Of a stretch of 47,844 nt of DNA, positions 1 through 47,844 are shown one piece after another. The number at the start of each line of letters is the position of its first letter. Within the stretch, counting starts at the first letter, position 1. The stretch spans positions 1 through 47,844 of the forward strand of contig CAYIEF010000005.1 of the NCBI GenBank assembly GCA_964362365.1, in the 5' to 3' direction. A model generated the notes under the pieces. It was not told where the DNA came from. It was given only the letters and a program-made list of their open reading frames with translations, and did not search any database. Source of the DNA: an uncultured Methanosarcinales archaeon. GTDB taxonomy: Archaea; Nanobdellota; Nanobdellia; Woesearchaeales; GW2011-AR9. Both the position numbers and the translations under genes were made by a program.

Positions 1-102
1 CCAAAAGGGCATCCAAGCTTATAAATGGTTGGCGAAATAATTTCCGGACACGACAAAAGGTTTGCTCATGCGGAAAGTATATAAAGAAGGCAGTTGTACT
101 TA

Positions 103-1095
103 ATGAAAATGTTAGGGCTGTTCAAAAAAGTAATCTTGATGGGGATAGTTTTGATGTTAGTATTGTTTCCTGGCGTTTTGGCAGTAACCCAAGCCGAACC
201 GAGCCAGCCGGTGTATTATCCAACACCTCAGCCAACTCCAGATGTAAAAGAGCTGATCGTAGAATTAGAACTAAGGCCTGATCCTGCTCAACAGCAGACA
301 GCTTTTTATCCCCACGGCTTAGGAGGATTTCAAGTTGGTGGCGCTTTTTGGGTTGATGTTTATTTGGTTCCGCCGTTTTCCTATAATCTCTTAGAAACAC
401 GTATAGAATTATCTTCACCAGCAGACAAAGCGGTAATTGTGTCGGCAACTGATCCTAAATTTAAAGGAGTGAGTGGGGTTCTTCCAGACCTGATTTCATT
501 TACTACCACCGAGACTGCTGATTATCCGGCCGTTACAAAAATTGCTTTACACTACAAACCGACTTCCGGGACGCTCAGAAGCATGGCTAAGTCAAGAATA
601 CATTTTGGCAGCTTTAAAGCATGGTCTGCTTTAGAAGATTCCAAGGTTCTGAATAATTTAGTTTTTACTTTAGAACCTGACTCCACGAAAAGCTACTCCT
701 GGTATTCTTACGAATCCGGTGGCGGTACAACACTCAGCATGTATTCCGGTGCGACTCTAAAGCTGGGGGGCATAAAAGCTGTTTCTCCCACGGCTTGTTC
801 GTATAAAGCGGCAAATCTCTGCAAAGGGAAATGCGGCGTTGTTGACAATGGCTGCGGCGGAGCAGTTGATTGCACAGCAGTGGCAGGCCAATCATCGACT
901 TGTGCAATAGGCCAAGTTTGTGTAAGTAATGCTTGCGTGTCAGCAGTTTCCCTGGCGCTTCCAGCAACTGCTCCCTCGCATGACAAAACAGTTCTTCAGC
1001 AAGTTTCTGATGCTGTTAGCAATGCAAAGTTAACAAAGCTGCAAAAATTAGCGGCAATCGTCAACGCCGTCAAAGCCTGGCTGGCAGCCCAGTAG
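103..1095 (+). CDS. Secreted surface protein with a beta-rich domain, Cys-rich segment and C-terminal amphipathic helix (module A, copy 1)
   Basis: Hydrophobic signal peptide ending in VLA. Cys-rich CGVVDNGCGGAVDC...CAIGQVCVSNAC segment. Paralogous to 3448..4689. A TATA box (tatataaa, ~78-85) favours ATG 103 or 109 over TTG 94. Confidence 0.75.
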   Translation: MKMLGLFKKVILMGIVLMLVLFPGVLAVTQAEPSQPVYYPTPQPTPDVKELIVELELRPDPAQQQTAFYPHGLGGFQVGGAFWVDVYLVPPFSYNLLETRIELSSPADKAVIVSATDPKFKGVSGVLPDLISFTTTETADYPAVTKIALHYKPTSGTLRSMAKSRIHFGSFKAWSALEDSKVLNNLVFTLEPDSTKSYSWYSYESGGGTTLSMYSGATLKLGGIKAVSPTACSYKAANLCKGKCGVVDNGCGGAVDCTAVAGQSSTCAIGQVCVSNACVSAVSLALPATAPSHDKTVLQQVSDAVSNAKLTKLQKLAAIVNAVKAWLAAQ

Positions 1096-1105
1096 GAGGA
1101 GTTTA

Positions 1106-2068
1106 ATGATGAGGGGAGTAAAGAAGACGTACAAACGCTTATTTCTGCATACACATGAAGCGCATCCCCCAAGAAACGGTCCTTTAAGAAACAAAGGAGA
1201 ATCTGGCAAACTGTTTGTTATTACTATTATTGGGATGGTTCTTGTTTTGGCCTTGCTTTTATCTTCTCAAGGGCAACTGACAGGGAACGGCTTTTTTACT
1301 GGCGAGGTAAATACTGCGGGAACTGAACTTGTCGCTGCGCCAGTTTATGAAAATCAACCGTTTTCCTTAAAAGTAAGGGCAAATACGGATAAGGAAATCA
1401 GTGTGATTGGTTTCGAATTAAAACTTCCTTCGGGCATGAATTGCGCAAATGTTCAGGATATTCAGAATTTACTTGGCTGGGACGTCGAATCCGAAAAAAC
1501 TTGCGATGCTAGCCAGAAAAAAATTATTTTTGAATATGCAACTTTTGGTGCAGGAAAATCGGAAAAATTTGATGCTGCTCAAATAGATTTTACAGGAATG
1601 CCTAAAGGCAATTATGCGTTTACCTTTAAATCCTTCCAAGCATTTGATTCCCAAAATAAAAATATTATTCAAAAGGTTCTCAATCCGGTGGTGGAAGTAC
1701 AATCTGCGCCATCTCCGGAAGCATCTTCTTCACCTGCATCTGCCGGGGGAGCTGCTCCAACTGCATCTGCAGAAGAAGTTACTCCAACTGCGTCTGCCAA
1801 AGAAGTTACTCCAACTGTACCTGTAGAGGAAGTCACTCCAACTGCATCTGCCGAGGAAGCTGCCTCAGAGATCCCCGCAAAGAAAGTTTCAATAACCAAG
1901 GCGGCGGAAGCGTTAAAGGCGGCGTCGAAAAAGCTGGTTGCTATGGGGAAAAATAATTTTAAGGTTGCTTGGCTGGCAGCAGCGGTGCTGGCAGTATTCA
2001 TAACCGCTATTGTCATTATAGTTTATCTAAGGAGAAAGAAAAGAAAAGTAAAAGTTCAAAAGGGATAA
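1106..2068 (+). CDS. Membrane-anchored surface protein with a cohesin-like domain and Ala/Pro/Thr/Glu linker (module B, copy 1)
   Basis: N-terminal TM, a beta-sandwich region paralogous to the N-terminus of 4701..7412, EEVTPTASA repeats, C-terminal TM and basic tail RRKKRK. RBS agggag upstream. Confidence 0.75.
   Translation: MMRGVKKTYKRLFLHTHEAHPPRNGPLRNKGESGKLFVITIIGMVLVLALLLSSQGQLTGNGFFTGEVNTAGTELVAAPVYENQPFSLKVRANTDKEISVIGFELKLPSGMNCANVQDIQNLLGWDVESEKTCDASQKKIIFEYATFGAGKSEKFDAAQIDFTGMPKGNYAFTFKSFQAFDSQNKNIIQKVLNPVVEVQSAPSPEASSSPASAGGAAPTASAEEVTPTASAKEVTPTVPVEEVTPTASAEEAASEIPAKKVSITKAAEALKAASKKLVAMGKNNFKVAWLAAAVLAVFITAIVIIVYLRRKKRKVKVQKG
1757..1858 (+). repeat. ~27-bp in-frame tandem repeats (EEVTPTASA, 3-4 copies)
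   Basis: gaagaagttactccaactgc / aaagaagttactccaactgt / gaggaagtcactccaactgc units are visible at 27-bp spacing. Confidence 0.85.
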
Positions 2069-2087
2069 CCTCACCTGCGCCAATGCA

Positions 2088-2113
2088 AGAAATGAAGAAA
2101 CTACTTCATTTCT
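2088..2113. terminator. Stem-loop downstream of module B
   Basis: AGAAATGAAG-aaacta-CTTCATTTCT forms a perfect 10-bp stem, followed by T-rich tracts. Terminator function is inferred. Confidence 0.4.
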
Positions 2114-2245
2114 GCACAGAAATAAAATCTTTGTTTGATTTCTTGTGTTGTTTTTTTTAAGAAGATGAACTATTTTCGTGATGCGAATCAGTTTCGGGAT
2201 AACAGACTTTTTTTTGTGTTAGCGAAAGTTTTAAATAGTTAAAAC

Positions 2246-2270
2246 ATTACAATTACATTACAATGGTAAT
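2246..2270 (+). promoter_or_regulatory. Putative autoregulatory operator of the RHH gene
   Basis: Three ATTACA copies plus an inverted GTAAT lie just downstream of the TATA box (ttttaaat, ~2229-2237) and span the start codon. Confidence 0.5.
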
Positions 2271-2520
2271 GGATACACTTCAGGTGAGATTGAGTCCCGG
2301 TTTAGTAGAAAGAATAGATGATTTAGTGGGAACAGGAATTTATGCTAACAGATCTGATGCTATTAGGGATGCTGTTAGAAGGTTAATTTTAGGTAATTTA
2401 GTAGGCATTATACCAAACAAAGGAGATACTGTTAAGGAAATACGCGAAATGAGGAAGAGATTATCTAAAGATGTTAAAAGCTTTAAGGATGTTGAAGAAA
2501 TTAACAAGCTAATTGGTTAA
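2263..2520 (+). CDS. Ribbon-helix-helix (CopG/MetJ-type) regulator or antitoxin
   Basis: LQVRLSPGLVERIDDLVGTGIYANRSDAIRDAVR matches the RHH pattern (beta strand, then G-x-Y-x-[NS]-R-S-[DE]-x-I-R-x-A). Confidence 0.9.
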   Translation: MVMDTLQVRLSPGLVERIDDLVGTGIYANRSDAIRDAVRRLILGNLVGIIPNKGDTVKEIREMRKRLSKDVKSFKDVEEINKLIG

Positions 2521-2937
2521 ATCTTCTGGCCTATATACTTCAATATGTTTGCTTGCAAAATCCATTAAGTCTTTATCTCTGGTGATCAATGGAATGTTTA
2601 ATCTTTTTGCAATTGCAACATGTAGATAATCATAAAAACTAATTTTACATTGTTCTTGATGTTCAAACTGTCGTGCTAAGTCATAATCCTCCGGAACAGT
2701 CTTAATAAGTTTTATTGATTCATTGTCGTTGAAAAATTTCATTACTAACTTCAATTTTTCTTCAAGCTTGAATGAAAGTTCTTTTATCACTATTGTAGAG
2801 ACAATAATTATATTTTCATCTTCGATGAAATCTTTCGCTAATTTCCAATAAGGGTCTCCTTTAGTTGAATCTCCTTCTTTCTTGAAGAGATTGATCCAAA
2901 TACAGGAGTCGACGTAGTAGGTTTTTGGTGCGTTCAC
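2509..2937 (-). CDS. PIN-domain (VapC-like) ribonuclease
   Basis: PIN motifs YVDSCIW, E (IKEL), SFYDYLHVAIA and LITRDKD. The GTG start overlaps the upstream TGA stop. Confidence 0.9.
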   Translation of the reverse strand: MNAPKTYYVDSCIWINLFKKEGDSTKGDPYWKLAKDFIEDENIIIVSTIVIKELSFKLEEKLKLVMKFFNDNESIKLIKTVPEDYDLARQFEHQEQCKISFYDYLHVAIAKRLNIPLITRDKDLMDFASKHIEVYRPEDLTN

Positions 2938-3293
2938 GAGATTTCTCTTTGCTCAACTTTCTTTTCAAATTTAGTGACTTTAATCTTTTTACCAATGTCA
3001 TCATCGATGTCATAATGGATGTCTGCATCATAATAACAGTATTTGTATCCTAATTTCTCTACTAGATACCATAAAATCTGTTCATAAAATGCCGGCAGGC
3101 ATTCAACTCGATACCCTTTTCCGAGAGATTCTCCTTTATCTATCTCCTTACCTCTCAACCTTTCAGCGAACTTTTTTGCCTCCCTCAAATCTTTTTCAAA
3201 TTGTTGAGCTTCCACAGCTTTGCCGATAAGAATCTCTCTGTGTTCGCCTTCATACCAATCATATTGTATCTTAAATATATTGAAATCAACCAT
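2934..3293 (-). CDS. Hypothetical protein, translationally coupled to the PIN gene
   Basis: Clean ORF. Likely start MVDFNIFK at 3293 after RBS gaggcg. GTGA stop/start overlap with the PIN gene. Confidence 0.7.
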   Translation of the reverse strand: MVDFNIFKIQYDWYEGEHREILIGKAVEAQQFEKDLREAKKFAERLRGKEIDKGESLGKGYRVECLPAFYEQILWYLVEKLGYKYCYYDADIHYDIDDDIGKKIKVTKFEKKVEQREIS

Positions 3294-3447
3294 GGTAGCG
3301 CCTCTTTTTAATGAACTTTTTGACTGCTCTATAAAAGTATTATTGGATTTCAAACTCTAGTTCTGTGAAGTATATGGTGTAATCTTTCGAGAAACCAATC
3401 GGAAGCTATATAAACCTCAAAAGAATTTCTAATAACGGTGATTTAGC

Positions 3448-4689
3448 ATGCTCAAAAAGACGGTGTTGATGGGGATACTCTTAATTGCCGTACTTGTTTT
3501 AAGTGGCTGCGGGACGTATCAGTCGAATTGTGTTGAATCAAGCAGTCAAAAGTGTTACGGTAAAATAGTGGTACCTAAAGCAAAAAGTGATGGTACTTGT
3601 GATGCAGATCAAAAAAATATAAACGGGTGGTGTTATGCTGTTGGAGATGCATCCAGGTGCAGTAAGCTCAATGGTCTAGGCGATTTCAAGTTGACCTGGG
3701 CTTCTGTGTATGTACCCAAATATAACACTAACATTTGTTATTCTACCTGCTCAACAAGTGCTGATTGCGGTACTGGATATTCTTGTCTGACAGAAAAAGA
3801 TTCTACTGCAAAAGACATTAAAGTGTGTACCCCTTCATGTAAGACTTTAGGATCCACATCAGAATGTCTTCCAGGTTTAACTACCTGTCAGGATTTTTTA
3901 TTGTGCAGACCCAACGCTGATTTATCTCAAGTTTCTCTTCAGCAAGTAGTTCAAATTTCTCCACAAGTTTCTCCGCAAGTAGTTGGACTGCTGGCAGATC
4001 CCAATGAATTGCTGGTCGAATTGGAAGAGAATAGAATTAACAGATCCCACGCTTGGATTAATATTTATTTAACGTCTGCAACTCATACGCAAATTCAAGC
4101 CATAAACAACTTAAAATTTGTGTCTTCCCCTTCCAGTAGCTTTATTAAAGTTGAATTCCACCCTTTTTTTAAAAATCTTCAGGTCGTTATGCCGCCTTCA
4201 CAACTTTCCATCAGTGGCAGTGGGCCATTTCCTATCACCCCAAAAGCAAAAACGTACCTAGGGAGGGTATATCTTCAGAATGAAAATGGAAACCCAGCTA
4301 CCATGCAAATAACCTTGGATCTGGCAGTTTCAGGTGTCTTTTACGACCAATACAATGCTAAGTTTGCTCTCAAAATGACGCCGTTCTCGTTTTGTGCTCC
4401 CGACGCAACCATGGGGCTTATTCCTGGAACGAACTGCGGGGCGTGGGCTGAAGGATGTGGTAGATTCGTAGACGCTGGTTCTTGTTTGGAGGGAAAGGTT
4501 TGCGTAAGTGGCTTCTGTCAGTCAGCATTATCCCAAGTTCTTTCTGCAGCTGCACCTCCAAAAGACACGGGTCTCTTGACCAGTGTTTCTAATGTCCTTA
4601 AACAAACGCCCTGCGATCCTAATGATTTTATTTGTAAGGCAGGGAAAATTGATGCAATGCTTACCGCACTCATAGCATGGCTTAATTAA
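3448..4689 (+). CDS. Cys-rich surface lipoprotein (module A, copy 2)
   Basis: Lipobox LSGC and a Cys-rich N-terminal half. ELLVELEE...INIYL region and C-terminal KDTGLL...LIAWLN helix are paralogous to 103..1095. RBS ggtga. Confidence 0.8.
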   Translation: MLKKTVLMGILLIAVLVLSGCGTYQSNCVESSSQKCYGKIVVPKAKSDGTCDADQKNINGWCYAVGDASRCSKLNGLGDFKLTWASVYVPKYNTNICYSTCSTSADCGTGYSCLTEKDSTAKDIKVCTPSCKTLGSTSECLPGLTTCQDFLLCRPNADLSQVSLQQVVQISPQVSPQVVGLLADPNELLVELEENRINRSHAWINIYLTSATHTQIQAINNLKFVSSPSSSFIKVEFHPFFKNLQVVMPPSQLSISGSGPFPITPKAKTYLGRVYLQNENGNPATMQITLDLAVSGVFYDQYNAKFALKMTPFSFCAPDATMGLIPGTNCGAWAEGCGRFVDAGSCLEGKVCVSGFCQSALSQVLSAAAPPKDTGLLTSVSNVLKQTPCDPNDFICKAGKIDAMLTALIAWLN

Positions 4690-4700
4690 AGGTACGAACA

Positions 4701-7412
4701 ATGAGAAGACGAGTACAAAAAGTTTACAAGAAACTGCCGCCGCACACGTATGAAGCGCATCCGCTTACCAATGCAGGCGAAGCAAGCAAGCCATTAATTA
4801 TCGGCATCATTGCTATTGTTGCCGTTATTGCCTTATCTTTACTTCTGCTTTTTTCGGACCAATTGGTAGGGAAAGCATATGGTGGTCCATTAAACAGCGC
4901 TGGCGCTGATCTTAATTCTGTAAAAGCGTATACCAATCAACAATTTTCTTTTAATGTGAGCGCTAACATAGGCCCATCTAAGAGCACTAAATCTATTGCT
5001 TTTGAATTGCAGCTTCCTCCCGGAATAACTTGCAGCCAAGTCACGGTGACTAGTCTTCTTACAGGATGGACAAATTATGTTCCAAATCCTTGCGACAGTT
5101 CTAATAAAATTAGTTTTTTTTATGCCACTACTGATCAAAGTCTTTTCAAGACAGGTGTGATAGATGCTGCTAAGATAACTCTTTCCTCTACAGCAAAAAA
5201 AGAAGAGGGTTATTTATTTGATTTGAAATCTTTTGCTGTTTTTGATTCACAACAAGCTTCTACTAATCTTATAGATCAGAATAATATTAATGATATTACT
5301 GTTAATGTTATTGATCCAGTCTGCGGCGACAGCGATGTCAACCAAATGAGCGAGCAATGTGACGACGGTAATACTGCCAATGGTGATGGCTGTTCTGCAG
5401 CGTGTCAGACAGAAGTTGCTCCTGCAGTCTGCGGCAATGGCGTGAAGGAAGGAACGGAAGAATGTGACTTAGGGAAGGACAATGGGGGGATTACTAAAAC
5501 CTGTAGTAGTACCTGTAAAACTTGGCTTTCCTGCACTCCAAATAATGCCAATGGCGTGGTAATGACAACCACTGCGGGAGAACAAACCTTTGAAGCGAAA
5601 TGCAATCCGCTTGATTTTACTCTGAGGGTTGTAGTAAATTGTCAAGCAAATCCTGTAAGTTACACTTTAGCAAATGTTAAGTGTTCTTCTGGAAATGTGT
5701 GCAAACTGGATGAGAATAAGGTAGCAATGTGTGTTTCCCTAACCTGCGGCAACGGAAAAGTAGAAGCAGGTGAAACCTGTGACGATGGTAATACTGCCAA
5801 TGGTGATGGCTGTTCTGCAGCATGTCAGAAGGAAGAAGCGCTTCCTCCGCCTCTTCCACCAGTTCCTGGAGAAGTTCCGCCTACCGAATTCCAATGCGTC
5901 ACTCCACCTTCAGGTTTAGTAAGCTGGTGGGCTGGAGAAGACAATGCATATGATTTGCAAGCTAAAAATGCAGGTCAATTAAAAGGTGGCTTGTCCTTTA
6001 CTTCCGGGAAAGTCGGAAAGGCATTCCAATTCGATGGTGTTGACGATTACGTAGAAATTCCAGACAGTCCTAGTCAAACTCCTGCAGCAATGACGCTGAT
6101 GGCATGGATAAAGTGGAAGAAAGGCACTACCATAATCTCAAAATGGGATAGCTTTCTTAGTCAAGCGAGTTGGTATCTTTTAGTGAATGGAGACGAGTTG
6201 AGATTCTTGGTTGGCGGTACTGGTGGCCAAGCAAGTGAAATCGACACAGATAATGTAAATCTTGTTGTTGATCAGTGGTATCATGTAGTAGCAGTATATG
6301 ATTCAGCTAATAAGTTAATGAAAATATACGTCAATGGTGTAGAAGTTCCAAGTACAGTAACTCCTAATTCAGCTTTTGTATCGCCTTTTGATGGTACAGC
6401 TCCTGTTCGTATTGGTGCATCAGTGGGTTCAGGAGGAGTAGCTTTCAATCCTTTCAACGGCCTCATCGACGAAGTTGCTTTCTGGAACAAAGCTTTAACT
6501 GCTCAAGAGATTAAATCAATCTATGATGCAGACACAGCAGGAATGTGTAGACCTGCACTAGCAGTCTGCGATGACACTCATCCTACCTCATGCACCACCC
6601 AAATGACTTGCACTAGTGCCAATAATTATTGGTCTAACAATGCTTGTTATGATGCTTGTATTGCTGGCACGGAAGATCCAAATAATGATAACGTTTGCAC
6701 TCCTGTAGCACTTCCTCCGCCCCCCCCACCAGTTCCTGAAGAAGTTCCACAATACCAATGCACTGAAACAGTCCCCAGCGATTCCGTACTTTGTTTGGAC
6801 GACGATAAAGGCTTGTCTCAGAACACCGCTAGAACTCTGGTCCAAAGCTGCACCATGCAGACCAAGTGCGAATATGCCTGCAACCAGGGTTATCATTTCG
6901 AAAATGGTGCTTGTGTACCAGTTCAACCACAATATCAATGTACTGGCACTCCTCCAAGCTATGCGCAACTTTGTTCAGGAGACAATACTGGATTATCACA
7001 AAACACTGCAGTCAAGGCTGTTTCTCAATGCAGTGATCCCATGAAATGTGAATATCAATGTGATTCTGGTTACGCTCCTAATGCGCAAGGGACAAATTGC
7101 GAAGCTGCGGTAACTGTACAAGGTACAAAAGTAACTCTTACTGATGTTCCAACTGCAAATAATGTTTTCAGCACTAAAATAACTGCAACGGAAACATTCA
7201 CGCAAGAAATAACTATCTACACTCTTCTTTACGACGTGAATGGTAAAGTGCTGGCATTAAAATTAGAGAAAGTAGCAGGTTTAACCAAAGATCAAACTTA
7301 TACTGCAGCGCTCAACTATCCAGAAGCCAATGTAAAGAGAAAGTCAGTAATACTCTATGACGTAAAGCAAAATCCAGCGGTCTTTGGCAGCTTGGAAGTA
7401 GGAAAGTCTTAA
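4701..7412 (+). CDS. Large surface/adhesin protein: cohesin-like domain, Myxococcus-type Cys-rich repeats (DUF4215-like), LamG domain and EGF-like repeats (module B, copy 2)
   Basis: CDDGNTANGDGCSAACQ occurs twice, plus CGNGVKEGTEECD. LamG motifs GKVGKAFQFDGVDDYVE, WYHVVAVYD and FNGLIDEVAFWNKALT. Paired CEYxC repeats. N-terminal TM. Confidence 0.9.
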   Translation: MRRRVQKVYKKLPPHTYEAHPLTNAGEASKPLIIGIIAIVAVIALSLLLLFSDQLVGKAYGGPLNSAGADLNSVKAYTNQQFSFNVSANIGPSKSTKSIAFELQLPPGITCSQVTVTSLLTGWTNYVPNPCDSSNKISFFYATTDQSLFKTGVIDAAKITLSSTAKKEEGYLFDLKSFAVFDSQQASTNLIDQNNINDITVNVIDPVCGDSDVNQMSEQCDDGNTANGDGCSAACQTEVAPAVCGNGVKEGTEECDLGKDNGGITKTCSSTCKTWLSCTPNNANGVVMTTTAGEQTFEAKCNPLDFTLRVVVNCQANPVSYTLANVKCSSGNVCKLDENKVAMCVSLTCGNGKVEAGETCDDGNTANGDGCSAACQKEEALPPPLPPVPGEVPPTEFQCVTPPSGLVSWWAGEDNAYDLQAKNAGQLKGGLSFTSGKVGKAFQFDGVDDYVEIPDSPSQTPAAMTLMAWIKWKKGTTIISKWDSFLSQASWYLLVNGDELRFLVGGTGGQASEIDTDNVNLVVDQWYHVVAVYDSANKLMKIYVNGVEVPSTVTPNSAFVSPFDGTAPVRIGASVGSGGVAFNPFNGLIDEVAFWNKALTAQEIKSIYDADTAGMCRPALAVCDDTHPTSCTTQMTCTSANNYWSNNACYDACIAGTEDPNNDNVCTPVALPPPPPPVPEEVPQYQCTETVPSDSVLCLDDDKGLSQNTARTLVQSCTMQTKCEYACNQGYHFENGACVPVQPQYQCTGTPPSYAQLCSGDNTGLSQNTAVKAVSQCSDPMKCEYQCDSGYAPNAQGTNCEAAVTVQGTKVTLTDVPTANNVFSTKITATETFTQEITIYTLLYDVNGKVLALKLEKVAGLTKDQTYTAALNYPEANVKRKSVILYDVKQNPAVFGSLEVGKS

Positions 7413-7419
7413 TTTCACC

Positions 7420-8373
7420 ATGAAAAAATTGTTCCTTTTTGCAGTACTTTTTTTACTATCTTTTTCCTTAGCTGCAGCAGTTCCTCAAGTCTCTACCAAC
7501 AAAGCGGAATATAGCGGCAGCGAAGTTGTTACTGCAACCATAACTGATTGTGTGGGAACGTCTCTGGCTGAATTTCGTAACCCTGGCGGTGACGTGGCAG
7601 ACATCAAGACAGGAAAAGACAACTGGAGTGCTTCCTACAATACTCTTTCTGATTCCGCTGACGGAAAATATACTGTTTCTGCAACCTGCACTAATGGAGC
7701 AGGACTAGGAAACTTCTGTGTCGATGCTCCAGGATGCATTCCTGCTGAAACAACTACCACTACTGGGGGTGGCGGAATTACCTGTACGCCGAACTGGAGC
7801 TGTAGCGAATGGTCTTACTGTGGTCCAAATCTGATGCAAACCCGTTCTTGCACAGATTTAAAAAATTGTCGAGCAGCAAGAGAGGAATCCCAACCTTGCC
7901 AGGCCTGCCAAGAATCCTGGGTTTGCTCAATATGGGCAGAATGTAGTGCTGGAATACAAACCAGAGCATGTTATGATGAACATTTATGTGACACTACCAA
8001 TAACAAACCAGCGATTCAAAAAGTATGCAAGCAAGCAGATCCCTTTCCTCCTCCAAGCAGGATTTCTACTCAATTGCCGCCCCCATACATCCCTCCCCCT
8101 GTCGTGCAACAAAGTTTCCTTTCCAAAGTGTGGAATAATTATAAATTCTATATAATTGGCGGAGCAGCAGCAATTGTACTTGCCGCACTGGTGTTGTTAG
8201 CTCTTCATCTATTAATGCCTAAAAAAGTAGCCTACAATCTCAACGAATTGAAACAATGGGTGCGAAAAGAAAAAGAGATGGGAACTTCTGATGAAGATAT
8301 CCGCCAAATTCTAAAACAGAATACCGGCTGGGCGGATGATGAAATTGCTATGGCCTTTGAAAGTCTGCGGTAG
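7420..8373 (+). CDS. Secreted and membrane-anchored Cys/Trp-repeat protein
   Basis: Signal peptide, two CxxxWxCxxWxxC (TSP1-like) repeats, Pro-rich linker, TM, and a small cytoplasmic helical domain ending GWADDEIAMAF. Confidence 0.8.
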   Translation: MKKLFLFAVLFLLSFSLAAAVPQVSTNKAEYSGSEVVTATITDCVGTSLAEFRNPGGDVADIKTGKDNWSASYNTLSDSADGKYTVSATCTNGAGLGNFCVDAPGCIPAETTTTTGGGGITCTPNWSCSEWSYCGPNLMQTRSCTDLKNCRAAREESQPCQACQESWVCSIWAECSAGIQTRACYDEHLCDTTNNKPAIQKVCKQADPFPPPSRISTQLPPPYIPPPVVQQSFLSKVWNNYKFYIIGGAAAIVLAALVLLALHLLMPKKVAYNLNELKQWVRKEKEMGTSDEDIRQILKQNTGWADDEIAMAFESLR

Positions 8374-8453
8374 CCGCAAGTGACCGCAAGCAACAAAAAA
8401 AATTTTCCAGCATAAATTTTTAAAATTTTGCAACTATTTTAACCATCTACACA

Positions 8454-8638
8454 GGCACAATTCAAAAAGTGAGTGATTTTGCTCGTTTTTGTTATTAGCT
8501 TTGGCGAGTAGTTAAGGAAGGTTAAGGAATATTCTCGTTTTAAGCTCCTATCTGCCGCATTTCTTGTAAGTTCAAAAATAGAACTAAGAAAAAAGTGAGT
8601 GATTTGAGAAATGCATCACTCACAAAATGGATAGTGCC
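8454..8638. mobile_element. 185-bp non-autonomous MITE, IS1595-family-like
   Basis: Left end GGCACAATTCAAAAAGTGAGTGAT matches the reverse-complemented right end GGCACTATCCATTTTGTGAGTGAT at 18/24 positions. Flanked by an exact 8-bp direct repeat TCTACACA (8446-8453 and 8639-8646). No internal transposase. Confidence 0.75.
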
Positions 8639-8684
8639 TCTACACAGATATTTTAATATAGTACAACAATTTGTAAATTACAAA

Positions 8685-11609
8685 ATGAGGCCGATGTCTG
8701 GAAAAGTATTGATTGTTTTATTACTTGTACTTGTTCTTTTATTATCAACCAGTTCTTGTGCCCGCAGCGCCAGTGCGCCTAAAAGTCCAAAAATATTCAA
8801 TCAAGCAAAACAAACGCCTTTGGCCGGGCGAGCTTTTTACTCCAGTTTAGCCCAAGCAGACTACGCTGAACCGACTACCTTTAGTATAAGTGCAGATTCG
8901 CTCACTAAGGGAGAAATTCTTACTCTAGCTGTCAATGAAGATTATATTTACAAATATTATTACATTACTGTCAACGGACAATGGCAGAAGCGGGCCTTTC
9001 CTCAAGCTACAGCAGGATCTTCTAGCTGGATTAAATCATCTGCCAGCGTTTCTGTAGATACAAATCAATTGAAAGAAGGAAGCAATTTTGTGGTCGTCTA
9101 TTCCTGTACTAAAACAGGAAGCAGCTGGAACTGCCACAACAACAAATGGCAGATTCATGAGTTCAAGATTCTTCTTTTGCCGGTGTTCGAACCGCAGTGC
9201 GGCAGTGATCAGGAATGCCCGTATGCCAACGCCTGTGTAAATAATAAATGTGTGCCTAAACCATGCACTATTGATGCCGATTGTCCAGTTTCTTTCACCT
9301 GCAAAAATGGAGCGTGTGCAAAAGCTCCCTGGCCGGATAATGCCTACCACGTTGATGGAAGCTATACTGGAACTGTGAGTGATGGCAGCAAGCAAAAGCC
9401 GTGGAAAACTATTTCGGAAGCAGCTGCTTTCTCTCTCAAGCCAGGAGACTTTGTGGTGGTTCATCCCGGAACGTACCGCGAATCAGTTAAACTGAATCAT
9501 AAAGGAGAGAAAGAAAAACCTATCGCCTTCCTCGCTGACGGCGAAGTGGTCATAAAAGGTTCTGATCCCATTGTTGGCTGGGAACCGGATGCGCAAAAAG
9601 CGGGTTGTTATGTTCACAAGAACTGGATTTACAAGGAGCCATATGTTATGGAAAGTGAACAATTATATAATGGGTTAGGGTTGTATGAAAAACTCAGAAA
9701 GAAAGCGACTGATCAGGAAGTTGCTTCTTATAAGCAGACGTATGGAAACGAAAATGTAGCTGTGGTCTCAGTATGGGATCCGACCGTAAAAGCATACGTC
9801 CAGAAAGCTGATTTTACCGAATATTATAAGAAATTAGGAATTACCTTCACTTGGAAGTACGATGAAAACTGGCAGGTGCAGTATTTTGTGGTAAAGAATT
9901 GGGACAAAGGGATGGAATTCTTACGAAAAGAATTTCCGGATGTTCTTTATGCGTTAAGCAGTAATCAGGTTTTTGTGGATGAGAAGCCCTTGCGCGAAGT
10001 GGTGAGACCAGATCTTCTTAAGCCGGGAACGTTTTACATCGCTCCGCAAACCAAGGATCTTTCCGTCTGCCTGGCTGATTCATCCACTCCTGTAAATCAT
10101 AAAATGGACGGAAGCGCCAGGGACGTCTTGGTCAATTTTAATAAAGATTCTTCCTCTCTTGTCTTTAAAGGATTCAAGCTGCGCCATGCTTCTTCCCCGA
10201 TAACTGGGCGGCAATGGGTTCCAGAAAATGCCGTGCAAGTGCTAAATGAAAATCAGATAAAGATAGTAAATCCAGAGCAAGTAAGGAACACTGCGAATGC
10301 GGTTGAATTGTGGGGAACGAATCATGTTTTTGAAAATAATGAAATTAACTACGTTAATGGACAGGGGCTTGCAGTTCAAAGCCATCTCAAGCACCCTGGT
10401 TCGATAGCTCCCAACTATGATTATGCTGAGTTAAATTATAAAGAAGAATCACCTAAATGGCATCTTGGACATGTTATAAGCGGAAATACTATTCAACACT
10501 CCGGATTTTTAGGGGTTGGTTCACCAATTTCTAATGGTGTTACCTTTCATAATAACATCGTCCGCTTCAATAGTTTTAAGGCACTCTACTTATCCCCCAG
10601 CTGGGCTGCGGGCGGAATGAAATTACACGGCGCGCTCAATTGGGACATCAAGGGGCTAAAGTCCTACTACAACTATTACCATGGATTTTGGTGTGATACT
10701 GCCTGTTTTGGAAACAAAATACAACACAGCATCTTTTATGGAAACAATATAGCCATTCGTTTTGAACTTACTAACGCTAAGATGCCAGAGCAAGGAAATC
10801 TTGTCGCTGAAAACCTCATCTATTCAAATGTGGAAGGGGTGGATTATTCCCTCGCCGGATACCTGACTGTTTCCAACAATCTCATCGCCTATAACGATAT
10901 TGGAATTACGACCAGCGGAGGCACAGTTTCTTCAGAGAAGACTAATAAGTTTAGCGGAAATTTAATAACAGATCATGAAGTCAACAATGTAGGCTACTCG
11001 GCTTACACTCCTGACGCTGTCTTTGATAACAATCTCTATTACGGCGTCACAGAATGCCACTTCACCACGCATGGAGAGAATAATTGTCCACAGCTGAATT
11101 ATTGGAAGAGACAGGCAGCATTGGAGAAAGATATTGACAGTCAAGATTTGTCCGCCGAAGAAAAACAGGCGCTTAAAATACAGCTGAGATACGTTCATGG
11201 CGAACCGAATTGGAATGCACACCTAGCGCTGAGATCCAATTCTTACATAAAAATGTTGGCAGATTGGCAGCAGGCGACGGATGTCTGGTCCAAGGATGCT
11301 GCTTTCACGTATTATGACTATGCGAACGCTGCCCCAGCAACAACTAATTGGAATAAGAACTACAAAGGAACGTATCCTTCTGCCAATGGCAGCGAACAAT
11401 TTAAAACTTATCCCCTGCCAGACATATACAAAACTGAACAGTATCAGCAAATTCAACTAAAACCAGATCAAAATAGCGTTTATGCTGATCCAAAATATAA
11501 AGATCCAGTAAATGCAAACTTCTGTTTGGCAGACGACAGTCCTGCCCGCGCAAAGAATATTGGTCCTGCGGCGCTGCATAAGTGTAAACCGCTTCTTGTT
11601 GTTACATAG
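8685..11609 (+). CDS. Surface lipoprotein with a right-handed parallel beta-helix (pectin-lyase-like/DUF1565) domain
   Basis: YHVDG...GSKQKPWKTISEAA...PGDFVVVHPGTYRE, NQVFVD, and AGGMKL...HGFWCD with Asn-ladder repeats. N-terminal TM ends in SSC. Start moved to ATG 8685 (or 8694) because the ORF-track start lies inside the MITE. Confidence 0.85.
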   Translation: MRPMSGKVLIVLLLVLVLLLSTSSCARSASAPKSPKIFNQAKQTPLAGRAFYSSLAQADYAEPTTFSISADSLTKGEILTLAVNEDYIYKYYYITVNGQWQKRAFPQATAGSSSWIKSSASVSVDTNQLKEGSNFVVVYSCTKTGSSWNCHNNKWQIHEFKILLLPVFEPQCGSDQECPYANACVNNKCVPKPCTIDADCPVSFTCKNGACAKAPWPDNAYHVDGSYTGTVSDGSKQKPWKTISEAAAFSLKPGDFVVVHPGTYRESVKLNHKGEKEKPIAFLADGEVVIKGSDPIVGWEPDAQKAGCYVHKNWIYKEPYVMESEQLYNGLGLYEKLRKKATDQEVASYKQTYGNENVAVVSVWDPTVKAYVQKADFTEYYKKLGITFTWKYDENWQVQYFVVKNWDKGMEFLRKEFPDVLYALSSNQVFVDEKPLREVVRPDLLKPGTFYIAPQTKDLSVCLADSSTPVNHKMDGSARDVLVNFNKDSSSLVFKGFKLRHASSPITGRQWVPENAVQVLNENQIKIVNPEQVRNTANAVELWGTNHVFENNEINYVNGQGLAVQSHLKHPGSIAPNYDYAELNYKEESPKWHLGHVISGNTIQHSGFLGVGSPISNGVTFHNNIVRFNSFKALYLSPSWAAGGMKLHGALNWDIKGLKSYYNYYHGFWCDTACFGNKIQHSIFYGNNIAIRFELTNAKMPEQGNLVAENLIYSNVEGVDYSLAGYLTVSNNLIAYNDIGITTSGGTVSSEKTNKFSGNLITDHEVNNVGYSAYTPDAVFDNNLYYGVTECHFTTHGENNCPQLNYWKRQAALEKDIDSQDLSAEEKQALKIQLRYVHGEPNWNAHLALRSNSYIKMLADWQQATDVWSKDAAFTYYDYANAAPATTNWNKNYKGTYPSANGSEQFKTYPLPDIYKTEQYQQIQLKPDQNSVYADPKYKDPVNANFCLADDSPARAKNIGPAALHKCKPLLVVT

Positions 11610-11693
11610 TCTTAGCCAAATTAAAAATTTTTTCCAATATGCCAATAGCAGAATCTTTTTAAACCTGAGTTCTTTCGTTATTCTCGGTGCTAG

Positions 11694-13883
11694 ATGGACC
11701 AACGTGAATATCAAGATTTGCTGGAGAAATATAAATCGCGCGTCGCTCAAGAGTTTGGAAGCACTGCGCCAGCGATGGCTAAAGTAACTACCAAAGAATA
11801 CGCTGAGTTCAAACGGGAATTATATCCTGCGCATTATACGCTTTACGAGAAAGCATGCAACTTTTCGGACAACCTTCTGAAGCTCACAGTTGATCCAGTA
11901 AAAGCAGCATCTATGCAGAAAAATCTCGACCTCTGCCACCTCAATGTACGTCCTGCTGGAGTCATTGCCCTTTCTTTCCTGTTTCCTCTCCTCACTATTG
12001 TGTTAGGTTCCCTCATCGCTTTCGGCATCTTCGGCATGTTTTTCTTTGTTGTTTTTTTCTTAGTTGCCGGCCTGTTGATGATTCCTGCCCTGCAAAAAGC
12101 TCCTGATTTTATGGCTAATACCTGGCGGATGAAAGCATCTAACCAGATGGTGCAAAGTGTTTTTTACATCGTAACCTATATGCGTCACACTTCCAACTTG
12201 GAACGAGCAATAGAATTTGCCGCTGATCATCTTGAGCCGCCTCTTTCTTTAGACTTTCGTAAAATATTATGGGATGTGGAAACAGAAAAATACAGCACCA
12301 TCCGCGCTTCTGCCGAAGCATATCTGCTGGTGTGGAAAGAGTGGGATGCTGAGTTTGTGGAATCATTCCATCTGATAGAATCGTCATTGTTCGAATCCTC
12401 GGAAGAACGACGTTTAGCTTTACTCGACAAATCTTTAGACGTTATCCTTACTGGAACGTATGAAACCATGCTGCATTACGCTCATTCGCTCAAGTCACCT
12501 ATCACCATGCTGCATATGTTAGGAATCATTCTCCCCATCTTGGGTTTAGTTATTCTTCCTTTAGTGGTCAGCTTCTTAGGAGGCGAAGGTTCCAGCCCTT
12601 TTGTTTCCGCGATCTACATTTCTGTCCTTTACAATGTTACCTTGCCAATCAGCGTTTTTTATTTAGGAAGGATCATCCTTTCCAAAAGGCCGGCGGGATA
12701 TGGAGCAGTTGATATTGGAAAAAAAGAAGGATTCAAAAAATACAAGAATGTGGCTCTGCCGCTCAGCAAGAATTTCACACTCTGGGTAAATCCATTGTAT
12801 TTTTGCATCATGGTTTTTGTGGTAGGGATGCTGATCGGATTTAGCCCTTTGATGATGCATTCTTTAGGAGTGAGTGATTTCGCTTTCGATCAAAATGGAA
12901 ATCTTAAAATGCTTGAATACGTCTGTCCTCCAGATCTAGGTCCGGGATGCGCAGAAGAAGAGCGCATAGGCCCATATGGGATAGGTTCGTCCCTTCTTTC
13001 TTTGGTAGTGGTCTTGGGATTAGGTGTTTCCTTCGGATTGTTTTTTGCGCTGCGTTCTAAAAATGTGATTAAGATCAGAGAGAAAACCAAAGAACTGGAA
13101 GAAGAATTCTCTTCCGCGATGTTCCAGTTGGGTAATCGTTTAGGCGATGGTCTGCCTGCCGAGATTGCCTTTGCACGAGTAGCAGAAACGATGCGTGGTA
13201 CTGTTTCTGGCGACTTTTTTGCTCTGGCAGAAAAAAATATCACTAGTTTAGGCATGGGCTTAGAACAATCGTTATTTGATCCGAGAGTAGGAGCGGTAGT
13301 AAAATTTCCATCTAACGTTATCGAAGCATCCATGAAAGTGTTAATTGAAAGTATCCGGAAAGGCCCCAGGATTGCCGCACAGGCCTTATTATCCATGTCT
13401 CGTTACATTAAAGAGATACATAGGGTAGAAGAACGATTGCAAGACTTGATGGCTGATGTCATCTCCTCCATGAAAGCGCAGACCAAATTTCTTACCCCCG
13501 CTATTGCAGGAATAGTCATCGGAATAACTTCTATGATCTCCACTATTTTGACAAAATTAAGCGCGCAATTAGGAGCATTTACTACTGCACAAGGCGCGGC
13601 CGGTGGAACTGCTGGCGGCTTTGGAGATTTGTTAACTATTTTTGGTATCGGCATTCCTACCTTTCATTTCCAGATTATTGTAGGCATTTATGTGGTACAG
13701 ATAGGGTACATCCTCACTGTTCTAAGCAACGGCATTGAAAATGGCGCAGATAAATTAGGAGAACGCTATTCTTTGGGCAAGAATTTGATCAACAGCACGA
13801 GTTTGTATTGTTTCATTGCCGCTTTAGTGATGTTGTTGTTTAACTTCTTTGCTGGCACTATATTACAGAGGACGTTTACGTAG
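11694..13883 (+). CDS. Type IV pilus/archaellum-type membrane platform protein (TadC/ArlJ/T2SSF-like)
   Basis: Two cytoplasmic helical domains (YMRHTSNLERAIEFAA...PLSLDFRKILWDVE and FQLGNRLGDGLPAEIAF), each followed by TM bundles. Confidence 0.75.
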   Translation: MDQREYQDLLEKYKSRVAQEFGSTAPAMAKVTTKEYAEFKRELYPAHYTLYEKACNFSDNLLKLTVDPVKAASMQKNLDLCHLNVRPAGVIALSFLFPLLTIVLGSLIAFGIFGMFFFVVFFLVAGLLMIPALQKAPDFMANTWRMKASNQMVQSVFYIVTYMRHTSNLERAIEFAADHLEPPLSLDFRKILWDVETEKYSTIRASAEAYLLVWKEWDAEFVESFHLIESSLFESSEERRLALLDKSLDVILTGTYETMLHYAHSLKSPITMLHMLGIILPILGLVILPLVVSFLGGEGSSPFVSAIYISVLYNVTLPISVFYLGRIILSKRPAGYGAVDIGKKEGFKKYKNVALPLSKNFTLWVNPLYFCIMVFVVGMLIGFSPLMMHSLGVSDFAFDQNGNLKMLEYVCPPDLGPGCAEEERIGPYGIGSSLLSLVVVLGLGVSFGLFFALRSKNVIKIREKTKELEEEFSSAMFQLGNRLGDGLPAEIAFARVAETMRGTVSGDFFALAEKNITSLGMGLEQSLFDPRVGAVVKFPSNVIEASMKVLIESIRKGPRIAAQALLSMSRYIKEIHRVEERLQDLMADVISSMKAQTKFLTPAIAGIVIGITSMISTILTKLSAQLGAFTTAQGAAGGTAGGFGDLLTIFGIGIPTFHFQIIVGIYVVQIGYILTVLSNGIENGADKLGERYSLGKNLINSTSLYCFIAALVMLLFNFFAGTILQRTFT

Positions 13884-13893
13884 CGATTAAGAA

Positions 13894-13967
13894 TGGGAGC
13901 GGTGGGATTTGAACCCACGATGCCTAGGTCTTCAGCCTAGTGCTTTCCCAGGTTAAGCTACGCTCCC
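13894..13967 (-). tRNA. tRNA-Phe(GAA), intronless
   Basis: Reverse complement GGGAGCG TA GCTT AACCTGGGA AAGC A CTAGG CTGAAGA CCTAG GCATC GTGGG TTCAAAT CCCAC CGCTCCC A folds as a full cloverleaf. No encoded CCA. Confidence 0.97.
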
Positions 13968-14080
13968 ATAAAATGCTTTATTTAAGGCTCATTTATAATA
14001 TTTTTGGTAAAGAACTTCTTCTCCATTACTCTTCCACTATAAAGTTAAATTTATATATTCCAAAATTTTCCTAGTTACAG

Positions 14081-14824
14081 ATGGTTCAAAGAAAAAGAGG
14101 CAGAAATCAGGCACGGCATTCATCCCGTTCTTTACAGCAGCCTAATGTCTGGGTTCTTTTAAGCGTGGCCTTGCTAGTGATAAGCCTTACGGTTATAACT
14201 TCAATAGGCCCTTCTTCTGTTACTGGAAATACCATCCAGAATATTGGCCGGATGAACAAAGGAGATCCTCTCCATCTAAGCGTTCGGGATGTTTTCGGTT
14301 TGGAAACCATCTTCACTAATGCTGGTGAAACTATTTTAAATGGAAAAATCACTGTCGAAGAAGATGATACTATCCCTTTCGATCGTCTTTATGTCACCAA
14401 ATTCAAGGTAAGTTCTGAAAATAAGTTTGGTCCTCTCCAGTTTACGTTTAGAGTCAAAGAACAAGATTTGCTGGATAAGGGTATTTCCCGTTACGACTTG
14501 CGATTATATCATGGAGTTAAAGAATATTCCTTACAGCTTCTGAGAGTAAATAGTGGAATTCTCTATTATATTGTTACCGTTCCATCTATGGGTAACTTTG
14601 TATTAGGAAGAGTTGCAGTAGTAGTCGAAAAACCAGCAGCTGTTAAGGAAGAAACGGTTAAAGAACCAACTGTTGAAGAGCAACCAACCGCAGCACCGGT
14701 AGAAGAGATGCCTGAAGAAGTGTCAGAAGAGCCTTTAGTTGGAAAAGCGGCAGAAGTTCCAGCGCCAGAAAAAACAGGCTTATGGGCAAGAATTGTTTCA
14801 TTCTTTAGAAATTTATTTTCATAA
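14081..14824 (+). CDS. Membrane-anchored surface protein with a PGF-pre-PGF-like domain
   Basis: N-terminal TM, FTFRVK...LRLYH...YYIVTVPSMGNFVLG region, Glu/Pro linker, and amphipathic C-terminal tail GLWARIVSFFRNLFS. Confidence 0.7.
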   Translation: MVQRKRGRNQARHSSRSLQQPNVWVLLSVALLVISLTVITSIGPSSVTGNTIQNIGRMNKGDPLHLSVRDVFGLETIFTNAGETILNGKITVEEDDTIPFDRLYVTKFKVSSENKFGPLQFTFRVKEQDLLDKGISRYDLRLYHGVKEYSLQLLRVNSGILYYIVTVPSMGNFVLGRVAVVVEKPAAVKEETVKEPTVEEQPTAAPVEEMPEEVSEEPLVGKAAEVPAPEKTGLWARIVSFFRNLFS

Positions 14825-14884
14825 ATGGTTTATTTAGTATAATCTCCTTCAACCGCATTGATGTGCTGAAATAGTATTTTCATT

Positions 14885-15050
14885 TGTTTCTGATACCCCG
14901 CCGCTTGCGGTGGCTGGGCTGCTTTCTATCAACTCGCCGTTATCGAAGGGGTATCAGATACATTAAAAATATCCCGCCCCTTTGGGCGGTTGGGATTTTT
15001 ATTTCTGCCGTAGGGATTTTAACTGAATGCGTCAGTAGTCCGATGTTAAA
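14885..15050. repeat. Cluster of GC-rich hairpins (REP-like or IS200/IS605-end-like, or a structured RNA)
   Basis: TGTTTCTGATACCCC (14885-14899) pairs with GGGGTATCAGATACA (14948-14962). A second hairpin contains CCGCCC-CTTT-GGGCGG within 14965-15000. A third is ACTGA-atgcg-TCAGT. Confidence 0.55.
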
Positions 15051-15089
15051 GGCGCTTTTCTGGTTATCAAAAATAAGAAAAAATGAGGA

Positions 15090-15224
15090 TCAGTATCCTC
15101 GACAATTAGTGCAATAGTACCTGTTAGCGTTTTCGACCACAATCCGTTCGTTGCAACCTTTACAGCAGCGCTGGATTTTAAACTTTTTAACCTCTTGAAA
15201 AATGTGTTGTTTCAGTTTAATCAC
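15090..15224 (-). CDS. Small zinc-finger protein (44 aa), below the ORF-track cutoff
   Basis: Manual translation MIKLKQHIFQEVKKFKIQRCCKGCNERIVVENANRYYCTNCRGY contains two CxxC motifs. GGTGA RBS-like motifs at and upstream of the start; TATA-like sequences at ~15286-15320. Confidence 0.65.
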   Translation of the reverse strand: MIKLKQHIFQEVKKFKIQRCCKGCNERIVVENANRYYCTNCRGY

Positions 15225-15360
15225 CTTCTTTTTTTTGCGGAGGCGACAAAGAATATCCTTATCACCTTCTTACTAGAAACATCTATTATTTAAAAGAGAA
15301 TGAAATGAAGTATATAAATGTTTGGATTTGTGTCGACGAGAAAAAGAGGAAAATGATTTT

Positions 15361-15981
15361 TTATATTAATTTTGGCAGGAAAAAATAAGCAAATAATCCA
15401 ATCATCAACATTACTGCCCATACTCCTTTGTTCCAATCAAAAATTTTTCTTCCGTCCAGCGGTCCGAAGGGAATTAAGTTAAACATTCCCAGCCAAATGT
15501 TGATGGAAAATCCGGTTGCAAATACATTACTCCACTGTGGAAATAAAACTAATAATCCTAAAAATATCATCGCCAAAACATAATTCATTGCCGGCCCAGC
15601 AGCGCTGATATGCCCATTTTCTTTTCTCGTCACCATTCCTGAAATCATTACCGCGCCAGGAGCAGCAAAAATAAATCCAATAAATACTGCTAATCCTACT
15701 GCTAAATATAACAGCTGATCCCAAGCTCTGAATTCCGCTGCGCATCCATAATGCTGGGCCACAAATTTATGCGCCAACTCATGCAGCAAAAAACCTAATC
15801 CTGCGGTAAACATGGAAATGAAGAAGGTGATCGCAAAATTCAGGGAAAATGCTTTTTCAAGGCTTCCATTAAGTATGCTTGCTCCAGAGTAAATAAATGC
15901 AAACGCCAGCGACAGGGCTAGCCAAGCTTTGGTTATGTCAATGATTTCGGTGCGGGAGGTTTTAATTTTCCCTATTTTCAT
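15361..15981 (-). CDS. Site-2 protease (peptidase M50) membrane zinc metalloprotease
   Basis: HELAH zinc motif, ISAAGP, FNLIPFGPLDG and multiple TMs. Start is 15981 or 15993. Confidence 0.93.
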   Translation of the reverse strand: MKIGKIKTSRTEIIDITKAWLALSLAFAFIYSGASILNGSLEKAFSLNFAITFFISMFTAGLGFLLHELAHKFVAQHYGCAAEFRAWDQLLYLAVGLAVFIGFIFAAPGAVMISGMVTRKENGHISAAGPAMNYVLAMIFLGLLVLFPQWSNVFATGFSINIWLGMFNLIPFGPLDGRKIFDWNKGVWAVMLMIGLFAYFFLPKLI

Positions 15982-16171
15982 GGTCTGGTACATTATTCTC
16001 CGGTTCTTGGTCTTTCAGAAATTCTTTCGAATGTTGCGCTTCTTCTTCAACTTTGACTAATAAAGAAAGATCGGCGAAGTTTTCCTGCGCGCACTCCTGA
16101 CAGTAGTAATCTGAAGTATCTTTAATCTTATACCTTGCCTCAGCGTCGCAAACGGTACATTTTTTACCCAT
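15962..16171 (-). CDS. Small zinc-finger protein
   Basis: CTVC...YCQECA motifs. TATA (tttaaa) about 25 nt upstream. Overlaps the M50 start. Confidence 0.75.
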   Translation of the reverse strand: MGKKCTVCDAEARYKIKDTSDYYCQECAQENFADLSLLVKVEEEAQHSKEFLKDQEPENNVPDHENREN

Positions 16172-16232
16172 ATAAGCTTAAATCAGTGATGGTTTAAAAA
16201 GGTTTTTCATATCGTAGGTAAAATAAACACTT

Positions 16233-17000
16233 TCAAGCCTTTTCTATATAAAATATATTGGCCACTTCAATCTCTTTAATGTTTGGGTCTCTCTTTGAAG
16301 GTACTCGGAAAGAACTCCACCTCTCTTCTGGACAGAAATAAATTTTCTTTCTCCAGATTCCGCCAGTAGCTACAACATAACCATATTTTGGACTTCTACC
16401 TACTTGGATTAGATAAACTTTCATGAATTTGTCTAAGTTTCTAATTATTTCGTCTCTTCTTTCTTCAGTAAAATTTCTTAATTTATTTTCTAGAATTTCA
16501 TCTTCTTTAAGGTCTGTATTTAGGATTTGATTTATTACTGCAATGGACATGTCAACTTTCTTTTTCATATCATTGGCTCTGCTCCTTGCAATATCTTGTT
16601 CAGTAGTGTAATAAAAAAGCATTGGCTCTTTTTTCTGAGAAGATTTTTCTAATAATTCTTTAACAAGCTTACTATGATCAGATAATTCCCTTATCATTCC
16701 TTTCAAAATTATCTTTGCTTTATCGGACAATTCGTATTCACGATTAATATATTTCTCAGGAATAGCGTGAAAATGAGCTATATCTTTAGAGATTACTTTA
16801 TCTACTTTCTCCTTCACCACAAACATAGACAACAATTTTTTCGCACTTTCCTTTATGGAAGAGGTAAATTGTTTATTTTTTTCAGGTATAACCGGATCTT
16901 CTTCAATCCAAAAAGAATAAAGCAGACGCAATCTCTTTACTATTCTCCCATCAACATCCCCTAAAAGATTAATTTCTTTAAATGGGTCTAGTTTTGTCAT
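16233..17000 (-). CDS. Hypothetical protein (helical N-terminal part, beta-rich C-terminal part)
   Basis: 255-aa ORF starting 4 nt after the PIN-like gene, RBS gagg. No recognised motif. Confidence 0.7.
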   Translation of the reverse strand: MTKLDPFKEINLLGDVDGRIVKRLRLLYSFWIEEDPVIPEKNKQFTSSIKESAKKLLSMFVVKEKVDKVISKDIAHFHAIPEKYINREYELSDKAKIILKGMIRELSDHSKLVKELLEKSSQKKEPMLFYYTTEQDIARSRANDMKKKVDMSIAVINQILNTDLKEDEILENKLRNFTEERRDEIIRNLDKFMKVYLIQVGRSPKYGYVVATGGIWRKKIYFCPEERWSSFRVPSKRDPNIKEIEVANIFYIEKA

Positions 17001-17004
17001 AACC

Positions 17005-17694
17005 TCATCTCTTCAACAAATACTCTTTAATCTCTTCCACTTCATGTTCAGTCACTGCTGCACCGTTGTATTTTGCTGCCCAAAGAACTGCTTCCACTAA
17101 AGTTTCACGGCCATTTTTTTGTGGAGGAAGATACGAATCCAGAAGACCCATCTTGTATGCAACCCCTACCAGTTCGATGGAACGGACGATTTTTATGTTT
17201 CCCAATTCCTTGCTGAATTGTTTCATTTTTTCCGCATCAACTGAGACTGTCTTATTGAAGCGGCGCTCCAGCAAAGCCTTCATCTCTTTATTATTTTCAA
17301 TGAATAATCTCATGGTTCTTTCGTCCATGACCATAGCTTCCGCCCCTGCCTTTAAGGCGCAGACTACTGATTCAATTTCCCCAGATTGCACCACTTCCAT
17401 ATTTTGATTTCCGATCTTAAATGAACTGTTGGCGATAGCGTGCAGACGCATCACTTCTTTTTGCGGAACATCTTCATACACTTCCAATACCCCGTCTTTA
17501 ATCAGCTTTAATGCCTGCAATGCTTCAAATTCAAACCGCTTGATGTCCATCGGCCTGGTGATCAATTCCCGCTTTACTGAAGGGGTGATATAGAACTTTC
17601 CTCCGTATTTTTTCTTTAGTTCAGGAAGAATCCAGATCAGCCTGGACATGACTAAAGTGATGATTGGTCCGGTATCAAAAAAGAGAGATTTCAT
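17005..17694 (-). CDS. PIN-fold protein (DUF3368-like)
   Basis: FFDTGPII, ITPSVKREL, GEIESV and MVMDERTMR motifs. RBS gaggt. Confidence 0.8.
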   Translation of the reverse strand: MKSLFFDTGPIITLVMSRLIWILPELKKKYGGKFYITPSVKRELITRPMDIKRFEFEALQALKLIKDGVLEVYEDVPQKEVMRLHAIANSSFKIGNQNMEVVQSGEIESVVCALKAGAEAMVMDERTMRLFIENNKEMKALLERRFNKTVSVDAEKMKQFSKELGNIKIVRSIELVGVAYKMGLLDSYLPPQKNGRETLVEAVLWAAKYNGAAVTEHEVEEIKEYLLKR

Positions 17695-17756
17695 TTAATC
17701 TTACCTCTTTTTTGGACTTTCCTTCGGCAAGTATCAAAGAATAATGCTTTAGCCAT

Positions 17757-18314
17757 TTAAGAAACCCCAAATATCTTTAACGCAGTGGAAACTCTTTTTG
17801 CTGCTGGGATACTTTCTTCATGCTGATCGAGCGCAGTGGTTTTACCAGCATACGCTTGCAGATCCCAGTTCGATAAGCCCATCAATCCAGCTGCCTGCCC
17901 GATAGAAAGTCCTTTCTCAAACAAGGCTGCGCTTTTCTTGATCTTTGCTGCATCCATCACATCCTGAAGATGCACTTTGACTTTAGCGTTGCATTTTTTA
18001 ACCAATTGGAACAGATTCTTGATGCTGCCATTGTATTTTCCTAACTGATTTTTCTCTAAGCTGCCTTTGGCATTCTGAAGCTCTTTGATGATGATTTGGT
18101 AATCTTTTTCAGGAATGGAATTCACAATCTTGTATAAAGAATAAATCAACACGGTAACGGAAATCAAGTCAAGATTCTTATGTACTGCTACATCCTCGAT
18201 GCCGTGGTCGCTTAACACGCGCAGCTGATCAACATCATTTTTATCCTTGCGTTGGAGGATGCTGATAGCTTGGCTTAAATCATAGAAGATCTCTTTCTTA
18301 ATCGCCTCTTCCAT
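17757..18314 (-). CDS. Helical protein with a C-terminal UPF0175-like HTH (putative antitoxin or regulator)
   Basis: LFEKGLSIGQAAGLMGLSNWDL HTH. Start moved to MEEAIKK (18314), about 25 nt below a TATA-like sequence. Confidence 0.7.
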   Translation of the reverse strand: MEEAIKKEIFYDLSQAISILQRKDKNDVDQLRVLSDHGIEDVAVHKNLDLISVTVLIYSLYKIVNSIPEKDYQIIIKELQNAKGSLEKNQLGKYNGSIKNLFQLVKKCNAKVKVHLQDVMDAAKIKKSAALFEKGLSIGQAAGLMGLSNWDLQAYAGKTTALDQHEESIPAAKRVSTALKIFGVS

Positions 18315-18413
18315 GACCGAAAAGAAAGAATAATCTTTTATTAATGTTTTGTATTTGATGTTTTGAGTATAGAAATCTTTATTAAAGAAAAACCACTTCA
18401 TATCTCCTAAAAG

Positions 18414-21400
18414 ATGGTTGATATTGATAGGAAGCTATTAAAAAATAAACCTTGGACCGGAAAACTTCTTTGGACGCACTATCGTTTTTTTCTTCTTTTG
18501 GTAGTTGTAGTTCTCCTTGGATTTGTGGCTCTATTGTCTTTAGACAAAGGCGCGCCTCTTGCCGGCGCGGTGGTTGCAGGGAGCTGTGTTTCGCCTCCTG
18601 TCGGGATTATTAGCTGGTGGCCGGGAGACGGGAATGCTAACGATATACAGGATGGCAATCGGGGGGTTTTAATAAATGGCGCAACCTTTGCAACCGGCAA
18701 AGTTGGCCAAGCTTTTAGTTTGGATGGGATCGATGATTTCGTTGAGGTAGCTGATAGCCAGAGTTTAAGCGGGCTGCAGGTTTTCACCATAGATCTGTGG
18801 GTGAAGCTTCAAAATGCAGCAAATTCGCAGTTACTTATAGGAAAGGGCGATGCAAGAATACCTGATAGGGAATGGGAATTGTACACCCATCCCGATCTTC
18901 CGGGCAAGCTTCGTTTCGACATATTTGCAAAAGATCCTACGACGAGACAACTGGTATTTGCAGGAACATATTCTTCTGAGAAATCGCTTCAAAGCAATCA
19001 ATTTCATCATGTAGTTGTCATTTACGATAGGGGAAATATGAAAATGTATATTGATGGGATGGAAGATCTTCCTCTTGATAATAGACTCTTTTCTCCTTTT
19101 TCACTTTCTTCTCCACCAGTAATCCCTGATTCAGTTGCGCCATTGCAGATGGGTTTTAGACACCTTTTCCCAGGCAGCCATTTGCAAGGACTGGTCGATG
19201 AAGTTACGCTCTACAACCGTGCTCTTTCAGCAGCCGAGGTGCAAGCAATATTCAATGCAGGAAGCGCCGGGAAATGCACAGCAGATAGAGACCTTGACGG
19301 GGACACCATTATAAACACTCAAGATAATTGTCCAACTGTACGAAACGCAGATCAACAAGATCTCGATAATGATCGCATCGGAGATGCATGCGATTCTTCC
19401 ACTACAATTAATAATACAGGTAATACGGTTCTGAGAGTATTATACCAGCCTTTTGGTGATAGTGGCGTAAAGTTTGGTGTTTTTCTGGCTTCCTCTTCAA
19501 CGGTAGTGTCCGATCCCAATTATGCAACATTTACCGAGTCAACCTTTTCGGTTCCGAAGGGATTGGCAAGCGTCCATTCTTCCCCTTCTGAAGATGGCGG
19601 ATTCGATTTAAAATCGGTGGTGGTAGCACTTACTCCTTCGGCTGTGCTTGCTGGTGCTGTCACTCCTATGGTAGTGGGATATCTCGAAGATAATGAAACC
19701 ATGAGGAGAAAGATCATGATTAAAAACCTAGGTACTGATGTCGTACCTGCGTTTACCTTCCCAACGCTGGATACGATCACCGGTATGCCCAGAGCGCAAC
19801 AAAATTCTATAGCAGCATTTCTTCCGCCTAGGGGAACTACTACAGTTACTCCGCCTGCATCTCCAGGCGCTTCTTCCACATTTGCTGTTCCGCCCATATC
19901 TGCGCCCGTGTCAGTCATCACCTCTCCGGCTACAACCTCGCAAGGCGTGCCTGCACCCGGTCCTTCTTCTGTCGTAGGCTTTATTCCACCGAATGGAGCT
20001 GCAACCGTCACACCACCTTCGGCACCAGGCGCTTCTTCCACATTTGCTGTTCCACCCATATCTGCGCCCGTGCCAGTTGCCACATCTCCTACTTCAAGTC
20101 CCGGGGGTCCAGGTCAACCACCGCAGGGAACGCCAACAACTACGCCCACGTCTGTAGCCGCAGTCCTTCCTCCAAGCAGTACTGTTAATGTTTTACCACC
20201 TTCGACACCAGGCGCTTCTACCACCTTTTCAGTTCCGCCAATATCCTCACCAGTGCCTCTTTTTACTTCGCCAGGACCGAGTACAACTCAACCAGGGCAG
20301 CCAGCTCCAACCACTCAGTCCGTGGCAGCAGTTCTTCCTCCTGATGGCACTGTTACTGTTACCGCTCCCCCAACTCCAGTTTCTCCAGCTACCTTTACAG
20401 TTCCTCCACCAGTATCTGGTCAGACTTCTCCTCCTCCCGTGCCTGCTTTCACTTTCCCAACTCCAGATTTACGTGCTACAACCGCATCTACTGTAGTTAG
20501 AATTACTTCCAGCAGTGTGTCAGTTACTGCAGATCCTCCCACAATATCAACAACAGTAACCAATTCCGGTCCGACGGAAGTTAGAACCGTTACCTACGTT
20601 AGAGAAGTTATACCGCTTGAGACTACATCCAGCTCTGTAGTTACTGTTTTACCGCCGCCAAATTCAACAGCAATGGCAAAAATAACACCTATTGTAAACC
20701 AACTCGTAACACAAGTTGTAAATCTCGGTACCTTAGTTTTAACCATGTTCACTTCGCCCGATAACAACTTACAACTAACTCCTGTTTCTGCTACCTTAAC
20801 TCTTGCTCCCAATGAAAGTCAGGCGGTTACGAGAGATTTAGATAATGATGGTGTGCTAAACGATCAGGATGCCTGTCCGCTAACCGCTGGCAGATTAGAA
20901 TATCAAGGATGTCCAGTCGCGGATAAGAATGTGGTGCAATTGCATATTATTGACCAAGCCAAAAGAGGAGATTGTAGCGGTGCAGGAAGTTGCAAGCGGC
21001 CATTGTCTGGAGCTACCGTGAAAGTCTTTGATAGGAATAAACTGAATGGCTTAGCTATTACCTTGCTTAATGGCAGCGTGGTAACACTTACTAAAAATCC
21101 AGACGGCCAATCATATGATGATATTTATGAAAGCAATGCAGCATTTGCTGCGCAAGCCGGCAAATGTATGACTAATGCGAGTGGAACGTGTCTGGCTGGT
21201 GAACAAGCAGTTGGCGATTATCTGGTTGTGGTAAAAAGTATCGATGCAGAAACAAGAACAATTGTCTATACTGGCTTACCCAAGTCGCCCAGTGATTTTG
21301 TAGATACAAATAGCGATGCTCTTGGCGACTTGGCAACAAAGGGATTCCAAGTCATTAAAGTTATCAGGAAAGACGGCGTGGTTGAATTTAAGGGGGGTAA

Positions 21401-21803
21401 AAAAACCGTAGTAACTGGAAGCATTTTGGAAATAGTCTATCCTGACAGCACCGTCTGGGAAGGAACAAAACAGATTTATCCCTTTATCTTCACCAGCGAC
21501 AGCAGTTGGACAACTAATGTTTGTCTCTCTGTGCCTTCTGGCTATAAGATTGTCTGGGTATATGACCAAAATGGAAATCTGCTTTCAACCAGTGAATGCC
21601 AGCAAACTTTTGTGGCGCAAGAAACAAAAGTTGTTGCCTTTGAAGTTCTGGAAGTTTCCAGTCCTCCGCCATTTATGAAAGCGAAATTGAAAGTTACGTC
21701 GCCAAAAGGTAAAATACATCATCTTGATGTGGATATTCCTGGCTTGCGAAAAGAAGATCTGAAAGCGATGGGAATGCCGTTGCCTAAAGTTGAGAAAAAT
21801 TGA
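18414..21803 (+). CDS. Large surface protein: LamG domain, thrombospondin type-3 Ca-binding repeats and Pro/Ser/Thr-rich repeats
   Basis: GKVGQAFSLDGIDDFVE...GLVDEVTLYNRALS (LamG). DLDGDTIINTQDNCP...DLDNDRIGDACD and DLDNDGVLNDQDACP (TSP3). N-terminal TM. Confidence 0.88.
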   Translation: MVDIDRKLLKNKPWTGKLLWTHYRFFLLLVVVVLLGFVALLSLDKGAPLAGAVVAGSCVSPPVGIISWWPGDGNANDIQDGNRGVLINGATFATGKVGQAFSLDGIDDFVEVADSQSLSGLQVFTIDLWVKLQNAANSQLLIGKGDARIPDREWELYTHPDLPGKLRFDIFAKDPTTRQLVFAGTYSSEKSLQSNQFHHVVVIYDRGNMKMYIDGMEDLPLDNRLFSPFSLSSPPVIPDSVAPLQMGFRHLFPGSHLQGLVDEVTLYNRALSAAEVQAIFNAGSAGKCTADRDLDGDTIINTQDNCPTVRNADQQDLDNDRIGDACDSSTTINNTGNTVLRVLYQPFGDSGVKFGVFLASSSTVVSDPNYATFTESTFSVPKGLASVHSSPSEDGGFDLKSVVVALTPSAVLAGAVTPMVVGYLEDNETMRRKIMIKNLGTDVVPAFTFPTLDTITGMPRAQQNSIAAFLPPRGTTTVTPPASPGASSTFAVPPISAPVSVITSPATTSQGVPAPGPSSVVGFIPPNGAATVTPPSAPGASSTFAVPPISAPVPVATSPTSSPGGPGQPPQGTPTTTPTSVAAVLPPSSTVNVLPPSTPGASTTFSVPPISSPVPLFTSPGPSTTQPGQPAPTTQSVAAVLPPDGTVTVTAPPTPVSPATFTVPPPVSGQTSPPPVPAFTFPTPDLRATTASTVVRITSSSVSVTADPPTISTTVTNSGPTEVRTVTYVREVIPLETTSSSVVTVLPPPNSTAMAKITPIVNQLVTQVVNLGTLVLTMFTSPDNNLQLTPVSATLTLAPNESQAVTRDLDNDGVLNDQDACPLTAGRLEYQGCPVADKNVVQLHIIDQAKRGDCSGAGSCKRPLSGATVKVFDRNKLNGLAITLLNGSVVTLTKNPDGQSYDDIYESNAAFAAQAGKCMTNASGTCLAGEQAVGDYLVVVKSIDAETRTIVYTGLPKSPSDFVDTNSDALGDLATKGFQVIKVIRKDGVVEFKGGKKTVVTGSILEIVYPDSTVWEGTKQIYPFIFTSDSSWTTNVCLSVPSGYKIVWVYDQNGNLLSTSECQQTFVAQETKVVAFEVLEVSSPPPFMKAKLKVTSPKGKIHHLDVDIPGLRKEDLKAMGMPLPKVEKN
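19863..20260 (+). repeat. In-frame internal repeats (PGASSTFAVPPISAPV, 3 copies)
   Basis: ccaggcgcttcttccacatttgctgttcc...atatctgcgcccgtg at ~19863 and ~20025, with a diverged third copy at ~20208. Confidence 0.8.
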
Positions 21804-21887
21804 TGTTCTTTGTTTTTATGTTGCTTAGAATGGTTTTGCTGGTGTTCGGTTAAGTTTTTAAAATAGTGATGGTTTTTGCTGATTTAC

Positions 21888-22067
21888 GGGCCTGTAGCGT
21901 AATCCGGTACTTTGTAAAAGCGGAAAAGCGCATACCCATGGCATGGGTGGAGTCCGGGTTCAAAATGCCTGCTACACTAGGCGAACGTATTCAAGTGGGG
22001 CATTCACTTCGTTCAGCCCCACGACATAGCTGTATAATGTAGCAGCGTGAAAGTCCCGGCAGGTCCA
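21888..22067 (+). tRNA. tRNA-Ala(GGC) with two non-canonical BHB introns (D-loop 20/21: 21909-21926; T-loop 59/60: 21965-22053)
   Basis: Acceptor stem GGGCCTG/CAGGTCC has the G3:U70 Ala determinant. Anticodon loop AT-GGC-AT. BHB1: helix TCCG/CGGA with bulges GT|A and AA|A. BHB2: helix TTCA/TGAA with bulges AA|A and AG|T. Splicing restores TTCAAAT. Confidence 0.93.
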
Positions 22068-22074
22068 TATTTTA

Positions 22075-22809
22075 CTACTCTTGCAGAATTTTCACTAAAC
22101 CGGTCCTATCTTTAGGTATGACATACTCAAATCTAATATTTTGGTTTCCAACTTTTGGATTAACCATGCTATAAAAAGAAAGAACGTCTTTCTCATAGAA
22201 TTGCAATACTTCAATCATGGTTCCATCTTCTTCAGAGTCTCCTTCAACACCATATCTTTGTATTAAGGGATGTTTTTTGAGGTAATCTTCTACTACTTTT
22301 TCTTTATGGTCTGATTCTGGAAAGAATCCATTAAACTTAAGAGCAGAGGCATAAGCGCTGACTACTTCTGCAATATTCCTGGTTACATAAAATCGTTGGG
22401 CCTTCGAAACTAACCCGCAGAATTCTTCAACGCCGGGATAAAGGGATTGTCTGGAGTATTCTGGCGTGAATAATTTTTGCACTTCTGCAAGGGTTTTTTC
22501 ATTTCGTAGGAAGACATTAACATAATCTTTCCATGCTGCTGATTCAGCAGCTTTTCCTCTCCATGCTAGTTGTAATGCCGTACTCGCACACCATTGCAGA
22601 TATTTTGGAGAGAAATGGCTGGTTCCTATAGCTTTTTTGACAATCTGCTTTGCCGGGGAAGGAGCATGATTATCGTCTAAATCAAAAAACCAGGTTTGGA
22701 CGCTTCTAACCAGTTGTCGTAGTTTTAGAATGTCATCTTCATCAACTTTGGTTATAATTTCTCTTTTTACTATCGCAAACAGCTGTTCTTCTTCAGTTGC
22801 TTTTCTCAT
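22075..22809 (-). CDS. HAD-superfamily hydrolase
   Basis: Motif I FDLDD, LYPGVEEF, motif II YVTRN and motif IV GDSEED. ATGA overlap with the PHP gene. Confidence 0.8.
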   Translation of the reverse strand: MRKATEEEQLFAIVKREIITKVDEDDILKLRQLVRSVQTWFFDLDDNHAPSPAKQIVKKAIGTSHFSPKYLQWCASTALQLAWRGKAAESAAWKDYVNVFLRNEKTLAEVQKLFTPEYSRQSLYPGVEEFCGLVSKAQRFYVTRNIAEVVSAYASALKFNGFFPESDHKEKVVEDYLKKHPLIQRYGVEGDSEEDGTMIEVLQFYEKDVLSFYSMVNPKVGNQNIRFEYVIPKDRTGLVKILQE

Positions 22810-23759
22810 TTTCGTACACCTAATCTTTTCGCAAGTTTGGGAAACAGTCTAGGTAAAGTCATATAAGAACTAAAACCCCAAATGCTTGAGTAGCCGGACT
22901 CAATCTTTAGTTTGCCTTTATGAGCCTTAGAAAACGCTGTTTTAAGCGATTGTAAAAATGTTTCCTCCGAGCTTGCATCAAGTAGTTCTTTTGGAATTCC
23001 TGTTCGCGACAACCCTATTTCTTTGACTCTGAAATGAGTGTCCGAATTAGCAATTCCTGCCAGATTATGCTTGCGAGCCATTCTTCTGGCTAGAACGTTG
23101 GAAGGATACATCCACAAGGTATTTTGGTGATTGCCTGTCTCAATAACTGGATTATATATATCAAACCATTCCTCTTTAGTTTTCATTTCTTCATCTGTTG
23201 GATAGCGGAAGGCAATAACTGGAGCAGCAATGCTGAAAGGATGATCTAAAAACCAGAATGCTCCCATATCTTCACACGCTTTGACGGCATCATCTAAAGT
23301 CAATTTTCCTCTATAAAATTCCCTATCATTGCCAACCATTACCACCCCCTGATTTTCTTTGACGTAAACTTCAGTAGCTCGAATAATATACAAGGAATCA
23401 TTCTCAGAATTGACTTTTACAATTCTGCTTCCCAATTTTCGGTGTTCCACTTTTTCTTCCTCTAGTTTTTCCAGTGCTTTTTCATAGCTTAAATGGTCTT
23501 TATTTGATTCAATGGTCCTGGTAACTAAAGTTATAACATCTACTCTCTTCGAAGCCTCGTCAACCGCGTTTCTTATTCTTTCATTATCCCGAATATGGAC
23601 ATGCAAATCGGTGTAAATGTAGGCGGGATCTTTAGGTTCTCTGACGGCTCCAACAACTAAATCATGAGCAAATGATGGAAATTCCCTGGCAGTCTCCCAG
23701 TTTGCTGAATACTGAAATCCTTTAGTTACTAGGGTGTAAAGATCACTTGTTAATGGCAT
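22806..23759 (-). CDS. PHP-domain metal-dependent phosphoesterase
   Basis: DLHVH, DHPF and ANSDTH metal-ligand motifs. Confidence 0.82.
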   Translation of the reverse strand: MPLTSDLYTLVTKGFQYSANWETAREFPSFAHDLVVGAVREPKDPAYIYTDLHVHIRDNERIRNAVDEASKRVDVITLVTRTIESNKDHLSYEKALEKLEEEKVEHRKLGSRIVKVNSENDSLYIIRATEVYVKENQGVVMVGNDREFYRGKLTLDDAVKACEDMGAFWFLDHPFSIAAPVIAFRYPTDEEMKTKEEWFDIYNPVIETGNHQNTLWMYPSNVLARRMARKHNLAGIANSDTHFRVKEIGLSRTGIPKELLDASSEETFLQSLKTAFSKAHKGKLKIESGYSSIWGFSSYMTLPRLFPKLAKRLGVRK

Positions 23760-23844
23760 AAGCTTTCAAAAAGGAAGCCTCTTTAAAAATATTTACTATG
23801 CGATGACAACAATTCTTTATTAACAAAAGTATCAACCTTCATTC

Positions 23845-24345
23845 ATGGCCCTTGCCGTCACCCACATCATTCTGACAATTGCCTTCCTAGACATTTTCCG
23901 TCATTACGTGTTCGGCTTGAAAAAATTTCCCCGGTATTTATTGGTGGTAGGAGGAATTGCCGGGCTAGCTCCAGACTTAGATATCCCTATCGGTTGGATA
24001 CTTACTTTACTAAATGGAAGTCCGGTAAATTTTCATGGTCTTTTTACGCACAGTATCTTCTTTGCATTGTTATTTGCAATTATCGGTGCAGTATTACACT
24101 ACCGCAAAAATCTGAAATGGGCAAAAATATTTTATGTGATAACAGTCGGGTGGACGCTCCACATCTCCCTCGATTGCTTCTACGGAATGGATTCAACTAA
24201 ATTATTCTTATGGCCGTATCAAATCCTGCCCAGTTTTTGCCCTAATTGGGATCTGCATCAGTACGGCCACAGCATCGATGCGATCATCTTAGTTCTTTGG
24301 CTGCTGCATGAAGAAATCAGCAATAAAATAAAGTGTTATTTTTAG
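23845..24345 (+). CDS. Membrane-bound metal-dependent hydrolase (YdjM/DUF457-like)
   Basis: N-terminal TH, then PDLD, HGLFTHS, HISLD and LFLWP motifs with TMs. Confidence 0.88.
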   Translation: MALAVTHIILTIAFLDIFRHYVFGLKKFPRYLLVVGGIAGLAPDLDIPIGWILTLLNGSPVNFHGLFTHSIFFALLFAIIGAVLHYRKNLKWAKIFYVITVGWTLHISLDCFYGMDSTKLFLWPYQILPSFCPNWDLHQYGHSIDAIILVLWLLHEEISNKIKCYF

Positions 24346-24448
24346 TTTAGCGTTGCCTAAAGGTTAGAATATATACTATAACACACATATAGCAAAGAAT
24401 AATATAATTGCTTTCACTTTTTCGATTACAAACAAAGAGGTGTCTATC

Positions 24449-25465
24449 ATGAAACGTACATTAGAGGTTTTAGTAGCTACTCTCGCTCTGTCTACCGTTG
24501 GTTGTGTAACCAATTCTTCAAATCTTTCCTCCTTTGCGCCTTTGGTAAATAATCAAATCGCAGATGGAAAATTAGATTCTGTTGATGATAATGTCAATCC
24601 CGAAGAGGTTCAAAAGCTTCCACAATTCAGCTACATGGTCATCAGCGAATCAAAATATAAAACTTCTAGCGGTGAAGAGCTTACCCTGCACAGTTTAGGT
24701 ACAGCCAATATTTACAAAGACCTTGGCAACAAAACTTATCTCTCAACTGCCAATCACGTAGTGCAAAATGAAGAAGTTTTATTTAGTTTATTTAAAGGCA
24801 GGCTGGAGAAAGTTTCCGAACAGTTTTACCTTTTGGAAGATGATGAGGTAGATAGGTTGCATAACCTACTACGAAGATTCTCCGCCGCAAATATGCATCA
24901 ACGGTTATATGTTGAAGATTCTTCAGGAAATAGAAAAGAACCCTCTAATTATATAATCCATACTTCTGATGAACTGAAAAGTCTTCTTAAGACCATTAAG
25001 CCAAAGAAAATTAAAACTGTTGCTCAAAATGAAGAAAAGGATTTAGCGGTTATTAGTGTACCTAAGTTACAGCATCCTCCTCTACCCTATTCTATTGGCA
25101 ATGCCGATGATTTGCAAAGACAAAATCTTCTCTTTGTAATAGGGTTTCCAGGCGGATTATTTGAAAATGTTACGAGGGGATACGTTACTGTAGTGAACGA
25201 TTCAAGACTGGTAAGAGCAGATCCGGAAACCAATTTTATCTTTGATGCATCCATCAGTCCTGGTAATTCTGGAGGCGGAATATTTGCCGTAAGAGATGGA
25301 AAATTAGAATTAGTTGGCATTACTTCAGCGATGTATTTGGGAGGAAATGATCTCTATATCGGCGTGAAAATCAATGGCATTTCCGACGTGTTTAAAGGAA
25401 ACAGCATCCGCTGCACTAACGGATGGAAATGCAATCTCTCTCAGGCGTATGAGTTGAAGTTGTGA
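24449..25465 (+). CDS. Trypsin-like serine protease lipoprotein
   Basis: Catalytic triad motifs TANHVV, DLAVI and PGNSGG. Lipobox TVGC. RBS gaggtg precedes ATG 24449. Confidence 0.9.
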   Translation: MKRTLEVLVATLALSTVGCVTNSSNLSSFAPLVNNQIADGKLDSVDDNVNPEEVQKLPQFSYMVISESKYKTSSGEELTLHSLGTANIYKDLGNKTYLSTANHVVQNEEVLFSLFKGRLEKVSEQFYLLEDDEVDRLHNLLRRFSAANMHQRLYVEDSSGNRKEPSNYIIHTSDELKSLLKTIKPKKIKTVAQNEEKDLAVISVPKLQHPPLPYSIGNADDLQRQNLLFVIGFPGGLFENVTRGYVTVVNDSRLVRADPETNFIFDASISPGNSGGGIFAVRDGKLELVGITSAMYLGGNDLYIGVKINGISDVFKGNSIRCTNGWKCNLSQAYELKL

Positions 25466-25469
25466 GAAT

Positions 25470-26084
25470 TTAGAGATATTGAAAAATCTCCTCTAGAGAT
25501 TGCAAGGATGGTTTCTGCTTACTACTTCTATCAATGAGCATTGCCTGCATTTCCAGAGCCTTAGGTGGATCGACATCACAATGCTTTTTATCTCCTATCA
25601 TCAAGGTATGAGGAGCTTCACATTCTAAGTTTGATAACATTCTTTGGTAGACTCGTAAGTCAGGCTTGTATAATCCAACCTCGCAGGAAAACAACACTAA
25701 ATCAAAATATTCTTCAAGTTCCAAATTAAAAAATGATTTTTTGTAAGGTGTTGCTAGATTTGAAATCAAACCTATTTTTAATTCTCTTTTTTGTAATTCT
25801 TCAAGAACTTTTCTTGTTTCCGGGAATAATACGGCAGAAGCCACGTCAGCAGTTACTTCTTCTTCATAAGCTTGAAGATTTAAGGCAGTTGCATCTGGTT
25901 TAATTCTTTTGACTAATCCTGAAAGATCATTGAAATCCTCAGACATAGCAATTCTTCTAGCTCGTTTCATTTCTTCTGGTGAAAGGCCAAGTTCAAAAAA
26001 TAATCTTAAGTAGGGATTAGTATCTTGGTTGTAGATCAATGTTCCATACAAGTCAAATATTACTGCTTTTATTTTATTACTCAT
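25470..26084 (-). CDS. HAD-superfamily hydrolase (subfamily IA)
   Basis: FDLYGTL, ISN, GLYKPD and IGDKKHCD motifs. Start moved to MSNKIK. Confidence 0.92.
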   Translation of the reverse strand: MSNKIKAVIFDLYGTLIYNQDTNPYLRLFFELGLSPEEMKRARRIAMSEDFNDLSGLVKRIKPDATALNLQAYEEEVTADVASAVLFPETRKVLEELQKRELKIGLISNLATPYKKSFFNLELEEYFDLVLFSCEVGLYKPDLRVYQRMLSNLECEAPHTLMIGDKKHCDVDPPKALEMQAMLIDRSSKQKPSLQSLEEIFQYL

Positions 26085-26164
26085 AGTATAATCATTATCT
26101 TTCTCATTAAAAACTTTCCGCAACAAAGCAACTTTTATATACCATTTTTCTTTTTCCCCCTTTG

Positions 26165-26779
26165 ATGTTCGGCTTTACAGAGAAAGAGGTAAAAGTATTC
26201 AAGCAACTTAATACTCCTAAAAAGATTCAGGATTTCCTCAATAAGATTCCTGCAAATTATGAACATGATCGAGAAACAGTTCTTTCTCCACGGATGGTTC
26301 TCAGGGAAAACAGAGCGCACTGCATGGAAGGAGCCATGTTTGCTGCTGCGGCACTACGCTTTCATGGGCATAAGCCGTTAGTACTTGATTTAACTTCTGT
26401 GAAAGATGACGACGATCATGTCATTACTGTATTCAGGCACCAAGGCCATTGGGGTGCAATTTCTAAAACCAATCATGCCGTTCTCAGGTATCGAGAGCCA
26501 ATTTATAAAACTATTAGGGAGTTAGTGATGTCATATTTTCATGAATATTTCACTAATCATGATGGCAAGAAAACATTACGTTCATACTCTATGCCGGTTG
26601 ATTTATCTCGGTTTGATGAGAAGGGTTGGATGACTGCAGAAGAGGATGTGGAATATATTCCTGATTACTTATTTGAAGTTCCGCACAAGCCGATTTTATC
26701 ACGAGCCCAGATTGCTTTTTTGCGCAAAGCGGATAAGATTGAGATTGAAGCTGGGAAGATTGTGGAGTGGAAGAAATGA
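26165..26779 (+). CDS. Conserved transglutaminase/papain-like fold protein
   Basis: AHCMEGAMFAA (Cys), DHV (His) and WGAISKTN motifs. Fold assignment is inferred. Confidence 0.65.
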   Translation: MFGFTEKEVKVFKQLNTPKKIQDFLNKIPANYEHDRETVLSPRMVLRENRAHCMEGAMFAAAALRFHGHKPLVLDLTSVKDDDDHVITVFRHQGHWGAISKTNHAVLRYREPIYKTIRELVMSYFHEYFTNHDGKKTLRSYSMPVDLSRFDEKGWMTAEEDVEYIPDYLFEVPHKPILSRAQIAFLRKADKIEIEAGKIVEWKK

Positions 26780-26785
26780 ATAAAC

Positions 26786-27316
26786 TCAAGGTCTCCAAAC
26801 TTCTCCGTTAAAGAGATGTTCGATTCCGCCAATTTCTCCTTCATACATCAAACATTCTACACCGCACCTTTTCAGTAAAGAAAGTGCATAATTAGTACTC
26901 TCTTGCCATCGTTCCGGTGTTTTCATAATTAATTCTTTATGACCAATCATTTTTTTTATTCCGGCATCAACAATTGCCGTAGCGCAAGGGGTGCAGGGAA
27001 CCCAGGGCATGTACATGACTGCTCCGGCTGTAGCTGAACCTCTTCTTGCAGCGTTAATTATAGCTGCTGGTTCGGCATGAATAATATGCTTGTATTTCCA
27101 ATCCCGATCTGTTTTTTGTTCTGGGGTTGGGGCTAATCCTAAAGGAAAATGGTTCGCTCCATAACTAAGGATAGTAGCCAAATCCGGCATTACGATAACT
27201 GCTGCAGTTTTGGTTACCGTATCTTCGCTATGTTCTTGCGCAAAATTGTAAGCTTCTCGTAATAAAAATTGATGTTCTTCTCCTGCGATTAATTCAATAT
27301 TCGGATTCCAAGTCAT
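26786..27316 (-). CDS. dCMP deaminase-like zinc-dependent deaminase
   Basis: HAEPAAI and PCTPC motifs. True start MTWNPN (27316) follows RBS ggtga. The longer ORF-track version runs through tRNA-Pro. Confidence 0.9.
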   Translation of the reverse strand: MTWNPNIELIAGEEHQFLLREAYNFAQEHSEDTVTKTAAVIVMPDLATILSYGANHFPLGLAPTPEQKTDRDWKYKHIIHAEPAAIINAARRGSATAGAVMYMPWVPCTPCATAIVDAGIKKMIGHKELIMKTPERWQESTNYALSLLKRCGVECLMYEGEIGGIEHLFNGEVWRP

Positions 27317-27389
27317 GTTATCACCAAGAGAGATGGTGGTAATTGTGTTTATATTGTTTGTTATTCTCAAGAATGGGAGAAATAAAGTA

Positions 27390-27500
27390 TGGGGCCGCGA
27401 AGATTTGAACTCCGGTCGCACCCATGTTGGCAAAAAGTCCCCAAGGGTGAATCCTTTCTTGCAAGCGTTATCTGCTTGTACCAAGCTAGACTACGACCCC
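27390..27500 (-). tRNA. tRNA-Pro(GGG) with two BHB introns (D-loop 20/21: 27456-27479; canonical 37/38: 27425-27438)
   Basis: Reverse complement GGGGTCG TA GTCT AGCTTGGT[ACAAGCAGATAACGCTTGCAAGAA]A GGAT T CACCC TTGGGG[ACTTTTTGCCAACA]T GGGTG CGAC CGGAG TTCAAAT CTTCG CGGCCCC A. Helices CTTG/CAAG and TTGG/CCAA each have 3-nt bulges. Confidence 0.93.
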
Positions 27501-27578
27501 AGTGGAATCATAAAGTTGATGGTTTATTATAAAACTTACTTAGAAAGCTTTTTATATGAACTGTATTTTTCAATATCC

Positions 27579-28439
27579 ATGTTCCAACGCTTTTCACACA
27601 GTTTTCAATTGGTTAAAGAAAGTTTCGCCGTATTGAAGAAAGACAAAGAGATCATGCTCTTCCCCATTCTTTCAGGAATATTAAGCGTTCTGGCATTAAT
27701 TTCCTTATTTATTCCCTTCACCATAATTTCTTTAGCAAATGATTTCTCGCCGTCACTTTTTTATACCTTGCTCTTCGTCTATTACGTCATTACTTCCTTC
27801 ATCGTCATCTTCTTCAACACTGGCCTAATTACTTGCGCGCATATGCGCTTAAATGGTAAAGATCCGACGTTTAAAGACGGACTAAAACACGCCTGGAAGC
27901 ATGTTGGCAATATTTTTATCTGGTCGTTGATTTCCGCTACGGTGGGATTAATCTTGCGCATGATTGTAGATAGGATAGAAAATAGTGAACGTCTTGGCCC
28001 GATCGGAAAAATAGTGGGAATGATTTTCATCGGCCTCTTAGGCATGGCCTGGAGTTTTTTGACTTTCTTTGTCATTCCAGTTATGGTTTTTGAAAATAGG
28101 AACGCCTTTGAATCCATTAAACATTCCGGCTCGCTCTTCAAAAAAACCTGGGGAGAAAATGTTATTGGACAATTTTCTATGGGTTTAATTTTTGGATTAT
28201 TATTCCTAGTCGGTGCGGGAGCAATCTTAGTAGCCTTCCTTACTGGCTCATTTCCAGTAATTCTGATTGTGGGGGGATTAACCCTGCTTTACTTCACTCT
28301 TCTGGTAATTGTAAGCACTAGTCTGAATGGAATCTTCGTTGCCGCCATGTATAATTATGCTAAAACAGGAAAAGTACCTGCTGCGTACAGTCCAGAACTA
28401 GTAAAAGGAGCTTTTAGAGCCAAGAGAGGCGGAATTTAA
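27579..28439 (+). CDS. Conserved integral membrane protein (DUF6159-like)
   Basis: SFQLVKESFAVLKKDKEIMLFP, FFVIPVMVFE and SGSLFKKTWGE patterns with ~6 TMs. Start moved to MFQRFS to clear the tRNA. Confidence 0.8.
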   Translation: MFQRFSHSFQLVKESFAVLKKDKEIMLFPILSGILSVLALISLFIPFTIISLANDFSPSLFYTLLFVYYVITSFIVIFFNTGLITCAHMRLNGKDPTFKDGLKHAWKHVGNIFIWSLISATVGLILRMIVDRIENSERLGPIGKIVGMIFIGLLGMAWSFLTFFVIPVMVFENRNAFESIKHSGSLFKKTWGENVIGQFSMGLIFGLLFLVGAGAILVAFLTGSFPVILIVGGLTLLYFTLLVIVSTSLNGIFVAAMYNYAKTGKVPAAYSPELVKGAFRAKRGGI

Positions 28440-28846
28440 TTTCCTAGATGTTTTCTTAAGTCAAAACCTTGCTTTTGTAAATTTTCTATAGGGAGGAATA
28501 CTGGTTTAGGCATCTTGTTCCATTCAAACCAGCCCCATTGTTCAATTTTATCTGGTTCCATAATTGTAACGGTTCCAGCATCATGCTCGGCAAGCATAAA
28601 GACAGTGATATAATGCTTCTTTTCCTTTTGGAACTTGTCATTAGTAATAGATACAAAACGTACGTTCTTAATGGCAATGCCTAACTCTTCCGTAGCTTCT
28701 CGTTTGGCGCATTCTTCTAGGTCTTCATGGAATTCCAAATGCCCTCCGGGAAAACCCCACGTGCCTTCGCCATGCGCATTCTTGCGTTTATGCATCAGAA
28801 TCTTATTATCCTTTACCACCATAACTCCTACTTTTGGACGTTCCAT
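28436..28846 (-). CDS. NUDIX hydrolase (NUDT15/MutT-like)
   Basis: Nudix box GGHLEFHEDLEECAKREATEELGI, plus HYITVFM and MEPDK. Confidence 0.93.
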   Translation of the reverse strand: MERPKVGVMVVKDNKILMHKRKNAHGEGTWGFPGGHLEFHEDLEECAKREATEELGIAIKNVRFVSITNDKFQKEKKHYITVFMLAEHDAGTVTIMEPDKIEQWGWFEWNKMPKPVFLPIENLQKQGFDLRKHLGN

Positions 28847-28914
28847 GATGAGAAAAATTTCTTAAGAATATAAATTAATTGTGGTTTTACTGAATATAAT
28901 TGATAACTAAAATA

Positions 28915-29244
28915 TTACACCAACTCAACTGCAATCTTATTCTTTCCTTCAGGATGGATAATGACTTCATCTTCTTTCTTGATTTTCATAAATTTAGCTA
29001 CGGACTCAGGTATCCTGACGATTAAAGAGTTGCCAGAGTAAGAGACTTTACTTTTCTTGCTTAATCCAAATAAGCCTTTCTTTTTCTCAAGTTCTTGAAT
29101 TTTTGTGCTGGTTTCTTCATCAAACCATTGTTCGCCACAGGCATCACAAACTTGCGCCGGAAACACGCCTAACTCAATTCCATAAACGCTATAAGGTACT
29201 TTTTTATGATGTAAATTTCCTTCTTCGCAGATTGGGCATTTCAT
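28915..29244 (-). CDS. YgiT-type zinc finger fused to an AbrB/MazE DNA-binding domain (antitoxin-like)
   Basis: MKCPIC...VCDACGEQWFD, then SGNSLIVRIP...IKKEDEVII. ATGA overlap with the upstream gene. Confidence 0.85.
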   Translation of the reverse strand: MKCPICEEGNLHHKKVPYSVYGIELGVFPAQVCDACGEQWFDEETSTKIQELEKKKGLFGLSKKSKVSYSGNSLIVRIPESVAKFMKIKKEDEVIIHPEGKNKIAVELV

Positions 29245-29441
29245 CGTATCATCACCGTTATGACAAAAACTTTATCTTTTGTTTTTTTGTATACTACTCT
29301 TATATGCATGAAGTCTGAAACAAGCTTGTTCTTTTCTTGTAAGTGTTTTGCTCCTTGCTGAATTGCTTTTCTAATCTCATTTATGCTTATCCCTCTTTCA
29401 CGGGCTTGCTCCAACGCATGCTTGCCCATCACTATTTCCAT
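29241..29441 (-). CDS. DUF4258-like (RelE-fold) putative toxin
   Basis: KHALEQARERGIS...IRVVY...VITVM pattern. RBS ggagtga. Confidence 0.8.
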   Translation of the reverse strand: MEIVMGKHALEQARERGISINEIRKAIQQGAKHLQEKNKLVSDFMHIRVVYKKTKDKVFVITVMIR

Positions 29442-29455
29442 TCAAATCACTCCTG

Positions 29456-29473
29456 TCACTTACATATAAGTGA
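29456..29473. promoter_or_regulatory. Palindromic operator upstream of the DUF4258/YgiT-AbrB pair
   Basis: TCACTTA-CATA-TAAGTGA lies between the TATA box (tttatata on minus, ~29478-29485) and the RBS. Confidence 0.55.
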
Positions 29474-29490
29474 GGATATATAAATCTTTC

Positions 29491-30948
29491 CTAATTATTT
29501 ACAATTTCCCCTACAATACTTCTCAACATATAATCAACCACTTTAACTTTAATTCTCTTATTCAACGGCAGTCTTCCTTTTACTCCTATTACTAACGGAT
29601 ATGTTCCCATCTGCCGGCAGAAGGTCGTTTTCCCATCGTACATTTCCGTAAAAACATCAGTAATGATTGTTCCTTTGGGTAAAATTCTTTCTAACATGGG
29701 ATAATCAATCTTCTGCCGGATTTCATTCCGCCATTTCCAGTAATACTGCTTGTTCTTTTTTAAATATTTAGTCCCACCGTGCTTTTCCAGATAGGTATTA
29801 GGCAATACCGCCACTTGACGAATGTTAATTCTGCGCAGCATCAATCCTTCGGCCATAACTTGCTGCAATGCTTCCATATTTTTCTTAGGTGTTTCCTTTG
29901 TTTCGCCTAAAAGGCCAAAAATAATATTTATCCCCGGCAGAAATTTAGGTAATCCATTTTCTCCACGTTCTGCGCCGTACTTGTTAATAATACGAATTGC
30001 TTTCAGGGCCATTGCTGGAGTAGTATTCAGCAAATTCTCTTTTACTACAACTGGATCAAAACTTTCCACGCCGAAGGCAGCAATATTCCCGGCTGTGCAA
30101 TACTCCACAATTGCTTTGGTAATCTCTTCTCCTCCCGGCGCGACTACGGAATTTGGGTTGACATTGTCTATCTGCAATACTTCAATCTCCGGGCATTCTT
30201 TTCGTATCCTTTGCAGCAACTCGATTGGCCTGTCAGATGCATAGAAATCGGCCTGCTTTCCCAGACGGAAATATCGCGCTCCATGCTGGTAATATTCTTT
30301 TACTTCTGCAACAACCGATTCCATCTTTCTATTAACAAATCTGCTCTTAATCGGTTCGGTGCAGAAGCTGCATTTGCCAACTTTGCATCCCCTGCCGGTT
30401 TCAATTTCAACCATTACTCGGTAAGGGATGTGTTGAAGAATTTCCGCACCCGCCAAAGCAAATTTGTCAAGCTCATCGAATGATACACCATAATCCTTAA
30501 CCTCAAAACCATGCTGCACTTTTTCATAGAATTTTCCGCCTTCTAATTGCGTTCCAAAGACTGCCGGACCAGTAAGGATTTTTTTGCAGGGAAGATCTTG
30601 AAGCAACGGAACAACTTCCCGTAATGTTCCTGGCAATGCGGTGAGATATTTTCCGGGAACGTGAACCCCAAGAACAATGACCAGAACATCAGTTTTTGGC
30701 AGAGCTTCAAAGGCCTTGTTTTTAGTTAAGTTATATGTCTGAATATTGGTTTTTTCTTTTTCAGAAGGTTCTTTTTTGACATTGTTGTATCTCTTCCATA
30801 AACGCAAATCGTCAATAGTTAGGTAGGCAACATCATGCCCTTCGGTCTTCAACTGCCCGTAAATATATCTTGGATACGTTCCTAAATATGGCGGTACACC
30901 TAATCCGGAAGCCTCGTCAGTGTAGCAGTCTAGGATGGTGTAGTTCAT
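29491..30948 (-). CDS. Archaeal radical SAM protein (COG1031-like) with a C-terminal TRAM-like region
   Basis: DCYTDEASGLGVPPYLG N-terminal signature, EIETGRGC-x4-CSFCTEP cluster motif, FRLG and LRRINIRQV. Confidence 0.88.
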   Translation of the reverse strand: MNYTILDCYTDEASGLGVPPYLGTYPRYIYGQLKTEGHDVAYLTIDDLRLWKRYNNVKKEPSEKEKTNIQTYNLTKNKAFEALPKTDVLVIVLGVHVPGKYLTALPGTLREVVPLLQDLPCKKILTGPAVFGTQLEGGKFYEKVQHGFEVKDYGVSFDELDKFALAGAEILQHIPYRVMVEIETGRGCKVGKCSFCTEPIKSRFVNRKMESVVAEVKEYYQHGARYFRLGKQADFYASDRPIELLQRIRKECPEIEVLQIDNVNPNSVVAPGGEEITKAIVEYCTAGNIAAFGVESFDPVVVKENLLNTTPAMALKAIRIINKYGAERGENGLPKFLPGINIIFGLLGETKETPKKNMEALQQVMAEGLMLRRINIRQVAVLPNTYLEKHGGTKYLKKNKQYYWKWRNEIRQKIDYPMLERILPKGTIITDVFTEMYDGKTTFCRQMGTYPLVIGVKGRLPLNKRIKVKVVDYMLRSIVGEIVNN

Positions 30949-31031
30949 GAGATAATATTTTAGTCGATTTTTTATAAATATATGCTAGAATAGGGATAAT
31001 TATTTATAGTGAAATAACAGCACTTGAAAAC

Positions 31032-31538
31032 ATGGTTAATTCACGATTATACGCTGGTCTTGTGGCAGTGATGCTCAGCTCCTGCTTCTCAAAACCAGAT
31101 GCTTTGGAAGAAGGGCTTCATCCCGGAATTGCTGATGCTGTCAAATTGGCGCTTTGCGGCTCCTTAGATATTCAGCAAAAATTAGGATTTAAAACTAGTT
31201 TTGTCTCCGATGAAGTGGAGTTGTGTTACGGAATTGATTCAAATAATTCCAGCGCTTTTGAGAATCTTGGTCCCTGTAAGCCCATCGAAGGCAGCATTGG
31301 TTTTTCCCGTTACCTCAACGGCCCAGAGAAAGATGTAATGCAGATGGTCATAGTCATTAGTTCGAATGGCGATTATCTGCCGTTTTGGCGGGATTCTTCA
31401 GGAAATATTTCTAGTATGATGTTTACTCCCATTCCAGAAGATGCCAAAGAGCGGTTTGATTTTGGAGTTTCAGAATTGAACAAAGTAAAAAGAAAGGCCG
31501 ATGTTTGTGAAGCTTTACTAAAATATACGCCGGAATAA
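31032..31538 (+). CDS. Hypothetical lipoprotein
   Basis: Short hydrophobic signal with LSSC lipobox. TATA tttata about 25 nt upstream. Confidence 0.65.
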   Translation: MVNSRLYAGLVAVMLSSCFSKPDALEEGLHPGIADAVKLALCGSLDIQQKLGFKTSFVSDEVELCYGIDSNNSSAFENLGPCKPIEGSIGFSRYLNGPEKDVMQMVIVISSNGDYLPFWRDSSGNISSMMFTPIPEDAKERFDFGVSELNKVKRKADVCEALLKYTPE

Positions 31539-31595
31539 GAATCCTGCGTTATTATGATAGATATTTTATAAAAGTTGCTTAAAATATAATAAATA

Positions 31596-31988
31596 TTAAC
31601 TCCAACCGAAAGTGTGTTCATATAAAGTGGAGTTACACTTTGTGCAACTGTATTTAACTCCTTGTCTTCCAGAAAGGACTCTTATGGTGTTATAAGATTC
31701 TATCTCAGGTGGTCCAATAACAATCCCTTTGCAACCATCCTTACACTCATAAGCTACATGCTCTTGTTTATTTAGTATTTTCTTATTTGCCGAATATACT
31801 TTGACGTCTTCCATAAAACTATCAGTATTTTCATAACAATCTCCGTTATATCTATCTTTTGGCAATTTTTCTTGTAAGTTGTCAAGAGAAGCAACAACTG
31901 TTCCGGTTAATTCATCTGCTCTGCGCCAATCAAATCTCAGCATATCGGCCATCGCTTTTTCAAGGGACATTCTAAATTTAGAACGCAT
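31596..31988 (-). CDS. Hypothetical protein with a C-terminal zinc ribbon
   Basis: CKDGC...CTKC motifs. Start uncertain (31988 or a downstream Met). Confidence 0.65.
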   Translation of the reverse strand: MRSKFRMSLEKAMADMLRFDWRRADELTGTVVASLDNLQEKLPKDRYNGDCYENTDSFMEDVKVYSANKKILNKQEHVAYECKDGCKGIVIGPPEIESYNTIRVLSGRQGVKYSCTKCNSTLYEHTFGWS

Positions 31989-32043
31989 TTTATTTTTAAG
32001 TATTTAGATAGTCTAGAATAGAAAATTATAATTATTCCTAGAA

Positions 32044-32469
32044 TTATTTTTTCCGTCGTGCTTTCGGCAGCAGAGAATTTACTTTTTTGACTACTTCATC
32101 AATAGAATACGGTTGGGCAAGGCAATGGAAAGCCCGCTTTTCTATCCAATTTTCAATTTCATCTTTAATCTCTGCATCAGCAAGTATGATTATGGGTGTT
32201 TCTTTTTTTTCAAAATAAGGAGTGATGGTATGTTTAAAATGCTCTGCTCTAACCTCAGGCAGCCAGTTTTCTCCATAAGATTTTGTATCATAGACGACGA
32301 GGTCGTATTTTTGCGGCAATAACCGGGAATCTTTACATCGCGATATTTCAAACACAAATCCCAGGAAATCATTGAGGTATTCGACCTTATGCTTTTTTCT
32401 TAACCTAGCGACCAAATTATTTTCTTCTTCCCGTTCCGTTTCCGGCGCGCCGTAGAGGATTCGTGCCAT
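32044..32469 (-). CDS. Atypical receiver (REC-like) domain protein
   Basis: ARILY...YDLVVYD...TPIIILA...AQPYSIDEVVKKVNSLL follows receiver topology, with KP replaced by QP. Confidence 0.7.
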   Translation of the reverse strand: MARILYGAPETEREEENNLVARLRKKHKVEYLNDFLGFVFEISRCKDSRLLPQKYDLVVYDTKSYGENWLPEVRAEHFKHTITPYFEKKETPIIILADAEIKDEIENWIEKRAFHCLAQPYSIDEVVKKVNSLLPKARRKK

Positions 32470-32894
32470 TATGGTGAAGGCTTAACACCTAAGAGTTCAT
32501 TAACTTTGTGAACTACCTGTTCAATTTGATAAGGCTGATCTATCTGTACCAATCCAGCTTTTTCTACCAGTGGATGTAGATTTTTGGCAATTTCAGGTTC
32601 AGCGAGTATAATGACTGGCACTCCCAGCTTGGAAAGATATGCAGGTTCACCTATCTCAAAACACTCTAGTTTCTTTTCTACTGTGGCTGAGGGATAAATA
32701 AGATCTGTATCGTACAACAACAGGTTATATCTCTCAGGTAATGCAACTAATGGTGTCTTAGCAATTTCCCAGAACATAGCTTGATGATCGTTCTTGACAT
32801 ATTTTACTTCATGTTCTTGGCGAAGCCGTGCTACTAAATCATCGTGAATGTCTTTTCGTTGCCCATGCGGTCCGCCTACCAGAATCTTGGCCAT
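32469..32894 (-). CDS. Atypical receiver (REC-like) domain protein, paralog of 32044..32469
   Basis: AKILV...YNLLLYD...VPVIILA...DQPYQIEQVVHKVNELL. Start moved to MAKILV. TAATG coupling to the downstream paralog. Confidence 0.7.
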   Translation of the reverse strand: MAKILVGGPHGQRKDIHDDLVARLRQEHEVKYVKNDHQAMFWEIAKTPLVALPERYNLLLYDTDLIYPSATVEKKLECFEIGEPAYLSKLGVPVIILAEPEIAKNLHPLVEKAGLVQIDQPYQIEQVVHKVNELLGVKPSP

Positions 32895-33022
32895 TTTTTT
32901 TCTTAAAATATACGGTAGATATAAACATTGTGCGTAACTCATTCAAAGGCAAGCCTTTGGGGTTTCTGAAATGCTTAAATTTTCAGAAACTTTAAAAAGA
33001 ACTTTAAGTTTGAGCTCATAAC

Positions 33023-33184
33023 GGCCCCGTAGCTTAGTTCGGTGGAGCGCACGACTGATAATCGTGAGGTCCGGTGTTCAAATGCAAGTGTCACGCCACT
33101 TGAGAGGCGGAGCGACTGCGCTCACTGCGTTCGCTTAGTCACTTAAAATAATCGTGACAATTGAGGAAAGTCACCGCGGGGCCA
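33023..33184 (+). tRNA. tRNA-Ile(GAT) with an 88-nt T-loop intron (59/60: 33083-33170)
   Basis: Acceptor GGCCCCG/CGGGGCC; anticodon arm CACGA CTGATAA TCGTG; T-stem CGGTG/CACCG. Relaxed BHB helix TTCA/GGAA (one mismatch) with bulges AA|T and AG|T. Confidence 0.93.
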
Positions 33185-33299
33185 CTTTTTCCTTTGAAAA
33201 ATAGTAATCTGCCCAAGAACCTGGCTATATATCACTTCTCTCTAGAGAAAATATACCTCTTTCATAAGCTTTAAAAGGGTAATACTAGTTCATAATGAA

Positions 33300-33608
33300 A
33301 TGGTTAAAATAGAAGAAAAATCGGCAGAAGAAAAAGCTAAAGAGGAAAAATGTAAAACTTTAGCGGATATCACCAGAGAAATGTTTAGAGAAAATCCATT
33401 ATATAGTGTTAGAGATAGCACACCTTATTTCATTAATGTTATTACTCGCGGAGAAAGGTTAAGTGATATCAATGTAGTTATACACGTTAATGTTATGCGG
33501 AACAGGATAAGTGTAGATGAGCATGAATATTTTCAAGACGCTTTACGCTTAGCAGAAATGTACGAATCTAAAACGGGCCAAGAATTTACCTTGAAGAAAA
33601 AGTATTAG
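33300..33608 (+). CDS. Hypothetical protein
   Basis: 102-aa ORF with TATA (tttaaa, ~33270) at leaderless spacing. Confidence 0.65.
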   Translation: MVKIEEKSAEEKAKEEKCKTLADITREMFRENPLYSVRDSTPYFINVITRGERLSDINVVIHVNVMRNRISVDEHEYFQDALRLAEMYESKTGQEFTLKKKY

Positions 33609-33725
33609 TTTTCTAGTAAGTTTAAATATTATTCTCAATACTATATTTCTCTGTCTCTAAATCTTTAAATATCGCTTTCATCAGCATTACTCAAGAGGGG
33701 TAGTATATATCAGGGGTGTATAATA

Positions 33726-34775
33726 ATGAAAAAAGTAGTGAGTGTAATGGTTAGCATAGTACTTTTACTGTTTCTCATCGGTTGTGTCAACTATAAAACT
33801 CAACCAAGTTCTCAACAAAATTCAGAAGATTCACGATTAATAGACGAGATTGCCAAAATTGAACAAGAATTGCAGTTAGAAAATAAGCCTGCAGCAACAG
33901 AAAAGGACTTCCCAGACGTAGAGAAGACAGAAGTCGAAGAAGAAGTAGTTCTTCCCGAACTAACAGAGGGATCTACCCTGGAAGAATCTACAAATACTGA
34001 ACCTACAAATACTGAAGATCTACAGGTCATTGAAGTTGATGAAAATGAGATGGTTAAACTCAATGTAAAAGTATCTGATCCAGACCAAGATTCGATTGAA
34101 TATACTTTTACACCTCCCTTAAACAAGGTAGGGCAGTGGAAAACCAATTATGGGGATGCAGGAGAATATCTGGTGTCTCTTACCGCAACTGACGGCAAAC
34201 TAACTACGGAAAAGCAACTTAAGATAGTGGTCAACAGAGTAAATGTGCCTCCAGTAGTTAGTGGTGTAGCTGATCTTCACGTTAAAGAAGGAGAAGTTGT
34301 AAGCTTCAATCCAGTGGTATCCGATCCTAATGGAGATGAAGTGACTGTTACTATCTCTGAACCTTTGCAGAGTGGTACTTTCAAGACAGATCACACCAGC
34401 GCAGGAGAATATCAGGTAAAAGTAGTCGCCAGCGATGGCGAATTACAGACCGAAAAGAGTGTAGTCTTGCTGGTTGATGATGTCAATGAGCTTCCAGTGC
34501 TGACTAATCTTCAGGATCTCGTAGTTAAAGAAGGAGAACTAGTCACAGTAAGACCTACAGTTTCCGATCTTGACCAAGATGAAGTGACCGTAACCATCAG
34601 CGAACCTGTTGGTGATAAAGGAGTATGGAAAACCAGTTATACCGACCATGGTGAATACTTTGTCACGGTTACGGCGAATGACGGCAAGGGCGTGGTCACT
34701 AAGAAAGTGAAGGTAGTTGTTGAAGATGTCAACATGCCCCCAGAAATAATTGAGGTAAAATTAGCCGTGAATTGA
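33726..34775 (+). CDS. Lipoprotein with three Ig/cadherin-like repeats
   Basis: Lipobox LIGC, acidic linker, and repeats of V-x-E-x-E...SDPD...W-x-T-x-Y-x-D-x-GEY...A-x-DG...VNxxP. Confidence 0.85.
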   Translation: MKKVVSVMVSIVLLLFLIGCVNYKTQPSSQQNSEDSRLIDEIAKIEQELQLENKPAATEKDFPDVEKTEVEEEVVLPELTEGSTLEESTNTEPTNTEDLQVIEVDENEMVKLNVKVSDPDQDSIEYTFTPPLNKVGQWKTNYGDAGEYLVSLTATDGKLTTEKQLKIVVNRVNVPPVVSGVADLHVKEGEVVSFNPVVSDPNGDEVTVTISEPLQSGTFKTDHTSAGEYQVKVVASDGELQTEKSVVLLVDDVNELPVLTNLQDLVVKEGELVTVRPTVSDLDQDEVTVTISEPVGDKGVWKTSYTDHGEYFVTVTANDGKGVVTKKVKVVVEDVNMPPEIIEVKLAVN

Positions 34776-34819
34776 TTTTTTGTTTTTTCAGCGATCTTTG
34801 AGGAAAAGATCAAAACAAA

Positions 34820-37135
34820 ATGGATCTTAAAAAATTAATGTCTTTGCTTGTACTTTTTTCTTTTCTATTAATCATTCCTAGCGCTATCGGTGCGCTTAAA
34901 ACATTTCATGTGCAAGAAAATGATCTGGTAACCATTTCTCCGGAAGTTTTAGACCCAGATAATGATCAAGTATCCTACTCTTACTCCCCTCCTTTGGATG
35001 AGCATGGCCGATGGCAGACTGGATATAACGACGCGGGGAGATATACTTTGAAAATCACTGCTTTTGATGGCGTACATGAAACAACCAAGGAAATCATGTT
35101 GGTTGTTGAAAATAAAAATCAACCGCCTTATCTAACCGAAAAGAAAATAACAGTAAAAGAATTGCAACACCTTGACTTAAAGCAATTTGCTGCTGATCCA
35201 GATCATGATCCTTTAGAATATGTTTTTACTGATCCTTTTGATAAAGCAGGGTTATGGGCACCTAACTATGATGACCAAGGAACTTTTGTCGCAAAGTTTA
35301 GTGTAAGGGATGGGGATTTTACTGTTCCCGTGCGTATGGAAGTAGAAGTTCTTAACACTAATCAGCCGCCAACTATAAAAAGCTCTTTTTCAGATAAAGA
35401 AGAAGTATCTGTAAAAGAGAATGAAGAACTTTCTTTTTATGTGGAAGCGGAAGATGGAGATGAAGATCAACTTTCCTATTCCTGGACTTTAAACGGACAG
35501 CCTTTATCGAAAGAAAAACAAGGAGAGCATTTCTTTGATTTTGATAATGCTGGAAGATATAAATTAGCTTTAACCGTAAATGATGGGAATCATCAAGTTG
35601 AACAAAAATGGGTTATTCAAGTAGAAAACGTAAATCGTAAACCAAAAGTAGAAGTATCCCCGCTTTCCGTAAAAGAAGGAGAAGTAGTTACCCTCCTGCT
35701 TCCAGAAAAGGATGCTGACGAAGAGGCATTAACCTACACCTTTGATGAAAAGTTTGATGCAGCAGGAAACTGGCAGACCACCTACGATGACGCTGGAACA
35801 CACTTTATCTCTTATCAAGTTTCTGATGGAAAGGAAGAAGTAAAAGGAAAAGTTGAAGTTACGGTGGTTAATGTTGATCGCGCTCCAGAATTGCGTATTC
35901 CTGAAAAAGTAGAAGTAAAAGAAGGAAAAAAATTGTCTTTTGTGGTTGAAGCAGTTGATCCAGATGGGGATGACGTAGAGATCTCTTTTGTCAATGCGCC
36001 GGAAGGAGCGTTGTTTGATTCAGAAACAAACTCATTTAGCTGGTCTCCATGGTATGATTATATCAAAAGAAGAGGGGGCATGTTCAGCAATATCCTTAAC
36101 GCGCTTCGGCTTGAACAAAAATTATTGCGAGAGAAAAAAGAAGTGTTAGAAGTAAAGGCGTGCAGTCAGGGACTTTGCTCCTCTGGAGTTATTCCCTTGG
36201 TAGTCTACAATTGCAACCAAGCTCCAGTTTTAGAGATACCATCTAATCTAACCGTAACTGAAGCAGAAGTATTGCAGCTACAGCCCAGCGCATACGATGC
36301 AGATGGTGATATAGTGCGATACTACTTTACTGAACCGGTACACAAAAGAAAAGGCGTATGGGAAACTGCCTATGAAGATGCCGGAGAATATACTATTTAT
36401 GTGACTGCGACTGACGGTGTTACCCCGCAGACTGTACCGGTTACAGTGAGAGTGTTGCAGAAGAACCGCCAACCAACTCTTGAGGTATCAAAGGACGAAT
36501 ATGTTTTACGAGAAGGAGAAGAGTTTGTTCTTCCTGTTGATGCATTTGATGTAGATAATGATTCATTATCTCTCTCCGTCGAAAACTTACCTGAAGGAGC
36601 TTCTTTCAAGAACAATACCTTGGTTTGGGCGCCAAATTACGATTTTACTTCCGCTAAAAAGCAGGATGATTCTGTTTTAAGCGAGGTTAGTTCTTTAGCG
36701 AAAGGCGGTGGTGATCATAAAAGAGAATATTGGATCAGTTTTATCGCTTCCGATAAAGAATTTGACGTAAATCATCCAGTTAAATTAGTGGTAAAGAACG
36801 TCAATCAAAAACCAGAGATAAAAAGCTTTACGCCAGCAGAGCATCTCACTTTATATCAAGGCCAGCCGCTTAATTTTTCAGTAGATGCATCTGATTCTGA
36901 CGGAGATGATCTTGCCTATGCTTGGACTTTTGAGCCAGGAGCAGAGGAAGTTATTGGCTCTAACACTGTTGAAAGAACGTTTGTAAAACCAGGTGAAAAG
37001 AAAGTGTCTGTCCTTGTCAGCGATGGAGAGTACGAAGTATCTCATCAATGGGCAGTAACAGTGGAGGAGCATCCCATGGCTGAAGCGATGGCCTTAGAAG
37101 AGCCTAAGTTTAGGGTGTATGTGATTGAAGATTAG
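34820..37135 (+). CDS. Secreted protein with tandem Ig/cadherin/PKD-like repeats
   Basis: Signal peptide and ~8 repeats containing DPDxD, WxTxYxDAGxY and NxxP motifs. Confidence 0.85.
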   Translation: MDLKKLMSLLVLFSFLLIIPSAIGALKTFHVQENDLVTISPEVLDPDNDQVSYSYSPPLDEHGRWQTGYNDAGRYTLKITAFDGVHETTKEIMLVVENKNQPPYLTEKKITVKELQHLDLKQFAADPDHDPLEYVFTDPFDKAGLWAPNYDDQGTFVAKFSVRDGDFTVPVRMEVEVLNTNQPPTIKSSFSDKEEVSVKENEELSFYVEAEDGDEDQLSYSWTLNGQPLSKEKQGEHFFDFDNAGRYKLALTVNDGNHQVEQKWVIQVENVNRKPKVEVSPLSVKEGEVVTLLLPEKDADEEALTYTFDEKFDAAGNWQTTYDDAGTHFISYQVSDGKEEVKGKVEVTVVNVDRAPELRIPEKVEVKEGKKLSFVVEAVDPDGDDVEISFVNAPEGALFDSETNSFSWSPWYDYIKRRGGMFSNILNALRLEQKLLREKKEVLEVKACSQGLCSSGVIPLVVYNCNQAPVLEIPSNLTVTEAEVLQLQPSAYDADGDIVRYYFTEPVHKRKGVWETAYEDAGEYTIYVTATDGVTPQTVPVTVRVLQKNRQPTLEVSKDEYVLREGEEFVLPVDAFDVDNDSLSLSVENLPEGASFKNNTLVWAPNYDFTSAKKQDDSVLSEVSSLAKGGGDHKREYWISFIASDKEFDVNHPVKLVVKNVNQKPEIKSFTPAEHLTLYQGQPLNFSVDASDSDGDDLAYAWTFEPGAEEVIGSNTVERTFVKPGEKKVSVLVSDGEYEVSHQWAVTVEEHPMAEAMALEEPKFRVYVIED

Positions 37136-38711
37136 CATCTTCACACTTCTTCTCACAAATATTTACTTTAATATAATATTCTGGTTCTAAAGGGATAGAA
37201 CTCCCCCGCAAAGGAATAAATTTGATGGTATCTCTTCCTTCAAATTCTTCAAGAACGACTTTATGCGGCGTATACCTTGCTAAAAAATAGAATAATCTGC
37301 TCATGTTGGGATGAATTCTAATGCAGCCATGGGATGCTCCTCCATATTCAACACTACTTGGCCAAGCAGTAAGATGGATCCCATACCCTTCATATCCATC
37401 TTGTATGCTGCTGAAGGGTTTTTTTTGCGGCTTATTATTATTGTATAATGGCGCTAGTATCATCCCAAAAGCGTTGTATGGCCCTGGAAGTTTTTCTTCC
37501 TCTTTGACTTCTTCTTGTTCTTCAACTTCTTTTTTGGGATTCCAGAAAGGCATTAAAAGGATATTCTTCATGTAGAACACTCCTTCTGGTGTCTTATATT
37601 CTCTTTTTCTGCCGGTTTTTTTGTTTTTAACATCACCACCGGCTACAGCTTTAGTTTGATAAATCTCTCTTCTCTTTTCATTTTCGACAACAAAAAGGCG
37701 CAGTTTTGATTTGGTGCGGTCTTTTGGCCACTTTTCTACCTCTACTTCCAACTTCATGGAATCTTGCTGATATAGTTCAGGGATTTCCAAGTAAACTGTA
37801 GCGGTATCCAGTGGTTTTGAGAGAAAATTTTGTACGCCTTGAAGGGTGTTTAATCCTAATTGTTCCAAGGTACTATCCACCAATTTCTCTAATTCCTTCT
37901 GTTCAATCACATACGGATATCGTCCATTACATTTAGCATGAAAAACTCGTTCCTCTAAAACTCTTCGCACCCCGCCGAAAGCATATTCTTCAAAATCTTT
38001 ATTCAATAACTGTCGGGTGAAGAAATTGATTTTTCCTTCGATTTTCTGGTTATAACGCAAGTATTGCTGATGAAAGCGCTGGTACTCCATGACTGCAGCA
38101 GCCGTTTGGTCATTGTAAATTCCATCGATTTCTACGTAGTAAAATCCTTCCCACCGCAATATCTTTTGGACATTTTGTATGATTTGCACGTATGCCGACA
38201 AGGTTTCCAGTTCTTTTTTGGCTTTTTTTATTTCCTTTTCTGGTAGTTTGTTGTCTTTAATTTGTTGTTTTAAGGAAGAAATTTTCTTCACTGTTTTTCC
38301 CGTCGTATAGGATATAAATTTATTTTCAATTTTTGGTTGTTTTTCATTCCCTCTTGATTTCATTGCTTTCATATAATGTTCAAATGGTTTTTGATGATGA
38401 GTAAAACTGGAGAAAATACCGAAGCGTTCTCGTTGGAGGGGATTTTGCAAAATGCCTTCAGTGTTAAAGTATTGTGGAGCATCTCTGGACAAAGACAATA
38501 ATTCTGGAATAAAACGATTAGAGAGGTCAATTGTGCAAGCTATTCCTCTTGGCTGTACTTTTTCTTCAATTTTCTCGGATGGTTTTTGCTCTTCAGTTTT
38601 AGGAATTTTAATCTCAATGCGAGGGATTGGCAGCTGTTCTAGCGTCTGAAGTTTTTCATCCTGGCAGCCAGTGATGAGAGCACTAAGAAAAAGCAGCTCT
38701 TTTTTATTCAT
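37110..38711 (-). CDS. L,D-transpeptidase (YkuD) family lipoprotein with a peptidoglycan-binding domain
   Basis: Lipobox ITGC. PG-binding-1-like VQKILRWEGFYYVEIDGIYNDQTAAAVMEYQR. YkuD motifs KTPEGVF, PGPYNAFG and YGIH-x13-SHGCIR. Confidence 0.88.
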   Translation of the reverse strand: MNKKELLFLSALITGCQDEKLQTLEQLPIPRIEIKIPKTEEQKPSEKIEEKVQPRGIACTIDLSNRFIPELLSLSRDAPQYFNTEGILQNPLQRERFGIFSSFTHHQKPFEHYMKAMKSRGNEKQPKIENKFISYTTGKTVKKISSLKQQIKDNKLPEKEIKKAKKELETLSAYVQIIQNVQKILRWEGFYYVEIDGIYNDQTAAAVMEYQRFHQQYLRYNQKIEGKINFFTRQLLNKDFEEYAFGGVRRVLEERVFHAKCNGRYPYVIEQKELEKLVDSTLEQLGLNTLQGVQNFLSKPLDTATVYLEIPELYQQDSMKLEVEVEKWPKDRTKSKLRLFVVENEKRREIYQTKAVAGGDVKNKKTGRKREYKTPEGVFYMKNILLMPFWNPKKEVEEQEEVKEEEKLPGPYNAFGMILAPLYNNNKPQKKPFSSIQDGYEGYGIHLTAWPSSVEYGGASHGCIRIHPNMSRLFYFLARYTPHKVVLEEFEGRDTIKFIPLRGSSIPLEPEYYIKVNICEKKCEDANLQSHTP

Positions 38712-38741
38712 ATTAGTATTAATTTTTCAAAGTTTATTAAG

Positions 38742-38795
38742 ATTATCTTGTAAGATAATACACAAGGTTTATATATCACATGATATTTTTATCAT
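38742..38795. promoter_or_regulatory. Palindromic operators and TATA box of the copper operon
   Basis: ATTATCTT-GT-AAGATAAT (38742-38759), TATA tttatata (38768-38775), ATATCA-CA-TGATAT (38773-38786) and ATGATA-TTTT-TATCAT (38780-38795), directly before the ArsR ATG. Confidence 0.6.
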
Positions 38796-38798
38796 ATA

Positions 38799-39119
38799 AT
38801 GAAACATTCCCTAGAAACATATCAATTTTTTTTCGGCGCTTTGGCAAATCCTAATAGATTGCAGATAATCAACGTATTACGGCAGGGGAAAAAGAATGTG
38901 GGAGAAATCTGCGAGGCTACAGGATTCGAGCAGACTATGGTTTCGCATAATCTTAAAGTATTAGGATATCATGGAATGGTTTTTATGGAGAAAGACGGCA
39001 AATTCAGATATTACGCTGTAAACAAAAAGACCATAAAACCTTTGTTGGAATTCATCGATGCGCACATGGAAGAATATTGCTGTAAATTGTTAGAGGAAAA
39101 AAATGAAGGAAAAAAATAG
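38799..39119 (+). CDS. ArsR/SmtB-family metalloregulator
   Basis: FGALANPNRLQII...VGEICEATGFEQTMVSHNLKVL pattern. C-terminal H...CC metal ligands. Confidence 0.93.
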   Translation: MKHSLETYQFFFGALANPNRLQIINVLRQGKKNVGEICEATGFEQTMVSHNLKVLGYHGMVFMEKDGKFRYYAVNKKTIKPLLEFIDAHMEEYCCKLLEEKNEGKK

Positions 39120-39720
39120 AACGTTATCGGAGAATAAAGTAGAGGAGAATATAGCATTCTTTGACCGCTGGGCTAGAACATATGATAAGCCATTATTCCA
39201 ATTCTGGATGCAAAAATTCTATCGCCCTGCCTTAAAAATAATTGACGGAGGCAAAGTTCTTGACGTCAGTTGCGGAACCGGAGAATTTTTACGCAAATTG
39301 GCTACAAAAAAGAAAACTGAACTGTATGGTACTGATATCTCTTCTCAGATGATTGCGAAAGCACAGAAGAAACTAGGTAACCATGTCCAGCTAAAAAAAG
39401 CTGACGTTCATAATTTGCCATTTCAGGATAACTATTTTGATTATGTAGTAAGCACCGAAGCTTTTCATCATTATTATGACCAACAGAGAGCTCTTCAAGA
39501 GATGAAAAGAGTTCTACGGAAAGGCGGTAAGGCCATTATTATTGATGTTAATTTCTTTTTGCGGCCAATCCATTGGCTGTTTGAAAAACTTGAACCAGGG
39601 TGTGTTAAAATTAATAGTCGGAAAGAAATGAAATCTCTTTTTCAGGGATCAGGATTACATAATATTATTCAACATAGAAGTTTTATTTTTTCCGTTCTGA
39701 CAATGGGGGTTAAATCATGA
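39103..39720 (+). CDS. Class I SAM-dependent methyltransferase (UbiE-like)
   Basis: [18 protein letters not shown] and [10 protein letters not shown] motifs. Confidence 0.92.
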
Positions 39721-41930
39721 TCCAAAAAACACCAAAATTGCAAACGTCGACTCTCAAGATTTCCGGCATGCACTGCGCCAGCTGTAGCACTATTTTAACT
39801 AGAGCCTTGCAGAAAGTGGATGGTGTAAAAGCTGCGGTAGTAAATTATTCCACGGAGAAAGGCACCATTACTTATAACCCTAAACAAACCAATGAGCAAA
39901 TGCTAGTTCAAGCAGTGCAGAAGAAAGGCTACGGTGCAGAAGTTCTGGGTGAGGAAAGTTATGCGCGTGAGGAAAAATTACGACAACAAGAAATTCAAAA
40001 ATTGAAAAGGAAAGTAATCATTAGTTCTGCGCTGTCTTTACCGGCTTTAATTATCAGTATGTTTATTATGGGTCTTTCTTACAAAGATTATTTTCTGTGG
40101 ATTTTAACTACCCCTGTTCAATTTTACATTGGATGGCCGTTCTATCAGGGCACTTGGGCGGCATTGAAAAACAAATCTGCCAACATGGATTCTTTGATAG
40201 CGATTGGAACTAGCGCAGCATACTTTTATTCCATGTATGTTATCCTATTTACTTCTGGAAACCACCTCTATTTTGAAATATCTGCTATTTTAATTACGTT
40301 AGTTTTATTGGGAAAATATCTGGAAGCAGTAGCCAAAGGAAAAACCAGTCAGGCTATCGCTAAATTAGTAAAGATGGGCGCCAAAACAGCTACAGTTATT
40401 CGTAAGGGAAAAGAAATGAAAATTCCCATTGAGCAAGTAGTGGCAGGGGATATAGTTATTGTTAAACCGGGAGAAAAGGTTCCTGTTGATGGGGTTGTTC
40501 TGGAAGGACACTCCTCTGTGGACGAAAGTTTGGTAACTGGAGAAAGTATTCCAGTAGAGAAGAAAAAAGGAGATGCAGTTATAGGGTCAACCATAAACAA
40601 GCAGGGAATGTTTCAGTTTAAAGCCACCAAGGTTGGCAGCGAAACTACCTTAGCGCGGATTGTTAAATTAATTGAAGATGCTCAGGGAAAAAAAGCGCCA
40701 ATTCAACGGTTTGCTGATACGGTTTCTGCGTACTTTGTGCCTATTGTAATTGGCATCGCTTTAACTACTTTTTTAGTTTGGTTTTTCCTTGCAGGAGCAG
40801 AGCTGGAATTTGCCCTGATTGCCGCGGTTGCGGTGTTAGTGATAGCCTGCCCCTGCGCTTTAGGATTAGCGACCCCAACGTCGATCATGGTAGGAACGGG
40901 AAAAGGAGCCACGCAGGGAATTCTAATTAAGGGCGGCGATGTGTTAGAAGCTGCGCACAAGCTGAAATTTGTGGTCTTTGATAAAACAGGCACTATAACA
41001 AAAGGAAAGCCGGAAGTAACTGAAGTAGTTCCAGGCAAAGGCGTGGCTGAAAGAAAAGTATTGGAAATTGCTGTTAGTTTAGAGAAAGGTTCCGAGCATC
41101 CCTTAGCCGAAGCAATTGTCCAGGAAGCTAAAAATAAAAAAATTACTCCGAAAAAAGCTGCTCATTTTCAAGCCTTAGTCGGAAGAGGGGTGAAAGGAAA
41201 ACTTGGTTCGCAAGAATATTATTTGGGGAACGTAAAACTGATGAAAGAAAAAAAAATACCGCTCGCTTCAGTCTTGACCATGCTTGAAAAGTTGGAAAAT
41301 GAAGGAAAAACGGTCATGATTCTTGCAGAAAGGAAAAGAGTTTTAGGATTAATAGCTGTTGCCGACGAAATTAAAGAGGATTCCCCGAATGCGGTTGCGG
41401 TACTAAAAACGATGGGCATCATTCCATACATGATCACTGGCGATAATAAGAGAACGGCGCAAGCAATTGCCAAAAAAGTGGGAATTGAGAAATTCTTCGC
41501 TGAAGTTCTCCCGGATGAAAAGGTTGCCTATGTGAAGGAGCTGCAAAAGAAAGGAAAAACAGCCATGGTCGGTGACGGCATCAACGATGCACCTGCCTTA
41601 GCGCAAGCTGACATAGGCATCGCTATGGGATCAGGAACTGATGTGGCCATGGAAACGGGCAATATTGTCCTGATGAAAAATAGCCTGCTGGACGTTCCAC
41701 GCGCCATTAAGTTAAGCAAGATGACCATGAATAAAATAAAGCAAAATTTCTTCTGGGCATTAATCTATAACATTTTAGGGATTCCTATTGCTGCCGGTGT
41801 ATTGTATCCGTTTACGGGATGGTTATTAAGCCCCATCATTGCTGGTGGAGCAATGGCCATGAGTTCAGTAAGCGTGGTCACCAATTCGTTATTGTTACGG
41901 AGAAAATCTTTAAAACTGAAGAAGATTTGA
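39717..41930 (+). CDS. copA: Cu(I)-exporting P1B-type ATPase
   Basis: N-terminal [43 protein letters not shown], and YN and MxxSS copper ligands. Confidence 0.97.
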
Positions 41931-41952
41931 GTGGATATCGGTGCGGTAAAAC

Positions 41953-43338
41953 ATGAAAAAACTTAACCTTAAAGTTCAGGGAATGACCTGTTCCAGCTGC
42001 GAAGTATTGATAGAACGAAACCTGAAGAAAGTTTCCGGCGTGGAGAATGTTAAAGTCAGCCGGGCGAAAGAGCAGGCAGAAGTGGAATGTTCCGATACTG
42101 TTAAATTGGAAGAATTGCAGGCAGCAGTACAGGAAAAAGGATATACGCTGTTTGCTTCAAATGATCCTATAGAAAATCCTCCTAAGAATTCTTTTATCAA
42201 TTCTTTCATCCTTAAAGATAAGGAAAGATATTCAGAAATAGGCGCAGCATTAGTAGTATTATTTGCAGCGTATTTCCTTTTAACTCAATTCGATCTCCTG
42301 CCAAAGAATTTCGGCGTCGCTGACAACATGAGTTATGGCTTTATTTTTGTGATCGGATTAGTAGCTGCCACTTCCACCTGCCTGGCAGTCGCTGGAGGAT
42401 TGTTGTTAGCAGTTTCCAGTAAATTTCACGAAAAAAATCCAGATCTAAACGGCTGGCAGAAATTCAAGCCGCACATCTATTTTAATGCGGGAAGAATTGC
42501 TTCTTACACTTTGCTGGGTGGAGCTATCGGCACGTTAGGTTCAGTATTGACTCTCTCTTCAAGCCTAATGGGAATAATTACTATTATCGCCAGCCTATTG
42601 ATGATGGTGATGGGATTACAATTGTTAGGCATATTCCCTTGGCTGAATAAAATCCAGATCAAGATGCCCAAGTTCATCGCGCATAAAGTGTATGATGCCA
42701 GCAATAACACCAGTAATCAAAAAGCAAGTAAAACTTCCTCCTTTCTCTTCGGCGCAGCAACTTTCTTCCTGCCCTGCGGCTTTACTCAAGCATTGCAGCT
42801 GTACGTGTTAGGAAAGGGAAGCTTTGTAGTCGGCGCATTAACTATGCTGGCCTTCTCTCTGGGTACATTGCCTTCGTTAGTTTCTGTCGGTGCATTTTCC
42901 AGCTTTGCCAAAGGAAATGTCAAGAAATATTTTATGACTTTTTCTGCGGTGTTGGTGATTGTTTTGGGAATTTTTAATCTATCTTCTGGCTTTAACCTTA
43001 CCGGAGCAGCTATTGTTTTGCCAGAGAGCGGAGATGATAAAGATAATCTTTTGAACCTAGTAGGAGATAAACAAGTCATTGACCTAATAGTTGATGGTCT
43101 GGATTATTATCCGGATAAATTTACCCTCAAGAAAGGAGTTCCAGTAGAATGGAATATTGACGGAAAAAATGCCCAAGGATGTGCCGGTATCATCAGTGTT
43201 CCAAAATTAGGGATTATTGAAAAACTTCCGCGTGACAGTATTAAAACCATTACTTTCACTCCAGAACAAACTGGTAAAATCACTTTTACTTGCGGAATGG
43301 GCATGGCTGGCCCTGGAACATTTGAGGTAGTGGCATGA
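41953..43338 (+). CDS. HMA + DsbD/TauE-like membrane domain + cupredoxin-like domain protein
   Basis: GMTCSSC; TCLAVAGG...GRIASY...FLPCGFTQ; C-terminal KKGVPVEW...GCA...FTCGMGM. Confidence 0.9.
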   Translation: MKKLNLKVQGMTCSSCEVLIERNLKKVSGVENVKVSRAKEQAEVECSDTVKLEELQAAVQEKGYTLFASNDPIENPPKNSFINSFILKDKERYSEIGAALVVLFAAYFLLTQFDLLPKNFGVADNMSYGFIFVIGLVAATSTCLAVAGGLLLAVSSKFHEKNPDLNGWQKFKPHIYFNAGRIASYTLLGGAIGTLGSVLTLSSSLMGIITIIASLLMMVMGLQLLGIFPWLNKIQIKMPKFIAHKVYDASNNTSNQKASKTSSFLFGAATFFLPCGFTQALQLYVLGKGSFVVGALTMLAFSLGTLPSLVSVGAFSSFAKGNVKKYFMTFSAVLVIVLGIFNLSSGFNLTGAAIVLPESGDDKDNLLNLVGDKQVIDLIVDGLDYYPDKFTLKKGVPVEWNIDGKNAQGCAGIISVPKLGIIEKLPRDSIKTITFTPEQTGKITFTCGMGMAGPGTFEVVA

Positions 43339-43550
43339 AGACCATCATAACCGTACAAGGAACGCACTGCAATTCCTGCAAAATGCTGATTGAAGAAGCT
43401 TGTTCTGAAATGCCGGGGATAAAATCCTGTACTGTCAATTTTAAGACTGGAAAAACAGTGATCGAACATGAAGGTAAATTGGATTTGAAGAAGCTGAAAA
43501 AAGAGATTGAAGGATTGGGGGAATATAAAGTAGTTACTGCTGGAGCTTGA
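43335..43550 (+). CDS. CopZ-like HMA metal chaperone
   Basis: GTHCNSC motif, 71 aa, ATGA overlap with the upstream gene. Confidence 0.9.
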   Translation: MKTIITVQGTHCNSCKMLIEEACSEMPGIKSCTVNFKTGKTVIEHEGKLDLKKLKKEIEGLGEYKVVTAGA

Positions 43551-44316
43551 AGTACTCTTCTAAGGTTGGCCCAACTATCTCTTCAGAAGCAACGTATAAT
43601 CTATCATCAGTTCCACACCTATATTTTCTATGCACCCCTTCTATCTTATGTTCGGGGGCTACAAAAGGCCCGCTACTCTGAGGAGCGTATCTGAAAAATA
43701 ATTCTTCAACTAACCCGGAAGGGCTAAAATGAGCAACTTTTCCGAATCCTAAACTGTTGCAGGCAGTAGCCTTGATTTGATAAGCATGAACAGAAGAATC
43801 TTTTCTAGTGTGGGAAACAGGCAGGACCATAGCTAAATCGGTTTTGGTTCCAACATCCAGGTCATAGTCTTCAGGAGTCATCACTGTAGCTTCTTCGTGA
43901 ATGAAATTAGCAGGCATATAGCGTGCAAAATTTTCTCGTACCTCTTGCATCTGTTCAGAAGTATGATTCGCATATCGAGAAACTCTGGTCATGGTTCCAT
44001 TCTTACCATCAAATACGAATGCTCCGTCCCTCTTCCTGTTTCTGGATAAGTAACTGGCAAAGAGATCATAATTGCTGGCTGGAGTAAACATGGGAGTAGA
44101 AAGATCGAGGATTATTTTTTCTTCTTTAAGGCGCCGCACTAAACTATCACCATCAGCAAGAATCAAGGCCCCGTAGGTCTGCTGATTCTCTTCTCCTTTT
44201 TCTATTGGCTTTCCTCTCGGACCTGCATACTGCCCATCTGTTATAAAAGGAAGATTTGGCCTTAAATTAGCATCTAAGTGATATCGGGATAGCCAACTAA
44301 ATAAGTCGTAAGCCAT
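43534..44316 (-). CDS. Divergent diadenylate cyclase (DisA_N/DAC)-fold protein
   Basis: Motifs in DAC order: GALIL, RDGAFVFD, then GTKTDLA in the position of GTRHRAA. Confidence 0.55.
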   Translation of the reverse strand: MAYDLFSWLSRYHLDANLRPNLPFITDGQYAGPRGKPIEKGEENQQTYGALILADGDSLVRRLKEEKIILDLSTPMFTPASNYDLFASYLSRNRKRDGAFVFDGKNGTMTRVSRYANHTSEQMQEVRENFARYMPANFIHEEATVMTPEDYDLDVGTKTDLAMVLPVSHTRKDSSVHAYQIKATACNSLGFGKVAHFSPSGLVEELFFRYAPQSSGPFVAPEHKIEGVHRKYRCGTDDRLYVASEEIVGPTLEEYFKLQQ

Positions 44317-44421
44317 ACCACCAGTATACCTTTTCCTATATTTATATGCTTTTAGCCTTAATTTTTTATTTTTAGTTAAAAAATACGTAATGTTTATTAA
44401 TAAATAAAAGGAAATAGCTAT

Positions 44422-45402
44422 ATGAACAAGCTAGACCACTCTTTGCTCTTTCTCCGTTCCGAGAATGCCCGCATGAGCCTGAAAGAGCTAGGCCGCCTGA
44501 TGAGAAAAAGTCCCCAGTTGTTAAAATACAATGTTTCCGTCTTAGAAAAGGAAGGAATTTTACATGATCCATTTTACATTTTTGATTATTCCTACTTTGG
44601 CCTTATTTTGTTTCGAGTGTATTTTAAAGGCGTGTACGTTAAGGAACAAGACAAACTCAAAGTTATAACTGAACTACGCCAAAATCCATATGTCCTAGCA
44701 GTATACGAATTAGTTGGTGAATTTGATCTCAGCGTAGAATTTGCTGCTCCCAACCCTTCTAAGTTCAATAAAGAATTCAAGAAAATAATCACTGCTAACC
44801 CCTTGCTTAAGGAGTATAAAATCGTCTTAAATATCGTGACTCATATCTATCCAAGACATTACTTAGTAAACAGCGCAGAATTGCTTACTTTGTACGGCCA
44901 GAAAATTGTGGGCGGAGACCGTGAGAAGGAAGAATTTAAACCAGAAGAATTAGCTGTTCTGGGTGTCCTTCTTCATAAGCCGACCATCCGCTATACCAAG
45001 TTAGCTAAGGAAGCAGGTCTGAACATCAAAACTGTAAAATCAATTTTACAGCATCTTACCAAAAGAAACATCATCCGTGGCTGCAGGTATCTTATCGATA
45101 AAAATAAATTAGATGTCACCAAAAATCGTTTGTTTTTGAAACTTCACAACGTAGATCTGGAATACGAGTCAAAGTTGTTGGATTTTTTGCACGACAATCC
45201 TGAAGTTATCCAGCTCAATAAAACAGTCGGCGACTGGGACATGGAAATAGATTTGGAATCGTTAGACAAAAGCAGGATTCGGTATATCATCAGTAGGTTG
45301 CGGGAGGAATTTAGCGACTTGATTGCCGGCTTTAATCTGATTGAAGTGTATGATTATTACAAGAGGACGTATCTGCCGGAGTATTTGTTTAAGGAAGAGT
45401 GA
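44422..45402 (+). CDS. Duplicated Lrp/AsnC-family transcriptional regulator
   Basis: Two HTH + RAM halves (NARMSLKELGR...GEFDL and PTIRYTKLAK...VGDWDMEID). Confidence 0.9.
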   Translation: MNKLDHSLLFLRSENARMSLKELGRLMRKSPQLLKYNVSVLEKEGILHDPFYIFDYSYFGLILFRVYFKGVYVKEQDKLKVITELRQNPYVLAVYELVGEFDLSVEFAAPNPSKFNKEFKKIITANPLLKEYKIVLNIVTHIYPRHYLVNSAELLTLYGQKIVGGDREKEEFKPEELAVLGVLLHKPTIRYTKLAKEAGLNIKTVKSILQHLTKRNIIRGCRYLIDKNKLDVTKNRLFLKLHNVDLEYESKLLDFLHDNPEVIQLNKTVGDWDMEIDLESLDKSRIRYIISRLREEFSDLIAGFNLIEVYDYYKRTYLPEYLFKEE

Positions 45403-45457
45403 ATGTTGTGGGAGAGGCCTAAACAATTTTATATAAGCAAATGTATTTTCAGATAAT

Positions 45458-46165
45458 ATGAGAAATAATATTCTAATTACAGGTATGCCGAGAAGCGGCA
45501 AATCCACTATTCTAAAAAAAATAATCAAGAAATTAGATACAAAAGTCGGTTTCGTTACTAACGAGGTTTGCAAAAATAATAACAGAGTTGGCTTTGAGAT
45601 AGAAACCAATAAAGGAAAAAAATCCATGCTTGCAAATGTGGACTTCAAAACCAACTTTAAAGTTTCAAGATACTTTGTTAATATAGAAAATCTCAACTCA
45701 ATAATCCCTAAAGTGGAAGACTTTGAAGATAATGATTTTCTTTTTCTTGATGAAATTGGACAAATGGAATTATTTTCTGAAAGATTTAAGAATCTTGTTA
45801 TAAAATATCTTGATTCTTCAAATACTTGCATGGCGACTTTGTCAAAAGTCTACAAAGATGAATTTACTGAAAGTATCAAAAATAGAACGGATGTTATCCT
45901 TATTGAAATTACTGAAGAAAATCGTGATGAGAAAGAGCAATATATTGAAACCTTATTACAAAAAATAGCAAAAGCTAAAAGGTATTGTTCTGAATCAAAC
46001 AGATTTAAAATAAAACCAAACAAAGTAGATATTGTTACTGATCACGGAACAAGAAATCTAACAAAACAAAAAGAAAGATGGATTTGCAATTGTGAATTCT
46101 TTCAAAAAAATAATATTTGTAGTCATATAATCGCACTTGAAGAATATCTGAAAATACATGATTAA
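45458..46165 (+). CDS. THEP1-type nucleoside triphosphatase with a C-terminal SWIM zinc finger
   Basis: Walker A GMPRSGKST, GFVTNEV...RVGF, Walker B LDEIGQMEL, and C-terminal CNCEFF...CSHIIAL. Confidence 0.9.
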   Translation: MRNNILITGMPRSGKSTILKKIIKKLDTKVGFVTNEVCKNNNRVGFEIETNKGKKSMLANVDFKTNFKVSRYFVNIENLNSIIPKVEDFEDNDFLFLDEIGQMELFSERFKNLVIKYLDSSNTCMATLSKVYKDEFTESIKNRTDVILIEITEENRDEKEQYIETLLQKIAKAKRYCSESNRFKIKPNKVDIVTDHGTRNLTKQKERWICNCEFFQKNNICSHIIALEEYLKIHD

Positions 46166-46329
46166 TGTACCGCGTCTCAAAATTACATTCGCCCTTCGAT
46201 CGAACCACGCTGCATCTCCTTTCAGTCGTCGGGGCATATAACAAGCGGTTATATGAAATGCGAGGATACTAACTCTGAAACAACAAAAAAAGAGGACCTT
46301 ACTCCTCCCACTCTCTTAACGGAAACATT

Positions 46330-46351
46330 TAAATAATAATATTATTATTTA
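46330..46351. promoter_or_regulatory. Perfect 22-bp palindrome overlapping the TATA box of the antitoxin gene
   Basis: TAAATAATAATATTATTATTTA is self-complementary. It is low complexity, so operator function is tentative. Confidence 0.45.
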
Positions 46352-46364
46352 TAACAAAAATAAC

Positions 46365-46607
46365 ATGGGGACCTTATCCGTATCCGTGCCGGACGAGTTG
46401 AGAGAGAAGATGATCAAGCTAGATGAAATCAACTGGTCTGCAGTAGCCCGGAGAGCATTTGAGGAAAAGGTCAAGGAAATTGAGCTTCTTAAGAAAATAG
46501 CTAGCAAGAGTAAGCTTACCGAAAAAGATGCCCTGGAGATAGGACGAAAGATTAATGAAGGGATGGCCAAGAAGTTTAGGAGTATGCACTTGAGTAAATA
46601 TCTTTGA
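46365..46607 (+). CDS. Archaeal RHH-type (VapB-like) antitoxin
   Basis: TLSVSVPDELREKM...EINWSAVARRA pattern. Directly upstream of a PIN gene. Confidence 0.85.
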   Translation: MGTLSVSVPDELREKMIKLDEINWSAVARRAFEEKVKEIELLKKIASKSKLTEKDALEIGRKINEGMAKKFRSMHLSKYL

Positions 46608-46634
46608 GTGATTTACAAACGGGGTCTGAATTAA

Positions 46635-47043
46635 ATGCAAGTTATTGTTGATACTAATATCATTATAGCTATGCTGATTAGTCCCGGGAAGCCGATTGAT
46701 CTTTTCTTTGACAACAAGTTACATCTTTTCGCTCCGCAACTGCTTTTTGAGGAGTTGGAAAACAATAAGACCGGAAATTATCAAAAAATCAAGGCTCTCA
46801 GAGGAAGAATTTGAGTGGTTATTCACTATCCTTAAACATAATATTGCCATCATTCCTGAAGAAAATTTCTTACAATTTAGAGAACAAGCCGATAAGATTT
46901 GTCCAGACCCAAAAGATATTGTCTATTTTGCATTAGCGCTTTATCTGAGATGTCCAATTTGGTCCAATGAAAAGAGATTGAAGAAACAAGATGAATTAAG
47001 AGTTTATGCAACGCATGAGTTGATAAGAACATTTTCTATTTAA
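46635..47043 (+). pseudogene. PIN-domain toxin split by a +1 frameshift near 46765-46775
   Basis: ATG 46635 gives MQVIVDTNIIIAMLIS...FAPQLLFEELENNK (PIN N-terminus) and stops at 46814. The C-terminal PIN motifs PDPKDIVYFALA and IWSNEKRLK are in the +1 frame. Confidence 0.82.
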
Positions 47044-47519
47044 TCTTTAAACTTAAACGACAACTCATTATACTCAACCGCATCATACACACAGATGCCT
47101 TCCTCCCTATACAGCACAAATTCGCTTATTCCTGCATCGAGTGTAAATTTACTGCAAATAGTGCAATAAGGATCGCCTGATCTCTTCTTCTGTCCTTGCT
47201 CATCCAGCCGGATAAAATATAATCTGGAGCCAGCAATTTTCTCAGGATGTTTTTGCAGTGCATCTACGATAGCGCGCTGTTCTGCGTGCAGGCAGCAGGT
47301 CTTGTCGGATTTAAAATCTGCCGGTAGAGAATCTTTCAGGCAATATTCTAATTTTGCGTCCAAGGGTGGGGAATTATATCCTCTTCCAATGATTTGATTA
47401 TCTTTCACGATAACCGAACCGCACTTGGAACGAAAACAACAAGCGTAGGCGGCAGCAGTCGCTGCATCTTCGATATACTCCATCGCTTTTATTGCTTCTT
47501 CACCGAAAAGAATTCTCAT
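47040..47519 (-). CDS. Second dCMP/cytidine deaminase-like protein
   Basis: CGSVIVKD...GYN, HAEQRAI and PYCTIC motifs. Confidence 0.88.
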   Translation of the reverse strand: MRILFGEEAIKAMEYIEDAATAAAYACCFRSKCGSVIVKDNQIIGRGYNSPPLDAKLEYCLKDSLPADFKSDKTCCLHAEQRAIVDALQKHPEKIAGSRLYFIRLDEQGQKKRSGDPYCTICSKFTLDAGISEFVLYREEGICVYDAVEYNELSFKFKD

Positions 47520-47571
47520 TATCGAAAAAAATCAAGAATGATTTAAATAATTTGTTGGCCTAAAGAAGCGC

Positions 47572-47742
47572 TTATTTCCTAACCAATCCCTTCTTAATAT
47601 TGGCCATCAATCTGTCGATCTCCTGAGGATCAACATTGTCATATCTTGTCTGAGGCTTGACTTCCTTGGTATCCTGCGCGCTTTCCAGCATGGAAGCGAC
47701 AAAGATCGAAGCGCCATCTTTTTTTACTGGTTTTTGGCTCAT
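47572..47742 (-). CDS. Small hypothetical protein (56 aa), below the ORF-track cutoff
   Basis: Manual translation MSQKPVKKDGASIFVASMLESAQDTKEVKPQTRYDNVDPQEIDRLMANIKKGLVRK. TATA-like cttaaat about 25 nt upstream. Fills the gap between neighbouring features. Confidence 0.6.
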   Translation of the reverse strand: MSQKPVKKDGASIFVASMLESAQDTKEVKPQTRYDNVDPQEIDRLMANIKKGLVRK

Positions 47743-47803
47743 TATGAAAAGAAAGAATTACTGCTATTTAAGATTTGTTGTGCTGGTTAATTAAATGAAA
47801 AAA

Positions 47804-47844
47804 GCAGAAATCCCCACTATTCATAGTGTGGGATGAATGCTGCG
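47804..47844 (+). mobile_element. Possible IS200/IS605-type terminal hairpin at the window edge
   Basis: gcagaaatCCCCACTAT-tc-ATAGTGTGGGatgaatgc is an imperfect palindrome resembling IS200/IS605 ends. Any associated gene would lie outside the window. Confidence 0.4.

Follow-up and report, generated by a model that had tools for sequence, protein, structure and literature searches.

The question raised by this locus is why an archaeon should carry an enzyme that, by its domains, belongs to the bacterial cell wall. Most DPANN archaea are uncultured, and a conserved enzyme for bacterial wall peptides, catalytically intact as judged by its motif, would be a molecular handle on the question whether some of them live on bacteria and not on archaea. 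The window (the whole stretch of DNA that was analysed, 47,844 nucleotides) belongs to an archaeal genome, that of a small groundwater archaeon of the DPANN group (Nanoarchaeota). An open reading frame on its reverse strand encodes a protein, P0001, which combines a lipobox with a PG_binding_1 and a YkuD domain (Table 1). The first-pass annotation had inferred that it may be an enzyme acting on the wall of bacteria that serve as host or prey. Of this interpretation, the conserved gene with both domains, the lipobox-type N-terminus and the DPANN genome without the wall-synthesis families searched for all stood, whereas export, lipidation, substrate, type of reaction and any partner organism can only be inferred.

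Table 1. Predicted parts of the P0001 gene and its upstream region, with positions in the window.
Feature	Position	Strand	Remarks
Whole gene P0001	37110..38711	-	533 aa; stop codon included
Signal peptide with lipobox (residues 1-16, MNKKELLFLSALITGC), lipidation predicted at Cys16	38664..38711	-	
Predicted disordered E/K/P-rich tether, residues 17-53	38553..38663	-	AlphaFold2 pLDDT; alignment variable and gappy
N-terminal, mostly helical module, residues 54-170	38202..38552	-	without Pfam family
PG_binding_1 domain, residues 178-236	38004..38180	-	Pfam match covers 178-215
YkuD catalytic domain, residues 338-483	37263..37700	-	Pfam profile and AlphaFold2 model
Active-site motif H446-x13-S460-H461-G462-C463-I-R465	37317..37376	-	
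C-terminal beta module, residues 487-523	37143..37253	-	alignment and AlphaFold2 model
TATA-like box TTAATAAA, -29..-22 from the ATG	38733..38740	-	sequence; misses our strict hexamer pattern

YkuD, PG_binding_1, Lgt and LspA are typically bacterial, the controls of our YkuD, LGT and Peptidase_A8 searches matched bacteria only and the contig has no universal archaeal marker that can be named. All of this would fit a bacterial gene that was put into an archaeal bin by mis-assembly or mis-binning. However, the gene had been described as similar to its neighbours in composition, and this holds: the tetranucleotide profile of the contig correlates with the rest of the genome at r = 0.991, and among 574 sequence windows the gene reaches the 94th percentile. 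In the same correlation the contig ranks 33rd of 38 from the lowest. The genome is 95% complete with a contamination of 0.45%, it contains TBP, and contigs of an independent study bridge both ends of the gene with 0-1 differences. Furthermore, the gene order is kept within the genus: 11 of the 15 other genomes contain syntenic orthologs (56-67% identity) with a PKD protein and ArsR/CopA as neighbours. The loci of the 11 named relatives come from many separate assemblies, all of them MAGs titled Nanoarchaeota/Nanoarchaeia (8) or 'uncultured Methanosarcinales' (3), and the contig of one distant homolog also bears a diphthamide-synthase-type gene. The archaeal TATA promoters that had been proposed are visible across 1090 genes, with TATA-like hexamers at ~10% per position from -31 to -28 compared to a background of ~0.7%. 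The box of the P0001 gene sits at the position typical for the genome, in the 87-bp spacer that separates this gene from the divergent ArsR gene. We therefore regard a misplaced bacterial gene as scarcely credible; junction bridging, composition and synteny indicate that the assembly is not chimeric, which the first-pass annotation had asked to be checked along with the HMM matches reported below. Its 'BHB tRNA' fared differently: the sole tRNA of the window is Phe-GAA (13893-13968), for which no intron was called, even by ARAGORN -i, and the element is thus unconfirmed in the window.

The YkuD catalytic motif had been recognised from the letters alone, and the profile PF03734 matches the domain with 53.2 bits (cut-off 23.4), or 55.9 bits in the profile search of the genome, spanning profile positions 12-144 of 146. 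The signature of this family is a catalytic His followed by Ser/Thr-x-Gly-Cys-x-Arg, in which the Cys is the nucleophile. In P0001 the motif is intact, as had been claimed, and aligns with IHGT...SKGCIRM in the YkuD protein of B. subtilis. H446, S460, H461, C463 and R465 are invariant in 27/27 aligned family members (43-74% identity, 71 invariant columns) as well as in all 14 sequences of a wider set, A2, whose members are relatives at 23-58% identity. As the catalytic residues are unchanged in close and distant relatives, the pattern fits purifying selection on catalysis. The domain also has an acidic insertion at about residues 390-440. In the AlphaFold2 model (pLDDT 79.3, pTM 0.77) residues 1-53 and the active-site loop (residues 459-462) have pLDDT values below 50. 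The best 8 PDB fold matches of the model are all L,D-transpeptidases, namely LdtA from V. cholerae (E 3.6e-4, probability 0.96) and the YcbB proteins of three species. These alignments cover 450-476 columns, yet for this multidomain model the global TM to solved L,D-transpeptidases is 0.17. The nearest solved structures are YcbB/LdtD-class transpeptidases, with a weak match. A single-sequence search of the PDB with P0001 gave 0 matches and a profile search only E values of 0.1-0.7, and the P0001 family thus appears very divergent in sequence and far from the characterised L,D-transpeptidases.

The segment that had been called PG-binding-1-like, IDGIYNDQTAAAVMEYQ, lies within a PG_binding_1 (PF01471) match of 31.2 bits (cut-off 23). 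The core of this domain is invariant in 27/27 members (Q182, L185, W187, E188, Y191, G197, Y199, T203, A206, Q211 and G226) and the domain is present at full length in the relatives P0036, P0039 and P0044. Both the sequence profile and the fold searches matched this part to the N-domain of SleB. Its last helix is EGKINFFTRQLL, and the preceding loop is longer in many orthologs. Outside the two named domains the family alignment shows an invariant C59 and FIP, RERFG and HY motifs in the N-terminal module, and the C-terminal beta module ends in a near-invariant C519-x3-C523 pair.

For the lipobox, a consensus of [LVI][ASTVI][GAS]C after a signal peptide has been given (PMC12462473). The I-T-G-C of P0001 at residues 13-16, after MNKKELLFLSAL, fits this consensus and agrees with the earlier reading of the N-terminus; the h-region of the signal peptide is short (10 residues) and scored just under the threshold of our lipobox script. 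Cys16 is kept in 25 of the 27 family members and missing in 2. By our count the residue at -1 to the Cys is G or S in 11/27, N in 13 and D in 1, so that this residue is non-canonical (N/D) in 14/27 and the fit of the family appears weaker than that of P0001 itself. Across the genome, strict lipobox N-termini were found in 29 of 1231 ORFs compared to 0 in the internal-segment control. The LGT profile scores 222.3 bits at G000:C4 and is present in 12/16 genus genomes; for LspA, Peptidase_A8 scores 115.4 bits at G000:C22. By these profile scores the genome carries clear homologs of bacterial-type Lgt and LspA. A 2025 paper states that no archaeal homologs of Lgt/LspA had been identified (PMC12462473). 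The two homologs, although a by-product of the analysis, may be as important as the transpeptidase itself.

On its sequence, P0001 is probably an L,D-transpeptidase (YkuD) family enzyme that works outside the cytoplasm, where the export is itself a prediction. In profile searches Mur_ligase_M was found in 0/16 genus genomes, and the 95% complete genome of the archaeon itself gave no match for PBP transpeptidase, SEDS or GT51. Since the cell has no wall-making genes among these, we propose that the substrate must be bacterial peptidoglycan. From the domain content and the lack of a self-substrate in these searches we lean, with some reserve, towards an enzyme anchored by a lipid and acting in trans on the peptidoglycan of bacteria. 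The protein would be exported, lipidated at Cys16 and its signal peptide cut by the bacterial-type Lgt and LspA of the genome, so that the ~37-residue disordered tether would hold it on the outside of the archaeal membrane. The PG_binding_1 domain would hold a peptidoglycan strand while Cys463, aided by H446/H461, would attack the bond between the L-centre and D-Ala in a tetrapeptide stem. An amine could then resolve the acyl-enzyme, with a 3-3 cross-link or an attached D-amino acid or protein lysine as the product; alternatively water could do so, as in an L,D-carboxypeptidase. The peptidoglycan would be that of touched bacteria, whether host, prey or neighbours, or wall debris in the groundwater. 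Several points count against this reading. Among them are the sequence divergence of the family, the low global TM and the poorly modelled active-site loop, the deviating lipoboxes of other members, the dispensability of the gene and the occurrence of PG_binding_1 in an archaeon without murein, the last two being taken up below. Our searches also did not turn up the usual companions of wall attack, with SLT in 0/16 genus genomes and none of Amidase_2, NlpC/P60 and LdcA in the archaeon's own genome, the one genome searched for them. Furthermore, a membrane-tethered enzyme must reach the peptidoglycan, which in Gram-negative partners lies under the outer membrane.

The substrate might instead be something other than murein on an archaeal surface, either the cell's own or that of an archaeal host. 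P0001 might then, for example, resemble a sortase, a cysteine transpeptidase by which surface proteins or some other polymer with peptides would be linked or trimmed, and its PG_binding_1 domain would recognise something else. The known hosts of DPANN archaea are mostly archaea (PMC8204110). In our control PG_binding_1 also matched in Methanosarcina acetivorans, which has no murein, so the domain by itself is no proof of a murein substrate. Large PKD/cadherin-like surface proteins adjoin the gene in every genus locus whose sequence extends that far (9/11; L015 and L016 end earlier), our searches of the genome revealed no further clear wall-degrading gene, and the distance of the family from characterised L,D-transpeptidases points in the same direction. 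On the other hand, the family conserves both its catalytic motif and its PG_binding_1 core just as the bacterial enzymes do, and all characterised YkuD enzymes known to us act on peptidoglycan stems. The genome also has no Mur-type ligase to build a D-amino-acid or pseudomurein peptide, and pseudomurein has a separate binding domain, PMB (PF09373) (PMC3466432). On balance we judge a non-murein substrate unlikely.

The distribution of the gene bears on another explanation, namely that P0001 is a peptidoglycan-binding adhesin or sensor whose catalysis no longer matters, or a drifting relic of an old bacterial transfer without a present role. The YkuD match is absent in 4/16 genus genomes, one of which has lost the gene by a clean deletion and retains a remnant of 49 aa, and the long form occurs in only 6 of the 401 sampled genomes of the phylum. 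The gene is dispensable, and this patchy spread and loss would suit an adhesin or relic, as would the low confidence of the modelled active-site loop. However, the nucleophile Cys, both His, the Ser and the Arg have stayed unchanged at the identities given above, and the composition of the gene is fully ameliorated, which indicates that it is old and has been maintained. We consider a protein without relevant catalysis quite improbable.

Among known systems the trans-acting enzyme that we favour can be compared first with the YcbB/LdtD class (E. coli LdtD, V. cholerae LdtA; PDB 6NTW, 7AJO). The order of parts is the same, from an N-terminal helical module through PG_binding_1 to a YkuD domain with an inserted loop, and so is the catalytic H...SHGC.R motif. 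In contrast to this class, P0001 is predicted to be anchored by a lipobox and belongs to a wall-less cell. The Scaffold domain (PF20142) scores 65.1 bits in E. coli LdtD, whereas P0001 has no match at E<=1. When E. coli LdtD was compared with our alignment A1 (hhalign), only 37 PG_binding_1 columns were aligned at a probability of 27%, a single-sequence template being of low sensitivity. The nearest full-length look-alikes are clusters of 'hypothetical proteins' of 570-760 aa with PG_binding_1/YkuD in the ESM Atlas, which are bacterial by Atlas labels only and most commonly assigned to Myxococcota (TM 0.67 over 448 aligned residues, feature score 0.91). P0044 and P0045 are probably like these clusters; P0044 shares 24% identity with P0001 from the PG_binding_1 domain through the C-terminus (E 7e-27). 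P0001 and the bacterial look-alikes have the motifs EERVF, VVGG, TP.G, W.PP.W, PGP.NA.G and SHGC.R in common. The look-alikes are longer, and P0039, P0044 and P0045 carry Tat-type signals and not a lipobox.

For action on the wall of another cell the closest functional analogy is with Bd0886 and Bd1176, the L,D-transpeptidases with which Bdellovibrio bacteriovorus stabilises the wall of invaded prey (PMC10482364). Bdellovibrio differs as a bacterium with its own peptidoglycan that works inside the prey periplasm. Peptidoglycan-directed enzymes of archaea have been published: large GH23 lytic-transglycosylase proteins of Woesearchaeota/Pacearchaeota, LdcA and bacteria-killing hydrolases, which were taken to point to episymbiosis with bacteria, predation on them or antagonism (PMC8204110, PMC9723730, PMC11537232, PMC12352652). 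As is proposed for P0001, a wall-less archaeon, often of the Nanoarchaeota/DPANN, encodes a secreted enzyme for bacterial murein. These published enzymes are wall-cutting hydrolases or lyases, whereas the YkuD family is best known for making cross-links; the archaeon may hence remodel the wall of its partner or hold on to it instead of breaking it down. Neither 'YkuD' nor 'transpeptidase' occurs in the main text of PMC12352652. NCBI already has a name for the protein, labelling members of the family 'murein L,D-transpeptidase [Nanoarchaeota archaeon]', and together with the archaeal enzymes in print this makes the idea less new than the first-pass annotation implied.

The same annotation had also suggested that the cell tethers itself covalently to the bacterial wall, which is speculation. 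In E. coli, Braun's lipoprotein is coupled to peptidoglycan by LdtA/B/C and taken off again by DpaA/YafK. The E. coli LdtA/B/C enzymes consist of LysM and YkuD; P0001 has an LdtD-like architecture instead. Coupling of lipoprotein to murein and its release by YkuD enzymes are both described (PMC8263019). For the archaeon one could imagine that the peptidoglycan stem of the partner, as the acyl-enzyme donor, is joined to a lysine in one of the lipobox surface proteins that the archaeon itself makes and that a second, DpaA-like YkuD protein releases the link. We hold such a bond to be very doubtful; if true, it would be a link of the Braun-lipoprotein type across two cells and two domains of life, alongside an archaeal Lgt/LspA pathway. 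The second YkuD protein of the genome has 258 aa, and its best PDB sequence match is DpaA (8IKR) with E 7.7e-5.

The gene at 37110-38711 on the reverse strand is a conserved, compositionally native archaeal gene whose product has intact transpeptidase and wall-binding domains. In its lineage no wall synthesis was found, and the lipid-anchoring enzymes for lipobox proteins are present. The reading frame is open across 533 codons. The protein begins with MNKKELLFLSAL-ITGC, a canonical lipobox with Cys16, and in our lipobox script its hydrophobicity was one residue short of the threshold. Pfam matched PG_binding_1 to residues 178-215 (31.2 bits, cut-off 23) and YkuD to residues 338-483 (53.2 bits, cut-off 23.4), and the catalytic motif reads H446-x13-S460-H461-G462-C463-I-R465. 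The lipobox, the PG-binding segment and the YkuD motif all lie where the first-pass annotation had put them. NCBIfam gave no meaningful match for this protein or for ten unnamed neighbour genes.

We aligned 27 family members with 43-74% identity to the transpeptidase. There are 71 invariant columns, among them all five catalytic residues, the PG_binding_1 core, C59 and C261, while C519 and C523 are retained in at least 90% of the members. The pairs C59/C261 and C519/C523 may form disulfides. Cys16 is kept in 25 of the 27. By manual count the residue preceding it is G or S in 11 members, N in 13 and D in one, so the lipobox consensus loosens within the family and about half of the orthologs depart from it.

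Clear orthologs occur in 11 of the 15 other genomes of the genus (56-67% identity, E 1e-168 or better), and at such identity synonymous sites are expected to be saturated. With the YkuD profile we recovered the long gene in 12 of the 16 genus genomes, our own included, and not in the other four. One genome, G015, has retained the neighbourhood intact, yet no more than 49 C-terminal residues of the transpeptidase survive there between the PKD gene and ArsR (locus L060:6341-6478, contig G015:C43). The deletion is clean and shows that members of the genus can do without the gene. Across 401 sampled genomes of the phylum the long form was found in six, which come from the same genus, from two further genera of its family and, in a single case, from a different order; another five genomes carry shorter, catalytic-domain relatives. 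Counting every kind of YkuD domain, there are 29 carriers among 201 sampled genomes of the order, one of them a one-contig genome. In a representative library of 1.84 billion proteins about 10 clusters match over the full length, and the lower-scoring matches after them are generic YkuD proteins and proteins with PG_binding_1 repeats. All 11 relatives in the named species-genome collection come from MAGs; eight of these bear the title Nanoarchaeota or Nanoarchaeia, the other three 'uncultured Methanosarcinales'. NCBI names the cluster members 'murein L,D-transpeptidase [Nanoarchaeota archaeon]'. A search of viral contigs found no relative.

The window makes up the entire contig C5 of an assembly of 1.26 Mb in 101 contigs (completeness 94.97%, contamination 0.45%), which contains no SSU rRNA. 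We regard the genome as archaeal because it encodes TBP, whose profile matched only the four archaeal genomes among the controls, and because TATA-like hexamers peak at -31 to -28 of the start codon (∼10% per position against a background of ∼0.7%, 1090 predicted genes). This peak bears out the archaeal TATA promoters proposed earlier and is the pattern expected in archaea for leaderless or short-leader mRNAs; the transpeptidase gene itself has TTAATAAA at -29 to -22. The BHB tRNA reported by the first-pass annotation was not found, and the only tRNA of the window is an intronless tRNA-Phe. The tetranucleotide composition of the contig correlates with that of the genome at r = 0.991 (rank 33 of 38 contigs from the lowest) and the gene lies at the 94th percentile among 574 windows of equal size. 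The impression that the gene resembles its surroundings was therefore correct, and the gene is no recent arrival.

Groundwater metagenomes from two studies contain the locus. No RNA data set was listed among those containing it, which speaks neither for nor against expression. In the second, independent study contigs of two runs extend across both gene junctions with 0-1 differences (X5, records 12 and 13; X6, records 19 and 20), and the assembly at the locus is sound. Contigs of the same runs agree with the window as far as 38460, or starting at 38602, and then run into long G+C-rich sequence unlike the genome. In that bin the depth is about twice as high. The runs consist of contigs and depth therefore cannot rank genes. 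The breaks may reflect a short stretch common with another organism or an artefact of the assembly graph.

The AlphaFold2 model (pLDDT 79.3, pTM 0.77) shows residues 1-53 as disordered, corresponding to the signal peptide and an E/K/P-rich tether. These are followed by a mostly helical N-module, the three-helix PG_binding_1 domain, a helical linker, the beta-rich catalytic domain and a C-terminal beta module. An acidic insertion in the catalytic domain (∼390-440) was modelled poorly and the loop adjoining the nucleophile (459-462) has a pLDDT below 50. Ranks 1-8 of the Foldseek search were all L,D-transpeptidases, namely LdtA of V. cholerae and YcbB of three enterobacteria, with 450-476 aligned columns and a global TM of only 0.17. 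A PDB sequence search returned no matches with the protein alone and only weak ones, to SleB and YkuD, with the family profile. The domain order is that of E. coli LdtD. However, the Pfam Scaffold domain of LdtD was not detected in our protein, and hhalign aligned the PG_binding_1 part of the family alone to LdtD. YcbB/LdtD is thus the nearest solved class, and given the low TM, the undetected Scaffold domain and the restricted profile alignment we do not place the protein inside it.

In the ESM Atlas the nearest structures (TM 0.67 over 448 residues, feature score 0.91) were 'hypothetical' clusters of 570-760 aa, which the Atlas labels bacterial and among which Myxococcota is the most frequent phylum. 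The distant homolog P0044, which resembles these Myxococcota-dominated clusters, aligns with the transpeptidase at 24% identity from PG_binding_1 through to its C-terminal end. Searching for homologs of P0044 retrieved PG_binding_1 repeat proteins only, cluster taxon names were obtained for Nanoarchaeota members only, and metagenome scans with P0044 and with a second distant homolog, P0051, gave no match in either case. An old transfer of the gene from bacteria is plausible.

The transpeptidase gene and a short paralog are almost the sole wall-directed genes in the genome. Of the wall-synthesis families, PBP transpeptidase, SEDS and GT51 each gave no match in our genome, in which the long gene is the only one with PG_binding_1. 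Of the wall-degrading families published for other DPANN, SLT/GH23 was found in none of the 16 genus genomes, and LdcA, Amidase_2 and NlpC/P60 gave no match in our genome. The paralog carries FFSC, which is lipobox-like, at its N-terminus and contains IHGGG...TLGCIAL as its motif; among PDB sequences it matches DpaA best (8IKR, E 7.7e-5), which releases Braun's lipoprotein. Another wall-directed enzyme may be a lipobox protein whose Peptidase_M23 match falls just below the threshold. Strict lipobox N-termini occur in 29 of 1231 ORFs and in none of the internal-segment control. The profiles for Lgt and signal peptidase II, both of which the genome encodes, had no match in four archaeal control genomes.

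On balance we favour a role for the protein on the peptidoglycan of bacteria outside the cell. It would be exported, anchored through Cys16 and held on the flexible tether, from which it would work on bacteria beyond its own cell. The acyl-enzyme step could be followed by cross-linking, protein attachment, D-amino-acid exchange or hydrolysis, and the LdtD-like layout leans towards cross-linking. Counted against such action are the dispensability of the gene, the non-canonical lipobox of about half the orthologs, and the need for a tethered enzyme to gain access to the peptidoglycan of a Gram-negative partner, which lies beneath an outer membrane. A self-made wall or pseudomurein was set aside as substrate because the search for Mur-type ligases found them in none of the 16 genus genomes.

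A non-murein substrate on archaeal surfaces is a possibility that we consider unlikely. We give still less credence to a binding-only protein or a relic, with which the unchanging active site is hard to reconcile. Mis-binning is very improbable: the check for a chimeric assembly that had been called for found none, the composition being native and the junctions bridged in the second study. The observation is real, and the interpretation that the enzyme acts in trans is reasonable but unproven.

Its general theme has been published before, and databases already name the protein. Large GH23 lytic-transglycosylase proteins of Pacearchaeota and Woesearchaeota have been interpreted as signs of episymbiosis with bacteria or of predation on them (PMC8204110, PMC9723730, PMC11537232). 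A 2025 paper counts 175 archaeal genomes with peptidoglycan hydrolases out of 3,706, Nanoarchaeota being prominent among them, and according to its title these enzymes kill bacteria (PMC12352652). 'Transpeptidase' is absent from the main text of this paper and of PMC9723730, as is 'YkuD' from the former, and 'd-transpeptidase' does not occur in any of the 15 best-ranked DPANN papers of our literature search. The search, which left supplementary tables aside, found no description of a DPANN L,D-transpeptidase. According to another 2025 paper, Lgt and Lsp had no identified archaeal homologs (PMC12462473). The supplementary tables of PMC12352652, PMC11537232 and PMC12462473 may list YkuD-type or Lgt-type genes of DPANN. 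In Bdellovibrio, L,D-transpeptidases of the predator are known to act on the prey wall (PMC10482364). New here are the enzyme class, a wall-building rather than a wall-cutting family; a divergent family that has to date been named from Nanoarchaeota-type MAGs only and that has look-alikes in bacteria; the predicted lipoprotein anchoring; and the near-isolation of the gene and its short paralog as wall-directed genes in the genome.

Features of the window and of the remaining genome (G000, the window's own genome; C, contig; L002, a locus)
Feature	Position	Strand	Remarks
PKD proteins	33726-37135	+	Large surface proteins; the 771-aa one is convergent and overlaps the transpeptidase 3' end by 26 bp
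Other large surface protein genes	4701-7412, 8595-11609, 18414-21803
Metal-handling cluster	38799-43338	+	ArsR regulator, SAM methyltransferase, CopA-type P-type ATPase with HMA, DsbD_2/HMA/cupredoxin protein; divergent from the transpeptidase
PIN-domain genes	2509-3353; 46696-47043	-; +	Near both contig ends
Two cytidine/dCMP deaminase-family genes	26786-27484; 47040-47519
Second YkuD protein, 258 aa	G000:C1:20216-20653 (L002:1210-1986)	+	3/16 genus genomes
Lipobox protein (LVIGC)	G000:C45:4428-5237	-	Peptidase_M23, 27.6 bits, cut-off 28.7
Bacterial-type Lgt	G000:C4:9631-10344	+	PF01790, 222 bits; 12/16 genus genomes
Signal peptidase II	G000:C22:3415-3798	-	PF01252, 115 bits

The gene order is constant in the genus: two PKD-repeat surface proteins converge on the transpeptidase gene from one flank, and the metal-handling cluster, divergent, occupies the other. 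The cluster is 75-92% identical in relatives, far above the conservation of the transpeptidase. Beyond the genus the gene has other, unrelated neighbours (subtilase, tRNA synthetase, methionine synthase) and we therefore claim no operon link to the copper cluster or to the PKD proteins. A 391-aa relative with 46% identity in a marine Nanoarchaeota MAG (locus L036, JAHJDB010000016.1) lies elsewhere, between homologs of the window genes at 17757-18401 and 23845-24345, so it has changed position while the gene order is otherwise shared. Many large surface proteins, secreted or with a lipobox, are encoded in the window, among them PKD/Big_9/cadherin-like arrays, Laminin_G_3, a beta-helix protein and TSP3 repeats, and across the genus both PKD proteins are retained next to the transpeptidase. 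The PIN-domain genes are likely to belong to toxin-antitoxin pairs.
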